From Gemmatimonadota bacterium (GTDB lineage: Bacteria; Gemmatimonadota; Gemmatimonadetes; Gemmatimonadales; Gemmatimonadaceae): 64,000 nucleotides of DNA. Made by a program: the position numbers and the translations under genes. Positions within the stretch are counted from its first letter, which is position 1. Each line of letters starts with the position of its first letter. The stretch is from positions 9,042 through 73,041 of the forward strand of contig JAZJZK010000011.1 in NCBI GenBank assembly GCA_040389905.1, given 5' to 3'. The notes beneath the pieces are model-generated. The model ran no database searches, was not told the DNA's origin, and worked only from the letters and a program-made list of their open reading frames with translations. This document shows, piece after piece, positions 1 through 64,000 of the stretch.

Positions 1-2
1 AC

Positions 3-332
3 TGGGCCAACGCGATCTCGATGGCCACGCCAATCGCCCACAAGGGTGTGGTTGCCGGCGCGAAGGTTCAGGCCATGACGATGATCGACATCCTGCTCAC
101 GCCGCAGATCGTCACCGACGCGTGGGATTACTTCAACAACGTGCAGACGAAGACGGTCAAGTATCGTCCGTTCTTCGCGCCAACCGACCAGCCGCCGATC
201 TGGCTCAATGAGGCCACGATGGCGAAGTACCGTCCGGAGATGAAGAAGTTCTACTACGATCCGAAAAAGTACGACAGCTACCTCAAGCAGCTGGGGATCG
301 AGTATCCGACGGTCAGAAAGATCGTTCCGTAG
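3..332 (+). CDS. C-terminal part of an M20/AbgB-like amidohydrolase (5' truncated by window)
   Basis: Frame open from window start: WANAISMATPIAHKGVVAGAKVQAMT...YLKQLGIEYPT resembles the C-terminus of AbgB-like amidohydrolases. Confidence 0.7.
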   Translation, partial: WANAISMATPIAHKGVVAGAKVQAMTMIDILLTPQIVTDAWDYFNNVQTKTVKYRPFFAPTDQPPIWLNEATMAKYRPEMKKFYYDPKKYDSYLKQLGIEYPTVRKIVP

Positions 333-404
333 TCTCCGAACCGGCGCGGGAGGAGCGGCGAGATTCTTGCCTTTTCCTCCCGCAACCTGATGCGAGGATG
401 AGCC

Positions 405-1244
405 ATGTTATGGAAGGACAATGGGCGCAGCTCCAATCTCGAAGATCGCCGTGGATTCGGTGGACGCGCAGGACTGGGCATCGGTGGGACTGCCGTCCTG
501 CTCATCTTGAGCCTGGTATTCGGCCGCAATTTCTTCGATGACGTCGGCGCGGGTACCGGTTCCGGCGTTATCACAGAGTCCAATGGGCGGCTCGCTCCCG
601 AGGATTCGGCGAGAGAAGAGCCGGAGGTGCGGTTCGTTTCGTTCGTCTTCGACGACGTCCAGAGCACGTGGGCGAAGGTGCTTCCGCAGTTCAACCAGCA
701 GTATCACGACGCCCGAATCGTTCTGTTTCGCAATGCCACGGATACGGGGTGCGGGACCGGCCAGAGCGCGATGGGGCCATTCTATTGCCCTACCGATGAG
801 AAGGTGTACATCGATCTTGCGTTCTACGAGGAGCTGAAATCGAAGTTCGCCGCCGCCGGTGACTTCGCGCAGGCGTACGTCATCGCACACGAGCTCGGTC
901 ATCATGTGCAGCACATCCTCGGCACCGACAGGCAGGTGCAGCGGGCAGCGCAGCAAGGCGGCGCTTCGGCGAATCAGATGTCCGTGAAGCTGGAACTCCA
1001 AGCCGACTGTTTTGCTGGCGTGTGGGCGCATTCGACCGAGCAGCGACGGATCCTGCAAGCCGGTGATGTGGACGAAGCGCTGACTGCGGCCGCGTCGGTT
1101 GGCGACGATCGCATTCAGGCGCGCACGAGCGGCCGCGTCAATCCGGATTCCTTCACGCACGGTTCGGCTGAGCAGCGCGCGTCGTGGTTCAAGCGCGGAT
1201 TACAGAGTGGCGATCCCCGGAGCTGCAATACCTTCGGCAGCTAG
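405..1244 (+). CDS. Neutral zinc metallopeptidase, YpfJ family
   Basis: N-terminal SSNLEDRRG plus TM helix, GPFYCP, HELGHHVQ zinc motif, ELQADC, FTHGS. Confidence 0.9.
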   Translation: MLWKDNGRSSNLEDRRGFGGRAGLGIGGTAVLLILSLVFGRNFFDDVGAGTGSGVITESNGRLAPEDSAREEPEVRFVSFVFDDVQSTWAKVLPQFNQQYHDARIVLFRNATDTGCGTGQSAMGPFYCPTDEKVYIDLAFYEELKSKFAAAGDFAQAYVIAHELGHHVQHILGTDRQVQRAAQQGGASANQMSVKLELQADCFAGVWAHSTEQRRILQAGDVDEALTAAASVGDDRIQARTSGRVNPDSFTHGSAEQRASWFKRGLQSGDPRSCNTFGS

Positions 1245-1313
1245 GGTAGGAGCTTCGGCTCAGGTGAGCCTCGCTGGCCTCTTTCGCCCGGTGAGAGGAG
1301 TCCTCATTTGAAA

Positions 1314-1403
1314 CGCAGAGGGCGCAGAGGAGCAGAGGTTCGCAGAGGACTTCGGAACGGCTTCGCTGTTCCTGCGAACCTCTGCTCCTCTGCGTCCTCC
1401 GCG
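1314..1403. repeat. REP-like inverted repeat (CGCAGAGG family)
   Basis: cgcagagggcgcagaggagcagaggttcgcag ... ctgcgaacctctgctcctctgcgtcctccgcg; a half copy recurs at 19579-19615. Confidence 0.8.
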
Positions 1404-1480
1404 GTAAAGTTGACAACGCCTCTCATCCCGGCCTGGCAGCAAGCGATGCGGTCCAGATCCCTGAATAACCCGCAAATAGA

Positions 1481-1511
1481 AATCCCCCGTCCTGCCACCG
1501 GACGGGGGATT
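1481..1511 (-). terminator. Intrinsic terminator hairpin downstream of the Ig-domain gene
   Basis: AATCCCCCGTCC-loop-GGACGGGGGATT stem between convergent genes, followed by a T-rich tract on the minus strand. Confidence 0.7.
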
Positions 1512-1528
1512 CCATCATTGAGCCCAAT

Positions 1529-2887
1529 CTACGGACGAATCGGGAACGATCCGTACGGCAGGTTCGGGATGGTCGGACTCGTGAACGCGAAGAACACGGT
1601 GCCGGCTGTCGTGAATGTGGGGATGGAGAAGATCAGTTGGCCATTCGCATCGCTCGTCGCGGACGACGTGTACGTGGCATTGCCGGGCGTGACTACCGCC
1701 GTCGCCGTGACTGAGACGCCCGCCAACTTGACGTGATTGCCTTCCACATCGGCCAGCTGCGCGACGAAGTTGCTGCTGGGAACCCCGACCTGGTACGACT
1801 GCGGAATATTGCTGATCGCGAGAATTTGCGTTGGCGGAACGACAGGTGGTGTCGTCGCCGTCGCCGAAATCGTCACCGGTGCCAACCCCGGGAACGACGC
1901 CTCGAAGTTGTACAGGCCGGGGGTGCGGCCCGGCTTGATCAAGGTGCTCGCGCGACCATCCGTCGCTTGCGTCGAACCGACCGCAATGCCAACCGAGCCC
2001 TCGTTCAACGCCCGGAAGTTGATCAGCTGGCCACCCATGACCTTGCCATCGGTCGCAACCAGTTCCACCGTGAACTGGACAGGTAGATTTTGGCCACCCG
2101 GCCCCGTCTGGCCGCCCCCCGCGACGAGCGAGAGGCGAAGGGGCGTTGGGAGAATCGTCACCCTCGCCGACCCTGAAATCCCGGACGTCGACGTGGCCGT
2201 AATGGTCACCGTACCACGCGGACCGCGCGGCGTCACACGCGCGTTACCAGCGCCTGCGGTTGGAGCAACGGTCGCGATGTTCGGGTCGCTCGATGACCAC
2301 GTCACGGCGACGTCGTTGACACCGCGCCCGCCGTCATCGAACGCCGTCATGATGACGTCCTGGACTCGCCCTGGCTCCAACACGGCGTCTCCGGGCGACA
2401 CGGAAATGCTCTTCACCGTGAAGCCGGGGCCGACATACTTCAGGGTGACCGTCTGCGGCGGATTCGACGAGGACGTTGGCGAATCGGAATCCTTCGCCGT
2501 CACACGTTGGAACGACGCAAACTGGAGCAGCCCATTGGAGTCGCGCAGCTCGATGTTCGCGTCCATCTGCTCGTCCTTCGTGGACGCGTTGACGAACACA
2601 TCGATGGAAATCTCGCTCTGTCCGTCGGGGAACGTGACGGTCGTGTCCGCGGCGATCTCGCCGCTGAGCGTGTAGATCTTGATCTTGATCGTCAGGGCAG
2701 CGAGGAGGCCACGAGACTCCAGCGCCTTGTAGGCAGTGACTGCTTCCGGCGACCATTGCGGAGCGAACGAGAGCCGTGCCCTGAATGGACGCATGGTGCT
2801 CGTTACGCGCGTGCCGGTATCAGAGCAGGCGAGGGCCGCGCACGCGAGGGCGGCGGCCAGCAGCGAACGGGAGTATGTGCGCATCAA
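1529..2887 (-). CDS. Lipoprotein with bacterial Ig-like (Big) domains
   Basis: Lipobox ALAC; SISVSPG...VTWSSSDPNIATV Big_2-like repeat; GGGQTG Big_1-like repeat. Confidence 0.8.
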   Translation of the reverse strand: MMRTYSRSLLAAALACAALACSDTGTRVTSTMRPFRARLSFAPQWSPEAVTAYKALESRGLLAALTIKIKIYTLSGEIAADTTVTFPDGQSEISIDVFVNASTKDEQMDANIELRDSNGLLQFASFQRVTAKDSDSPTSSSNPPQTVTLKYVGPGFTVKSISVSPGDAVLEPGRVQDVIMTAFDDGGRGVNDVAVTWSSSDPNIATVAPTAGAGNARVTPRGPRGTVTITATSTSGISGSARVTILPTPLRLSLVAGGGQTGPGGQNLPVQFTVELVATDGKVMGGQLINFRALNEGSVGIAVGSTQATDGRASTLIKPGRTPGLYNFEASFPGLAPVTISATATTPPVVPPTQILAISNIPQSYQVGVPSSNFVAQLADVEGNHVKLAGVSVTATAVVTPGNATYTSSATSDANGQLIFSIPTFTTAGTVFFAFTSPTIPNLPYGSFPIRP

Positions 2888-3004
2888 CGGAAGGAGAGTG
2901 ATTCGACGCGGCGAATTTGGGGTACGAAGGACGCCGACATATGAATGATATGTCTATTAATGGCGAATGCCAGCTTTTTTTCCGTGCGCTAGGGCACAGT
3001 GCGG

Positions 3005-6000
3005 CTAGCGGGAATCGAGTTTTCGGCCGGCGTTCAGGTTGTCGAAATTCAGCATCGCGTTGAACACCAGGAAGTAGCTCCCGACGGTCATTCCCCGGTA
3101 GATCGGGTTATTCGCGAACAGCACCACGTGGCCCTTGTCGTACGGCGCGTCGACCACCACGGGCCGCTGCGCGACGTCGGTGCCGTCCAGTAGCCCCGAT
3201 GCCAGAAGGTCCCGCTGCTCCGTGAAGCGAAGCGCCACTCGTGGCCGTTGCTCGATGGGAATGATGTTGAGCGGGTTCCGGAGCTGATCTTCGGAAATCG
3301 GCGCCGCTTGCCACGGCTGGACGGTGACCGGAGCTGGGGCGACGTTCTTGGGATCGAGGCTCGGAAAGCCCGGCACGAAGTCCGGATCGTCGGCCAACCC
3401 TCGGCCCGTTGGACGCCCGCCACCACCCCCACGTCCGCCGCCACGACCGCCGAAGGTGTTGCTCACATTGAAGCTCTCGCCCTCACTGCTGTAGACCGCC
3501 AGGTTGTCCTGAATGCCATAGACGATCGGGCTCGCATCGTCCACCACCTTCGTACGCAGAAGACTCCCCACCACATGCAGCCGAGGTGGGGTGTTCTGGC
3601 TGACACCTCGCCCAAACCCGCGCTGGATGGCGAAGTCCGTCGCGTTCTCGGAGGTGATGAAGACACCGCCTTTCGACACGAAGTCCTGAAGGTTCGCCAA
3701 GCCGGTCAGTCCCATCCCGGGCCGAATGTCGTCCGTTTGCGCATAACTCCCGAAGTTCGGAGTCTCCGTGCTGCCCTTCCAGGGCATGGCATTCCGCCAC
3801 ATCGGAAGCCCGTTGACGATTTGCTCCGAGGAGCCTCCCGTTGGAGGGAAGATGATGACGTCGTACTTCGTATTGAGGTTCGCGACCTTGGCGAGATCCT
3901 GATTGCTGATGTAGTCGTATGGGATCTGGAGGAAGTCGAACGCCTGACGCCACCAGCCCTCGGTCTGCGTCGAGATCCAGGTGTGCATCAGCGCGACGCG
4001 CGGCGCGCGCGTCGGATGCATCTTCACCGTCGGCGCGCTGCCGAGCGCGTAGGCCTTGATGCCCAGCTCCTTCGTCACGCGATCCAGCTCGCCACTCGCG
4101 ATGCCGCGAATGATGAACGAGCCGCGATTGAACTTCTGGCCCGCAGCCTCGAACGGCTCTTCCGCCGCTTGCATATCGACCGTCGCGAGCTTGTAGCGCA
4201 ACGTTACCAGGGCGTTGTCCGCGTTATGATTGATCGCGAACACGGTTCCTGTGCCATTCACGCCGCCACGCGGATCGACCGACTGCACGCGCTCCATGGG
4301 CGTGTCGAGCACCTTCGCATCGACCACGCGCGTCGTCATCACGTTGAAGTTTTCCGGGAATGACCACCCCGTATCGTCGTAGGGTGTTTTCTGCGGATCG
4401 TTCGGGCTCCAGTACTGGTGATCGAGCAGTGCGTCCGCGATGCGTGAGTACGGCTGGTCCATGCGGATGATGTAGCTACCCGCAGGAAATTGCCGAGTCT
4501 CGGTCGCGGTGCTTGCCGCGGAGTCCGATCCGGCCGCGCCGGCTCCGCCGCGTCCGCCCGCGGGCCGGCGCACTGGCAGTGAGACGCTGAAGGGCGCCGT
4601 CGCGCGCGAGATCTCAACACGCTGCTTCAACAGCACCTTCAACAGGTCCGCCTGCGCACCGGGCCGAGGATCATTCGCCGTCAGAACGTACGCGGCTGGC
4701 CCTTCGATCTTGGCTCGGGTAACCGACCGCTTGCTCTTCTCGTAGAAGTTCTGGAGGAGTTGGTGACGGTTGTTCGCGAAGTAGAAGAGCGAGACGAGCA
4801 ATCCCGTTTGCTCGTAGTTGTTGTTGTTGCGGAGCGACCACATGACGCGCGGGAGGGGCGGGTTCTGCCGCCACCATGTGCGCGACGTCTGATCGGGCGA
4901 GAGCGTACGTTCGATCGTCTCCGCGGAGCCACCATTGCCGAGCGTCTCGTACAGGCGGCTGATGCCGTTGTGAGTCGCGGCGATGAACATCAGATAGCCC
5001 GGCGACCATGTGTCGAAATTCCCGTGCGCGTACACCCCCGGCATGCCGAGCCGCGTCATCTCCTGCACGTTGTTCCAGCCCATCATCTGCCACTCGTTGG
5101 TGAGCAGGGGATCGACCCACGCGTTGTACGGGCCGTCGCCGATGGTGTTGTCGTAGAGGTACTGACCGGATTCATGCAGGTCGTGCAGCACCTGCGCCTT
5201 CCAGTCGACGTATGTGTTCAGCACGTTCTGCGTGAGCTTGAGCGTCACGCCCATCGCGTCGCGATTGTTGTCGTGCGCCACGTACTTGCCCCAGTACAGC
5301 AGGCCGGGATACGTCTCGCCTGGGTGCGCCATGTGCCACTTGAACAGGTCGACGACGCGGTCGCGACCATCGACTTCGACGATCGGCGTGATCAGCGTGA
5401 TGACCTTGCTGCGGATGTGCTTGATGTATGGGCTCTCGTCAACGGCGAGCCGGTACGCGAGCTCCATCAACGCTGTCGGGGCGCCTGACTCCGTCGAGTG
5501 AATCGAGCCAGTGATGTAGTAGACCGGTGTCACGTCCTTCACGATCGCTTCGGCCTGACGATCATCCATGTTGATCGTGCGCGGATCGGCGAGCTTTGCG
5601 AGCTTTTCGCGGTTGCTCTCCAGCTTCGCCAGAATCGCCTCGTCCGCGACGGCGACGGCGATCATCTCGCGCCCTTCCTCCGTCGTGCCGATCGACACGA
5701 CCTTCACGCGTGGGGAACTCTTCGCCAACAGCCGCATGTACGCGTAGACGTCTTTCGAATACGGCAGGTTGTTCTTCGCGCCCGCAATGTCGCCGAGCAC
5801 AGCCATCGGCGTCGGCACCGACTTTGACGCGGGCAGGTAGTCCACGAGCGGAGACAGGAAGAACTTCTCGGTGGTGTACTCGAGAATCTTCTTCGTGTAG
5901 GCCTCGTCGATCGGCTGGTTGGGGGAGCGACCCGGTTTGGCAGTGGAGAGGTCGGCGGCTGACTGCGCCGTCGCGGTGGCTGCGGCGAGGGAAAGCAGGA

Positions 6001-6040
6001 CGATCAACGAGAGGCCGAGACGCTCGGTCAGACGCTGCAT
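3005..6040 (-). CDS. Secreted M14 family zinc carboxypeptidase
   Basis: Signal peptide; GSIHSTE (HxxE), DNNRD and DLHE motifs; C-terminal GATase-like domain. Confidence 0.88.
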   Translation of the reverse strand: MQRLTERLGLSLIVLLSLAAATATAQSAADLSTAKPGRSPNQPIDEAYTKKILEYTTEKFFLSPLVDYLPASKSVPTPMAVLGDIAGAKNNLPYSKDVYAYMRLLAKSSPRVKVVSIGTTEEGREMIAVAVADEAILAKLESNREKLAKLADPRTINMDDRQAEAIVKDVTPVYYITGSIHSTESGAPTALMELAYRLAVDESPYIKHIRSKVITLITPIVEVDGRDRVVDLFKWHMAHPGETYPGLLYWGKYVAHDNNRDAMGVTLKLTQNVLNTYVDWKAQVLHDLHESGQYLYDNTIGDGPYNAWVDPLLTNEWQMMGWNNVQEMTRLGMPGVYAHGNFDTWSPGYLMFIAATHNGISRLYETLGNGGSAETIERTLSPDQTSRTWWRQNPPLPRVMWSLRNNNNYEQTGLLVSLFYFANNRHQLLQNFYEKSKRSVTRAKIEGPAAYVLTANDPRPGAQADLLKVLLKQRVEISRATAPFSVSLPVRRPAGGRGGAGAAGSDSAASTATETRQFPAGSYIIRMDQPYSRIADALLDHQYWSPNDPQKTPYDDTGWSFPENFNVMTTRVVDAKVLDTPMERVQSVDPRGGVNGTGTVFAINHNADNALVTLRYKLATVDMQAAEEPFEAAGQKFNRGSFIIRGIASGELDRVTKELGIKAYALGSAPTVKMHPTRAPRVALMHTWISTQTEGWWRQAFDFLQIPYDYISNQDLAKVANLNTKYDVIIFPPTGGSSEQIVNGLPMWRNAMPWKGSTETPNFGSYAQTDDIRPGMGLTGLANLQDFVSKGGVFITSENATDFAIQRGFGRGVSQNTPPRLHVVGSLLRTKVVDDASPIVYGIQDNLAVYSSEGESFNVSNTFGGRGGGRGGGGGRPTGRGLADDPDFVPGFPSLDPKNVAPAPVTVQPWQAAPISEDQLRNPLNIIPIEQRPRVALRFTEQRDLLASGLLDGTDVAQRPVVVDAPYDKGHVVLFANNPIYRGMTVGSYFLVFNAMLNFDNLNAGRKLDSR

Positions 6041-6152
6041 TGGCGACTGGGATTTGGGGGAACGCTCAAGGGAAGGACAGCGAGGATCATCGGGCGTGGG
6101 GCAGGGGGAGTCAAGGGTTCCCCACGCCGAGTCGGCACTGCATTTCAGATAT

Positions 6153-6338
6153 CAGATTCTCAGGTGCTCAGCTCGCAGCCGCAGCACACAGATTGTCAGG
6201 GGGTGTTGCGTCCGCTCGTTTGTCGCCCTGCAAAGCGAAGGGCCTGAAGCTCGGCCCGGTGATGGGAATCGACACCTGATCGCCACACCCCCTGGTACTC
6301 TGACAGCTGCGGCGGATGGCTGAGCACCTGTAAATCTG
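6153..6338. repeat. Nested palindromic repeat element (REPIN/MITE-like), copy 1
   Basis: Outer arms cagattctcaggtgctcagc/gctgagcacctgtaaatctg; inner arms cagattgtcagggggtgttgcg/cgccacaccccctgg; related copy at 10391-10529. Confidence 0.75.
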
Positions 6339-6421
6339 TCAGTCTGACGTGTCTTTGCGCAGTCTGACGTGCCGTTGCTGCGAAGTTTGCAACAGCTGCG
6401 TCCTCCCCCACATTTCTGATC

Positions 6422-7270
6422 ATGAACGTCCACCTCATCCTCGTCCCCTACGACTCCGGCCACCGCGATCTTCGCATGGGTCGTGGCCCCTCCCGATTGT
6501 ACGAGGCTGGCATTTCCTCGGCTCTCGAGCAGACTGGCGCGAAGGTCACGGTTACCACGATCGACCTCCCTTCCGACTCCTTTCCAGCGGAGGTCGGCGC
6601 GGCGTTCGCGCTCAACCGCTTGCTCGCGAGCACCGTTGCTGAGGCGAAGGCGGCGGGTGCGCTTCCAATTGTTCTCGCCGGCAACTGCAATACAGCGATT
6701 GGCACCGTCACCGGTCTGCATGCCACAAACGGACGCATCCCCGCGGTCTGCTGGCTCGATGCGCATGCGGACTTCAACACGCCGGAGACATCGAGTAGCG
6801 GCTTCCTCGACGGAATGGCCGTCGCGATTCTCACGGGCAGGGCGTGGCGCGCCATGACACAAACGGTCGAGAGCTTTCAGCCCGTACCCGAGTCGCGTGT
6901 CGTGCTGGTGGGCACTCGCGACTATGATCCGATCGAGGAGGCGTTGCTGGTCAGCTCGCCCATTCGCCGAGTGCCCGTAGGAGAACTGGGTGTGGGATTC
7001 GATGAGGCACTCGACGCGATTCATGCAGAAGCGCCGACGATGTATTTCCACCTCGATCTCGATGTCGTGGACATCTCCGAGGGCTCGGCGAACACGTTCG
7101 CGTGCGCCGGCGGACTCTCCCGCACGAACGTGCTCGATGTGTTCGAGCGCGCGACGAAGAAACTCGAACTCGGCGCGTTGGCGATTACGGCGTATGATCC
7201 GACCAACGGGCCGGATTTGCACATCGAAGCGCTGGCGTTCGCGGTCGCGTCAGCTGCGGTGCGCAAGTAA
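6422..7270 (+). CDS. Arginase/ureohydrolase family protein
   Basis: DAHADFNTP, GMAVA and HLDLDVVD metal-binding motifs. Confidence 0.88.
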   Translation: MNVHLILVPYDSGHRDLRMGRGPSRLYEAGISSALEQTGAKVTVTTIDLPSDSFPAEVGAAFALNRLLASTVAEAKAAGALPIVLAGNCNTAIGTVTGLHATNGRIPAVCWLDAHADFNTPETSSSGFLDGMAVAILTGRAWRAMTQTVESFQPVPESRVVLVGTRDYDPIEEALLVSSPIRRVPVGELGVGFDEALDAIHAEAPTMYFHLDLDVVDISEGSANTFACAGGLSRTNVLDVFERATKKLELGALAITAYDPTNGPDLHIEALAFAVASAAVRK

Positions 7271-7289
7271 GGGGTGGGGTCGAGCCGGT

Positions 7290-7370
7290 GGGGTCGGAGT
7301 CGTTGAAAAATGGTACGCTGCGGCGGCGGGGTCGTTTCCGGGGGTCGGAGTCGTTGAAAAATGGTACGCT
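7290..7370. repeat. Two perfect 30-bp direct repeats with a 21-bp spacer
   Basis: ggggtcggagtcgttgaaaaatggtacgct at 7290-7319 and 7341-7370. Confidence 0.85.
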
Positions 7371-7391
7371 ACCTGTGAGGAGCGGAAATAC

Positions 7392-7460
7392 CGGATGCAA
7401 CGGATAACAGCCGGATCAAACCCTGAGGGTTCTTGATCCGGCTGTTATCCGTTGCATCCG
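7392..7460. repeat. Perfect 28-bp inverted repeat (REP-like hairpin) between convergent genes
   Basis: cggatgcaacggataacagccggatcaa ... ttgatccggctgttatccgttgcatccg. Confidence 0.85.
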
Positions 7461-7525
7461 TTTAATCCGTTCCTAAAGCTGATCGATCCGCCCCGCCGCG
7501 ATTCGACAGACGCGGCGAAACGATC

Positions 7526-9766
7526 TCACCCCCACTTGAGATCCTGACCCGACAACGGCAACGTCCGAATCCGCTTGCCCGTCGCCGCAAAGATGGCGTT
7601 ACAAAGGGCCGGCGGAGCAGGCGGCAACGCCGGCTCGCCGAGTCCGGTCGGCGCGATCGAATTACTGACGAAGTGCACCTCGACTGGCACTGCTTCCGCA
7701 AAGCGCAGGAGCGGGAAGTCGTCGAAGTTCTGCTGCACGACACGACCCTTGTCGATCGTGATCTCCTGGCCCAGCGCCTGTGCGAGACCATCGAGCACGG
7801 AGCCCTGGACCTGATTCTCGGCGTTCAGCGGGTTGATGACCTGGCTTCCGATGTCGCCCGCGACCCACACCTTCTCGATCGTCAGCTTGCCGTCCTTGCT
7901 CACGCTCGCCTTTGCCACCTCCGCGAAGTAGCCGCGGTGGCTGAAGTGGAATGCGACGCCCATGCCGGTGCCCTTGGGGAGCGCTGTCTTGCCCCAACCA
8001 GACTTTTCGCGGACGAGTTCCAGGACCGCGATCGCGCGTGCGGCGTCGTACGGTGCAGGCTGCGGCCCGTTTGCTCCAGCGGCGGGCGGTGCGTCCGGAA
8101 TCGGGCTCTTGAGCAGGTCGATCCGGAACTGCAGGGGATCCTTGCCCGCCGCGTGCGCCAACTCGTCGACAAACGACTGCGTCGCGAATGCGATGCCATT
8201 GCTGCCGGGCGCGCGCAGGAAACCGGTCGGTACGCCAAGTGGCATGACCGACTGGTCGATCGCGAAGTTCGGGACGAAGCGCGCGGGGAACTCGGTTGCG
8301 CCAAGGCTCGCGCCCGGCGCAGAGGCTTGTCCGTTCTCGCCGAAGGAGACGAAGTGATTGCGCCACGCGATGATCTTGCCCGCCGCATCGACGCCACCGG
8401 AGAAGTGGTGGAAGCCCGCCGGACGGTAAAAGTCGTGCTGGATGTCGTCTTCGCGTGTCCAGAGGAGCTTGACCGGCGCGCCGGCGACTTTCGCGATCCA
8501 CGCGGCCTCGACCATGTAGTCATTGCTCAACCGGCGACCGAATCCGCCACCGCCGCGCGTGAGATGCACCGTGATGTTCGCTGCATCCAACCCCAGCGTT
8601 CTCGCAACCAGCGTTCGGCCGCCATCGGGCGCCTGTGACGGCGCCCAGATTTCCATCTTGCCATCGGCCTGCATGTGCGCGGTGCAGTTCTGCGGCTCGA
8701 GCGACGCATGTGCGATGAACGGATAGAAGTAGTCGCCCTTCACGGTCTTCGCGGCATTCGCAAGCGCGGCGTCGACATCGCCATCCTTGCGAACATTTCG
8801 CTGCGGCGCCGCCTTCGAGAATGCCGCCGCCTGCGCGGCGAACCCGGTGCTGCTCTGCTGCGCCGTCGTTCCCTCGTCCCACGTGACCTTGAGCTTTGAA
8901 CGCGCGCTCCTTGCCTGCCACCAACTATCGGCAACGATGGCGACGCCCGGCTGCAGCCCGGCCAGTCCGGGGGTGCCGTCGACGACGAACGCGTGCGTCA
9001 CACCAGGGAGTGCCTTGATCGCCTCGACGTTCGCGCTCGCGACCTTGCCGGCGAACACGGGACATTTCACGAACGTCGCGTACAACATGCCTGGCACCGT
9101 CACATCGATGCCGAACATCGGCTTGCCGCGTACGATATTCGGCACATCGACACCACGGATGCGCTGGCCGATGATCTTGAAATCCTTCGGCTCCTTCAGC
9201 TTGACCGTCGCGAGGTCTGGCGCTGGAATCGCCACCGCCTTTGCTGCGAGATCGCCGTACGATGCGGAGCGCTTGCTCGCGCGATGCCACACAACACCCT
9301 TTTCAGTTTCCAACTCGGCGGCCGGAACGCTCCACTGTGCCGCGGCGGCGCCGACCAGCATGCCACGCGCTGCCGCGCCGACGCGCCGCATCGACAGCCA
9401 GTTGCCTGGCGTCGCACTGCTGCCGCCCGCCACCTGGCCTGGATAGTTCTTGGGGTCGAGATCACCCTGCTCGACGCGCACCTTGCTCCAATCGGCGTCG
9501 AGCTCTTCGGCGATCAGCATCGGCAGCATCGTCTTGACGCCCTGGCCGACCTCCGGGTTCTTCCCGATGATCGTGATCAGGCCGTCCGCGGTAATGCGGA
9601 TGTACGCATTCAGCGTCGCATCGGCAGGAAGTGCGCTGCCGAGTGTTTCCATTGCGCCAAGTGGCTCGATGTAGCTGGCGAGTAGGATTCCACCGCCAGC
9701 GATTGCCGAGACGCGGAGGAAGTCGCGGCGCGAAACCGGCGTGGCCATCTTCTCGGACGCGCTCAT
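7526..9766 (-). CDS. Molybdopterin-binding subunit, isoquinoline 1-oxidoreductase beta (IorB)/xanthine dehydrogenase family, Tat-exported
   Basis: Start MSASEK overlaps the upstream stop (ATGA); Tat [28 protein letters not shown] motifs. Confidence 0.9.
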
Positions 9767-10266
9767 TGTCCCCTCCCGTTGCCCTTGCTCGCCCCGCCGT
9801 CCGCGGCTTGCGACTGCAGTTCGGCGGCGCGGTGAATTGCGGCGCGAATGCGGAGATACGTTGCGCAGCGGCAGAGATTCTCGTTCATCGCATCGTCGAT
9901 GTTCGAGTCGCTCGGCTTGGGGTTCCGCGCGAGCAACGCCGAGGCGGACATCATCTGGCCGGCCTGGCAGTATCCGCACTGCGGGACATCGAGCTCTTCC
10001 CACGCACGTTGAACGGGGTGTGTCCCGTTGGCGGACAGCCCTTCGATGGTCGTGATGTTCGCGCCTTGAACCGATGAGATCGGCGTCATGCAGGAGCGCT
10101 GCGCGGCGCCATTGAGGTGCACGGTACAGGCGCCACATTGCGAGAGGCCACAGCCGAATTTGGTGCCCTTGAGGTCCAGCGTGTCGCGAATCGTCCAGAG
10201 CAGGGGCATGTCGCCCGGGACATCCACGGTCTTTTGCTGGCCGTTGATCTTGAAGCTGACCTTCAT
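9763..10266 (-). CDS. 2Fe-2S subunit, IorA/CoxS family
   Basis: [16 protein letters not shown] and QCGYCQ...CRC motifs. Confidence 0.93.
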
Positions 10267-10390
10267 GTGGGGACCTCGAGGAGGTGCGAGGCGGGTGGGG
10301 CAGGCGTGCCCGAATCAAAACAATCTGGGGAGTCCCCGCGGGGGAGTCCAGAGAATTCTACGCGACAGTCCGGTAAAGCGTTTCCGATGC

Positions 10391-10529
10391 CAGATTCTCA
10401 GGGGCTCAGCTTGCCGCCACAGCCAAACAGATCTTCAGGGGGTGTGGCGTAGGGGGTGCGACGCACCCAAGCGCCACACCCCCTGAGAATCTGCTAGCTG
10501 TGGCTGACCTCTGAGCACCTGAAACCCTG
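10391..10529. repeat. Nested palindromic repeat element (REPIN/MITE-like), copy 2
   Basis: Same outer (cagattctcagg..ctcagc / ctgagcacctg) and inner (ggggtgtggcg / cgccacaccccc) arms as 6153-6338, with a different loop. Confidence 0.75.
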
Positions 10530-10562
10530 CAGCCTGAACCGCAGTTCAGCCTCAACGGTAGC

Positions 10563-10892
10563 TCAAACGTCGATGTAGATCGCCCCATCTTCTATGCTCA
10601 ACCCAACCCCCGCCGCGGTCGCGGCCTCCTGGAGCGCCGCCTCGAGCATCACGACAGGATCCGGACTCACGTCGAGCCGACGCATGATGCCCTCACCCTT
10701 CTTGCCCGCCGCGGTCAGCGTGACCTTGAGCCCACGACGCTTGCATTTCACGCTGGCGCCGTCAGGAAGCGTCGCATTCATGGGCTTCACGAACGCGTCG
10801 ATGTAGTGCACCCCGATGCCTGACTTGTCGAGCATCACCGATGGCAGCTTGTCCTTCGCTGCTGGATTCACGTCGCAAAGCTTCTGTTTCAT
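10563..10892 (-). CDS. Hypothetical protein, last gene of methyl-transfer operon
   Basis: ATGA overlap with the upstream gene; MKQKLCDVNPAAKDKLPSVMLDKSGIG, 109 aa. Confidence 0.7.
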   Translation of the reverse strand: MKQKLCDVNPAAKDKLPSVMLDKSGIGVHYIDAFVKPMNATLPDGASVKCKRRGLKVTLTAAGKKGEGIMRRLDVSPDPVVMLEAALQEAATAAGVGLSIEDGAIYIDV

Positions 10893-11800
10893 GCGTGTGT
10901 GCTCATGTATTGGTCCATGGCCTGCCGAAATGCGCGAATGTGATCGGGTGTGCTTCCGCAGCACCCCCCGATGATGTTTGCCCCGGCCTCGAGGAGCGGG
11001 ATCACCCCCCGCACCATCTGCTCGGGTGTTTCGTCGTATACGACCTTGAGGTTCTCGAGTCGCGGCAGGCCGGCATTCGGCTGCGCCATCACGGGAAGAT
11101 CCGTCGCGCCCTTGTAGCGCTGTACCGCCTCGCGCGCCCACACCATGTCCATGCCTGTTCCGCAGTTGAGCGCCACGATGTTGGCGCCCGCGTCCTGCAT
11201 GAACTCGGCGGCGCGTTCCGGATCGACCCCCATCATGGTGCGAAAGGTCGAGCCGTCGAGCGTGACATCGTACGCCAGCGAGCCGATGATGCACTTGGCA
11301 CCCGCGGCTTTTGCCGCGCCGATCGCCAGCCCAAGTTCCTCGAGGCCCGTCTGCGTCTCGACGATGATCGCGTCGGCGCCGGCGTCGACGAGCGCCGACG
11401 TCTGTTCCTCGAACGCTTCACGAACCTGGTCCTCCGTGAAGTCGCCATACGGTTCCATCAGTCCACCGAACGGTCCGACGTCGCCCAGGACGTAGCCCTC
11501 ACGCCCGCCAAACGCGTCCCGCGCAATGCGCACGGCCGCTGCATTGATCTCCCGGACATCGCCGGCGTATCCATGCCGGTTGAGCATGATGCGCGAACCG
11601 CCGAACGTGTTGGTGATGATGCAGTCGGCACCCGCATCCGCATAGCGCTTCTGAATGGCCAGCACGCGCTCGGGATGTGTGAGGTTCCATGCCTCACCGC
11701 ACGCACCCTGCTCGAGACCGGCGAACATGAGTTGCGTGCCCATGGCGCCATCACAGAGGAGCGGGCGTTCCGCGAGTACGTCGAGGAGCAATCGGGTCAT
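10889..11800 (-). CDS. Homocysteine S-methyltransferase domain protein (stand-alone MetH Hcy-binding module)
   Basis: DGAMGTQL, TNTFG, LNCG, PNAGLP and GGCCG zinc motifs. Confidence 0.92.
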   Translation of the reverse strand: MTRLLLDVLAERPLLCDGAMGTQLMFAGLEQGACGEAWNLTHPERVLAIQKRYADAGADCIITNTFGGSRIMLNRHGYAGDVREINAAAVRIARDAFGGREGYVLGDVGPFGGLMEPYGDFTEDQVREAFEEQTSALVDAGADAIIVETQTGLEELGLAIGAAKAAGAKCIIGSLAYDVTLDGSTFRTMMGVDPERAAEFMQDAGANIVALNCGTGMDMVWAREAVQRYKGATDLPVMAQPNAGLPRLENLKVVYDETPEQMVRGVIPLLEAGANIIGGCCGSTPDHIRAFRQAMDQYMSTHA

Positions 11801-12342
11801 GCCGTTTCGTCAATCCGTGTAGTCGCGGCCGCGCGCTGAACTTTTTCCTGCTGCGCGAGCGCATAGTGAATCGTTTCGAGGACGAGCCCCCACTTGTGGT
11901 CTCGGCTCTCACCCTCACAATAGCAACCAGCGCCGATATCCGGTCGTTCCCATGACAGGACATCGTCAAGCGGGTGACGAAGGAGGGGATGCTCGTGCTC
12001 GATGGCGGCCATGAGTTGAACGGGCGCCGCGCGGAAGCGGCACATGAAGCGGTGGCCCTCGTCATTCGGCGCAGGTGCGCAGCGCTCTTCGAGGATGCGG
12101 TACCCGTCAGCGCGCGGTCCGACGACAACTTCGTAATGGAATTCGAGTGCGCGGCCGGTGTTGCTGCACGTCGTGCCGTCGTAACGGAAGCGCGCGATCG
12201 TCGACCCGTCGGACTGCGGCATCAGCGTGAGTCGCTCGCTCGACCAGCGGCGAAGTGCCTTCCCGTTGACCGAGTAGCTCGCGTCGAGGCGCAACGGCTC
12301 GTCGACGCGCTCGGCGCTCGACATTTCGGCAGCGTGCGTCAT
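11797..12342 (-). CDS. Cys-containing hypothetical protein
   Basis: ATGA-coupled on both sides; GTTCSNTG, FMCRF, GAGCYC, HKWGLVLETIHY. Confidence 0.7.
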   Translation of the reverse strand: MTHAAEMSSAERVDEPLRLDASYSVNGKALRRWSSERLTLMPQSDGSTIARFRYDGTTCSNTGRALEFHYEVVVGPRADGYRILEERCAPAPNDEGHRFMCRFRAAPVQLMAAIEHEHPLLRHPLDDVLSWERPDIGAGCYCEGESRDHKWGLVLETIHYALAQQEKVQRAAATTRIDETA

Positions 12343-13079
12343 GACGCCACTCGGGTGCGCACGCCGGAGCGACCGTAAGCGCTCCGCCGATATTGACAGC
12401 GCGGCAGCGAGCAGCGCTCGCACGGAATGAGGTCCGTGAGTTTCGACACGCGCTCAGTTTCTCGCGTGACCCCGAATACCGCCAGCAAAGATTTCTTTGG
12501 GCGGAGCATGCCCGATTCGAGTACGCTGAGCGCGCCTGGCAACTCGCCGTCTCGACTGAAGAGCTCGAGCAATCGACCCTGCTCGGCAATGTCCCAGCCG
12601 GGATAGCCGGGGCTGTAGTGCGGGAGCACCGCGAGTCCGCGCGCGTCCGCATCCGCACAGAGCCGAGCACCGGCGAGCGTCACGAGATACTCGACGACGG
12701 CGGCGCCGTACACTTCGAGGAAGAAGTACTCGTCGGGCTTGTCGTCCATCCAGCGACGGTTCGCTTCTGCCTCGAGCTCCGGTCCCGCACTCACCGCGAC
12801 GAGAATCGCGCGGTCCGCCATGGCGTCCGACAGTGTGGCGCGGAGCCGGCCACTTCGGAAGAAGGTGCCATCGACGGCCACTGCGCCATCACTCATGCGC
12901 AAGTCGCCCGTCTCGCGGGCGTAGATCCATGGGCGGCCGTGCGCCGCGTACCATACCCGCGACTCGTCGATCAGCTCGACGGCGCGATCATCGAGCTCGT
13001 GGTCGCGTGGATAGCCGAGCAGCCGATGATACTCGGCCGCCTGGACATCGATCTCCGGGGCAAAATCGACGAACGGCAT
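12339..13079 (-). CDS. B12-dependent methionine synthase activation-domain-like protein
   Basis: YSPGYPGWD and SGMLRPKKSLLAVFG motifs; C-terminal CERC...CQYRR. Confidence 0.78.
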   Translation of the reverse strand: MPFVDFAPEIDVQAAEYHRLLGYPRDHELDDRAVELIDESRVWYAAHGRPWIYARETGDLRMSDGAVAVDGTFFRSGRLRATLSDAMADRAILVAVSAGPELEAEANRRWMDDKPDEYFFLEVYGAAVVEYLVTLAGARLCADADARGLAVLPHYSPGYPGWDIAEQGRLLELFSRDGELPGALSVLESGMLRPKKSLLAVFGVTRETERVSKLTDLIPCERCSLPRCQYRRSAYGRSGVRTRVAS

Positions 13080-14731
13080 CAACCCTCCGCGCCCAGCGGC
13101 TGCGGGGATTCGATGCGCTTGAACTGGCATCCATCCACGAAGTAGTCGAAGAACTGCGGATGCGTCTCGAGGCGGCAATGCTCGACTCGGCGCACGGCGT
13201 CTTCCAACTCGCGACGTTTCGCCATCGAGAGCAGTGCGATGCATGCACCTTCGATGGCGGCGTTTCCGGCTTGCACGATCTTCACGTCAGGCAAATCCGG
13301 AATCAGGCCGATTCGTTTCGCCGCGTCGAGCTTGAGATGACGGCCAAATCCGCCAGCGAGATAGAAAACGTCGACGTCATCGAACGCGATGCCGTACTGG
13401 TTGAAGATCACCTGGAGGCCAGCGACGTTCGCGCCCTTTGCCTGCGCGAGTTCGTTGACGTCACTCTCGTTGAAGGTGATGTCGTGGGCGGCGTCAATGT
13501 CGAAGCTCGACACACCGTCGTCGAAACGACCCATATCATTCATGCGGCCCGTGCGGAGCAACTCGCTCATGATGTCGACGAGCCCCGATCCGCAGATGCC
13601 TTCAGGCGTTGTCTCGCCAATGACGCCGATCTCGAACGATCCGTCGTCGGTAACGCGCACGTCTTCAATTGCGCCATCGAGACCAGGCATCCCGCAGACA
13701 ATTGCTCCGCCCTCGAACGCCGGGCCGGCGGGGCAGGAGGCCGCGAGGATGCGATGCTTGTTGCCGAGTATCAGCTCGGTATTCGTGCCGATATCCATGA
13801 CCGCGACGAGACGATCTTCGTTGGCGACGTCGACGGCGAGCATGCATGCGGCGGCGTCTGCGCCCACGTGACCGCTCACGATCGGTGCACCGTAGACCCG
13901 AGCTTCCGGATGAATGGGCAAGAGCGCGCGGCGTCCCGTCTGCACGAGACTGGTCGTCGTCCGCTTTCCTTCGGCCATCTCGATTTCCGTGATCGACTGA
14001 TAGGGATTCTGCCCGATCGAATACACGCTTTGGCGAAAGAAGATGTCGCGCATGGTCGAGTTGCCGACGACCACCATTTCGTAGATCGTCCGAGGATCCA
14101 CCGGCAGCGCATCGATGGCGTGCGTCAGATAGCCTGCCAGCGTCCGCATCAGCAGGTTGCCGCGATGCTCGGTGTCGTAATGAATGCGCGACATGACGTC
14201 CGACCCGCCGAAGCGCTGCGGATTCTCGAACGAGGAATCGGCAATCAGCTCGCCGCTTTCGAGGTCGAACAGTCGCAGAACCACGGTGGTCGTACCAAGG
14301 TCCATCGCCAACCCGTGAATCGGCCCAGTGGAGCGCTCGATCTCGCGACCATCGAGCAGGATGCGGTCGCCATCACGTGTGATTGCCGGCTCGAGCCGGA
14401 ACGATTCATCTCGCACGGGCAGGCCGTAGGCCTGCCGCTCGATGCGCATCTGTCCGCGCCGCATCGTGTGACACTTCACCTCGCCGTCGTCGCCGACGGG
14501 CCGTGCCTGACAGGAGAGCCGGAATGCGCCGGACAAATGTGATTCGGGCGGAGTGCGCGCGGACAGCGCGTCCATCCCTTGCGTCACCTCGACCATGCAT
14601 TCCTTGCACTTCCCATTCATCACACACGACGTCGGCACCTGTATGCCCAACTGCTCGGCATACTCGAAAAGCGACAGACCATGATCTGTCGCTTCCGTGG
14701 TGGCGCCGTTGATCGTGAGCGTCAGCGCCAT
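13079..14731 (-). CDS. ASKHA-domain corrinoid reductive activator (RACo/DUF4445) with N-terminal 2Fe-2S domain
   Basis: CVMNGKCKEC...RLSCQ ferredoxin; DLGTTT, DIGTNTE, CPAGPAFEG, GICGSG, LAGGFG. Confidence 0.9.
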   Translation of the reverse strand: MALTLTINGATTEATDHGLSLFEYAEQLGIQVPTSCVMNGKCKECMVEVTQGMDALSARTPPESHLSGAFRLSCQARPVGDDGEVKCHTMRRGQMRIERQAYGLPVRDESFRLEPAITRDGDRILLDGREIERSTGPIHGLAMDLGTTTVVLRLFDLESGELIADSSFENPQRFGGSDVMSRIHYDTEHRGNLLMRTLAGYLTHAIDALPVDPRTIYEMVVVGNSTMRDIFFRQSVYSIGQNPYQSITEIEMAEGKRTTTSLVQTGRRALLPIHPEARVYGAPIVSGHVGADAAACMLAVDVANEDRLVAVMDIGTNTELILGNKHRILAASCPAGPAFEGGAIVCGMPGLDGAIEDVRVTDDGSFEIGVIGETTPEGICGSGLVDIMSELLRTGRMNDMGRFDDGVSSFDIDAAHDITFNESDVNELAQAKGANVAGLQVIFNQYGIAFDDVDVFYLAGGFGRHLKLDAAKRIGLIPDLPDVKIVQAGNAAIEGACIALLSMAKRRELEDAVRRVEHCRLETHPQFFDYFVDGCQFKRIESPQPLGAEG

Positions 14732-14732
14732 C

Positions 14733-15719
14733 CTACCAGCTCTTGGCCTCGAACTCCGACTTGAGAGCGGCAGCGACTGCGGTCGCCGAGCCCTCGCGAT
14801 CTTCTTCTTCGCTCCACTTGAACTGCTCGGTGTACGCATCGGCTCCCGTGAAGCCTCGCTCCTGTGCGGCCGCATCGATGCGCGCAGCGAACGCCGACGG
14901 CAGTTCGATACTGATCACATTGCCCGCGTCGTCCTCGACGCGGATCTGCGAGGGTAGCTCCTGCCAGTAGAGCACCTTGTACGTGGACTTCGTGCCTTCG
15001 ACGACCGGTTCGTTCGACGCCGCTTCTGCAGCCGTGGCGGCGGCTGACGCAGCTAGCGCGTCCTCCGCGTCGTGCGCCGCGCCAGCGAGCTTGAGGAAGA
15101 GATCCACGGCCGACGATGCATTCTGCCCATACCCATCGGCACCGATTTCGTCCGCGAACATCTGGCTGATCGGCGCGCCGCCAATGGCCATCTTGATGTG
15201 TCCGCGCCCCGCGGCCTCGAAGCCGTCGATGACCGTCTTCATGTAAGTCATGGTCGTCGTCAGCAGCGCGCTCATGCCGATGATCGTCGGGTTCACGCGA
15301 TCTGCCGCGGCCATGAACTTTTCTACGCTCTGGTCGACGCCGATGTCATGCACCTCGAAGCCGGCACCTTCGGCCATCATGCACACGAGGTTCTTGCCGA
15401 TGTCGTGCAGATCGCCGCGAACGGTGCCCATCAGCAGCGTGCCGACTTGCCGCGTCGTATTGTCCTTCGCGCTGAGCAGCGGCTTGAGCACCGCCATGCC
15501 CGCCTTCATCGCGCGTGCGGCGATGAGGACTTCCGGCACGTAGAGCACGTTGTGCTTGAAGTCCTCGCCGACGACGCTCATGCCGGCAATCAGCCCTTCA
15601 TTCATGACTTCCTGGAAGTGCCGGCCCTCGGCCAGTGCGTCCTTCGTCATCTGCTCGACTTCCTTCGCCTTTCCCTCGTAGAGGTACTGGTTCATCAACG
15701 CGTAATCAGGCATGGCCAT
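14733..15719 (-). CDS. Corrinoid (B12-binding) protein with a C-terminal 'virulence factor'-type small domain
   Basis: Cap domain, GDLHDIGKNLV, SALLTTT, GGAP; Ala-rich linker; C-terminal VLYWQELPSQIRV...FAARIDAAA. Confidence 0.88.
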   Translation of the reverse strand: MAMPDYALMNQYLYEGKAKEVEQMTKDALAEGRHFQEVMNEGLIAGMSVVGEDFKHNVLYVPEVLIAARAMKAGMAVLKPLLSAKDNTTRQVGTLLMGTVRGDLHDIGKNLVCMMAEGAGFEVHDIGVDQSVEKFMAAADRVNPTIIGMSALLTTTMTYMKTVIDGFEAAGRGHIKMAIGGAPISQMFADEIGADGYGQNASSAVDLFLKLAGAAHDAEDALAASAAATAAEAASNEPVVEGTKSTYKVLYWQELPSQIRVEDDAGNVISIELPSAFAARIDAAAQERGFTGADAYTEQFKWSEEEDREGSATAVAAALKSEFEAKSW

Positions 15720-15720
15720 T

Positions 15721-16782
15721 CTAGCTCCGTCGCTTGGCGTTGAACTCGTCGAGCGCCTGACGCATGGCAATGATGTTTTCTCTGGGCATTCCCGGGCTGG
15801 TTCCGCCGCCGACGGACAAAATCATGCCGCTGCCGTCTGGATTCGTCCCCGCGGCCAGGATCTCCAGCGTCGCTTCGCGCACTTCCTCGGGGGTGCCACG
15901 CACGCCGATCTCGAGCGGATTCACGTTCCCCAGCAAGCACATGCGCTTGCCAACCCGCTCCTTGACCTCGCTGATGTCGGTCTGCTTGCCCCAGTTGAGG
16001 ACGTTGAAACCCGCATCCGGCAGATGGTCGAGGCACGCCTGCACTTCCGCGTCATTGTGGTAGAGCTTGACCCAGTCTTTCGGGAATGCGTCGCAGATGC
16101 GCTTCAGGTAGGGGTGCGCGAACTCGAGGTAGTGCTCCTCGTTCACGAAGCCGACGATGTCATCAAGGATGAAGATCCCCTCGACCTGGTCGCCGATCAC
16201 CTTGTGCTGCGCCTTGAGCCAGTCGATGATGACGTTCGTGCAGAGATCGATCAACCGGTGCGTCTCTTCCGGCTTCTCGACGATCTCGATCATCAGGTGC
16301 GTCGTGCTCCGAACGAAGCCGGCGGTGCAGAGAGGTCCGCGCGCGGTGACGAACGGGATGACCTCGCCGAGCGCCTTGATGCGCGGAAGGGCCATCTTGT
16401 AGCGGTGGAGCGTCATGGCCGCGAACGCGTCTGCCTCGACCTCGTATTCGGGGAATTCGTCGATGTCCTCGAGCCGATAAAGCGTGTGATACTCACTCGG
16501 CGTGTTGTCTTCCCAGAACTTGATCTTGGCGCCCAGGATCGACGGTTCGGCGGCCATTCCGTACTCCATCCACCAGGATGGAACCATGATGATGTCCTTG
16601 AACTCCTCATTGATCTGCTTGTTCGATTCGAACCAGAGATCGGGGTTCAGATAGTAGTCCATGTGCTTGATGCCCAGATACCCTGGGATCCACGGACTGT
16701 CGACGATGAGCGCCATCGGCACTTCGTCTTGCGGCTCGAGCCGAGCGGCACGCTTGAAAGTTTCCCACTGCTCCGGACGCAT
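15721..16782 (-). CDS. Uroporphyrinogen decarboxylase-fold (MtaA/CmuA-like) methyltransferase
   Basis: GPLCTAGFVR, LYHND, LLGNVNP, GTPEEV, ILSVGGG; corrinoid-gene context. Confidence 0.82.
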   Translation of the reverse strand: MRPEQWETFKRAARLEPQDEVPMALIVDSPWIPGYLGIKHMDYYLNPDLWFESNKQINEEFKDIIMVPSWWMEYGMAAEPSILGAKIKFWEDNTPSEYHTLYRLEDIDEFPEYEVEADAFAAMTLHRYKMALPRIKALGEVIPFVTARGPLCTAGFVRSTTHLMIEIVEKPEETHRLIDLCTNVIIDWLKAQHKVIGDQVEGIFILDDIVGFVNEEHYLEFAHPYLKRICDAFPKDWVKLYHNDAEVQACLDHLPDAGFNVLNWGKQTDISEVKERVGKRMCLLGNVNPLEIGVRGTPEEVREATLEILAAGTNPDGSGMILSVGGGTSPGMPRENIIAMRQALDEFNAKRRS

Positions 16783-16895
16783 GGCGATCCTCAGGAATGG
16801 ACGGCTGGCGCGCGAATCCGCGCCTGGTTGGCGAATCTAAGGCGGTGTGGTAGCTGACGTTACCACGATAGCTGGCTTTCGCACTTTTGGCGAAC

Positions 16896-16965
16896 AAAAA
16901 AGAGGTTGCCCTCAACGAGGCAGGCTTCCGCTCCGTTCTACCGGAAGGTATGATGACCAGAGGAC
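16896..16965 (-). promoter_or_regulatory. Candidate structured leader/attenuator of the methyltransferase operon
   Basis: Alternative CUUCCG pairings (CGGAG/CGGAAG), then a UGCCUC-GUU-GAGGGCA hairpin and a U6 tract just after a predicted promoter. Confidence 0.35.
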
Positions 16966-16971
16966 TTTGAA

Positions 16972-17000
16972 AGAATGAGAGTTTGGAGAGTCCTTGTCAA
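16972..17000 (-). promoter_or_regulatory. Putative sigma70 promoter
   Basis: TTGACA-17 nt-CATTCT on the minus strand. Confidence 0.5.
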
Positions 17001-17023
17001 GCGTGATCGCAGCCGAGGGGTGA

Positions 17024-18628
17024 ATGGATACTCTGCGTGAAAAGCTGGAGGGTTCGAGCCGCTTCCTGATAGGAAGCGAACTTGTGTCCGTGCGCGGCGG
17101 CATGGCCGAGCGAAGTGCGGTGAAGGCGCGTGACTTTGCGAACCAGATGGTGGCGTGCAAGGAAATCGACTGGATCTCGATCACGGATAACGCCGGTGGC
17201 AATCCGCAGCTCGCCCCGATGGCGCTCGGGAAGCCCATCCTGTACGCGGGCAAGGAGGTCGTCATCCACCTCACGTGCAAGGACTTGAACCGAAACGGCC
17301 TCGAGAGCGAGGCGTGGCTCCTCCATAGCGAGGGCTTCAACAACGTCCTCGCCATGACCGGCGACTATCCCAACACGCGCGGCGGCGGCACGGCGAAGCC
17401 GGTTTTCGACATCGACTCCGTGGCACTCGTCGCCAAACTGAACGAGATGAACCATGGTCTCGTTCCCAAGGACGCCAGTGGAGCCCCCTCCGGCACGCCG
17501 CTCGGCAAAACAAATTTTACGATCGGCGCTGTCACGACGAACTACAAGTTCCACGAAGGCGAGGTGATGCCGCAGTACCTCAAGCTCGAAAAGAAGGTGG
17601 CGAGCGGCGCGCGATTCATCATCAATCAGGTCGGCTACGACTCCCGAAAGGCGCACGAACTCCGCCTCTACATGGATTGCCATGCGATGGAGCGGGTTCC
17701 GCTCATTGGCAATGTGTATGTGCTCAATGCCCGCGTCGCGAAGATTTTCAGCGAATCTCGCGTACCGGGCATCGTCGTCTCCGAGCCGCTCCTGCGGCTG
17801 TGCGAGGAGCGCGGAAAGGGTCCCGACAAGGGACGCGAGTTCTTCCTCGAACTCGCCGCGAAGCAGATGGCCATCTTCCGCGGACTCGGTTACCGCGGTG
17901 TGTACCTCGGCGGTATTTACGGCTTCGCCGCCACGGAACGCATTCTCGAAATCGAACGGAGCTTCGCTCCCGACGATTGGCGCTATTTCGCGCGTGAGAT
18001 TTCCTTCTCGCGCTCGGGTGAGTTCTTCTACTACGCACACGACGCGGCCACCGGTCTCGCCGACCCCAGCCGTCGCGGCCCCGACACGCCACCGCGACGA
18101 CGCGGTCTGCATCCTATCTATCGCATTTCGAAGTGGACGCACAAAGCCATCTTCGCGTCGGACAGCCCGCTCGCCCCGTGGGGCGCCAGGTTGAGTGCCA
18201 ATGCGAAAGACCCGATGCAGGGGCCATCCGCGCTTCGGGTCGTCGAGCATCTGAGCAAATCGGCCATGTTTGGCTGCAAGGATTGCGGCGACTGCTCGCT
18301 CCCGGAAATCGCGTACCTCTGTCCCGAATCACAGTGCGCCAAGAACCAGCGGAACGGTCCCTGCGGCGGGACGCGTGACGGACGCTGTGAGGTTGACGGT
18401 TTCGGGGACTGCATCTGGTTGCGCGCGTACGAGCGCGAGAAGCCCGATGGCACGGCGGAGGGCCTGCTCGCGCACTCGCCCGTGGTCCAGAATCAGGCGC
18501 TTCGCGGGACCTCTTCCTGGGCAAACCATTGGCTGGGACGGGATCACACGGCGGCACGACTGACTGCCGTCACGCACGACGACGCGCGCACCGCGCGGCC
18601 GCAAACGACGAAGGGGACATCCGAATGA
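17024..18628 (+). CDS. metF: Methylenetetrahydrofolate reductase with fused C-terminal Cys-rich (MTHFR_C/MetV-like) domain
   Basis: ITDNAGG, HLTCKDLNR, MTGDYP, GARFIINQ; CKDCGDC...CP...KNQRNGPCGG...CEV...CIW. Confidence 0.85.
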   Translation: MDTLREKLEGSSRFLIGSELVSVRGGMAERSAVKARDFANQMVACKEIDWISITDNAGGNPQLAPMALGKPILYAGKEVVIHLTCKDLNRNGLESEAWLLHSEGFNNVLAMTGDYPNTRGGGTAKPVFDIDSVALVAKLNEMNHGLVPKDASGAPSGTPLGKTNFTIGAVTTNYKFHEGEVMPQYLKLEKKVASGARFIINQVGYDSRKAHELRLYMDCHAMERVPLIGNVYVLNARVAKIFSESRVPGIVVSEPLLRLCEERGKGPDKGREFFLELAAKQMAIFRGLGYRGVYLGGIYGFAATERILEIERSFAPDDWRYFAREISFSRSGEFFYYAHDAATGLADPSRRGPDTPPRRRGLHPIYRISKWTHKAIFASDSPLAPWGARLSANAKDPMQGPSALRVVEHLSKSAMFGCKDCGDCSLPEIAYLCPESQCAKNQRNGPCGGTRDGRCEVDGFGDCIWLRAYEREKPDGTAEGLLAHSPVVQNQALRGTSSWANHWLGRDHTAARLTAVTHDDARTARPQTTKGTSE

Positions 18629-19554
18629 CGCAGACCGTCAAGATCATCGGCGACCAGATCAACAACGCATATGGTCGCGCGCGCCGAGCGTGGGAGGCGC
18701 GCGATCCTGCCGGCTATCAGGAGCTTGCCCGCATGCAGGCTGACAAGGGCGCCGAAGCAATCGATCTCAATGTCGACGGCACTGCGCGGCTGTCGGTACG
18801 CGTCGAGGAGATGCTGGCGTTTCTGCCGATCGTCGTGCCGGCCATCCAGGACGCGACTGACGTCGCGATCTGCTTCGACAATCCGGGGCTGCAGTATCAT
18901 CAGGTCGGGCTCAAGGCACTCGACCGGAGCCGCTGCCGCACCAAGCCGATTCTCAATTCCCTGGCGGCGTCGCGTGAGCAGCTCGACGAAATGATCGAGC
19001 TGGTGAAGGAGTACGACATGCGCCCGATCGTCATGGCGTCGGAGCGCTTTCTTCCCGAGGGCGGCGGCGCGCAGTGCTTCGACCCGCAGGACTGCTACAA
19101 GACGGTCCTTCAGTTCGTGGACATGCTCGTGACGAAAGCCGATCGGACGGTCGATGACATCATCATCGATCCCGGACTGGCTCCCGTTGGCGCGGACACG
19201 TACGGCCTGGTCAATATCGGACTCGATGCGATGAAGCTCATCACGGCGGATCCGAACCTCAAGGGCATTCATTTCTCGGTTGGACTCACGAACTTCGCGT
19301 GGGGCACGCCGAAGGGCGTGCGCGACCTGTTGGAGCAGGCGTACCTGACCATTGCCAGCGAGATTGGACTGGACATGGCGCTTGCGAACATCGAGCGAGC
19401 GCCGCAGCCGTTGCCGGCGGACCACGAGATCGTGGCGAGCTTGCGCGAGGCGCTCGAGGGTGGTCGCGCGGGTGAGGGAGAAAGCCAGGAAGACGCGGGC
19501 TTCCGTCAGGCGACGATGATCATGGATATTTGTCGGCCGTATACCGAAGAATAG
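18625..19554 (+). CDS. Pterin-binding protein (methyltetrahydrofolate:corrinoid methyltransferase, AcsE/MetH folate-module-like)
   Basis: ATGA overlap; IIGDQIN, GAEAIDLNV, ILNS, IIDP, GLTNFAWG. Confidence 0.82.
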   Translation: MTQTVKIIGDQINNAYGRARRAWEARDPAGYQELARMQADKGAEAIDLNVDGTARLSVRVEEMLAFLPIVVPAIQDATDVAICFDNPGLQYHQVGLKALDRSRCRTKPILNSLAASREQLDEMIELVKEYDMRPIVMASERFLPEGGGAQCFDPQDCYKTVLQFVDMLVTKADRTVDDIIIDPGLAPVGADTYGLVNIGLDAMKLITADPNLKGIHFSVGLTNFAWGTPKGVRDLLEQAYLTIASEIGLDMALANIERAPQPLPADHEIVASLREALEGGRAGEGESQEDAGFRQATMIMDICRPYTEE

Positions 19555-19578
19555 ATGGCCAGTCCGGGCGCGTTCTTC

Positions 19579-19720
19579 ACCGCAGAGGACGCAGAGGAGC
19601 AGAGGAACGCAGAGGAAAAGCAACAGCGGGTGCAGACCACTCGCTGCGCTACGGGCGATAAACCAGGCATCGTCATCTGCACTTCCGCTCGTTTTGTCGC
19701 CCTGAGCGAAGCGAAGGGCC
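19579..19720. repeat. Two REP-like units (CGCAGAGG family; tgtcgccctgagcgaagcgaagggcc family)
   Basis: 19579-19615 matches the 1314 element arm; 19684-19720 matches 6211-6244. Confidence 0.7.
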
Positions 19721-19745
19721 CGCACCTTCTGTTGGCGCTGTTCGA

Positions 19746-21017
19746 ATGACAAGCGAACCGATTGACCCGTCGCGCCTCGCTGCCGCAAACGGCCCCGTGT
19801 GGCTGCACGTCGGCACGCTGATCGACGGCGCCAGTACGTCGGCGGCGCACGATGTTCATGTCGTCTACAATGCATCGTCGGTCCTGTTTATCGGACGCGC
19901 GGGGCTTACGCCGCCACGCGCGCTGCTCCGCGAGGGTCAGTCAACGCCAGACGTCGTCGCGCCTGAGAGCACGCTGCTGCCAGGATTGACCGACGCGCAC
20001 GTGCACCTCTTCCTCGACGGCGCAGAGCTCGACCTCGGACGGCGCGCTGAACAAGTGCGTCGCCCGCTCGCGGAGCTCTTGCCAGCAGCCACGAAACGTC
20101 TCGAAAAACTACTGGATAGCGGCGTGATCGCGGTCAGGGATGCCGGCGACAAGCAGGGCGTTGGGCTCGCGTTGAATCGTCTCTCCCGATCGGCGGCCGC
20201 CCCGATGCCGTATCTCGACAGTCCCGGTGCAGGGATTCACCGAAAGGGACGGTACGGCTCGTTCATGGGTGGTGCGCTCGACGACTTCGACTCGCCGGAG
20301 GCGTGCGTTGCATCGCGCATCGAGGCGGGTGCCGCTCGCATCAAGATCATCGCCACGGGGATCATCGACTTTCGTGCAGGGACCATCACGTCCGAGCCGC
20401 AGATGCGTACCGACGAACTCGCGCGGATCGTGGCTGCGGCGCGCGCTGCGGGGCTCCAGACGCTGGCGCACGCCTCGGGCGACGCGGGCATCGAGCGCGT
20501 GATCGACGCCGGTGTGGACTCCGTCGAGCACGGCTACTTCGTCCGCGACGACCAGCTCGCACGAATGCGCGATTTGGGGATCGCGTGGGTGCCGACCTTT
20601 GCTCCGCTGCACCAGCAGATCGCGCATGCGGATGTGATGGGATGGGACTCCCGCACCGTCGACAACATCCGGCGGATTCTCGACGGCCATGCGGCGAGCT
20701 TGCGCCGCGCGCACGAGTTGGGGGTGATCATCGTAGCCGGGAGCGATGCCGGATCATTCGGCGTGGCGCACGGCTCGGGGCTGCATCTGGAGCTTGAACT
20801 CATGGTGGCGGCTGGGCTTCCAGATCTGGCCGTGATCAACTCTGCCACCGGAGCGGGAGCGGCGCGATTCGAGTACCGGGAGCGGTTTGGACTGATCGCC
20901 GAAGGCTACCGACCACGGTTCATCCTTTCGCACGGTTCGGGTACCACCGTTCCAGAGACGGGGACGCCTCTTTTCGACGGCCAGGTGCGGGGCCTGGGCT
21001 CGCAGGCATCCAACTAG
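19746..21017 (+). CDS. Metal-dependent amidohydrolase family protein
   Basis: DAHVH, IKII, AHASG, VEHG, GSDAG motifs. Confidence 0.88.
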   Translation: MTSEPIDPSRLAAANGPVWLHVGTLIDGASTSAAHDVHVVYNASSVLFIGRAGLTPPRALLREGQSTPDVVAPESTLLPGLTDAHVHLFLDGAELDLGRRAEQVRRPLAELLPAATKRLEKLLDSGVIAVRDAGDKQGVGLALNRLSRSAAAPMPYLDSPGAGIHRKGRYGSFMGGALDDFDSPEACVASRIEAGAARIKIIATGIIDFRAGTITSEPQMRTDELARIVAAARAAGLQTLAHASGDAGIERVIDAGVDSVEHGYFVRDDQLARMRDLGIAWVPTFAPLHQQIAHADVMGWDSRTVDNIRRILDGHAASLRRAHELGVIIVAGSDAGSFGVAHGSGLHLELELMVAAGLPDLAVINSATGAGAARFEYRERFGLIAEGYRPRFILSHGSGTTVPETGTPLFDGQVRGLGSQASN

Positions 21018-21029
21018 GGATGGGGGAGC

Positions 21030-21340
21030 GGGCTCGGGCCCGGGCCAACCGCAGGCTTGGGCGCGGGCTTGGGCCAGGGCTGGGGCTTGGGCTGACCTTC
21101 AGGCGGGGGCAGGGGCTTGGGCCGCGGGCCGGGGCCTGTCCCGACCATGACGGGCGAGCCCTCTCCCCGGCCCCCTCCCGAGCCCCGAGCCTGCGGGCAA
21201 GCCCGGGCTCGGGCCCTAGCCCCGGCCCGCGGCCAAGCCCGCGGTTGGCCCGGGCCCGAGCCCCAGCCCGCGGTTGGCCCGGGCCCGAGCCCCGGCCCGC
21301 GGCCAAGCCCGCGGTTGGCCCGGGCCCGAGCCCCAGCCCC
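21030..21340. repeat. GC-rich low-complexity repeat with inverted symmetry
   Basis: Three copies of gcccgcggttggcccgggcccgagccc (about 21237, 21266, 21307) and a near-inverse copy at 21030; GGGCTY/RAGCCC hexamers. Confidence 0.8.
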
Positions 21341-21443
21341 ATCGTGACCCAGCGGTCGGTTTTCAGTGGCGGCCGGCGTCCCTTAACATGTGCGCGAACT
21401 GTTCGTCTGGTATGTTGGATCCTTATTCCCTTGGAGATCACCA

Positions 21444-21752
21444 ATGAAAGTTCTGACCGTAGCCGCACTCGCGCTCGTGATGTCGGCCAGCGTCGCGCAG
21501 GCGCAGGCAAGGACCCGTCCAGCCGCTGGCGAAGGCCGCAAGGCTCCCACGGAAGAGCAGCGCGCCGCCCGCAAGGCCAAAGCTGAGGCGGCGACGCCCG
21601 CGCAGCGCGAGGCGGCGAAGGAGGCGATGAAGGCCTATCAGGAAGAGCGGAAGGCGTTGATGGAGCAGGTGAAGGCCGGAAAGATCGACAGGAAGACTGC
21701 CGCCGAGCAGCTCAAGGCGTGGCGCGAAGCGCACAAGCCGGCGAAGCCCTGA
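21444..21752 (+). CDS. Small secreted helical hypothetical protein
   Basis: GGAG RBS; signal peptide MKVLTVAALALVMSASVAQA; charged helical body. Confidence 0.75.
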   Translation: MKVLTVAALALVMSASVAQAQARTRPAAGEGRKAPTEEQRAARKAKAEAATPAQREAAKEAMKAYQEERKALMEQVKAGKIDRKTAAEQLKAWREAHKPAKP

Positions 21753-21769
21753 TCGCGCGTCCGTTCCGC

Positions 21770-22924
21770 GTGGTGGGTGGCAGTGCAGGCGCCGTAGCGA
21801 TTCTCGCTGCGGCGCTCTGCGCGTTCCCCGCCGGCGCGCAGGGCAGAGTCACGCTCACCGGCACCAACCGGTCGTACAGCGTCGGCGATTCCACGGTCTC
21901 CGAAAACGTCGCGAATGCTCGCCTTGAGCTCTTCGGGCCCCGCATTCGCTTTCGTCTCGATGGGTCGGCGCTTCGCTTCACGGCACCGACCGACAGTATC
22001 AAAGGGAACCTGCCGCTCAGCGCTCACCTCTCGTTCGCTCGCCGTCCCGGAGACACCGTCGCCGTCTTTGCGCGGTCGTCCAGCATCCCTCTGGACCTGT
22101 CTACGCGGCAGACCAGCGCCTTGTCCATCGCCGGAGCGTCGACGATCGACCTCGAGAGTTCAGGATTCGGTACGCCGGCCGTTGGCGGAACGCGCGCGAC
22201 GTTCGCCTTTCCCGTGGGGGACGCGATTCTCGCCGCCCGTGGAGGGTTCGAGTACGAACCGCGTCCGGCGGGAACCCAGCCAGTGTACTGGCGCGGCTCG
22301 ACCATCCGTGGCGGTGTGGCCCTGACCAATACCCTCGGCGAGGGCTCGTGGACCGCGTCGCTCGACGTCAGCCGCAGCACCGGCGACTCACTCGGTGGCC
22401 GCAACCTGTTTCCGGGCGGTGGCAACGCGTCCGCGCAGGTCATCCTCGATGCGTCCGTCCTGAATCCATTCGATCCGCTCGAAGACGAGCAGTGGCCGTT
22501 CCGTGCAGTCGCGTTCTATGTGCGGCCGTTCGGCAATGACCGTGCGGATCAGCCGAACCTCATCATCCCACAGGGCGACCTCTTTGGCGCGATCACCACG
22601 ATGCTCATTCCGGTGAACGAGCTTTCGCTTGCCCCGTCGCTTCAGTTGCTCAGGGAATCGAGCCGCAGCAGCTACACGTCGGGTCTCCTCGTCAACGAAG
22701 TGACGGGGAGTTCCTGGACCATGCAGGCCGGGCTCGATCTTTCGATCCCAATCGGGAATGTGTTCGAACTGACGCCGCAGCTCGGCTACACGTTCGGCAC
22801 CGTGTCGTCGGCGTCATCGCAGGCGGCAGCGGTGCGGCGCGGGCGGGGCATCGTGCGCACGAGCGGTTTCAGCGACGCGATTCGCGGACGATGGTTCTCG
22901 ATCCAGTTGTCGGCGTCGATGTAG
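21770..22924 (+). CDS. Putative outer-membrane beta-barrel protein (start uncertain, 21719 or 21770)
   Basis: Signal peptide ending AGAQ; alternating amphipathic strands; terminal strand WFSIQLSASM. Confidence 0.7.
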   Translation: MVGGSAGAVAILAAALCAFPAGAQGRVTLTGTNRSYSVGDSTVSENVANARLELFGPRIRFRLDGSALRFTAPTDSIKGNLPLSAHLSFARRPGDTVAVFARSSSIPLDLSTRQTSALSIAGASTIDLESSGFGTPAVGGTRATFAFPVGDAILAARGGFEYEPRPAGTQPVYWRGSTIRGGVALTNTLGEGSWTASLDVSRSTGDSLGGRNLFPGGGNASAQVILDASVLNPFDPLEDEQWPFRAVAFYVRPFGNDRADQPNLIIPQGDLFGAITTMLIPVNELSLAPSLQLLRESSRSSYTSGLLVNEVTGSSWTMQAGLDLSIPIGNVFELTPQLGYTFGTVSSASSQAAAVRRGRGIVRTSGFSDAIRGRWFSIQLSASM

Positions 22925-23190
22925 GTCGGGGATCGACTGCGTTAGAGCTGCGTTGTTCGTAGGGATTTGCGGATTTGAACTGAGATACCTCGGATATCCA
23001 CGGATCGATCCCAGACGCAGCAAATTGGTGTCTCGGCGGGATGCTCCTCCACCGTTTGGACGACCTGCGGAATACCCGTCGTGCGCAGCACTGAAATATC
23101 CCTGTCAATCAGTCAAATCCGTCAAATCTGCTTCATGGAACACGCTCGACGCAGTTTTCCGACGCAGTTGCAGACGCACGCGACGATCCA

Positions 23191-23228
23191 CAAAACAAAC
23201 AGGGCCGCCCCGAAGGACGACCCTGTTT
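23191..23228 (-). terminator. Rho-independent terminator
   Basis: AAACAGGGUCGUCC-UUCG-GGGCGGCCCUGUUU followed by GUUUUG. Confidence 0.8.
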
Positions 23229-23276
23229 TGCCGCACTTGGTGTGAGCGCGAAGGCTCAACGACCGTGGCGTCTGGC
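23191..23276 (-). ncRNA. Candidate sigma54-dependent small RNA (~85 nt)
   Basis: Lies between a consensus -24/-12 promoter and a strong intrinsic terminator; internal UGAGC/GCUCA hairpin; no credible ORF. Confidence 0.55.
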
Positions 23277-23286
23277 GTGATGTAAG

Positions 23287-23301
23287 GCAAAGTCGGTGCC
23301 A
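23287..23301 (-). promoter_or_regulatory. Sigma54 (-24/-12) promoter
   Basis: TGGCAC-CGACT-TTGC, exact consensus spacing. Confidence 0.65.
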
Positions 23302-23501
23302 TAGCCGCCGAGCGTCAGATTGTCGCGGCGATTCCGACGCGACTGGACCGCTCACCCGAGTATTCGGTCCCTCTGCCCGAGCAGGCCGTACAATCGCCCG
23401 AACGCATCGGTCCGATCCCAACCGCAGAATGAGGTGTTCCACGCAATCCGCGGCATTCGTAGCGGAGTACCGTCGCCGCCACACGCGATAAATTGCGGGA
23501 C

Positions 23502-24317
23502 ATGACATCACCATCGCTCGACCTCACGGGCCGAATCGCTGTTGTGAGCGGCGGCTACGGCGTCCTTGGCTCGTCTCTCGCCTCCGGCCTCGCGGCAGCC
23601 GGCGCCCGCGTCGCCATTCTCGGCCGCCGCCGCGAGGCGGCCGAGGAGAAAGCGGAGGAAATACGCGCGACGGGCGCGGAGGCGGTCGTACTCGTCGCCG
23701 ATGTCCTCGACGACGCGGGGCTGCGCGTCGCACGCGATGAGCTCCTCGCCACATGGGGGCGCGTCGACATCCTGATCAATGCGGCGGGCGGCAACGTCAT
23801 GCGCGCGCGCAACGACAACAGCAGCATCTTCGACGTTCCCCTCGACGCGTTCGACGAAGTGCTTCGCCTGAACCTTCATGGCACCACGATTCCGTCGCTC
23901 GTCTTCGCCGAGGCGATGGCGCAGCAGCGCTCGGGGTGCCTGGTGAACATTTCATCGATGGCGGCCAGCCGAGTACTGAGCGGCGTGCTGGGGTACTCCA
24001 TCGCCAAGACGGGCATTGATAGCTTCACCCGGTGGATGTCGGTCGAGCTGGCGCGAAAGCATGGCGATGGCCTGCGCGTGAACGCGATCGTCCCCGGCTT
24101 CTTCGTCTCGACGCAGAACAGAAAGGTGCTCATCAACGACGACGGGTCATACACCGAACGAGCGGTCAACATCATTGCGCATACGCCCATGGGGCGTTTT
24201 GGCCGGCCGGAGGAACTGATCGGCGCGGTGCAGTGGTTGTGTAGCGACGCGGCGTCGTTCGTGACAGGCGCGGTCATACCGGTAGACGGCGGGTACAGCC
24301 TGTTCAGTGGGGTCTAG
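23502..24317 (+). CDS. SDR oxidoreductase, D-mannonate oxidoreductase-like
   Basis: SGGYGVLG, NAAGGN, NISSM, YSIAK, HTPMGRFG. Confidence 0.88.
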   Translation: MTSPSLDLTGRIAVVSGGYGVLGSSLASGLAAAGARVAILGRRREAAEEKAEEIRATGAEAVVLVADVLDDAGLRVARDELLATWGRVDILINAAGGNVMRARNDNSSIFDVPLDAFDEVLRLNLHGTTIPSLVFAEAMAQQRSGCLVNISSMAASRVLSGVLGYSIAKTGIDSFTRWMSVELARKHGDGLRVNAIVPGFFVSTQNRKVLINDDGSYTERAVNIIAHTPMGRFGRPEELIGAVQWLCSDAASFVTGAVIPVDGGYSLFSGV

Positions 24318-24319
24318 CG

Positions 24320-25774
24320 CTAGCGAGCGGGCTGTTTGACCGTCATCCCGGCGCGACCAGCCGCTTCCGCGCGGACCACCATGCCATCGCGCGTCACGAA
24401 CACGCTACGCACCGCGACAGAGTCTACCGTTCCGGAGAGCGTCACCGCATCACCGATCTTGCGGTTGAGCCCTTCGAGCAACAGCGCGCGACCCTTCGAG
24501 AGCGCGCCCGCGGTGGAAATCCGCGCGCGGTTCCGAAGCTCGTCGCGGAGGCCGGAGGACTTGAGCCATGAGTAGGTCTGAACGAGCTTGCTGTCAGTGC
24601 GCACATCGAAATCGAGGTCCGGTACGGTGATGATGTAGCGCACATGATCGATGCGGGGAGTACCGAGAAACTGGACCGTGCCGTTCGCGTCTCCCGTGAA
24701 GCTCACGGACAGCGCGAGGCGTCCCTTCGCCTGCGGGATTACCGAGACACTCTTGAGGGTGATCGAATGTCCGGACGCAGAAATCGATTTCGCCGACAGG
24801 GCGCTCGTCAGTTCGCGTGAAGCAGTGCCGTAATCGATCAGCCCATCCATGACGACCCGAAATCCATTCGACGTCGTGTCGCGTCCCAACGGCGGCAACT
24901 TGGCGGCGACGACCTCGGGCTCGGAGGTTCCGGTGACGATGCGCGGCCGCGCGTCGAGACTCACGGGCACGACGAGAATCTTGCTGCGGCCACCGACGCG
25001 GCCCACGCGCAGGCGTTCGGGGCCGAGAATGAGCCAGACGGCATCGGCGAGCCTGATCGGCCGACTGAGAAGGCCCCACCATTCAGTCACGCGTTCCGTG
25101 AGATCGACGCCGGCAATCTTCCTATCGATGCCTGGCAACTGACTGGTGAGCCCTGCGCGCGCCGCTTCCACCACCTGCGCCGTGACGTCCTTCCTGAGGA
25201 AACTGACGTCGCAATGATCACGCTGTTCGGACGACGCGGGTTCCAGGCGCACCACATGTGCCTTGGACGCGAGATGCCAGTTTGGCGTCAATGTGATCGG
25301 TGTCGCCAACTCGACAACCAGGCGCGGTTGCTCGCTGCCGAAGCCACAGCCGGCACTGATCGTCGGCGCGAGGGGAGGTTTGTAATAGCCGCGCGCCTTG
25401 TACGAAATCGTCGCGCGCAGGTGCAAGTGGTTCTCGTCGGCGAAGGCGCTAAAGGGGCCGCGCACCGCCTCGAACGCGTAGTGCTTCCGTTGGTCATCGC
25501 CAATGACGCGCGCGCTGTCCATGGAGCCGAACGTCCGTGGCACGATCTGCTCGACGAGTTTAAGAACCGCCGAGAAGTCGTACTCGAGTGGGACGCTGAA
25601 GCGCGAGACAGCCGCGGGGGCCGGCATCGGCGCAGCGACATCCGGCGGTTCCGGCAACGTCGCAGGCGCCTCGCGCGAACACGCCGAGAGCATAACGAAC
25701 ACCGCCGCCCGGGGCACGACCGACATCCTCCACGTCATGACGAGGAATCTACCCGCGATTCCCGCTTTCGACAT
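24320..25774 (-). CDS. DUF4403-like lipoprotein
   Basis: Lipobox LSAC; long beta-rich tandem domains resembling DUF4403 proteins. Confidence 0.65.
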   Translation of the reverse strand: MSKAGIAGRFLVMTWRMSVVPRAAVFVMLSACSREAPATLPEPPDVAAPMPAPAAVSRFSVPLEYDFSAVLKLVEQIVPRTFGSMDSARVIGDDQRKHYAFEAVRGPFSAFADENHLHLRATISYKARGYYKPPLAPTISAGCGFGSEQPRLVVELATPITLTPNWHLASKAHVVRLEPASSEQRDHCDVSFLRKDVTAQVVEAARAGLTSQLPGIDRKIAGVDLTERVTEWWGLLSRPIRLADAVWLILGPERLRVGRVGGRSKILVVPVSLDARPRIVTGTSEPEVVAAKLPPLGRDTTSNGFRVVMDGLIDYGTASRELTSALSAKSISASGHSITLKSVSVIPQAKGRLALSVSFTGDANGTVQFLGTPRIDHVRYIITVPDLDFDVRTDSKLVQTYSWLKSSGLRDELRNRARISTAGALSKGRALLLEGLNRKIGDAVTLSGTVDSVAVRSVFVTRDGMVVRAEAAGRAGMTVKQPAR

Positions 25775-25865
25775 GTAGGGTGGTTCGCAGGTCGTGTGTC
25801 TCAGTTACTGGAACCTACGGCGGCGACCGTTTCGCCGAACCGGGCTCCTGTGTGGGGAAGGAACA

Positions 25866-26009
25866 GAGTCGGGCATACACATTCCGGTGGGGTGTGTGTA
25901 TGCCCGATTCTCGTTTTCGAAACTGAGTTGTAAGGTGTTGAACACCATCGCCTTAGCGAACGGGCATTTCCGAAGCATGGTCCACACTGTCCGTTCCTAC
26001 TGTCCGTTC
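25866..26009. other. Probable left attachment region of the integrative element
   Basis: 16-bp inverted repeat gagtcgggcatacaca/tgtgtatgcccgattc and tandem 11-bp actgtccgttc repeats (25986, 25999) just after the integrase stop. Confidence 0.45.
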
Positions 26010-26019
26010 GCGGCTGGTT

Positions 26020-27177
26020 CTACCGTCGACGAGTTGAAAATGCCTCTCGCATAGTCTCGCGGTCGGGCTGCTGATAACTCTCCACAAGAGTTCGTTCGTT
26101 CTTCCACCCGCCGTAGTACGCGAGGTCCTTCAGCGGCATATGCCTGAAGTCATTGGAGAGTTTCCTACGGAGCGAATGCAGTCCCATGCCCTTTTCCCTC
26201 CGCAGGCCCGCAAGCAACTCGGCCTTCTTCCACCATTTGATAAGGGTCCCACGACTCAGGGGGCGCTTACCATCGCGCGGACTTGGGAAGAGCCATTCAG
26301 AGGTTGTGGCTGAGTCAGTACTCCGCATGAGCTTAAGAACGCACATGCCCTCTGGAGTTACGGGTGTTGTATGCTCGAACCGCACCTTATCGAACTCCGG
26401 AACCCACGTGATTGTGTTGGCGGCGAAGTCAACATCACGAAGCTTTAGATGTCGAAGTGAATGCGTTCGGTGACCGGTTTCGTGTGCGAGTACTAGAAAC
26501 GCAGCGAACGACGGATGCACCTTTTCTGCCACTGCGAGGAGAGCCTCGTAGTCTTCGGTGCTGGCGATAGGCCGACGAGGAGTCGGCTTTGGCAACTTGA
26601 ATTCAAGAAGAGGATTTCGTGTGAGCAATCTGCCGCGCTTTCCATTGCCGGTCGCCATTGCCCAATTGAACACTGCGCGGAGAACCCGCAGTTCGCAGTG
26701 AATTGTCGCGTCCTCAACAGCGCCCTTCTGCTCTCCAACCAACAATCGACCTGTACTTCGCCCACTCACGAAGTCATCGAAGTCTCTCTTCTCCAAGTCG
26801 AGCGGCTTTCGCCCAAGCCCGAACGACTTCCTGAAAAGCAACACGCAACGCGCGACTTCCTTTCTCCGTGCATCAGTCATCCTGCTGTTGTTCGATGCGT
26901 ACTGGAGATACATGTCAAACAGCTTGTCCAGGCTCAGTTCTTCAGTCTGGATCTCATTCTTGCGGAGCGCGACAGCCATCTCCGCCGCTTGATCCGCCGC
27001 CTTCTCGCGGTCGGCATGACGCAGACTTGTCCGGCGCTTTGTGCCTCCGCCAGCTTCGTCCAGCTCTTGGTACTCGAGCAAAATGTGCCCCGACTTCTTG
27101 TCGAGATACGCTCGGACCCTGTTGCGTCCCTTCAGTCCGGCGTAGCAACTCCAAGCCTTCTTTCGTTTCTTGGCCAT
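26020..27177 (-). CDS. Tyrosine recombinase/integrase
   Basis: ETGHR (R), HSLRR (HxxR), GGW, ESYQ (Y) catalytic motifs; N-terminal arm-binding region. Confidence 0.92.
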   Translation of the reverse strand: MAKKRKKAWSCYAGLKGRNRVRAYLDKKSGHILLEYQELDEAGGGTKRRTSLRHADREKAADQAAEMAVALRKNEIQTEELSLDKLFDMYLQYASNNSRMTDARRKEVARCVLLFRKSFGLGRKPLDLEKRDFDDFVSGRSTGRLLVGEQKGAVEDATIHCELRVLRAVFNWAMATGNGKRGRLLTRNPLLEFKLPKPTPRRPIASTEDYEALLAVAEKVHPSFAAFLVLAHETGHRTHSLRHLKLRDVDFAANTITWVPEFDKVRFEHTTPVTPEGMCVLKLMRSTDSATTSEWLFPSPRDGKRPLSRGTLIKWWKKAELLAGLRREKGMGLHSLRRKLSNDFRHMPLKDLAYYGGWKNERTLVESYQQPDRETMREAFSTRRR

Positions 27178-27182
27178 CGTCG

Positions 27183-27530
27183 TCAAGCTCCGGCGATGGA
27201 CCGCGCGATCTGCGATGCGGTACGTCCCGCAATCTGCTGAGCGCGTGGCTTCTGTGGAAGATCCCGCCGGCGGATACCGGGGCTGTGTTTACGTCCAGCA
27301 TTCGGGATGCTCCCGCTTGCGACAAGCCGGGAGAGATGAGCCGCTGAGAATCCGGATTCCTCTGCAGCTGCTGCGACGGAGAGCACCGTCTCACGCTGAG
27401 TCGCGAAGGCTGCCTCGAGTTCGTCAGCCACAATGTGTAGGATGCGGGCGCCCCTGTCGTCCGCGAGGCGGTGACGCGCATTCTCTGCGGTCTCACGCCA
27501 TTTGTTGGGGAGGTCGGTCGGAGTGTTCAT
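27183..27530 (-). CDS. HTH protein, probable excisionase/recombination directionality factor
   Basis: LSVAAAAEESGFSAAHLSRLVASGSIP HTH immediately upstream of the integrase. Confidence 0.7.
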   Translation of the reverse strand: MNTPTDLPNKWRETAENARHRLADDRGARILHIVADELEAAFATQRETVLSVAAAAEESGFSAAHLSRLVASGSIPNAGRKHSPGIRRRDLPQKPRAQQIAGRTASQIARSIAGA

Positions 27531-27859
27531 ACTAGACAGCCACCGCGCGCAGCCGAACCTTACAGGCGAGAATTGCCTTGGTCTCTCCGACCAAGCCCCT
27601 GAGGCGATCTCATCAGGGCTCAGGCGTCGATCTACGACGCGGGTGCAGACACAAAACGCCAGTTGCGACATGAGCACGCATCCCAACGGGGTCAAGCATG
27701 CCTCTCTGCTCAGAGGTGAATAAATGCGAGAGCCCAGCCAGCCGGTTCCGGCTAGCGTAGACGTCGCTCGCTTCGCCGTGAATTGCTGACCGCCGTGCTC
27801 AGACCATCAAGGTTCCGAGGCATGCGGAGACGTGCGCATCCACTGTCGGCCAGCGGACG

Positions 27860-28690
27860 CTACCGCGAATGACGAGCGGCGATGTCGTCGGAGACCTTGC
27901 GCATCGCTCCAATAGCGACGTGCGCATCTCCGCGTGAAGCCTCCGTTCCGAGCCGGAGCACCCGGCCGGGGTGGATGAGATTGCGAAAATTGCCCGCGAG
28001 GAGGGACGCGTCCCTGGTGCCCTTCGTGATCTCCATGAGATGGAAGGCCATCGCGACATACTCGCGGATATGCCATTCGTCGGGCGCCTTGGAGCGCACG
28101 GACTGACTGAATGGAACAGACTGACTGGACGCCGCGAGTTCCCAGGCCTTGGCAGCCGCCTCCACATCAGCGGCGGATCGTTGCGTGATCGCCCACAGCA
28201 AAAGAGCCTCGATCACCGCGCCGGCAAGCACCGTTGCAGCCTTCCACTCACCATTGCCAAGGGCTCGGTCAGCGTTGCTCATGTCGGTGCGAATCGAGTG
28301 TCGAATTCGCGCGTCAGCTATGAAGGGGAGTTCCGACTCGGCAGTAGCGGGCGCCTCATCCGGGAGTTCACAGAGAATATCGTGCACGACTGCTAGGGGA
28401 TGGCCAGACACCGCTGATAAGTTCCCCAGCTTCGGTAGCTGGGAGAGAGTGCCGCTGTTGCTGGTCCAGTGTTGCGCCGCGATGCGTACCGCCGCCACGG
28501 CTGTGGCGAACCGTGTGCGCTCGGCGCCCAGAGGCAAGAGTTCGTCGGGAATGCCGTCAACTGCGGCTACAATCGCACCGACCATCACGAGGCTCGCGCT
28601 CGGTACGTCCTGACTTCCGTCACGATTGGCGGCCCACGGAAACGCGTCCGCGATCATCTTCGCGGCATCTCTCGGAAGTACTCGAAGCAT
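27860..28690 (-). CDS. HEPN (DUF4145-like) domain protein
   Basis: KAATVLAGAVIEALL helix and C-terminal FRNLIHP motif. Confidence 0.65.
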   Translation of the reverse strand: MLRVLPRDAAKMIADAFPWAANRDGSQDVPSASLVMVGAIVAAVDGIPDELLPLGAERTRFATAVAAVRIAAQHWTSNSGTLSQLPKLGNLSAVSGHPLAVVHDILCELPDEAPATAESELPFIADARIRHSIRTDMSNADRALGNGEWKAATVLAGAVIEALLLWAITQRSAADVEAAAKAWELAASSQSVPFSQSVRSKAPDEWHIREYVAMAFHLMEITKGTRDASLLAGNFRNLIHPGRVLRLGTEASRGDAHVAIGAMRKVSDDIAARHSR

Positions 28691-28887
28691 GGCTCGGTTG
28701 CGCTAAGTTCAGATACAAACCGTGTGTCCGGACCACCCCTGTGGGCTCGTTCGGCGCTGCCCGCCCTGCGAGCGCCTGTCGCGCGCACAGGAGTACTGCG
28801 GCGACAGTGAAGGTGTTCAACAGAGTGACGACTAAATCCCGCGTCCACCGCTCCTGGCAGACGCGAGCCACTTCCGTCGCCGATACC

Positions 28888-31449
28888 TCAAGAGGCTGGC
28901 AACCGAGACACGAGTTCTTCGAACTGTTTGCCGACCTCCGGCCCCCACTGGCGTCGGGCGAATGGACTGGTGCGGTAGTCGTCCGCAGCGCGCCCCATGT
29001 TCTTCCACTTCAGTGGATCAGTGCCTTTTCGGAGGCCCTTGCCGTCCACCAACTGACGGATCTTGTTGGACAATTCGATGCTCGTTCCGAGTGCGTCCGG
29101 CGAGAATAGGAAGTCCGCGCCCGATGTTGTCCGCCAATTGTGGTTGGCTGATGCTTCGTGCAGGTCCTCGAGAGCAGCCGGCGCCTTGACGACTCTGGCG
29201 TTGGAGACGTCGACGTATTCGGCCCACGTAGCTTCCAGAAGTTGATCCCCTCGACCTTTGACGAAGACCGAGGGGGCACCGGACCAGGATAGCACGAGGT
29301 CGGTCTTCGCTCTCGTCATGGCGACATAGAACCGAGCCAGATCGCGAAAGAGTTCGGAGTCTGGGGCACTCCCGTCTGGGATGATCCCAAATGAGCAATT
29401 GACGATGCATACCAAATCAAACTCGAATCCTTTTGTCTGTTCGAGATCAGACAGGAAGATACTGCCTTCATCAATGTCGATCGATCCGTCCAGTACTTGA
29501 AGACCAATATCGGCACCGTACTGACAAAGCTCGTAATACGAATGGCCACACACAGCGATACAAATCTTGGCGTCAGGCGTCGTCGCGAGTCTTTCCTCGG
29601 ACAGTTGAATGGCGGCTGTTAGTTCGTTGGACAGTGAAGACCCTTCGAGAAGAAGCGGTGTTCCGCCATTGAATTGCGAATACTCCGGATCGAGAATGGG
29701 CAAGTCCTCACGGTCCTGCATTTCTTCCGTCATGTGATCCGTCAAAATCGAATGCGCGATCGCGAGAATCTCGCGACTATTCCGGTAGTTCAGATCAAGG
29801 CGACGTGATCGAGCACTCGGGATGTCGATGCCAATCTCACGAAAGTGTTGGTACTTCGATGTTACGGCCTGTGCGGCATCTCCGGTGAAGAAGAGGTCGT
29901 TGGCGTCTGGCTTCACGAGTGCTCGGACAATCCGCAACTCTACGTTGCCGAGATCCTGTACCTCATCCACCAATGCGCAGCGATACTGCGGTGACACCGA
30001 CGCGATCCTTTGGGACACGGCCTGAGCCAACGCTAGTAGATCCCTGACGCCCACGGCGTCCATCTTCGCGGCCCAACCCTCCGCTCCCTCGAGAACGACT
30101 TGTCGGAAAGGCGTGGAAAGCGGAACTGTACGTCCCCTCCGTTTGACTCGTTCCGGATCGAGATAGGTGTCGCGCTCTGACTCCGGCAGCGCAGAGCGCA
30201 GCCAGTCAATTTCTTCGCGTATGTACGCGTCCGGAGTCCATCCCCGCGCTAGGAGGTGATCGTGAAGAGGTTGAAGAACTGACGCATCGGGATTGTTGTT
30301 CTCGCAACGGTAATACTCAAGCCAGATCTCATCGACGTGTTCGTCGTGCTTCCAGGTAGTCTCCCGATACTTCCGGCTTCCGCGCGGATCGAATGTCAGC
30401 ATCAGGTCACGGCACAACTCATAGAACGGCTTCACTGTGATTCGCTCGGCCTCCGCCGAATCGCAGGACTCTGCGATGAGCATACGAATGAGCCGAGCCA
30501 ATGCTGGATTCAGAGTGAGGACGAGAATGCTTTCGCCGGGATAGGCTCTCGCCAAGCGAACGGCGCGCCGGACAACCACGCACGTCTTGCCCGAACCAGA
30601 TACTCCCACGAGCTTCGCGGAACCGGCGAAGTCCTCGTCCGCGACGGCGTCCTGTGCCGGGTGCATGAAGAGCATCCAATCACGGTACCGTGCCGTGCGC
30701 ATGAACCGAGAAAGGGCTTCCTTGTAGACGGTTGAGGTAGGGTCAATTCTTCGAATGACCTCACTGTCAACCAAAGCGGGCAAGTCCTCGATGCGTATCG
30801 ATTCAAGGGGCTTCGCAATTCCGAGGAACAGCTGTGCTCGGAGGGAGGCCTCGGCGGCCTTGCCAGACCGCAGGAGCGCTAAGACATCAAACAGGGCCAG
30901 TCTCAGGGCATCGCTGTCAACCCGCGCGAGAATCTCCCACATCTCACCGTCCGTGACGTGAGCCTCGAGTGCCTCGAGCTCGCGCACCTTGCTGCGATGC
31001 AGTCCGGCAATGAGCTGATCAAATAGCGCCTCTGGCAGCCTTTGATAGAGTTTCCCTGCCGCACGAGAACTTGCCAAACCGAGGCCACTCTCGTCGATGG
31101 ATTCCCACGTTGCCGTGACTACGCCAGTCTCCGATACCACGGGCAGCAGTCCGCGATTCGTATCAAGCCAGCTGTCGCACTCCTCGTGACTGCCGCAGAA
31201 CAGAAGTATCCACGTATCGCCAACCCTGACCGTGACGAGTCGGCAAAAGTTCTCGAGATCGAATTTCACGCAGTTCTTGATGCGCTTTTCGCCCTTCTTC
31301 GTTTGACGAAGTGAGGCGAACGGGTCATCACCGAGGTATGCGCCGCCGACCACACCACGGACCTCCTCTGCGGCCTTTTGAAAACGACCGCCCTTGCGCC
31401 ACAGCGCATTCAGTGCGCGACCAAAGTCACGATAGCAGCGAACGGTCAT
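28888..31449 (-). CDS. UvrD/Rep SF1 helicase with N-terminal RelE/ParE-like domain
   Basis: GVSGSGKT, VDEVQD, GDAAQ, NYRN, KGFEFD, YVAMTRAK; N-terminal RLVTV...LLFCGSHEECDSW. Confidence 0.85.
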   Translation of the reverse strand: MTVRCYRDFGRALNALWRKGGRFQKAAEEVRGVVGGAYLGDDPFASLRQTKKGEKRIKNCVKFDLENFCRLVTVRVGDTWILLFCGSHEECDSWLDTNRGLLPVVSETGVVTATWESIDESGLGLASSRAAGKLYQRLPEALFDQLIAGLHRSKVRELEALEAHVTDGEMWEILARVDSDALRLALFDVLALLRSGKAAEASLRAQLFLGIAKPLESIRIEDLPALVDSEVIRRIDPTSTVYKEALSRFMRTARYRDWMLFMHPAQDAVADEDFAGSAKLVGVSGSGKTCVVVRRAVRLARAYPGESILVLTLNPALARLIRMLIAESCDSAEAERITVKPFYELCRDLMLTFDPRGSRKYRETTWKHDEHVDEIWLEYYRCENNNPDASVLQPLHDHLLARGWTPDAYIREEIDWLRSALPESERDTYLDPERVKRRGRTVPLSTPFRQVVLEGAEGWAAKMDAVGVRDLLALAQAVSQRIASVSPQYRCALVDEVQDLGNVELRIVRALVKPDANDLFFTGDAAQAVTSKYQHFREIGIDIPSARSRRLDLNYRNSREILAIAHSILTDHMTEEMQDREDLPILDPEYSQFNGGTPLLLEGSSLSNELTAAIQLSEERLATTPDAKICIAVCGHSYYELCQYGADIGLQVLDGSIDIDEGSIFLSDLEQTKGFEFDLVCIVNCSFGIIPDGSAPDSELFRDLARFYVAMTRAKTDLVLSWSGAPSVFVKGRGDQLLEATWAEYVDVSNARVVKAPAALEDLHEASANHNWRTTSGADFLFSPDALGTSIELSNKIRQLVDGKGLRKGTDPLKWKNMGRAADDYRTSPFARRQWGPEVGKQFEELVSRLPAS

Positions 31450-31601
31450 TTAATCACCGACGGGGTTGGCAGATGACGACGACACTCTTCGCGCAGAAGG
31501 CTCCAAGTCCGATCGAGACGGTATGCGAAGACAGGAAACGCGCAGCGATGAGAAACGGCCAAGAAATAGGGTTTATCAGCTGCGACTCGGGCATGCCGGC
31601 A

Positions 31602-32237
31602 TTAGTCCCATTTCACACGCACCCACTCGCGCAGCCAGAGGCTTGCGCCGTCAGAGCTGTCTTCGATGCATCTCAGGCGACGGAGCGTCGTCAAACTTCG
31701 CTGAAGCCTCGCCGGAGTAACCCCAGGATGATTGAAGCGACTGACGACGTCGTTTACCCGACTAGGCAGTTTGGCAATGGCAACAAGGTTATCGGGAGTG
31801 CGCAACGTCCAAAGCGCCCAGAGAACGATTGCATCCTCCTCCTCAATATTCGTGTCGAGCAATGCCCACATCTTGTTCCAAATTATTAGGCCAGCCAAAG
31901 GAGCCGTCCAAGGCACTTGGGCCACGCCGAGCGCTGCGAGCGTCGATTCACTCAGGTCGACGATCAGGCGGCGCCAGCTCAACACGATATTACCGGCCTT
32001 CCTGCTCGTTGCGCCGCCTACTCCGCCACTGCGCATGACGATGAGTTCCATGCGCAGCGGCGCCATGGATGTTGAGTACTCTGGTGGCGTAATAGTGCAA
32101 AACGCGTCAACCACCGCCTCTACGAGGCGGGACTGAGCTCCGCTTGCTAACGGGATGCCATCGCAGAGCCTGACCAACTCGGCGCGTTTCGCTGTAGTCA
32201 TGCCAGATCTCTGCTGGGGTTGTGATTGGGGCTGCAT
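31602..32237 (-). CDS. Hypothetical protein
   Basis: 211-aa ORF with a hydrophobic segment and a possible C-terminal winged helix. Confidence 0.55.
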   Translation of the reverse strand: MQPQSQPQQRSGMTTAKRAELVRLCDGIPLASGAQSRLVEAVVDAFCTITPPEYSTSMAPLRMELIVMRSGGVGGATSRKAGNIVLSWRRLIVDLSESTLAALGVAQVPWTAPLAGLIIWNKMWALLDTNIEEEDAIVLWALWTLRTPDNLVAIAKLPSRVNDVVSRFNHPGVTPARLQRSLTTLRRLRCIEDSSDGASLWLREWVRVKWD

Positions 32238-32877
32238 GAGGGCTGGCCGCTATAGTCTGCTGTCCGGCGCCACCAGCGGACTGCGAACTCAGTTATTAGC
32301 CTGGACTTTCTTGGGCAAACGGCTGTAAAGCATAGCAGCCGCCGCGCCACAGTCAACCGAAAGGGCACGGCACAACCCACGCGAGCGAACGGCTCACGGC
32401 AGGGTAGACGACTAGCTTTGCACTGCGACCGCTCGATCAGAGCGACACCACCATGAGCAGGCGTGGTGACGCCAGGATCGCACGGCGCTGGGCAGCGCGA
32501 AACCGGCCTCTGTCGGCGCATTGCGCGCGTACCGGCATCGGGAGCATTGGCGCCTGAATGAGTGCGGCCGAAACAAGCCTCGGCATGGTGGTCCAGCGCT
32601 TCTGTCCCCTAAGTGGTTTTAGGAGACAGAAGTGGAACTAGGGGACGACATGCCGGGCATGACGCACCATCTGACCCATGTATTGGGCCGAATCCGCTTT
32701 CGATTCGGTGGAGGCGTGAAGTGATCGTCCAATCAGCTCCAGAAAGCACCCCTCTTGGTTTACTTCCCGAGAACGTGGATCTAAAAAAAAGTAGTTCTGC
32801 CCTCCCTTGCTCCAACCATCCCCCCTTACAGGGGGAGTAGTTTGGATTGGAGCTACGAGTGTGTGGCCCCCCGGAGT

Positions 32878-34650
32878 CTACGCAGCCGCTTCGCTCAACT
32901 CCCCGAAGGAATCTCCGGTGTCGGACGAAGCTGTTGATCGGAAGAGCTTGCCGTCCTGTCGCACAAGCTGATTCCGAAGAAGCCGTTTCTTGCTCTCGTG
33001 GTATGAACTGGGGCGCAGGTGACAGGCGGCGAGCCATGCTGCGGAGCTCGCACCCTCAGGGGCCAACGCGAGAAGCGCTTTGTGATCGTTCGTTGAAAGC
33101 GTACTGCGCTTTTGCGGCTTGCCGGCTGGAATGAGCACCGCGCTCGACGCCACGTCGGTAATCTGAAGCATGAAATCTTCAAATTCTGCGGCGTCCTTCT
33201 GCTTCGTACAGCTGACGGTGACGACGGCGGCGTTGTTCGATCGCCGGAGAGCAATGGTCGTGTCGGCTGCAGCCTCGAGGGCGCTTGACCCACGGATCTG
33301 CGAATCGTTCTTGCGCGCGTGATGGACGAGCAGCACAAGGCCTCCGGCGGCCTCCCGAATGCGGTCGGCTGCCTGAATGACGCGCCCCATGTCCGCTGAC
33401 CGATTCTCGTCGAGACCAGGCGCGCATCGGGCCAACGTATCGATTACCACGATGGCCGAACGACTCGGAAGCTCCCGGATGAAGTCGGCGATCGCGTGTT
33501 CGGAACCGAGCTCCACCATGGAAGGAACAACTGTAAATGGAAGCGAGCTTGGATCTACGCCATGGTGGGTGCACCACGCCGATACCCGCTTCGCCATCTG
33601 TCCCACGTTGCCTTCGGCAGCGACATAGACTGCCGCCCCCTGTCGGACGGCCCGCCCGTTCCATGGAATCCCGGCTGCGACACAGAGCGCAATATCGAGC
33701 GCGAGAAAGCTTTTGTACGACGCCGGCGGCGCGTACATGATCGCCAACGACTCGCAAACCAGTAGCTCTTCCACGAGCCACTCGGTTGGCGGGAACGTGG
33801 CCAGCTCGTCCATCGTGTGGAATTGGTAGCGACGAGGTGGTGTTGGTGAAGAGAACAGACTTGGTTGAAGCTCAAAAAGCGCCGCGTTCGCCACGAGCAC
33901 CTCAAGCTCTTCTCGTCTCCCTCCCGCAGCAATCCAGTCCGAAACGTCTCCCTTCTCTGGCAAGCCGGGAAGCTGCACGATGCGAATCTCTCGTGCGACC
34001 CCGATCAACGCTGTCGCGACCGCCAGCGCGTGTCGTTGCCCGGTCTCGTCGTTGTCCGGAAGAATTGTCACCACCGCATGGCGCAGGGCATCGGAGTACT
34101 CGGGTCGCCATCTTCCTGCGCCTCCGCAATTCGTTGTGGCCGTCAACCCGAGGCCTGCGACGTTCTCGGCGTCCTTTTCCCCCTCGACAATGAAGATCTG
34201 TCGCCCGAGCGCAACCGCTTCAATGACTGCTGGCAGGCGATACAGCACGTGACGAACACCTTGTGTGTTCCACACAGTCTTCCCATTTGGACCGAGGTGT
34301 CTTTGCATGAAACGGTTGCCGGCGTACCGAAGCACCTCATGTTGCAGGACGTCGTTCTCATCTACGTAGGGGTAGACGGCGGAAGGCTCCTCGTGGCGTG
34401 AGTAGGTTCCTTGCTCCTGAGCTGGATAGAGATCCGACATCGTGCATTGCACGGCTGCAACGATCGCTTCAGTGGAGCAGTTGGCATGGCAACGGAGTAG
34501 AATCGTTCCCTCATGCGTCAGCTTGACACTGAGACTGGGCTTCGTGTCCGCATGCGCGGGACAGAGCACCGACCACGAGGGACCGGACCCTTCTACTTGT
34601 AGGGCGCTGAGAACGGGCGAACGGAGCGCTTGTGCGATTTCGAGTTGCAT
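32878..34650 (-). CDS. Primase-helicase: Zn-finger, TOPRIM and RecA-type AAA (AAA_25/RepA-like) domains
   Basis: CPAHAD...CHANC; VEGEKDA, PDND, GDVSDW; APPASYKS, VIDTL, VHHARK, RGSSAL. Confidence 0.88.
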   Translation of the reverse strand: MQLEIAQALRSPVLSALQVEGSGPSWSVLCPAHADTKPSLSVKLTHEGTILLRCHANCSTEAIVAAVQCTMSDLYPAQEQGTYSRHEEPSAVYPYVDENDVLQHEVLRYAGNRFMQRHLGPNGKTVWNTQGVRHVLYRLPAVIEAVALGRQIFIVEGEKDAENVAGLGLTATTNCGGAGRWRPEYSDALRHAVVTILPDNDETGQRHALAVATALIGVAREIRIVQLPGLPEKGDVSDWIAAGGRREELEVLVANAALFELQPSLFSSPTPPRRYQFHTMDELATFPPTEWLVEELLVCESLAIMYAPPASYKSFLALDIALCVAAGIPWNGRAVRQGAAVYVAAEGNVGQMAKRVSAWCTHHGVDPSSLPFTVVPSMVELGSEHAIADFIRELPSRSAIVVIDTLARCAPGLDENRSADMGRVIQAADRIREAAGGLVLLVHHARKNDSQIRGSSALEAAADTTIALRRSNNAAVVTVSCTKQKDAAEFEDFMLQITDVASSAVLIPAGKPQKRSTLSTNDHKALLALAPEGASSAAWLAACHLRPSSYHESKKRLLRNQLVRQDGKLFRSTASSDTGDSFGELSEAAA

Positions 34651-34908
34651 GTGTTCCTGGGACGAGCCCTGCCGTGAGGCAGAGCTGGTGGCTTGCGTAG
34701 TTTCGATTGCAATCGCGAAATTGCATCGCTACGTATTAGAGCCACCGCCGCCCTGAGAACCTTACACTACTCGCGTCAACAAGGCCGACAGTGAGCTTTG
34801 TCGCTCGGCCTCGCGGGACCCAGGAACGCCTGCGTTGGTTGGAATCCGCCGCAACTCCACGGCAAGCGATCGGCGCGTACCCACGTCCGAATTCGTGAGT
34901 CCAGCGAT

Positions 34909-35148
34909 CTAGGTCTGCTGCTCCTCATCGAGCGCAACCCCGAACTCAGTCCAACTCACCCGAAGAGCGGCCAGCCACCGGCTGAGCGACTCGAAGCTTG
35001 GATTTCGTTCACCGCGTTCGACGCCTCCGATGTAGTTCCGGTGGAGCTCGGCGGAAAACCCGAGTGTTTCCTGGGAAAGCTGTTGTCGCTCTCGAAAAGC
35101 GCGCAGTACAGCGCCGAGTGCCCTGCGATGGTTCCGGTCGGATTGCAC
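34909..35148 (-). CDS. XRE-family regulator resembling R-M controller (C) proteins
   Basis: LSQETLGFSAELHRNYIGGVERGERNPS; GTG start at 35148. Confidence 0.85.
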   Translation of the reverse strand: MQSDRNHRRALGAVLRAFRERQQLSQETLGFSAELHRNYIGGVERGERNPSFESLSRWLAALRVSWTEFGVALDEEQQT

Positions 35149-35170
35149 CCGACACGGATCGCATCTTGCC

Positions 35171-35199
35171 CAGTATGAAGTCCACACACTATGAGTGTG
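35171..35199 (-). promoter_or_regulatory. C-box-like double operator
   Basis: ACACT-CAT-AGTGT-GT-GGACT-TCA-TACTG about 22 nt upstream of the C-like gene. Confidence 0.6.
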
Positions 35200-35324
35200 A
35201 TCCACCGACAGACGTCCGTGAACCCGAGCCGCAGGATCGCAAGCGATTTCGAGACGCCGGCTGAGCGACCCTTCCAACCACCTGCGAATCAAACGGCAAT
35301 TCAGTTGAACGAACGTGTTTCGAT

Positions 35325-35939
35325 ATGAGCCCTCCCGGCCGCACTCCTCGGCCTTGGCCGGACGTACCGAGGCTACTCAGGAAACGACGGGACTTCCTTG
35401 AGCTCGGGGATCGCAACTTGGCGACCTCCGTGACGGCGTTCTTGGCTTGGAAAGCCTACCTGATTGTGGCGCGGGGCAGTGTCAACGGCCCCGAGAAGGT
35501 GCAGTGCGGGCGCCTCGCGACCTTGATGCTGGGCAAGTTCGACGAGCTATGGCCCACTGCGGCAGCATTCGCCAAAGCGCTCAAGCCGCTGACCGTAGCG
35601 TCCGCCGTTGAACTCACTGACTGGTACGCGGACCCATCACTCCCAGCAAAGACAATTGACAAGCGCGTGCGGTGGGCGAAACGGTCAATCGCGAGCGTGA
35701 ACGCCGCTGTGGAGAGGCAGGCTCGCGGCGACGCTCTGGCGGAGGAGCTGGCGGACCACGCGTATGCGATTCGGAGCGCTGTACTGGCGCACGGGGCGAT
35801 TCACTCGACTGGAAACCGATTTCAAGTGATCGTCCCCCTTTTCGAGGAATTCACGAGTCGCATTGCATGTGCCGGCTATGCAGACCGTGCGGAAATATCC
35901 CTGCAGGATGCATTCGAGGAGTGTCGTGTCGTCACCTAG
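35325..35939 (+). CDS. Hypothetical protein, possible HEPN RNase
   Basis: Helical protein with AYAIRSAVLAHG (Rx5H) motif near the C-terminus. Confidence 0.55.
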   Translation: MSPPGRTPRPWPDVPRLLRKRRDFLELGDRNLATSVTAFLAWKAYLIVARGSVNGPEKVQCGRLATLMLGKFDELWPTAAAFAKALKPLTVASAVELTDWYADPSLPAKTIDKRVRWAKRSIASVNAAVERQARGDALAEELADHAYAIRSAVLAHGAIHSTGNRFQVIVPLFEEFTSRIACAGYADRAEISLQDAFEECRVVT

Positions 35940-37002
35940 GCGCAAGTCAGTGGGCCGCTTCACCCTTGAGAGCATTCTCGGTCGTGGCGCCCAGGGCGAA
36001 GTATGGCGGGCGAAATCCGATGATGGCGATTTCGTCGCACTCAAGTTGTTCCCGCTTGGATTCGACGAAGATCGCGTCAACGACTTGCGGCGCCGTGTCA
36101 GTCGGGAGGTGACCGCATTGAAAGGCGTGGAGAATGCGGCGATTGTCAAAGCACTGGAGATGGGAGAGGACGGCGACCAGCTGTTTGTCGCGTACGAATT
36201 GATCGACGGCGAGGATCTTCATGTAGCGCTTCGCGCACCCATGCCTCCGAGCACGGCCGATTGCTTGTCCCTGCTCAAGGGACTTGCTCCTGGGCTCGAC
36301 GCGATCCATTCAGCAGGCCTGCTCCATCGCGATCTGAAACCGAGCAACATCGTTCTGCGGGGAAGAAGCTGGTCCGCGCCGGTGATTGTAGACTTCGGCT
36401 ATGTGAAGCAGGTGGCGGCGTCCAGACTGACGATGACGGGATTTGCCGTCGGAACATCTGGATACTTGGCTCCCGAGGTATCAGCAGATCCCAAGAACTG
36501 CTCGGTCGCTTCAGATCAGTGGAGTCTCGCGCAGGTGATCACGGAAGTACTGACAGTTGCCTTGGCCATGAATCTGACGGACTTCACCACGTCCGAAGAG
36601 ATGCGGACGGCATGTGAGGACGATGCTCCGAATGCCTCTGCGATCCTCGCAACCGCTGGTCATAGCCAGCCCACTCAACGGTTCTCAAGCGTGGTAGCGT
36701 TTGCGGATGCGTTCCGGGCCGCCCTCATCCGCGACGAACTGATCGAGTTGTCCAGCGAACCTGCGACCTCCGTGTCGGACTGGAGCGAGGAGGAGTCGCT
36801 GGTCGCGTATTTCTCGCGACTCGGCTGTCAAATTGCCGCCGACAAGAGGCCCAGTGGATCATTGTGGATCATCGGTGACTTCGAGACGTTGAACGCCGCC
36901 GCTAATCAGCTCGCGCCACGTGGCGTTGCGCTTCGGTTTGCCTCGGGCGGAGGGCGCGCCACGAAGTACACATCTGGCTGGTGGACACAGTCGGCCAAGT
37001 AG
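35926..37002 (+). CDS. Hanks-type Ser/Thr protein kinase with a small C-terminal domain
   Basis: GAGGAG RBS before GTG; GRGAQG, ALK, HRDLKPSN, DFG, YLAPE. Confidence 0.9.
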   Translation: MSSPRRKSVGRFTLESILGRGAQGEVWRAKSDDGDFVALKLFPLGFDEDRVNDLRRRVSREVTALKGVENAAIVKALEMGEDGDQLFVAYELIDGEDLHVALRAPMPPSTADCLSLLKGLAPGLDAIHSAGLLHRDLKPSNIVLRGRSWSAPVIVDFGYVKQVAASRLTMTGFAVGTSGYLAPEVSADPKNCSVASDQWSLAQVITEVLTVALAMNLTDFTTSEEMRTACEDDAPNASAILATAGHSQPTQRFSSVVAFADAFRAALIRDELIELSSEPATSVSDWSEEESLVAYFSRLGCQIAADKRPSGSLWIIGDFETLNAAANQLAPRGVALRFASGGGRATKYTSGWWTQSAK

Positions 37003-38092
37003 CGCACCGAGAGAGTGGACCGACAGTCGAGCATTTACCCGTACGGCTACCCCAACGCTCACCATAAGCCGTCGCGCAAGGCTGCTAACACGATAGCCAT
37101 ATCGAGGTTCCTCGAATTTATCCGCGAGCCTGTGATCGCCGCCAACGCTCTCGACGCAGGACGCCGAGCCCCTACCGCTCATCCTGCTAGACAGCACTGC
37201 CCGGCGTCTGCTCGCGCAGCACCAGTACTTCTAGCACGCGAGGGCGCACGGCCGGAGGAACTCCTCGATCTCGACTAGCGTCGGCACCGGCACTGGATCG
37301 CGACAACGTGTCAAACGGTGAGTATGGACAGAAGGTCGACGTCGTGCGCGCATTTGTAAGTCGCGAGTTTGATCACGAAGCCTTGCATGCCCTCGCCGTC
37401 GCGCTCGGAGCAAGCGTGGCGTACTGGGAGATCGAGTTTCCCGAGGATGAGGCCGACGTCGTCGACCCAGACTTCGACGACATCGAGTACGCCTGATCAC
37501 AATACAAGTCGGCGATCGCGGCATCATGGACAAGTTCATCCACCCACGCGGCCCCGTCTGCCACCCGCTTTTTCAGGGCAGAGGGCGCCGACCTACCGCA
37601 TAGCGCCTGGACGCGGTGTGTAGCAGCTGCAGCTCGCACCACCCTCTGCTGAGGCCGTCATGATTCGCAGTTGTTCCATCGGCGAGGTGTAAGGTTTCGG
37701 TGCGCCCGGTAGCTATAAGATGAACGCGCTTGCGTTCCGATTGTCCATAATACGACCTACATAGTTGGACGGCTTACACTCCGGAAGCCGGCAGTACGGG
37801 CGCTACACGATTGTGTACGTCGGTGCAGGCCGCTACCGGGAGTTGTACGACGTATTTGCGTGTCAACGCTTGGAGTGAACGCACACTTCAGCCGACTGAC
37901 GACGTCGCTCCGTACCTCCACGCCACTGCAGCGAGAAAAACACTCTCGAGCTGCTGGGCGGACGCACGTCCTTCATCCTCTCGGCGGGAGAAAACCTCTG
38001 AGGGGGGCAGTTCCAAGAGGGGGGAGTGTTGTTCTCCTTCCGGATTGACCAGCGGTCCTAGACTGCTCCGGATTGCTTAAGTACGTCAGTTC

Positions 38093-38145
38093 GTAGTTCA
38101 GTTTGCGAACTGAGTACAGCAGTAGGTAGTTCAGTATGCGAACTG
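38093..38145. repeat. Two 20-bp iteron-like direct repeats, 33-bp period
   Basis: gtagttcagtttgcgaactg and gtagttcagtatgcgaactg. Confidence 0.65.
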
Positions 38146-38328
38146 CAAGAAGAAGTGAAGAAAACGACTCAAACGACCCGATGGCCGCCAACCTCATGCA
38201 GTGAACCGCACCAGTTGACCATGAAGGCGCCGCTGCTAGGCGGGCGATATGCGAGCGTGTACGCCGGGCTGGACAGCGCTTCAGGTTCCATCGATTCGGC
38301 AGACGAGGTGGCCCTGCTCCTGGGCACG

Positions 38329-39347
38329 TCACCGGAGCATTGTCGGCACCGCGTGGCAGTGCTCGATCAGCTGGGCCTCGTTACAGCGGTTGGTGTAACC
38401 CGTCAGTTGAGTCGGTGGAGTGTAACGAACCCTCCGGAGCGTGCCGCGCGAAGACATCGCGGTGGACCGCCAGCGACCCGCCGTCGTACCTAAATCCGGC
38501 AATACCATCACGATATGGTACAGCGTCAACACCTTCTTGTACCCGTACCCATCACTCCACTCGTACGTCGACCCCGACCGCACGATGTGCATCATGCTGA
38601 AGCCCTGCATCACCAACTCGGTGGGCGCGGGGTAATGCTTGCCGCGAATCGCGGGCAGCCCATGGGCTTTGAATTTCGCGCGTTGCTCGTCTGAGATGAG
38701 TGTTCGGGCCAGCAGCCAGCGGTAGATGTTGAATTGCCACACGTGATCGTCCTGCAGGTGCTTCGAGAATGTGCCGTCCTTCGTGCCTTTGACGGTCATC
38801 TCGGCCTTCTTGTCGGCCATGCTCTTCTGGTCGACGTATTGGCGCCGGTAGGGGTTATACGCGTCGGCGGTGCCGTTGATCGTCACCTCGAGACACCGCG
38901 TACTGTCCCATTCCCCATGAACTCCTGTACCGTTTGCCCGTCCTCGAGCACACGCGCTGCGAACACCGGTGCGGGGTGGTCGGGATACTGGAGCGTCGCG
39001 CTCATCTTGAGCTCTTGAATCCAGCCGAACTTGTCGATGAACCCGGCCGCGTCTTCGCAGAGACGGTGGGCCAGCGTGCCTCGGAACGGCCAGAACTTCT
39101 TCTGCGGCAGCTCGTAGTACGGCTCGAAGCGCTCCAGCACCGTCTGCCGCATGCAGTTCGTGCCGGCGATCATCGAGGCGCTGATGTAATCGGTCTTGTG
39201 GTAATTGTCCTGGTCCGCTTGCCACAGCGCGCCAAGTAGAGGAGCGGTGACACAGGGGTGTTTGCAGCCCTCGAGACAGTACTCGATCTTGTTCTGCCGG
39301 CCGGGGCTCTCACCGCCAGGCGGGCAGACGAATCCAGCGAGAGGCAT
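38329..39347 (-). pseudogene. Frameshifted phage PD-(D/E)XK (Cas4/RecB-like) nuclease
   Basis: ISASMI..CMRQ and GTLAH in one frame; GTADAY, DQKS and WQFNIYRWLL in another; switch near 38915. Confidence 0.7.
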
Positions 39348-39589
39348 TAGAGCATCTCCTTGATCAGTACTGCCCAGCGGGGTCCAAGGCGACGCTTCAG
39401 CCGGCGGCGCGCGCGCAGCAGCCACTGGTTCACCGTCCCCTCGGCCGTCTTCACCGGTATGCCCCGCACGATCGCGAGCTGCTTCGCGATCACGATCTGC
39501 GGCACCTGCTGGAAGTAGTGCCGTGTGATCAGGTCGAGATCCTTGGCGCTCAGCGTGTGCGCCAGCTCAGCACCGAGCTCCTGCAGCAT
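39347..39589 (-). pseudogene. Sigma-70 region-4-like fragment (5' truncated)
   Basis: LSAKDLDLITRHYFQQVPQIVIAKQL...EGTVNQWLLRARRRLK; no region 2 upstream. Confidence 0.55.
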
Positions 39590-39821
39590 CGTCTCGGCGA
39601 ACTGGTGCTCCTGGGGTAGATGCGAGGTCAGAGAACAACCGTCGGCACGATTCGAGATGAACGCCGTTTCAGCTCACGTCATCGCGGGCGGCAACGACCT
39701 GGAGATCGTCAAAGGAATCTAGCCCCGAAAACCAATTCACTTTGCGTTTTGATCCCTCCTCCTACGACCTACATCGGAGGGGTCGCGATCCCCTCAACGT
39801 CACTGTCGAAGGGAGCACGCT

Positions 39822-40367
39822 ATGGAAAACAATGATCAGGATCGTCGCGCAGAACTTCTCGCGCATCCGTTCTACTGCAACGACATCCGGGCCGCGCGGG
39901 GTCGCCCGAAGCGCTCCATGATCCAGATCGATGACGGCGGCTGCTTTGTGTGGCAAGGCTGCTTGACGTCAAAGAAGTACCCTTGTCGTGGCCCGCTTGT
40001 GCACCGGCTCGCGTGGGCAGCGTTCTTTGGCCCGATTCCTCACGAGTACGAAATTCACCACATCTGCAGGAACAAGCAGTGTATCAACATTGATCACCTA
40101 CAGTGTCTGAGTATCCGGGAGCATCGGTTGCTCGGGCACCGACCGCTGAAGCTTGACGCGGAGAAGGTTTTGGCGATCCTTTCGCTGATCGTGGAAGGCG
40201 TTCCACGTCGGGAGATTGCAGCGCGCTTCGGAATAGCCCGGCATTATGTCACCGACCTGAAAAACGGCCGAGCGTGGAAGTCGTTGGTTCAAGGCTTCTG
40301 GAAGCGTCAAGAATCGCAGGACGTCTCCGACATACCGAGCGCGCAAGACATGCGACGCGCCGCATAG
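39822..40367 (+). CDS. Phage-type HNH endonuclease with C-terminal HTH
   Basis: CFVWQG, VHRLAW, IHHICRNKQCINIDHL; REIAARFGIARHYV. Confidence 0.85.
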   Translation: MENNDQDRRAELLAHPFYCNDIRAARGRPKRSMIQIDDGGCFVWQGCLTSKKYPCRGPLVHRLAWAAFFGPIPHEYEIHHICRNKQCINIDHLQCLSIREHRLLGHRPLKLDAEKVLAILSLIVEGVPRREIAARFGIARHYVTDLKNGRAWKSLVQGFWKRQESQDVSDIPSAQDMRRAA

Positions 40368-40781
40368 CGCCGATTCATTGGTGCGCCTCTCCCCCTGAAG
40401 CATCGCTGCTTTTGGATGGCATTTCGGAGTAGGCACGACTAGGATGATGAATCTAACACATTGCCACATAGGGCGTTACGCCGTGTGGTAGTCTGGAAGG
40501 GGATGTGCTTCACATCGTGAATTGTCCTATCCCATTAGGCCGCTGGCCCACCCCTCCGGCAGCGAGGGGCGCCACCGCGCACGAGCGCACTTGGATGCTC
40601 ACTGCAGGTTCTGACACCTGTGCCACGCGGCCTCGAATTCCTTCCTTGACTGGGATGGGAGATCGGCGCTATGCACGTCCATCTCCCGAACGAGCGTAAA
40701 GCTGGCGCAGGCGTCGTTACTGATCGTATGATGCGGGGGACAGGCAATCCCTCGTAACATCCCTCGCCCGACGCCCCCAGC

Positions 40782-43700
40782 GTGTCATCAGACGCCATCC
40801 CCGCTCCGGGGCAGATCGTTCGTGTCCGTACTCGGCGCCACCTAGTCGAGGCCGTCACCCCGCCTGGACCAGGCGGTCGAGACACTCTGGTCGCCCTTAG
40901 TTGCATCGACGACGACGCCTCGGGTGAGTCGCTTCGCGTGCTGTGGGAGAAGGAAGTCGACGCTGAGGTCCTCAGGGACGAGGGCTGGACCCGCATCGGC
41001 GATCGCGGATTCGATGCCCCAGGCCTGTTCAGCGCGTACCTGAACACGCTCCGCTGGAACACCGTCACAGCAACCGATCCCACGCTCTTCCAGGCACCGT
41101 TCCGCGCTGGCATTGAGGTGATGGCGTACCAGCTCGAGCCGCTACGAAAAGCTCTTCTTTTGCCGCGCGTCAATCTGTTCATCGCCGACGACGTCGGGCT
41201 TGGCAAGACAATCGAAGCAGGGCTCATTGTGCGCGAGTTGATGCTGCGCCAGCGCGTGCAGCGCATCGTCGTCGCAGCACCTCCAGCAGTCGTACAGCAG
41301 TGGCGCGAAGAACTCGAAGAGCGATTCGGGCTCACTTTTGTCATCTACGATCGTGAGTACGTTCGCCAGAAGCGAGTCGAGCGCGGACACGGCGTGAACC
41401 CGTGGACGACCCACAGCCGTTTCATCATCTCACATGCCCTCCTGCGCGATCCCGCGTATGCGATCGGCCTTCAGGACTGGCTTGGGACCTCGGCACCGGG
41501 CTCTCTGCTCATCCTCGACGAAGCACATCACGCGGCGCCGGCGAGCGGGGCGCGATATGCGATCGATTCGCGGTTCACCAAGACGATTCGCGAACTCGCG
41601 AACCGATTCGAACACCGCTTGTTCCTTTCTGCCACACCGCACAACGGACACTCGAACAGTTTCGCATCGCTCCTCGAGCTCCTCGATCCACAGCGGTTCA
41701 CACGCGGTGTCGAGGTCAAGAGCGCGAAGGAGCTCGACGCCGTCATGGTGCGGCGGCTGAAAGAGGACCTCCGTCGCATGCAGGGCGGGTTCGCGGTCCG
41801 AAAGGTTCCTGCGATCCGGATCAGCGGCCTTCCGCTGGATGCGCCCGAGCTCACGCTCGCGACCCTGATGAGCGAGCTCCGCGACGTCCGTACGCAGCGT
41901 TTGGCTGCCTCGCAGCACGCAGCAAGGTCGGCGGGCCGTCTCACAATTATCGGGCTTCAAAAGCGACTGTGGTCAAGTATTGACGCCTTCGCGCGAACCC
42001 TGGCGGTCCATGAGCGCACACTTGAGCGCTTGCGCGCACAGGAAACGCGGGAGTCCATCGTTGCCGAGCAGACGCTCGACTTGCTGCGGCAGGCTCCGGG
42101 GGTCGACGACGAAGATGCTGAGGCGTCAGAAGACGCGAACGACGCACTTCACGATGCAGCGATGGAGCGAGCGACTGCGGCAGCTGCGGGCGGGTCGACC
42201 GAGTTTTTCGAGCGTGAGCTCGCGATCGTCAAACAGATGCGAACGATCGCGGAGGAGCATCGACACTCCGCCGACGCCCGTGTGGAGCGCCTGGTCGATT
42301 GGATTCGCGAGAATCTCTGTCCGGGTTTGAGAACGGATGGCGCGCCCTCCGAATCTGCAGCATGGCTCCCTCGTCGCGTCATCATCTTCACCGAATACGC
42401 AGACACCAAGCGGTACCTCGAGGAGCAGCTCCGTTCCGCGATTTCGGGAAGTGACCGAGAAGACGAAAGAATCGCTGTTTATCATGGCGGAATGGGCGAA
42501 GAAGCGCGCGAAGAGGTGAAACGAGCGTTCAATGAGGATCCGACGCAGCATCCGCTTCGCATCCTCATTGCGACCGATGCCGCGCGCGAGGGATTGAACC
42601 TGCAGCAGCACTGCGCCGATCTCTTCCACTTCGATCTTCCGTGGAACCCAGCCCGGCTCGAGCAACGCAACGGCCGTATCGATCGCAAAGGCCAGCGCGC
42701 GCCAGAGGTCCGCTGCCACTACTTCGTCCTGGAGCAGAGGCCGGAGGACCGCGTGCTTGACACCTTGGTTCGCAAGACGGAGACGATTCGTCAGCAGCTC
42801 GGTAGTCTCGCGCCAGTTCTGCAACGCGACGTTGAAGCGCTGCTCGCTGATGGAATTGCGCGCGATGATGCCGATGCGCTCCGTGCTAGGATTGAATCCG
42901 CCGAGCTTGATGCGAAGAAAAAGGCGACCGTCGTGGAACAGCTCGAGGCTGCCCGCGAGCGTGGCCAAGACCTCGAACGGCAGCTCGACCGCCTGCAATC
43001 ACTAATGGGCAAAGCGAAGGAGTGGCTCAACTTCGATGCCGACCGATTCCGACACGTGCTCGACAAAGCGCTCTCCTTGTCAAGCGCGCCGCCGCTGGCA
43101 CCCGTCGAACACATGGGGCGAGATGCTTGGCGCGTTTCAATCCCGAGCAATGATGCGGCATGGACTGACACAGCGGACACGCTGCGAAAGCCGAAGGATC
43201 GCCGCACCACTCGCGAGGAGTGGCGCAGAACGAGCGCCATCCGACCTGTCGTTTTCGAGGACAACGGTCATCTCGACGGCGAAGCCGTACATCTCCATCT
43301 CGAGCACCGGCTAGCGCAACGTCTTCTCGGCCGCTTTACTGCCCAGGGGCTCGTTCACTACGACCTTGCCCGCGCCTGTGTCGGTCACACGCGCGACAGC
43401 CAGCCAAGGGTCATTCTCTTGGGGCGCCTTGGCCTGCTCGGACCACGTGCCGGTCGACTGCACGACGAGATCATTGCCGTTGCAGCGCGTTGGCGCCCAG
43501 CCGCCGCGCGCACGAATCCACTCGAGCCATACGCTGAAGGAGGAAAGGCGGAAGCGCAGACACTCGCTCTGCTCGACGCCGCGCTACCGGAGGCGGATGC
43601 TAACCGAGTTGGGCCGGAGATCGAGCGTCGACTGACTGACACAATCGCTCGCGACGTGGAGGAACTGCGTCCGCACCTTCAGCAGCGAGCGGAAGTCGCG

Positions 43701-44006
43701 ATGACTGCGGCAGAGGCGCTGCTGAGGGAGCGAGCCGAGAAGGAAGCACTCGATCTCGCGACGCTGATTCGCGAACGCACCAATCGCATTCGCGCCGCGC
43801 AGAAGCAGGCTCCCCAGTTGGAGCTCGAGTTCGCGGCCGAGGAGTTGAAGCAGTTGCGCGCCGAGCAGAAGCACTGGGAACAGCGCCTTCACAGCCTAGA
43901 GCGAGAGCTGCGAGAGGAGCCGGAACGGCTGCGTAAGTCGTACGAGGTGCAGAGCGCACGCGTCGAGCCCGTGGGTCTCGTATATCTCTGGCCAGTGAGT
44001 GGCTGA
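40782..44006 (+). CDS. drmD: DISARM SNF2-like helicase DrmD
   Basis: IADDVGLGKT, DEAHH, SATPHNG, ATDAAREGLNLQ, PWNPARLEQRNGRIDR; terminal GLVYLWP; operon context. Confidence 0.92.
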   Translation: MSSDAIPAPGQIVRVRTRRHLVEAVTPPGPGGRDTLVALSCIDDDASGESLRVLWEKEVDAEVLRDEGWTRIGDRGFDAPGLFSAYLNTLRWNTVTATDPTLFQAPFRAGIEVMAYQLEPLRKALLLPRVNLFIADDVGLGKTIEAGLIVRELMLRQRVQRIVVAAPPAVVQQWREELEERFGLTFVIYDREYVRQKRVERGHGVNPWTTHSRFIISHALLRDPAYAIGLQDWLGTSAPGSLLILDEAHHAAPASGARYAIDSRFTKTIRELANRFEHRLFLSATPHNGHSNSFASLLELLDPQRFTRGVEVKSAKELDAVMVRRLKEDLRRMQGGFAVRKVPAIRISGLPLDAPELTLATLMSELRDVRTQRLAASQHAARSAGRLTIIGLQKRLWSSIDAFARTLAVHERTLERLRAQETRESIVAEQTLDLLRQAPGVDDEDAEASEDANDALHDAAMERATAAAAGGSTEFFERELAIVKQMRTIAEEHRHSADARVERLVDWIRENLCPGLRTDGAPSESAAWLPRRVIIFTEYADTKRYLEEQLRSAISGSDREDERIAVYHGGMGEEAREEVKRAFNEDPTQHPLRILIATDAAREGLNLQQHCADLFHFDLPWNPARLEQRNGRIDRKGQRAPEVRCHYFVLEQRPEDRVLDTLVRKTETIRQQLGSLAPVLQRDVEALLADGIARDDADALRARIESAELDAKKKATVVEQLEAARERGQDLERQLDRLQSLMGKAKEWLNFDADRFRHVLDKALSLSSAPPLAPVEHMGRDAWRVSIPSNDAAWTDTADTLRKPKDRRTTREEWRRTSAIRPVVFEDNGHLDGEAVHLHLEHRLAQRLLGRFTAQGLVHYDLARACVGHTRDSQPRVILLGRLGLLGPRAGRLHDEIIAVAARWRPAAARTNPLEPYAEGGKAEAQTLALLDAALPEADANRVGPEIERRLTDTIARDVEELRPHLQQRAEVAMTAAEALLRERAEKEALDLATLIRERTNRIRAAQKQAPQLELEFAAEELKQLRAEQKHWEQRLHSLERELREEPERLRKSYEVQSARVEPVGLVYLWPVSG

Positions 44007-44009
44007 CGA

Positions 44010-47000
44010 ATGACCGATCCCGGAATCCGCGCGCACCAGGAGTGGCTCGGTCTCATTCAACCTGTCGGTCTCGTCGTTGTGCCGTCGGCGCTCGTCGCTG
44101 CCCAAGTGGAGCTGGACCGCTCGCAGAGCAGCAAGTGGCTTGACTACGACGCGCTGCTCGTGCTCCGCGACAATGAACAGGTCCTGCCGGAATGGCCAAC
44201 GTTCGCCCGCGCGTTTCTCGAGTGGACGCCTTCACAGCTGGCAGGTGCCGAGGGAGGCCCAACACTCCCGGCCGAATTGAGCGTTGTGCTCCCCGAGCTC
44301 GATGCGACGATTCAACCGACCTATGCGGTGCCTGATCCACATCGCGACGGTGAATGGTTGCTGCTGGTGTCCGTGCAGGCCGATGACGTCGCACTCGATC
44401 GTTCAGCTTCGGCGCATGGCACCGGATGGAACGCGAGCCCACACGACCGTTTCGAGCGTCTCCTTCGTGAAACGGGAGTGCCGGCGGGTTTGCTCGTCAG
44501 CGGGGACGTGATCCGCTTCATCTACGCGCCGCGTGGTGAGTCTTCAGGTTGGCTGAACTTTCCGGTTGAAAGCATGGCGACGCCGAGCGGGCGTCCCATG
44601 CTTTCGGCGTTGTATGAGTTGTTGAAGGGATGGCGGCTCAGTCGCGCGTGTCCAGAGGCACGGGGACTACGGCGCCTGCTCGAAGAGTCACGAAAATATC
44701 AGAATGAGGTCTCGACACGTCTTTCCGAGCAGGTGCTCGCGTCCCTGTACGAAATGGCCCGTGGGTTTCAGGCCGCCGATGACGCTGCTCCGGGTACTGT
44801 CCTGCATGACACGTTGCGCCAAGCGCCCAGTGAGGTGTACGGCGGCCTGCTCACGACCATCATGCGTCTCGTGTTCGTGCTCTACGCCGAGGAGCGCGGA
44901 ATGCTCCCGCAGGATGCAGTGTGGGTCGAGCACTACGGAGTCGGCTCGCTGCTCGAGCGTCTGCGCGGAGACAGGTCGCGGTATCCGGACACCATGGATC
45001 AGCGGTACGGCGCGTGGCCTCGGCTACTGTCGTTGTTCCGCATTCTGCATGACGGCGCGAACCATGACTCGATGGTGATCCCATCACGCGCCGGCGAGCT
45101 GTTCGATCCCGATCGGTATCCATTCCTCGAAGGGCGTCCGTTCGGTACGCACCGTGTGATGGGCGAGCGGTTGACAAACCTCCCGCGTGTTTCCGACGGT
45201 ACGATGCTCCGTGTGCTGGAACGTCTGCTGATGCTTGACGAGGAGCGCCTATCCTACCGCGCGCTTGACGTAGAGCAGATTGGTTCCGTCTACGAAGCCA
45301 TGATGGGTTTCGAAGCGTTGGCTGCGCGAGGAGCATCCATCGCCGTGAGGCCGAAGACGAAGAAGGCGGGAAGCCCGAGTCATTCGATAGTCGATCTCGA
45401 CCGGCTGCTCGCGCAGCCTGCCGCCGACCGCATCAAGTGGCTCAAGGAGGACGCAGATTGTGAGCTGCCACCCGCCGATGCAGCGGCCCTGAACGCGGCA
45501 ACGAGCATCGATGCTTTGCTCGCGGCACTCGGCAAACGCATCTCCCCATTCACGCCGCAGCCGATTCGGCAGGGTGGTTTGGTTTTATCGCCAACGGAGG
45601 AACGGCGTCGTTCCGGCTCACACTACACGCCACGCGAACTTACCGAGCCGATTGTCGCGACAACGCTGCGGCCAGTGTTGGAAGCGTTCGGTGAGACGCC
45701 CACGCCCGAGCAGCTACTCGAATTGCGCATCTGCGATCCTGCGATGGGATCAGGAGCATTTTTGGTTGGCGCCTGTCGCTATCTCGGCGACAAGCTCGTG
45801 GAGTCATGGCAGCGTACGAATACAATGCCGGCCATCCCGCCGGACGAGGATCCACAGCTCTATGCGCGACGGATTGTTGCGCAACGCTGCCTCTACGGTG
45901 TGGATCGCAATCCATTTGCAGTGCAGCTTGCGAAACTGTCGCTCTGGCTTGTGACGCTGGCGCGAGAGCACCCATTCACCTTCTTGGATCATGCACTGCG
46001 GGGAGGCGACTCGCTGGTTGGGCTGAGTGCGAAACAGATCGCTGCATTTCATTGGAGTACGAAAGCACAGATCAGTCTATGGGGACCGACGGTCGCGACG
46101 CTCGTAGGCGCCGCCGTGAAACGGCGTTCGCAGATCGAATCGCTGGCAGGAACAGACGACACGGCGCTGAAGCTGCGCCTGTTAGGTGAATCAGACGACG
46201 CACTTCAGTTCGTCCGGCTGGTCGGCGACGCTGTTATTGCAGCATACTTTTCGGAGGAAAAAGAGAAGAAACGGGAGCAGTTGCGGCAACAGTACGAGCA
46301 GAGCGCGCAGGATTCCGTTGGAAAGGAACTGAATGGGGGGTCGTTGGAGGCGATCTCGGAGCGGTTACGCAATGCCGATCAACCCATCACGCCGTTTCAT
46401 TGGGATGTGGAATTCGCCGAAGTGTTCGGGCGCCCCAATCCCGGATTCGATGCGATCGTGGGAAACCCGCCATTCCTCGGCGGGAAGCGAATCAGCACAG
46501 CGAATGGAGGGCCATACAGGGACTGGCTGTCCACCATTCATGAAGGTGCCAGCGGCAACACGGACTTGGTTGCGCACTTCTTCCGGCGGGCATTTTCGTT
46601 GCTCAATCGTGGCGGCACTTTCGGGCTGATCGCAACGAACACGATCGCTCAGGGTGACACGCGCGTCGGTGGACTGGCATGGTTGTGCGAACATGGGTGT
46701 ACGGTCTACGAAGCACGCAAGCGGCTCGCATGGCCGGGACATGCTGCCGTAGTTGTGAGTGTTGTTTACGGTTCGAAGAGCGCGCTGCGGGGCCCGTTCC
46801 GGCTTAACGGGAAATTGGTCGATCGAATCTCCGCCTTCTTGTTTCACGCCGGTGGAAATGTCAGCCCCCAACGTTTGGTCGAGAACGCAGGAAAGAGCTT
46901 CAACGGCTCGTTCTTCAATGGTGTGGGATTCACCTTCGACGACGCCAATCCGGATGCGACGCCGATTTCCGATATCGAGCGACTGTGTGCGCTGAATCCA

Positions 47001-47879
47001 AGAAACAGGGAAGTGATCGTGCCGTTCATCGGTGGAGAGGAACTGAATGAGAGTCCGCGACAGATGTATCACCGCTACGTCATCAACTTCGCGGATATGG
47101 AGGAAAGCGAAGCGCGAATGTGGCCAGAATTATTGGCCATCGTCGAAGCGAAAGTTCGACCGCATCGGATGGAGGTAAAGCGCGAGTCTCATCGACAAAG
47201 ATGGTGGCAGTTCGGCGAGAAGCGCCTGGAGTTGTACTCCGCTCTCCGGAGGATGGAGAGAGTTCTTGTGAACTCGCAGGTCAGCACCCACTTCGCGTTT
47301 GCGTTTCAGCCAACGGATCGAATCTTCTCACACGCGCTCAACGTTCTCTTGTTCGATAAGAGCGCCGGTTTTGCCGTTCTCCAATCGCGCGCCCACGAGA
47401 TATGGGCTCGTTTTCTCGGCTCTTCCATGAAGGACGACCTTCGCTACACACCATCAGAATGTTTCGAAACATTTCCGTTCCCGGTCGATTGGGAGTTCTC
47501 GAAGGAACTTGACCGCGCGGGTATCGAATACTACGACTATCGCGCCCGATTCATGTCCACGAATCATCAGGGCCTGACCGCTACATACAACCGTTTCCAT
47601 GACCGCGACGAACAGGACCCAGGCATTCGCCGTCTCAGGGAAGTCCACGACGAAATGGATCGGGCTGTCCTCACGGCTTATGGTTGGACCGACCTACAAC
47701 CTACCTGCGAGTTTCTGCTTGACTACGACGACGACGAAGAAGACACGAATAGTCGGCGTCGCAAGCCGTGGCGCTACCGTTGGCCCGACGAAATTCGTGA
47801 CGAAGTCCTCGCACGTCTCATGGAGCTGAATCGCCAGCGCTCGACACAGCCTCCTGCACGGCAGCAATCGCTGTTTTGA
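44010..47879 (+). CDS. drmMI: DISARM class I N6-adenine DNA methyltransferase DrmMI
   Basis: GSHYTP, DPAMGSGAFL, GNPPF, C-terminal target-recognition region; lies between drmD and drmA. Confidence 0.88.
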   Translation: MTDPGIRAHQEWLGLIQPVGLVVVPSALVAAQVELDRSQSSKWLDYDALLVLRDNEQVLPEWPTFARAFLEWTPSQLAGAEGGPTLPAELSVVLPELDATIQPTYAVPDPHRDGEWLLLVSVQADDVALDRSASAHGTGWNASPHDRFERLLRETGVPAGLLVSGDVIRFIYAPRGESSGWLNFPVESMATPSGRPMLSALYELLKGWRLSRACPEARGLRRLLEESRKYQNEVSTRLSEQVLASLYEMARGFQAADDAAPGTVLHDTLRQAPSEVYGGLLTTIMRLVFVLYAEERGMLPQDAVWVEHYGVGSLLERLRGDRSRYPDTMDQRYGAWPRLLSLFRILHDGANHDSMVIPSRAGELFDPDRYPFLEGRPFGTHRVMGERLTNLPRVSDGTMLRVLERLLMLDEERLSYRALDVEQIGSVYEAMMGFEALAARGASIAVRPKTKKAGSPSHSIVDLDRLLAQPAADRIKWLKEDADCELPPADAAALNAATSIDALLAALGKRISPFTPQPIRQGGLVLSPTEERRRSGSHYTPRELTEPIVATTLRPVLEAFGETPTPEQLLELRICDPAMGSGAFLVGACRYLGDKLVESWQRTNTMPAIPPDEDPQLYARRIVAQRCLYGVDRNPFAVQLAKLSLWLVTLAREHPFTFLDHALRGGDSLVGLSAKQIAAFHWSTKAQISLWGPTVATLVGAAVKRRSQIESLAGTDDTALKLRLLGESDDALQFVRLVGDAVIAAYFSEEKEKKREQLRQQYEQSAQDSVGKELNGGSLEAISERLRNADQPITPFHWDVEFAEVFGRPNPGFDAIVGNPPFLGGKRISTANGGPYRDWLSTIHEGASGNTDLVAHFFRRAFSLLNRGGTFGLIATNTIAQGDTRVGGLAWLCEHGCTVYEARKRLAWPGHAAVVVSVVYGSKSALRGPFRLNGKLVDRISAFLFHAGGNVSPQRLVENAGKSFNGSFFNGVGFTFDDANPDATPISDIERLCALNPRNREVIVPFIGGEELNESPRQMYHRYVINFADMEESEARMWPELLAIVEAKVRPHRMEVKRESHRQRWWQFGEKRLELYSALRRMERVLVNSQVSTHFAFAFQPTDRIFSHALNVLLFDKSAGFAVLQSRAHEIWARFLGSSMKDDLRYTPSECFETFPFPVDWEFSKELDRAGIEYYDYRARFMSTNHQGLTATYNRFHDRDEQDPGIRRLREVHDEMDRAVLTAYGWTDLQPTCEFLLDYDDDEEDTNSRRRKPWRYRWPDEIRDEVLARLMELNRQRSTQPPARQQSLF

Positions 47880-48069
47880 ACAACCGCATGCTCCGGACTG
47901 ACCGCATCCTCTGACTCCTTATTACTAACTTTCGCTCGTGCGTCAAGTCAGCCGACGGAACGGCAAGACTTCCAAGTCCGACAGCAATCCAGGACAACAT
48001 GAACATCAACCCTAGTCTTCGAAGTCTGATGACCGATTGCTTGAGCCTCGCCGGCGCAATCACGAGACC

Positions 48070-51000
48070 ATGACGCAGACTTCTGTCGAAGTACGTGACG
48101 ATGTGGTACGTGCTCTCAGGCTCGATCTCGTGGGCCCGATGGCGAATCTCGAGTCGGATGCCAAGTACGCGAGTGAACGCCTGCCGATGAGTCCCTCGCG
48201 TTGGTATCTCACAGGATTCCTTGTGCCGTCGAACGCACCCGACGAGCAACGCTCCGACGAAGCGAGTCAGGAAGAGATGGATCTCGCTGGCGATTCGGAT
48301 ATCGACGGGGATGAGGACGTCGCGCCCGAGAAGGGCGCCGCGAAACGCCTGATCTTCCCAGCGTCGATCGGATTGAGCGTACTGATTCCGGAGGGCACCG
48401 ATGGACTCGATGCCGTCATTACATGGGGAGACTACGTCCCTGAGCCCAAGGCGTCTGCCGCGACTGAGGGTGGAGAAGTCGACGCCGCAGTAGGTGCCGT
48501 ACCCATACCACGAGACCAAGTCTGGGTTCGCACGCCGCGCTCCCAGTCCGTTCGTGTTCCAATCAGCGCGCCGGGATCAAAGTCGAAAGCAGTTGATGTG
48601 CCCGGCTCCGGTGGAATCAAGCTCTATTCGAGTGCACGCAACACAGGCGGTGGCGCAACCGGCCTGAAGAAGGGCACACAGTCAGTTGCCGTCTTCCTGG
48701 TAAACGAGCGCACACCAGAGCCGACCGACGAAAAGGACCGAGCGTTCATCTTTCAGGCAAAGCTCGAGCTCACATGCAACGACGGCTTCGTGCCGCGTCC
48801 TGATCCGCGTCGTGGATCCGAGGATGACTGGGACGACAAGGTCGCCGATGTGCAGTACGCCGATGTCTTCGAGTATGCGACCGGCCACGGTGTGTCCGCT
48901 GACTGGTCTGTAGGAGCCAAGACATGTACGCGCGCATGGACCACGTGGACGCCCTGCGCAAACGTGCCGTTTGTCGAGCCGGCAGACATGCCCGAAGCGA
49001 TGCTTGAAATGCAGCGGCTGGCGACCGTTAGTGGTGACGAGCTGACTGCCGGACTCACGCCGTTGGTGCAGGGATACAGCAAGTGGATCGAACTGCAGCG
49101 GTCACACCTGCCAGAAGACGAGAAGCGCAAGGCAACCGCGACTAACCTGCTGTCTCGTGCGACGACGGCGCGTGATCGGATGCAGCGCGGCATTTCACTC
49201 CTCGACGACGACACCATTCGTCGTGCTTTTCAACTCGCGAATCTCGCGATGGACGAGGCATCGCGCCGTCGAGTTGCGCAACGCTCGGGCCAGGCTCCTG
49301 GCGACGTTAAAGCGCCTGCATGGAGACCCTTCCAGCTCGCGTTCGTTCTGCTCAACATGGCTGGCATCGCGAATCCCGCCGACACTGATCGAGAGATTGT
49401 CGATCTACTGTTTTTTCCCACAGGTGGCGGCAAAACCGAGGCGTACCTGGGGCTCGCCGCGTTCACCCTGATCCTGCGACGTCTTCGCCAACCGACCGTT
49501 GCATCGGCGGGCGTGACGGTGCTCATGCGGTACACATTGCGTCTGCTCACGCTCGATCAGCTAGGGCGAGCGGCATCGCTGATCTGTGCGCTCGAACGGA
49601 TACGCTGGACGAACACGGATTCTCTCGGGCCGTGGCCATTCGAGATCGGGCTGTGGGTTGGCCGCGCGGCCACGCCAAACAGGATGGGAAAGACTGGCGA
49701 TCAGGATGAGAGCACGGCGCGGAAGCGTGTACAGGCGTACCAACAGAACAGCAGGCGCAAGCCTGCGCCGATTCCGATTGAGTCGTGTCCGTGGTGCGGC
49801 ACAGCGTTTACGAGAGACTCGTACGATCTGCGGCCGAATGCGAACCACCCCATCGACCTGCGAATCCTCTGCGTGAACACGTCGTGCGAGTTCTCCGGAG
49901 AACGCGCGCTCCCGATCGTCGCAGTGGACGAACCGCTGTATCGCCGTTTGCCCTGCTTCGTGATCGCGACAGTGGACAAGTTCGCGTCACTGCCATTCGA
50001 GGCACGCGCAGGTGCGTTGTTCGGACTGGTAGATCGTCACGATCAGAATGGTTTCTATGGGGCGGCCGATCCGGGCGTCGGCAATCCCATTCCTGGCGGT
50101 CGTCTTCAGCCGCCGGAGCTGATCATTCAGGACGAGTTGCATCTCATCTCGGGCCCTCTGGGGACCATCGCGGGACTGTACGAGGCAGCGATCGACCGGC
50201 TGGCAACTCGCGAGCAGAATGGCGCTATGATCAGGCCGAAGATCGTCGCATCGACAGCGACCGTACGCCGGGCAGAAAAGCAGGTGCGGGCGCTGTTTGC
50301 TCGCCGTGGAGTGGAGCTTTTCCCGCCGGCGAGCGCCAATCGCGATGACTCGTTCTTCGCACTGACCGCCCCGACTGATCGACACGCGCCGCGCCAGTAC
50401 ATCGGACTCGCCGCGCCAGGTCGAAGCCTGAAGGTCGTGATGCTTCGTGCGTACATCGCGCTCTTGGGCGCATCATATCGCGCATACAAAGCCAACGGCG
50501 CCGATCGATTCGGATCGAATCCAGCAGATCCATATCTCACGCTGCTGGGCTATTTCAGCGCGCTTCGAGAGTTGGGCGGTGCCAGGCGCATCATCGAGGA
50601 TGAAGTCAACAGCCGGCTCCGCATATACGGCGATCGCAAACGTGTTGGCGAGCAGCAGGGGCTCTTCGAGGATCGCGACATTGAGTATGAAGTGCTCGAG
50701 TTGACGTCTCGAAAATCAACCAGTGACGTCGCTCGGGCGAAGCAGCGTCTCGAACATGAATGGCGCCTCGATAACAAGGGAGAGCGCGTTGACGTGGCAA
50801 TCGCAACAAACATGATCTCCGTCGGCCTCGACATTTCGAGACTCGGCTTGATGGTCGTCGCCGGTCAGCCACGAGGGAGCGCGGAATACATTCAGTCCAC
50901 TAGCCGGGTCGGTCGCCTTCCGACCAGACCCGGATTGGTGGTGACGCTACTGACGACGAACAAGCCTCGAGATCGCTCACATTACGAGCGCTTCGGATTC

Positions 51001-51510
51001 TACCACCGCACGTTTTATCGATCGGTAGAAGCAACTAGTGTGACGCCGTTTGCGCCGCGCGCGGTGGATCGCGTGTTGCCTGCGCTGGTAGTTGCACTCG
51101 CGCGGCACATGGTCAAGCAGATGACGCCTGCGCGAGCAGCGATCGATATCGACGCTGCGCGTCCGCAGTTAGGGTTCATTCTCGACACGCTTGCAGAGCG
51201 CGTTGAGGCCTATGACCACGATCTCGATGCGGCAACTCGCGAAGAGATGCGGTTGAAGCTGCGCGGACTGGCGAGCGAGTTGCTGGACGATTGGAGCAGA
51301 ATCGCGAAGGAACAGCACGACACTGGGTCTGAATTGAAGTACCAGCAATACGAGCGAGTCGAGCGCGCCCAGCCGCTACTCTGGGATCCGCTCGACCCAA
51401 GACTCGCCGAGTTGTCCGCGCCTCGCGGCCGATTCAAGGCGGCGCGTTCGATGCGCGACGTAGAACCCGAAGTACTCCTGCTCAAGCGAGGCTCGCGCGA
51501 TGGCACGTAA
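48070..51510 (+). CDS. drmA: DISARM helicase DrmA
   Basis: WRPFQLAF, FPTGGGKTEAY, QDELH, ASTAT, ATNMISVGLD, QSTSRVGR. Confidence 0.93.
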   Translation: MTQTSVEVRDDVVRALRLDLVGPMANLESDAKYASERLPMSPSRWYLTGFLVPSNAPDEQRSDEASQEEMDLAGDSDIDGDEDVAPEKGAAKRLIFPASIGLSVLIPEGTDGLDAVITWGDYVPEPKASAATEGGEVDAAVGAVPIPRDQVWVRTPRSQSVRVPISAPGSKSKAVDVPGSGGIKLYSSARNTGGGATGLKKGTQSVAVFLVNERTPEPTDEKDRAFIFQAKLELTCNDGFVPRPDPRRGSEDDWDDKVADVQYADVFEYATGHGVSADWSVGAKTCTRAWTTWTPCANVPFVEPADMPEAMLEMQRLATVSGDELTAGLTPLVQGYSKWIELQRSHLPEDEKRKATATNLLSRATTARDRMQRGISLLDDDTIRRAFQLANLAMDEASRRRVAQRSGQAPGDVKAPAWRPFQLAFVLLNMAGIANPADTDREIVDLLFFPTGGGKTEAYLGLAAFTLILRRLRQPTVASAGVTVLMRYTLRLLTLDQLGRAASLICALERIRWTNTDSLGPWPFEIGLWVGRAATPNRMGKTGDQDESTARKRVQAYQQNSRRKPAPIPIESCPWCGTAFTRDSYDLRPNANHPIDLRILCVNTSCEFSGERALPIVAVDEPLYRRLPCFVIATVDKFASLPFEARAGALFGLVDRHDQNGFYGAADPGVGNPIPGGRLQPPELIIQDELHLISGPLGTIAGLYEAAIDRLATREQNGAMIRPKIVASTATVRRAEKQVRALFARRGVELFPPASANRDDSFFALTAPTDRHAPRQYIGLAAPGRSLKVVMLRAYIALLGASYRAYKANGADRFGSNPADPYLTLLGYFSALRELGGARRIIEDEVNSRLRIYGDRKRVGEQQGLFEDRDIEYEVLELTSRKSTSDVARAKQRLEHEWRLDNKGERVDVAIATNMISVGLDISRLGLMVVAGQPRGSAEYIQSTSRVGRLPTRPGLVVTLLTTNKPRDRSHYERFGFYHRTFYRSVEATSVTPFAPRAVDRVLPALVVALARHMVKQMTPARAAIDIDAARPQLGFILDTLAERVEAYDHDLDAATREEMRLKLRGLASELLDDWSRIAKEQHDTGSELKYQQYERVERAQPLLWDPLDPRLAELSAPRGRFKAARSMRDVEPEVLLLKRGSRDGT

Positions 51511-53284
51511 AGGCGTTGGGTCGCTCCGCCGAGGACAAGTGGTATCGTCGTTTGGTCCTGGCGCGACAATCGACCTGCCCGACATCTCCGTAGTGATTGG
51601 AGGGTTGGACTGGTGGAAGGGATATGACCAGGAGCGCATACTCGAGCCACGCCTTGAAGAGAAGGTCGCCCAGGCGCTCAAGGTCCCTCGGATCACGCTC
51701 TACGCACCTCCCGCTGAGGTGAAGGAACCTCACGGTCCGATGTTCGGCATTCCTGTCGACGAGTTTCCACTGTGGTTCGTTGCCGACGTTGAACAGAAGA
51801 AGGGACGCGCGCGCACGAGGCCACTTCTTCATCAGAGAAGTCTGGTTAAAGGCGAGTACGAACATGAGCGAAAGAAGTATCCCGTCACCCCCGTTCGTTT
51901 CGTCCAGGCGTGCAGCAACGGGCATATCGCCGACATCGAATGGTACGAGTTCACCCATTCGGGCCGTACTTCCTGTCACCGTCCGTTGTGGATCGATGAG
52001 TATGGCACCAGCGGCGATCTGACCGACGCGCTTGTTCGATGCGAGTGCGGCGAGCAGCGCGCGCTTGCTCAGGCGACTCGCCGGGATGTGTTGGGGCAGT
52101 GCAAGGGTCAGCGGCCTTGGCTTCCGAAGGGTGAGTTGTGCGGCGGTGTAGGTGGGAAGCCGGAGATGATGCGGTTGCTGATCCGCACGGCGAGTAACGC
52201 GTACTTCCCGCAGAAACTGTCTGTGCTCTCGTTGCCGGAGGCGGGCGACAAGATCCGCGCTGCCGTCCGAGGACTCTGGTCGATGCTGAAGGATGCGGAC
52301 TCCGTCGAGAAGCTGGCGGCCTTCCGATCGATGCTGAGCGCGGTGCGAGATGGGCTTCAAGGCATCGATGATGCGACCGCGTTCGGGTACATCGTGGCCG
52401 AGCGCGAAGGCAGGACCCCGGTGCGACGGCCCATCAAGGTGGACGAGTTCGAGGCACTCACGCAGGCCGCAGAGAGCCTCGGAGAGGATCGTCCCGACGG
52501 TGACTTCTATGCGCGCCGTCTTGCTTTGCCCAATCCGCAGGTGGGTGTGCTTGCCCCTATCGAACGTGTCGTGCTCGTTCATCGGCTGCGCGAAGTCACC
52601 GCGCAACTCGGCTTCACACGCTTCGAATCGGTTGTCCCCGATGTCCAGGGTGAGCTCGATCTTAACGTTCGACGAGCGGCCTTGGCGATGGAGCCGACGT
52701 GGATGCCTGCTGTCGAGACGCGAGGAGAAGGGGTATTCATTTCCTTCAAGAAGTCGGCACTCGAAGAGTGGCGCGCGCGGCCTGAGGTGCGTGCGCGTGA
52801 CGACGCCTTCAAACGCGCGTTCGATGCGCAACGAGGTCCGGCAGAGCGTCCAGACGCCACCTACGTCATGCTGCATTCTCTGGCGCACCTGCTGATTACC
52901 GCCGTCGCGCTGGACTGTGGCTACAACACCGCCTCGATTCGAGAACGCATTTACGTCGGCGCGGACGGCTGCGGCATTCTTCTCTACACGGGGACATCGG
53001 ACGCCGAGGGCACACTGGGCGGTCTCGTGCAATCGGGCAGGAAGATCGGACGGTACCTGCGCCTTGCACTCGACCTTGGGCGCCTGTGCGCGAATGATCC
53101 GGTCTGTGCGCAGCGGCCACCGGACTCACAGCATGACGACCGGAATTCGTTGGGCGCGGCATGTCACGGCTGCCTTTTGATCAGCGAGACATGCTGCGAA
53201 CGGCGCAATGAGTACTTGGATCGCTCGCTTGTTGTCGCGACGGTTCAGAACCTTGGCTGCGAGTTCTTCGTCGAGCCGGCATGA
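51500..53284 (+). CDS. drmB: DISARM DrmB (DUF1998)
   Basis: FGPGA, HSLAHLL, GTLGGL, CANDPVC...ACHGC...CERRN. Confidence 0.93.
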   Translation: MARKGVGSLRRGQVVSSFGPGATIDLPDISVVIGGLDWWKGYDQERILEPRLEEKVAQALKVPRITLYAPPAEVKEPHGPMFGIPVDEFPLWFVADVEQKKGRARTRPLLHQRSLVKGEYEHERKKYPVTPVRFVQACSNGHIADIEWYEFTHSGRTSCHRPLWIDEYGTSGDLTDALVRCECGEQRALAQATRRDVLGQCKGQRPWLPKGELCGGVGGKPEMMRLLIRTASNAYFPQKLSVLSLPEAGDKIRAAVRGLWSMLKDADSVEKLAAFRSMLSAVRDGLQGIDDATAFGYIVAEREGRTPVRRPIKVDEFEALTQAAESLGEDRPDGDFYARRLALPNPQVGVLAPIERVVLVHRLREVTAQLGFTRFESVVPDVQGELDLNVRRAALAMEPTWMPAVETRGEGVFISFKKSALEEWRARPEVRARDDAFKRAFDAQRGPAERPDATYVMLHSLAHLLITAVALDCGYNTASIRERIYVGADGCGILLYTGTSDAEGTLGGLVQSGRKIGRYLRLALDLGRLCANDPVCAQRPPDSQHDDRNSLGAACHGCLLISETCCERRNEYLDRSLVVATVQNLGCEFFVEPA

Positions 53285-54063
53285 ACGTCGTGCTGCCGGG
53301 GGTTGCACCTGTGCAACTCGAGAGGATCGCGGATGCCTTGGATCGTCCCGCATTTGCTGGCGACGTTGAAGTGCTCCTTCGCGAGCTAGATGTTAGTGAC
53401 CCTTCGTCGGTCGCGCGGGAGTTGCGCGCACATCTCGCGCAGTCGACTGCAGCGAGCCTGTCTGACGTTCTGAGAGCTGTGGCAGCGGAGCGACGCGCGG
53501 CAACGCAAGCCGCAGACCGCCGGCTTGAACTTGTTTGGACGGGGCCAGAGCGAGATGGAACGGCGACGCGCGACACTGCGGTCGTCGTTCGCGAGCTGTT
53601 TCAGTCAGCCGAGCATGACGTGCTGGTGGCCGGCTATGCCCTATACAATGCTCGGTCCATACTTGAACCGCTTGCACAGCGTATGCTCGCGCGCGCAGCG
53701 CTTCGAGTGCGCCTCATTCTGAACATCGCACGTGATGAGGCCGCGCTCAGCGATGAGGACTCACTCCGCGAGTTCGCGCGCAAGTTCAGGAAGCATCATT
53801 GGCCGTCGTCTCCGTATCCTACCTTGTACTACGACCGAAGAGCATTCGACAGGAGGCCGGAATGTCGCGCAGTAATGCACGCGAAGTGCGTCCTCGTGGA
53901 TGCGAAGCGGAGCTTTCTCACGTCCGCGAATCTGACTGAGGCTGCACAGACACGAAACATAGAGCTTGGAGTCGTAATCAACGACGCTGCGTGGTGCAGG
54001 GGGGTGAAGGAGCAGTTTGACGATCTTATCGCGCGCGGAGCCCTCTCCGAGCTGCGCTCTTAA
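53281..54063 (+). CDS. drmC: DISARM phospholipase D-like nuclease DrmC
   Basis: ELVWTGP, HAKCVLVD (HKD), SANLT...NIELG. Confidence 0.92.
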   Translation: MNVVLPGVAPVQLERIADALDRPAFAGDVEVLLRELDVSDPSSVARELRAHLAQSTAASLSDVLRAVAAERRAATQAADRRLELVWTGPERDGTATRDTAVVVRELFQSAEHDVLVAGYALYNARSILEPLAQRMLARAALRVRLILNIARDEAALSDEDSLREFARKFRKHHWPSSPYPTLYYDRRAFDRRPECRAVMHAKCVLVDAKRSFLTSANLTEAAQTRNIELGVVINDAAWCRGVKEQFDDLIARGALSELRS

Positions 54064-54103
54064 GGCCAAGACGCGGGAGCCTTCGCGAGTGAGGTAAGCC
54101 AGA

Positions 54104-54736
54104 ATGCGACGCGAGAACAACGAAAGACTGGTGTGTAGTGCTTGTGCAAGCGTGTATGAAATGCGTAGGATCGACCTCAAAGACGCAAGGACGTTGGGGC
54201 AGCCGTGGCACTGTCCCAAGGGTCATCCGCAATTTCCCCCTACGGTGGCGGCGTTGAAGGTCGCGACACAACTGCTAGTGAAGGAAACCAAAAGAGCCGA
54301 AGCAGCGGCGACAGAAGTAGGGAAGCTAAGACGCAGGCTGGCCGGCCTGCTGCGTCTTCCAAAGAAGGAGCGCGAGAAAGCCAAAGCGATCGCGGTGAGA
54401 GACCGACAAGTTGTCGCACTGCAGGCGAAAGCAAAAACCGCCGCCGGCGAGATACGGCTACTCCGCGAAGCAGCCCGGCTGACAAGCCGTGAGCTGCGAG
54501 CTCGTGAGTCAGAGCTGCGGACGCACGCACGAGATCGGGCGACCTTCTTGGCCAACAAGGAAGCGAGTGTAGCGAAAGCCGAGAAGGCTGCCCAAATCAA
54601 GGGATTTCAAACTGGTCTCGCACTTCTGTTTGATGACCTGCTACTTCGCGATTGTCCCTTTCATTCCTGCAAGGTGAGTGTCGCGTCCCTGAGTGAACTG
54701 CTAGATCATGTCCGAAGTCAGCATCTCAGGCCGTGA
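54104..54736 (+). CDS. Hypothetical zinc-finger/coiled-coil protein
   Basis: CSAC...CPKGH, long coiled coil, C-terminal CPFHSC...HVRSQH. Confidence 0.6.
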   Translation: MRRENNERLVCSACASVYEMRRIDLKDARTLGQPWHCPKGHPQFPPTVAALKVATQLLVKETKRAEAAATEVGKLRRRLAGLLRLPKKEREKAKAIAVRDRQVVALQAKAKTAAGEIRLLREAARLTSRELRARESELRTHARDRATFLANKEASVAKAEKAAQIKGFQTGLALLFDDLLLRDCPFHSCKVSVASLSELLDHVRSQHLRP

Positions 54737-54948
54737 GACATAGAGAGTCTCATCATTCCCTTCCTCGCACGGTCCATGCTGCTTTGCGCTTTGATGGAGA
54801 AGTGGGCGACGGCGTCGAATACCGCCGACGCGGGCGTCCAGGTCACAAGCCTACATTGATCCGGCGTGCAGCGCGTCCGTCGCGCGTTCTGGCATCAAAC
54901 AACAGGCCGATGCAGCGTGGTGCAGGGGAGGAAGGAGCGGTTTGAGTC

Positions 54949-55465
54949 GGGACAGGCCAGAGCTATGTCGCCAAAGCGCTGACGCTGCTCGCCGTGCAGC
55001 GCTGGTATAGGGCGTCTACCGCGAAGCGCATCAACTGATCGAGGACAATGTCGAAGCGCGCGAACTCGGGAAGCTCCGCGCGTACGGCAGTCAACTGAAG
55101 GCGATCGATCTCCTGCTCATTGATGATCTGTGTTTGCGCAAACTCCCGGCCCCCGGCGGCGACGAGCTCGGGGAAGTCTTGACGGAGTCGACATGAAAGA
55201 GCGTCGACGATCGTCACATCGAAGGGCCGGTCGATGATTGGGCGAGCCTCCTCGGTGATACCTTCGTCGTCATGCAGCTACTCGACCGGCCAATGCACCA
55301 CGGCACTTGCTGAGGTTTGACGGCAGGAGCTGGCGCCTGCGGGAAGCGGCTGCGCGAGTTGCCAAGTGTCCATCGAACGGGTAGCGTCCCTCCGTTCCGC
55401 CACATCTGCAGGTGGGGGAATTTGACCCGGCCACGGGGGGGAGGAGTTCGCAGTGGCCACCGGGG
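54949..55465 (+). mobile_element. istB: Degenerate IS21-family remnant (frameshifted istB 3' half plus terminal repeat)
   Basis: GTGQSYVAKAL, LLLIDDL, DDWASLLGD, LLDR.MHHG, GRSWRLRE across frames; end repeat at 55409-55465. Confidence 0.8.
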
Positions 55466-55752
55466 TGACCAAAAGTGATTGGAATAGGTCGGTTTTCTCG
55501 GGGAAGGATGCGATCACAACCGCCTTCAGCGAGGACATGGGGCAGATACTCGCCGAGATGAACGAAGAAGCGCAACCGAGGACGACCTATCGTTTCTACA
55601 TGTAGCCGTCAGCAGAACTGCTGCCGTTCCATTGAGTTGTGTCGTGAGGGCGCAGTGTTCCTGATGCGTAAGCCGGCGCGCTTAGGTGGGGCGCGAAGCG
55701 CCAAGGAAGGATCCGCACGCCCATTCTGCCACCACCCCCGTTCTCGGATGGG

Positions 55753-57546
55753 TTGAACGTGCATTTCTGCTACGCAGGTGCCGAACGGCTACTCGGAATC
55801 AAGCCGTCGTATGACGAGGTGAGGATTCGGCTCGAGGGTTCCAGCGTGCTGGAAGTGCTGGACCTTGTTGGTCGGATGGACGCAATGCTCTATGCCGGCG
55901 CGCAGGGCGACCGCGAAACTCAAAGGCGCATCGCGTTCGGACTGTTCGGTGACACTGCCCAAGTGATTCTTCGGAGAATCATGATCCGACAGGAGAGAGA
56001 CCATCGCGATGGTCACTCGCCCACGGAGTATCTGCTGTTTACGCAGGCAAGCCTCGCTGCGCTTGTACAGGTCGCCGCAGCCCATCTACCGCTGCAGGGT
56101 CATTCGGGAGATCACCGGCCGCGATACCAGCGACTTGGTGAGGCATTGCTGATAATTCATGACCTGATTGACGGCAACGAGCCAAGCAATCCGGCGGGAA
56201 TGCCTGTTAATACCGAGGAAGGGCTACGCGTGTGGGCCTACTACACGGCCGTAGTTGCTGCGGAGCTGGGGTACGGGCCGTCTGTCCATGCCGTGGCGCG
56301 ATCGGTCGAACTCTTCCTCAGCCCACATCCCGAGCTTGTCGAAGATGCCAGTTACGTTGATCTCGCATCACTCTTCACGTCGGCGACCGGACTAAGCCAG
56401 GACGAGTATGCTCTCGCGCTGTTCGCGTTCTTTGGCTCCGTGCTCCGGGTGACCCCTGACAACGTTGCCAACACCAGCGCTGCAATCACATTCGACGCCC
56501 TCCGCGAACCGGAACTGGAACTATCGCCGGAGAAGATTCAGCGGTTTTTTGATCTGGTTGGCGAACCAGCCAATGCATTTTGCGACCGAGTGAAGGCTCA
56601 CTACCCACTAGCTGCGATCGTACCTGGCGATCGTCTGCCATTGGAACAATCGCCGATGGTTCAGTTTGGAGAGCATGTGGTTTGCCTCTCTGTTCGCCTC
56701 TTGGAGAGGAGGCTGACTGATGGGCTGTACCACGTTTTGCTCAACGCTAATCCTTTCGGAGAGAGTGCCGCTCGGCAACGTGTTCAACGGTTCCTTGGCC
56801 GCGTGTTCGAAGAGTATGTGGTCGCGAGCGTGCGCAGGATTGCCACCGAGCAACAGCGCAAGCACCGGACGAAGGTCAGGGTTTGGAACGAGAAGGAACT
56901 TCAGGCGGCGTGTCCATACGCGAAGGGCAAAACGTCATCGGTTTGCGACGCGGCGCTGCTCGTAGGCAACGACCTGTTCTTGATCGAGGCCAAAGCCAAG
57001 ATGTTCTCGTTAGCGGTACGGACTGGCGGCGCGCGAGATGCCTTCTTCGAGAAGGTTTCCGAAATTGCGGTTGATGGTGTTCGCCAGATCGAGTCGACAC
57101 TGCAACTACTCAACGCCGGTGTATTTGACGGGCTGGGTCTAAACTTCCGAAAAGTGAAACGCGTGTTCCCTATCGTTGTGTCTCTGCAGCACATCTCGGT
57201 CACTGCGTGGCTTCAAGCCTGGATTGACAGAGAGCTGTGCGTCCGTGGCGTCCTCCAGAATCAGACGGGCCGCCCTGCCGTACAGGCTCCTCTCCTCATG
57301 GATGCTGAGGGGCTTGAATACGTGGAACTCTGCGGCGAGGCGGGCGACAAGCTCGCGCGTGTGATTGCAAGTCGATTCAAGACCACAATCGCGGCAGGTC
57401 TTTCAGTGTCAAATTGGAGTGCTCAGAACGATCTCGCGAGAAAGCGAGATAGGTCTGCGCGAATTCGCCATCATGCTGCAGTTTACGGTCGTTTGGGTGA
57501 AAAACTGCTGGCGCGCGGAAATGAACGAGCAGCTACAGAGGGGTAG
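55753..57546 (+). CDS. Hypothetical protein with C-terminal PD-(D/E)XK (NERD-like) nuclease domain
   Basis: GRVFEEYV...CDAALLVGNDLFLIEAK...GVRQI motif set. Confidence 0.7.
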   Translation: MNVHFCYAGAERLLGIKPSYDEVRIRLEGSSVLEVLDLVGRMDAMLYAGAQGDRETQRRIAFGLFGDTAQVILRRIMIRQERDHRDGHSPTEYLLFTQASLAALVQVAAAHLPLQGHSGDHRPRYQRLGEALLIIHDLIDGNEPSNPAGMPVNTEEGLRVWAYYTAVVAAELGYGPSVHAVARSVELFLSPHPELVEDASYVDLASLFTSATGLSQDEYALALFAFFGSVLRVTPDNVANTSAAITFDALREPELELSPEKIQRFFDLVGEPANAFCDRVKAHYPLAAIVPGDRLPLEQSPMVQFGEHVVCLSVRLLERRLTDGLYHVLLNANPFGESAARQRVQRFLGRVFEEYVVASVRRIATEQQRKHRTKVRVWNEKELQAACPYAKGKTSSVCDAALLVGNDLFLIEAKAKMFSLAVRTGGARDAFFEKVSEIAVDGVRQIESTLQLLNAGVFDGLGLNFRKVKRVFPIVVSLQHISVTAWLQAWIDRELCVRGVLQNQTGRPAVQAPLLMDAEGLEYVELCGEAGDKLARVIASRFKTTIAAGLSVSNWSAQNDLARKRDRSARIRHHAAVYGRLGEKLLARGNERAATEG

Positions 57547-57900
57547 AGAAGTGCTAAAATACCCACTTGAAGGCCTGAACTCTTCTCCATCGGTCGGCGA
57601 CGTGTAGCCTTCCGATCAATGCGGGGACTCTAGCAGCGATGGTTGCTAACGATACGGGTGGCCCGGTGTGCCGTCCGACTGTTGAGAGATCCTAGCTGCG
57701 CTGGTCATCGAGGAGGAGTTCGATCCCCTAACGGAGATTGAGGCGATTCCCTAGATAGGGAGGCGACAAGACCCACTTCGGGACTTCAAACGTTTATACT
57801 TGAGGTACCGGCCCGAAGCGCACCAACTCTCTCGCCGTTGTCAGACCTCTCGCCTACCTTGAGCCGAGTTCCCTCGGCCCTCCCCGTTACCGAAACATCT

Positions 57901-60852
57901 ATGGCAAAGGCTCGGAAGCCCGCCAAGGGGCGCTCGGAGTCGGCGTATGTCGTCGCACAATTCGCCAATCGGCTCGTACTCGGGCAAGTGGTGCACGAGA
58001 GTGCGACTGGGCTCGTGAAACTTCGAGTGGCCGACGGCACGGTTCTCGAGTTGGTTCCCGACGGACGGCTCATGGATGCGGCCAGTCCGGACGTGTTCGC
58101 CGAAGTGTCGTTTTCACCGCCTTCGGGCGACGAAACGCAGCGTTTCGACGCGCTTGTGTCCCTCTTCCGCGAAGAGCAGAAGACGGCGGAAGAACGGCGC
58201 CTGTGGGCGAAGGCAGTCATCGGTGCAGATCTCCCCGCTGGCAAGGAAGTCGACGAGCTCCTTCGGTATCGATATGAGCAGCTTCGCGCCGAGTGGATGT
58301 CAACGCTGCGAAACATTTTGTCGGGCTCCGTCGCCGCCGGAAACGATAGGCTTTTGCTCGCGGCGCTTGAACAGGGTGTGCCCACGGACGTGCGCCGCTT
58401 GGCGAGTGACATTGCCGTGGAAACAAGATCGCTTTCTTCCGTTACGCCGCTCTGCGCCGCCGCAATCCACAAAACACAGGCGGCATTTGCTCGTGATGCT
58501 GCTCGGGCTTTGGCGCAACTGGCTCCGGAGCGGCTACCGTTGATCGCGCGTGTGGTGCACCGCGATGTCATGGATGCGATCGATCTTGCATCGTCCTCAT
58601 CACTGCGCGAAGCGAAAGTGCTCGGTCTTGAGCCACCAGGCCCGGAACAGAGTGTCGACAACGCGGTATCGTCGGACGACAGGCAAAGCGCAATTCCTGC
58701 GACGTTGCGCGGCGAAGTGTTGATGCACCTCACTCTTGCACTCCCCGTCGTTGATCAGACGCGAATACTCAGCTCGAGCAGCATCGAGCCTGGGCAACAA
58801 TCGGTTGCCAGCATGCTGCGCGTGGCAATACGCGATTCCTTTCGTGCAATCGTCGAGAAGGAGTCGCCGACTGGTTACGAGCTGTTGCTCCGCACCGCTC
58901 TTGCCCAGCTCATCCTCGCGGACTCAAGCGCCGATGTCTCCGATCTCCTCGCGGTAGCCGCGCGATCCCTGGCACGAGACGCGGACGCCGGAACGCTCCG
59001 CGACCTCACACTTACGCTGCCGGAGGAGGTGGCCGCTCGACTCGTGCGCGCCGCAATCGTTGGTCTCCGCATGGAGCGACTGACCGCACTTCTCGCCGAC
59101 ATTGCAGAAGGACGACCCTCGTTGGCACGTCTCGTCGCACCGGCCCTGCGCTCGGGACTCAAGGGCGGTGATTGGCAACCGAGCATTCGGCCGACGGTAC
59201 TTGGATTATTGGCAGCGGACACGGAGTCGCACCAGTTCGTCGCGAGAGAAGTGGTCCGAGAATTTGCCAACGACACATCGCCAGAGACTGAGGCGCTTGC
59301 GCGCGCGATCGTCCGAAACGGTGTCGTGATCGAATTGTCGCATGTGAGACAGTCTGGCCGGGCAAGTCTGATCAACGCATTGGTCGACGGATCGCCGCGC
59401 TACGCGGCCAGCGTCATCCGAGCACTATTGACGGACCGAGAGCAGGTAACGACATGGGAAGCGCTCAACAACTTGGTGTTTCCCATCGATTGGATCACGA
59501 CGGACGACGATCTCCGCGCTTCACTCATTGAATGGTTACCAATCGCAGTCGCCCACCGCATCTCTGCATCGTTCAGGGACTCCTACATCGGCATTCTGAG
59601 CAGTGACGCACCTGACGCATGGTCACAATGGTCGGTTGCGATTCGCGATGCGGCCATGTCGGTGCTGCGAGACACCAACCCAGCAGTGGCACTCCCCATC
59701 CTCGCAGCGGTTGCCTCACGGATGAAGCCTGGCGAGGAAAACCGCGCCAAGCTCGTCGAGAGCCTCGTCGGAGATTTCCTTGCGTGCGATCCCGAGTCCC
59801 TCCCACTGGTATCGGCTGTCATACCGAATGAGGAATTGCAATCCGCCCTTCTTCTTCACGGCGTCACGCTGGATCGATTAATTGCCCAGCGACGAGCGGA
59901 TGATCAAAGCCTGCATGTTGCGGCGGGGGAGCGACTCGCCGCTGACCTGCAGCGTGAGCTGGAGCGCGCGCAGTATGCCCTGAGGCGCGAGGATCAATTG
60001 GGGGCCCTGTTCGCTCGCCTGTCCGAGGATGTTGCAGCTCTGCTGCCTCGCTCGAAGACAGAAGATCCCGAAGTTGTGGATTTTGTTGCCGAGTTCAGCC
60101 CGTCGACGACGCGCGCGGCAGCTCAGGATGATGAACTGCTCTCGGCACTTCGCCGACTCGGTGGAAGAAGCCGTTCTTCTCAGGCGGCGCTCTCGTTCTT
60201 TCGTGAACGTATCGCGACTCTGCTCCAAGTAATGTCGCGCGCGGAGGTCGAAGCGTTCGTCGAGCGGCGGCGTTCTGTGCTCGACCGCCTTCCTCTTTCT
60301 GCGATCGCACCCGTTGCCGTCGCTCTGCTTCGATGCGGAGGTGATCCCTCACGCATCTGGGCGCTGCTTGGGGGTGGGCGGGATGCGCGTGGTGCGGTCG
60401 ATGTTGCGTTGGGCGCCGGAACCGCGCACACGGCTGCTGGGACCGAACTCCTGCGGATCGCGGCCGTGGACATAGGCACGCTCACTGCGGCGGTTGCCTC
60501 GCGATCGGCGGAATGGCGCGAACTATCCACGCGGCAGTCGACCGTGAGCGGGAGTATCGTGGACCTCGCACGTCGGCTGGCGCCGACTATCGAAGCCATC
60601 GACGGACTGATTCTGAACTATGGGCGCGTACGACACGTCCTCGGCGCTCACGGGCTTGCCCCAATTGAGCCCGTCCTCGGCCAGCGACACGGGCTTAGCC
60701 ATCTTACACCAGGTGCACACCGAGTCGTTGGGCTGAGCCTCGGTGAGGGGATTTACGAAGTGCAGACACACGGGATGAAGTTGGCGGATAGCGGCGACGT
60801 CGTTGTCCCAGCGGCCGTTGCGCGACAAGCAGACGTGGGCGACACCCCGTGA
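57901..60852 (+). CDS. Large helical protein with C-terminal GrpE-like domain
   Basis: ~983 aa; ends in a coiled coil then VLGAHGLAPIEPVLGQ...PGAHRVV...EVQTHGMKL...VVVPAAV, resembling the GrpE head. Confidence 0.65.
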   Translation: MAKARKPAKGRSESAYVVAQFANRLVLGQVVHESATGLVKLRVADGTVLELVPDGRLMDAASPDVFAEVSFSPPSGDETQRFDALVSLFREEQKTAEERRLWAKAVIGADLPAGKEVDELLRYRYEQLRAEWMSTLRNILSGSVAAGNDRLLLAALEQGVPTDVRRLASDIAVETRSLSSVTPLCAAAIHKTQAAFARDAARALAQLAPERLPLIARVVHRDVMDAIDLASSSSLREAKVLGLEPPGPEQSVDNAVSSDDRQSAIPATLRGEVLMHLTLALPVVDQTRILSSSSIEPGQQSVASMLRVAIRDSFRAIVEKESPTGYELLLRTALAQLILADSSADVSDLLAVAARSLARDADAGTLRDLTLTLPEEVAARLVRAAIVGLRMERLTALLADIAEGRPSLARLVAPALRSGLKGGDWQPSIRPTVLGLLAADTESHQFVAREVVREFANDTSPETEALARAIVRNGVVIELSHVRQSGRASLINALVDGSPRYAASVIRALLTDREQVTTWEALNNLVFPIDWITTDDDLRASLIEWLPIAVAHRISASFRDSYIGILSSDAPDAWSQWSVAIRDAAMSVLRDTNPAVALPILAAVASRMKPGEENRAKLVESLVGDFLACDPESLPLVSAVIPNEELQSALLLHGVTLDRLIAQRRADDQSLHVAAGERLAADLQRELERAQYALRREDQLGALFARLSEDVAALLPRSKTEDPEVVDFVAEFSPSTTRAAAQDDELLSALRRLGGRSRSSQAALSFFRERIATLLQVMSRAEVEAFVERRRSVLDRLPLSAIAPVAVALLRCGGDPSRIWALLGGGRDARGAVDVALGAGTAHTAAGTELLRIAAVDIGTLTAAVASRSAEWRELSTRQSTVSGSIVDLARRLAPTIEAIDGLILNYGRVRHVLGAHGLAPIEPVLGQRHGLSHLTPGAHRVVGLSLGEGIYEVQTHGMKLADSGDVVVPAAVARQADVGDTP

Positions 60853-60982
60853 AGGACCGCGCGTGAGAGGTAGGAACTGAACGCAAGCAAGGAACGAATG
60901 TGGATCATGAACGTCCTGCAACTCTGCAGTAACCTGGATCGCTGAACCGTCCGCGCATCGTCGTGATGCTTGAGGATCAAAA

Positions 60983-62977
60983 GTGAACGTCGGCATCGAC
61001 TTTGGCACCACAAACTCATCGATCGCATTCCAACGCTCACCGAGAAGCGCTCCAGAGTGCGCGTCCGTCGACCAGCACATCAACCTCCCGTTTGACGTGG
61101 TGCTTCGCACCGCAGTACTGCTGGATCAATTTGGCAGGCTCATCGACAACGGCGTGGGAGCCGTGGCGGCAGATCCGATGTCTTGGGTGGATCCGAAGAC
61201 GAAGGTCCCTCGTCGGGTGCTTCAGCATATCAAGCCGTTCTTACGGACCTTTCGGCTGAGGGAGCAATGGCCTGAAGAACGCACGCGCATCGACTTCAAC
61301 TTTTACGACCACCTTCGGCAGGAGCCAATGGTGGTTACGTACACGGACGTTGTGGAAAGCGGCGACATGGCTTGTTCGCGTGAGGAGTTGATGACAGCGG
61401 CGGCCGCCGTCTTCCGCACGCTCTTCAACAAGACGCCATCGGCAGTCATGCAGCAGCGTCCGCAGATCGTGATTGGTGTGCCGCTCATCTTTCCTGACTA
61501 CTCCAAGAAGCGACTTCTCGACATTGTCGTGCGGAGCGGCGTCTGTGGCAAGGACGAGCCTTACCGCGAAGCACTTCGGCGAGTGCGGTTCCTTCCCGAA
61601 CCAATTGCAGCAAGCCTGCTCTATTCCATGGAGTGTGAGCCTCCGCGCGGCAAGTCGACTGGACGCGTGCTGATCTTCGACTCGGGTGGCGGGACACTCG
61701 ACCTCGCTTTGATCGAGTTCGCCGTCGTTGAAGGCGAGTATCGTCCGGTGCGTCAGATCGCACTTGGGTCGCAGGTTCTGGCAGGACGGCTGTTCGATGA
61801 ATGCATCGAACGGCATGGTTTGGACCAATATCGAGACGCTGTGCGGAAGAGAAACAGCGGCTTGGCGAATCCCGATGAGGTCACCAGCTGGCAGTTGAGT
61901 CAGGCTGCCGAATCGATCAAGGTGGCGCTGTCGACCAGAGTGGAGTACGAAGAACTCTCACTGAGCGGAGCGGGCGTACGCCCTCGAATCACGCGAAGTG
62001 CATTTGAGCGGTGGTGTCAGCCAGTGCTTGAAAAGACGGAGGCGCTTGTACGCTCGACAGTCGCCGACATGGACGCAGTGGATACGGTGATGATGGTTGG
62101 CGGGTCGTCGCTGCTTCCCTGTGTTCAACAACTGATCCAGCGACTCTTCCCCGACGCGCAAGTGATCTCCGAGGACGCGCGACAGAACGGACGTGGTGAG
62201 GGAGTCGAGCGTGCATTGACCGCTGTCTCAAAGGGGCTCGCGCTCTACGACGATGCGGTGACGCGCCACGGAATCACGCCGTTTGCCTACGGTTTCTGGG
62301 ATACAGTATCAAACGAGGTAGTACACGCGGCCCCGAAATGGTCCACGCACAGTAGCGAGCGGCCAGTGGCGAGGCTTCAAGTGCCTCGGGGCGCCGACGC
62401 GATCACGCTCACGTTGGTTCAGGAGCTGGTTAGTCCTGAGCGAGTCCTGAACGTGGTCAATGTCCCGGTTTCAGGACAAAACGGCGATCGAACGCACGTG
62501 CTCGCCCGCGTCCGTACTTCGGAAGGAAGCCTTTACCCAGACATCGAATTGCTGGACCCTGGTACCCTCACAATCTCCGCCGAACTACGCATGACGGACT
62601 TGTCGGAGCGTGTTCTTCGGGAACTCATCGAGCACGATGATCACGCGCTTCGATGGAGCGGAGCTGCACAGATCAGCGCTCGGGACACGAGCTATCCAGA
62701 AGTCGTCACACTTCGCGTCGGTGATGATGTCGTGTTCCGAAACCGAATGGCGGATGGATCAAGTGTCATGCAGCCCGGTGTCATCAACCGTATCGACAAG
62801 ATTGCAGATGGGTTTCGATACGACGAGGTGGGGCACTGGGACCTCCGCAGCTGGCGCTTCTATCTCCAGGTGACTGAGCACGGGGTTGCGACCTTTGTGC
62901 CGTCCCTCCTGACTGACATTCGGCTCGCTCGTCGCGGTACACGCAACGGCCGGCGTATCCGGGAGACCCGCCAGTGA
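60983..62977 (+). CDS. Hsp70-family (DnaK-like ATPase domain) protein with atypical C-terminus
   Basis: VGIDFGTTNS, IGVP, EPIAA, VLIFDSGGGTLD, AESIKVALS, VGGSSLLP. Confidence 0.88.
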   Translation: MNVGIDFGTTNSSIAFQRSPRSAPECASVDQHINLPFDVVLRTAVLLDQFGRLIDNGVGAVAADPMSWVDPKTKVPRRVLQHIKPFLRTFRLREQWPEERTRIDFNFYDHLRQEPMVVTYTDVVESGDMACSREELMTAAAAVFRTLFNKTPSAVMQQRPQIVIGVPLIFPDYSKKRLLDIVVRSGVCGKDEPYREALRRVRFLPEPIAASLLYSMECEPPRGKSTGRVLIFDSGGGTLDLALIEFAVVEGEYRPVRQIALGSQVLAGRLFDECIERHGLDQYRDAVRKRNSGLANPDEVTSWQLSQAAESIKVALSTRVEYEELSLSGAGVRPRITRSAFERWCQPVLEKTEALVRSTVADMDAVDTVMMVGGSSLLPCVQQLIQRLFPDAQVISEDARQNGRGEGVERALTAVSKGLALYDDAVTRHGITPFAYGFWDTVSNEVVHAAPKWSTHSSERPVARLQVPRGADAITLTLVQELVSPERVLNVVNVPVSGQNGDRTHVLARVRTSEGSLYPDIELLDPGTLTISAELRMTDLSERVLRELIEHDDHALRWSGAAQISARDTSYPEVVTLRVGDDVVFRNRMADGSSVMQPGVINRIDKIADGFRYDEVGHWDLRSWRFYLQVTEHGVATFVPSLLTDIRLARRGTRNGRRIRETRQ

Positions 62978-63945
62978 CGGCGTTCGAGGTCGGGGCCCGC
63001 GTCCGTATCATCGGCGGCCCCGTCGGGATGGTGATGGAGGTGCAATCACACCTCACTCCACCGTCCTATCGTGTGTTCCTTTCGGCCCTCGCTACGCCAC
63101 TGGTTTCCGAACCAGATCTTGAATCGGTGGATACTGTAGACTCGGACCTCGGCGCGTTGCTACGGGCCGGCGTATTCACGTCGGCAGGGGCGTTCCGATT
63201 CGCCCTCACGCAGCGGAAACTCGCTGACCAGCTCACGGATACGCTGTTCTCGTACAATGCGGCCCGCATCGAGATTCAGGCGCACCAATTCAAGCCACTT
63301 CTCAAGCTCCTCGACTCTCCATATCGTCGTCTGCTCATTGCCGATGAAGTTGGACTCGGCAAGACGATCGAGGCCGGGATAATCCTGAACGAGTTCGACC
63401 TCCGGGAGCGGCTCGAACGGGTGATGGTTGTTTGCCCTCATGCGTTGGTGCACAAATGGCGGGACGAGCTGGATGCAAAGTTCGGTATGCGGTTCGAACA
63501 CTGGTCGGGAACGCAGGTGCGTACGTGGATCGACGAGGCGCAAAAGAACGGGCAAGCCCAACCGATGCGCTGCATCGTCTCGCTCGAAGGCATGCGCGGT
63601 GGAGACATCGCCGAGTTACTGCAAGCTGCGCCGGTGTTCATCGACATGCTCATTGTCGACGAAGCGCACCATCTGAGGAATGACGAGACGCAATCATATG
63701 CCTTGGGAGAGGCACTGACCGGTGCAGCTGACATTGTCCTCTTCCTTTCAGCCACGCCTCTGAATCTCCGAAGCCGCGACCTGTTCAACCTGGTGCACCT
63801 GCTGTTGCCGGACGTCTACACGAACGAGGAGACATTTGATGCCCAGTTGGTGCCAAACCAGGCACTGAACCAAGCGATTCGGATGCTACGTGGTGGAGCT
63901 GCGAACACGGACGTTCGATCGATCGCGCTCCAGGTCCATGCGAGC
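62974..63945 (+). CDS. RapA-like SNF2 helicase, interrupted by an IS21-like end (absent from the ORF track because no stop codon occurs before the window end)
   Basis: GTGA overlap with the Hsp70 stop; HQFKPLLK, LLIADEVGLGKTIEAG, VDEAHHLRN, LSATP. Confidence 0.85.
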
Positions 63946-64000
63946 CCCCGGCGGCCACCCAAAATCCCCCACCTGTGGCCGGGTCAAACTCCCCCACCTG
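63946..64000. mobile_element. IS21-family terminal repeat region
   Basis: ccccggcggccacccaaaatcccccacctgtggccgggtcaaactcccccacctg closely matches the reverse complement of the IS21 remnant end at 55409-55465. Confidence 0.8.

What the first reader, a model, noticed from the sequence alone, without database searches (positions are those of the whole stretch)
57901..63945. Candidate undescribed defence module: giant GrpE-tailed protein + Hsp70-like protein + SNF2 helicase
Seen: three co-oriented genes in a defence island downstream of DISARM. Gene 1 is a ~980-aa helical protein ending in a GrpE-head-like pattern. Gene 2 has all Hsp70 ATPase motifs but a divergent C-terminus and no DnaJ partner in view. 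Gene 3 is a SNF2 ATPase translationally coupled to it (GTGA overlap). Known: GrpE is the nucleotide-exchange factor of Hsp70, and SNF2 ATPases are common in anti-phage systems. Inference: a dedicated chaperone switch in which the large protein senses a phage component and, through nucleotide exchange on its cognate Hsp70, controls the helicase or a downstream effector. I do not recognise this trio as a named system.
Basis: partly seen in the sequence, partly recalled or inferred. Interest (0 to 1): 0.85.

Follow-up and report, generated by a model that had tools for sequence, protein, structure and literature searches.

The report
Private Hsp70–GrpE switch beside SNF2 motor
Three neighbouring bacterial genes (a giant helical protein with a predicted GrpE-like tail, an unusual Hsp70 ATPase and an SNF2-type DNA motor) recur together in distant bacteria, mostly beside anti-phage genes, and likely form an undescribed chaperone-controlled defence module, although in this genome an insertion sequence splits the motor gene and probably disables it.

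Summary
Gene 1 (983 aa) is a predicted HEAT-like solenoid ending in a GrpE-like domain. Gene 2 is a lid-less Hsp70 with its catalytic residues intact. Gene 3 is a RapA/DrmD-like SNF2 ATPase overlapping gene 2 by GTGA.

The trio is a rare, mobile unit:
- 5 metagenomic contig lengths are shared by close relatives of all three genes.
- 8 distant loci carry the full trio; 7 of them have defence-gene neighbours (BREX, Hma, GmrSD, PDC candidates).
- It was not found in 400 phylum or 400 family genomes.

The wider SNF2 clade pairs with an Hsp70/actin-fold or HSP90-like ATPase in 26 of 39 loci.

No library family, and no paper in 10 searches, describes the trio. This scan noted related Hsp70–SNF2 cassettes on other DNA before.

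Best reading: a private chaperone switch that gates an anti-invader DNA motor. Sensing, binding and defence are inferred, not shown.

The parts
57901..60852 (+). Gene 1, 983 aa: small N-terminal beta domain, long HEAT-like alpha-solenoid, C-terminal GrpE-like domain
   Evidence: ORF; relatives start at this ATG; AF2 mean pLDDT 84, pTM 0.56; no Pfam, PADLOC or NCBIfam family
57946..58080 (+). Predicted N-terminal five-strand beta domain (residues 16-60), family unknown
   Evidence: no profile match to the small barrels of genes 2 and 3
58132..60459 (+). Predicted alpha-solenoid or helical body (residues about 78-853); candidate sensor or scaffold
   Evidence: Foldseek and VIA-align give only generic HEAT/ARM/helical matches
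60472..60825 (+). GrpE-like tail (residues about 858-975): long helix, helix pair, beta head
60983..62977 (+). Gene 2, divergent Hsp70 of 664 aa: nucleotide-binding domain, SBD-beta-like sandwich, no alpha-helical lid, C-terminal beta barrel
   Evidence: PF00012; AF2 pLDDT 86, pTM 0.85; Foldseek top hits are DnaK over about 600 columns
60983..62260 (+). Hsp70 ATPase domain; K84, E206, D233 and T238 invariant, D6 nearly invariant; the hydrophobic DnaK linker is replaced
62726..62926 (+). C-terminal SH3/KOW/Tudor-like barrel where DnaK has its lid (lead only)
   Evidence: secondary structure; Atlas structure neighbours all under the naming bar
62974..63945 (+). Gene 3, N-terminal half (324 aa) of a RapA/DrmD-like SNF2 ATPase; the other 693 aa lie at G000:C30:55-2136
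63938..63945 (+). 8-bp target-site duplication, repeated right after the other IS end at the start of contig C30
63946..64000 (.). End of an IS21-like insertion sequence (three insertions in the genome; the body is not assembled)
   Evidence: the family is inferred from a similar end next to an IstB fragment
40782..54063 (+). Context: class I DISARM (DrmD, DrmMI, DrmA, DrmB, DrmC), with its own DrmD
26020..27186 (-). Context: phage-type integrase at the likely left edge of the island
   Evidence: PF00589, E 1.4e-15

Best explanation
The three genes are a conserved, mobile unit that likely works as a private chaperone switch gating an anti-invader SNF2 DNA motor, and this genome's copy is probably disabled because an insertion sequence splits the motor gene.

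Shown: the gene order, the folds as predicted, the intact ATPase motifs, the co-occurrence of the three genes, and the split.

Inferred steps:
(1) The lid-less Hsp70 has no J protein of its own and has lost the linker that J proteins act on. It would serve one dedicated client, most likely the SNF2 to which it is translationally coupled, and hold it inactive in the ADP state.
(2) The solenoid of gene 1 would bind an invader protein. Its GrpE-like tail would then drive ADP/ATP exchange and release the motor.
(3) The SNF2 carries no recognisable nuclease. It would translocate on DNA and stall or strip phage transcription or replication complexes, alone or helping the neighbouring methylation-based systems.
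For: GrpE-like tail. A tail profile built only from close relatives ranks the partner gene of 7 distant Hsp70 loci as the top 7 of 35,355 ORFs (E 1e-9 to 3e-3; the next ORF has E 0.19).

Active Hsp70 with no lid and a lost linker. Separate housekeeping dnaK, grpE and dnaJ exist on contigs C6, C7 and C27.

Linkage:
- 6 of 7 full-length gene 1 relatives share a contig length with an Hsp70 relative, and 5 of these also with an SNF2 relative.
- Among 11 distant long-Hsp70 loci with DNA, 10 have a tail gene and 9 of 10 testable ones have the SNF2.
- The three genes stay together when rearranged (L164).
- The three proteins diverge in step (Spearman 0.83-0.84 over 55 non-independent pairs).

Defence setting: DISARM, PDC-S68 and a TerY-P-like triad here. 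7 of 8 distant full trios have defence neighbours, one sitting inside a BREX locus.

In the wider SNF2 clade, the partner is an Hsp70/actin-fold or HSP90-like ATPase in 26 of 39 loci.

IS split.
Against: There is no experimental evidence of defence, and no effector domain was recognised in any of the three proteins.

The defence-neighbour control is weak: 5 of 8 random other-Hsp70 loci also had a PADLOC hit at E <= 1e-28 (2 of 8 defence-specific by my judgement). Trio neighbours were partly hand-picked for scanning.

Exceptions exist:
- L084 is a long Hsp70 fused to TPRs, with no partner gene seen.
- 6 short Firmicutes forms, 5 of them placed in the same Hsp70 clade, have no SNF2 downstream.
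- L166 has no defence neighbour.

Trio SNF2s are not one clade in a fast tree (7 changes, 5 forced). The GrpE sequence signal is weak (hhalign probability 13.5%; no PF01025 hit). The tails of L010 and L166 are seen only by alignment, and the L006 tail fragment scores only E 4.
Confidence: 0.42

Rival explanations
1. Dedicated maturation kit with no sensing: the Hsp70 and its GrpE-tailed partner constitutively fold or assemble the SNF2, and the trio acts as an accessory to neighbouring methylation-based systems (DISARM, BREX, Hma).
For: This locus and L007, L085, L086 and L164 sit beside or inside such systems. The trio has no nuclease of its own. GrpE and Hsp70 normally work as a folding cycle (established knowledge).
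Against: The neighbouring system changes from locus to locus, and L008, L010, L097 and L166 show none in the DNA held. The systems here and in L007 have their own SNF2. An 850-residue fast-evolving body is not needed for nucleotide exchange.
Confidence: 0.25
2. Decoy or guard: the Hsp70 is the sensor, a bait for phage proteins that normally use host DnaK; binding trips the SNF2, and gene 1 only resets the switch.
For: Phages such as lambda need DnaJ/DnaK, and bNACHT25 senses phage through DnaJ (PMC12169576, passages). The Hsp70 keeps an SBD-beta-like sandwich.
Against: The Hsp70 is very unlike host DnaK in its linker and C-terminus, which makes it a poor mimic. Gene 1 is the fastest-changing protein (29-51% identity among close relatives, against 52-74% for the Hsp70), as expected of a sensor.
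Confidence: 0.15
3. Not defence: a mobile stress or transcription-rescue cassette, with the SNF2 acting like RapA on RNA polymerase or on DNA-protein blocks.
For: RapA is the closest solved structure of the intact SNF2 (E 1.7e-36). L166 has no defence neighbour.
Against: The distribution is very patchy, 7 of 8 distant trios have defence neighbours, and one lies inside a BREX locus. The RapA family cut-off is not met (223 against 576 bits).
Confidence: 0.11
4. Two units that often travel together: a GrpE-like/Hsp70 pair, plus an independent SNF2.
For: Short Firmicutes forms lack a downstream SNF2. Trio SNF2s are not one clade. Most SNF2s of the wider clade have other partners.
Against: The GTGA coupling; 9 of 10 testable long-Hsp70 loci have the SNF2; the trio is kept when rearranged; Hsp70 and SNF2 identities track each other among close relatives (Spearman 0.95 over 15 non-independent pairs).
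Confidence: 0.07

Closest known systems
DnaK-DnaJ-GrpE housekeeping chaperone system
   Same: Hsp70 ATPase with its catalytic residues and an SBD-beta-like domain; adjacent gene with a GrpE-like domain
   Different: No lid, hydrophobic linker lost, extra C-terminal barrel, no J gene nearby; the GrpE-like domain sits at the end of a 983-aa solenoid protein; coupled to an SNF2; far below the DnaK cut-offs (74 against 823 bits); the host has its own set
GAP1-N2 GTPase-centred conflict systems with HSP70 and GrpE (PMC7159879, passages read)
   Same: A private HSP70 plus GrpE inside a predicted conflict system
   Different: Those are built on GAP1-N2 GTPases and an FNIII protein fused to DnaJ or TPR. 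None of these was seen here, and an SNF2 is not part of that description in the passages read.
Type III CoCoNuT CnuD/CnuCD (PMC11090510, passages read)
   Same: Hsp70-like NBD/SBD and HEAT-like repeats in a defence operon
   Different: CnuD has a degenerate ATPase, works with an McrB-like GTPase, and GrpE is not mentioned (0 occurrences). Here the ATPase motifs are intact and the HEAT-like part is on the GrpE-tailed protein.
DISARM DrmD, BREX BrxHI/II, Hma HmaA, ARMADA ArmA and RapA (RapA-like SNF2 ATPases)
   Same: The same SNF2 class along most of its length (PADLOC DrmD E 2e-137; NCBIfam DrmD 377 bits)
   Different: Below the curated cut-offs (610 for DrmD, 576 for RapA, 500 for DpdE); partnered with an Hsp70 rather than a methyltransferase; the local DISARM has its own DrmD
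PADLOC candidate PDC-M61 (component B)
   Same: Weak match to two distant trio Hsp70s (E 5.5e-10 and 7.9e-7)
   Different: No match to this Hsp70 or genome.

Membership tests
GrpE (PF01025) | Long helix, helix pair and C-terminal beta head | tested here: met
   AF2 residues 858-975; Atlas structure rows to GrpE clusters, one over the naming bar; profile positions 6-142 match solved GrpE chains
GrpE (PF01025) | Score over the Pfam cut-off | tested here: not met
   No PF01025 hit in gene 1 or its relatives
GrpE (PF01025) | Dimer that binds the Hsp70 NBD and exchanges nucleotide | not testable with these tools
   Needs a binding and nucleotide-exchange assay
DnaK/Hsp70 chaperone | Actin-like NBD with phosphate-1, phosphate-2 and adenosine motifs, catalytic Lys and Glu | tested here: met
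DnaK/Hsp70 chaperone | SBD-beta sandwich | tested here: met
   AF2 strands at 435-535; Foldseek alignment to DnaK over about 600 columns
DnaK/Hsp70 chaperone | Hydrophobic interdomain linker and alpha-helical lid | tested here: not met
   Linker replaced in all 28 non-DnaK rows; the C-terminus is a beta barrel
DnaK/Hsp70 chaperone | J-domain partner gene nearby | tested here: not met
   PF00226 hits only on contigs C7 and C27 (genome 85% complete)
DISARM class I DrmD | NCBIfam NF038317 cut-off and place in a drmD-MI-A-B-C operon | tested here: not met
   377 against 610 bits for intact relative P0138; the local DISARM has its own DrmD; distant trios sit by other systems
RapA (HepA) | NCBIfam PRK04914 cut-off | tested here: not met
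   223 against 576 bits
RapA-like SNF2 ATPase class | Walker A, DEAH and motif VI in one frame | tested here: met
   Present in the 10 intact relatives checked; split between two contigs in this genome
Type III CoCoNuT | McrB-like GTPase and McrC-like partner in the operon | tested here: not met
   No such family among the neighbouring proteins scanned in the window and C30; not every ORF was scanned
GAP1-N2 systems with HSP70/GrpE | GAP1-N2 GTPase and FNIII-DnaJ/TPR protein | tested here: not met
   None among the neighbours scanned; no dedicated profile was searched
PADLOC PDC-M61 | Component profiles A, B and others | tested here: inconclusive
   No hit here; weak hits in two relatives; system definition not seen
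Anti-phage defence system (any) | Protects cells against phage or plasmid | not testable with these tools
   Genomic context only

The most novel reading that the evidence does not exclude
A new class of bacterial immunity in which a complete private Hsp70 cycle is the trigger. A HEAT-like sensor carrying its own nucleotide-exchange domain flips a lid-less Hsp70 that unleashes an SNF2 DNA motor. This trio would be the most complete form of a wider rule in which one SNF2 lineage is controlled by interchangeable chaperone-type ATPases (Hsp70, actin-fold or HSP90-like). That would be a bacterial parallel to actin-related proteins regulating eukaryotic SNF2 remodellers (this parallel is recalled, not tested).
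Probability: 0.3. Interest if true: 0.88.

Novelty: new variant of a known kind. Interest (0 to 1): 0.7.

Why it matters
If true, bacteria have turned the GrpE–Hsp70 cycle from a folding machine into an immune switch, with an SNF2 motor and no nuclease as the output. That would give a testable route by which chaperones detect invaders. It would also point to what RapA-like SNF2 ATPases do in defence islands, a role I recall as poorly understood in DISARM and BREX. Intact copies are in hand for cloning (L007, L008, L010, L085, L086). The copy in this window is a poor test object because its motor gene is split.

Tried and rejected
**Complex prediction.** Hsp70 residues 1-540 with two copies of the tail gave no answer (score 0.00 twice, controls not folded). 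It is not used as evidence either way.

**Fold searches.** Searches with the whole gene 1 model returned only generic helical repeats and did not test the tail. A wide VIA-align search of the Hsp70 model had not finished when I stopped.

**Locus searches.**
- A single-sequence search of genome contigs found only one short chance-level match.
- Viral contigs gave only distant Hsp70s, including one short Firmicutes form (L232).
- No plasmid match covered 80% of the protein.

**Reads.** No RNA holder was listed. In the one DNA run laid, which may be the source of this DNA, the contig stops inside the IS end and no uninterrupted allele appeared; contigs drop rare variants. The C30 side was not checked with reads.

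**Smaller checks.**
- Promoter and terminator scans gave chance-level counts. No tRNA was found in the window or the flanks scanned.
- The idea that all three proteins share one small barrel was rejected: no gene 1 match, and Hsp70 against SNF2 gave only 27% probability.
- The first SNF2 tree had one row in the wrong frame and was replaced.
- The PDC-M61B search in 201 genomes rang nowhere and is uninformative.

**Rejected readings.** 'A second DrmD of the DISARM' (below cut-off; DrmD already present), 'housekeeping dnaK operon' (a separate set exists), and 'gene 3 is cut only by the window edge' (it is cut by an IS).
Full report
**Observation.** Genes 1 and 2 are 130 bp apart here; in L085, L086 and L008 they overlap. 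Upstream lies a full class I DISARM. Further upstream are an integrase and a primase-like gene. GC3 of the trio is 0.65-0.70 against 0.85 for host dnaK, which fits an acquired island.

**The SNF2 gene is split.** The window ends at the end of contig C11. Its last 55 bases are one end of a repeated element found at six contig ends. An 8-bp direct repeat pairs the C11 end with the start of C30 and with no other end; the other two insertions pair by 6-bp repeats. C30 continues with a 693-aa Helicase_C frame. The two halves align to residues 1-324 and about 323-1013 of intact relatives of 1001-1025 aa. An 89% similar end lies next to an IstB fragment at about window 55014-55465, so the element is likely IS21-type. 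The break separates the two ATPase lobes, so this copy is probably dead (inference). Downstream on C30 come PDC-S68, a UvrD-like gene, a vWA/PP2C/kinase triad (TerY hit) and PDC-M14A.

**Gene 1.** It hits no family in Pfam, PADLOC or NCBIfam. A search of 1.84 billion representatives gave 12 relatives besides itself, 6 of them full-length at 30-46% identity. The model (pLDDT 84, pTM 0.56) shows a small beta domain, a long helical body, then two helices and a beta head at 858-975. The body matches only generic HEAT/ARM proteins. The tail's structure neighbours are GrpE clusters, one of them over the naming bar, with TM-scores by query of 0.40-0.50. A tail profile matches solved GrpE chains over nearly its whole length at E 0.007-0.015; two designed coiled coils scored higher but covered only the helical half. 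Against host GrpE, hhalign gave E 0.002 and probability 13.5%. I read the tail as a real but very divergent GrpE domain.

**Gene 2.** The model (pLDDT 86, pTM 0.85) matches DnaK over about 600 columns. K84, E206, D233 and T238 are invariant in 24 family members and D6 is nearly invariant. The hydrophobic linker of host DnaK is replaced in all 28 non-DnaK rows; its role in J-protein stimulation is recalled, not tested. The lid is replaced by a beta barrel with SH3/KOW-like neighbours, all under the naming bar. The host has separate dnaK, grpE and dnaJ genes, and no J-domain gene was found on C11 or C30. The long form is a small family: 21 clusters score 462 bits or more and the next scores 231, among the 8000 candidates scored; most of the 21 were in the profile.

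**Gene 3.** Intact relatives keep Walker A, DEAH and motif VI. They score best against DrmD, DpdE and RapA, but below every cut-off. RapA is the nearest solved structure. No nuclease domain was detected.

**Linkage among close relatives.** 6 of 7 full-length gene 1 relatives share a length with an Hsp70 relative, and 5 of those also with an SNF2 relative. 8 of 12 close SNF2s share a length with an Hsp70; the other 4 are on contigs under 5.6 kb. Two Hsp70+SNF2 contigs (22,794 and 49,563 bp) showed no gene 1, but that search shows only one protein per 50% cluster.

**Linkage among distant relatives.** These (24-30% identity) come with DNA, in 11 loci. Full trios: L007, L008, L010, L085, L086 (Solirubrobacterales), L097 (frameshifted), L166 (Bacillota) and L164 (Burkholderiales, tail gene convergent). 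L006 and L009 are cut by contig ends. L084 is an exception, an Hsp70-TPR fusion. A tail profile built without these loci ranked their partner genes as the top 7 of 35,355 ORFs. L006 (a fragment) scored E 4, and L010 and L166 were not recovered and rest on alignment only. Identities of the three proteins fall in step (the pairs are not independent). In a fast tree the trio Hsp70s fall in one clade (95% local support), apart from DnaK/HscA. That clade also holds L084, P0022 and five short Firmicutes forms without a downstream SNF2. An actinomycete version with a shorter tail protein, a shorter Hsp70 and a convergent SNF2 (L109, L121, L136, L315; L355 with Hsp70 and SNF2 only checked) is a separate Hsp70 branch. 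The module was not found in 400 phylum or 400 family genomes, nor in 299 further genomes of L085's class.

**Defence setting.** 7 of 8 distant full trios have PADLOC-matched neighbours: BREX (L007, L164), Hma and GmrSD (L085, L086), PDC-S68 (L010, L097) and PDC-S33 (L008). L166 has none. As a control, 8 loci drawn at random from 81 other-Hsp70 loci gave any hit in 5 of 8, and defence-specific hits in 2 of 8 by my judgement. The enrichment is suggestive, not proven.

**Wider pattern.** A scan of 2 of 64 parts of the genome collection gave 67 SNF2 loci, of which 39 score 670 bits or more against the trio profile; 28 lower-scoring ones were dropped. Their adjacent partners were: an actin/Hsp70-fold ATPase in 14 (called by motifs and mutual similarity, mostly without a Pfam hit), the actinomycete Hsp70 in 2, a sacsin/HSP90-like ATPase in 10, UvrD in 6, and unresolved in 7. 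None had the long Hsp70. Partner type clusters on the SNF2 tree, while trio SNF2s do not form one clade. So this motor lineage is repeatedly paired with chaperone-type ATPases, and the trio is a rare form of that pattern.

**Mechanism.** I commit to a gated motor: the Hsp70 likely holds the SNF2; gene 1 likely senses an invader and triggers nucleotide exchange; the freed motor likely blocks invader DNA transactions. All three steps are inferred, and my confidence is 0.42. My odds that the trio is one functional unit are about 0.9, and that it serves defence in some way about 0.8. The rivals are a constitutive maturation or accessory role, a decoy Hsp70, a non-defence cassette, and loose hitch-hiking.

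**Literature.** Ten searches found no description of this trio. I read term-matched passages only, in PMC7159879, PMC11090510, 10.64898/2026.10.19.760177, PMC12169576, PMC8195603, PMC3710099, PMC12839542, PMC12458937, 10.64898/2026.09.30.754977 and PMC13069673. 10.1101/2024.01.29.577857 had none of the terms. No supplements were read, so large candidate tables could list the trio, and most subscription papers are outside the library. HSP70 with GrpE in GAP1-N2 systems and Hsp70-like domains in CoCoNuTs are the nearest precedents. Earlier notes of this scan describe related cassettes on other DNA, but none matched this Hsp70 by sequence.

**Verdict.** A real, undescribed, rare three-gene module, probably defensive, present here as a broken copy. 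Interest 0.70.

Noticed in passing
L314-L380 (39 loci of the wider SNF2 clade): The same SNF2 lineage sits next to interchangeable ATPases: actin/Hsp70-fold (14), actinomycete Hsp70 (2), sacsin/HSP90-like (10), UvrD (6), unresolved (7). Partner type clusters on the tree.
   Followed up: partly
window 55753-57546: A 597-aa ORF just upstream of the trio with a weak match to anti-phage GapS1 (E 1.4e-13, far under the cut-off) and no Pfam family.
   Followed up: no
window about 55014-55465: Decayed IS21-type remnant: an IstB fragment with a stop, beside an end 89% like the element that split the SNF2.
   Followed up: partly
window 26020-40367: Integrase, UvrD-like gene, Toprim/AAA_25 primase-helicase, Ser/Thr kinase and HNH gene precede DISARM. 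The island looks like an integrative element running from about 26 kb into C30.
   Followed up: partly
L002:2178-17238 (G000:C30): The island continues with PDC-S68, a UvrD-like gene, a vWA/PP2C/kinase (TerY-P-like) triad and PDC-M14A.
   Followed up: partly
L164:9995-17317: The trio is rearranged (tail gene convergent with Hsp70-SNF2) and inserted between pglX and brxC of a BREX locus.
   Followed up: partly
L157, L158, L167, L169, L173, L232: Short (508-550 aa) sister Hsp70s in Firmicutes, in a different operon: a Cys-tailed protein, a 630-920-aa protein, the Hsp70, and in four of the six a small repeat-tailed protein. No SNF2 downstream.
   Followed up: no
L084:380-5059: Planctomycete Hsp70 of the same clade fused to TPR repeats (1559 aa).
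   Followed up: no
window 61259-61360 (Hsp70 residues about 93-126): A long beta-hairpin insertion in the ATPase domain, kept across the family; role unexplained.
   Followed up: no
window 54104-54736: A 210-aa zinc-ribbon plus coiled-coil ORF right after drmC, with no PADLOC match.
   Followed up: no
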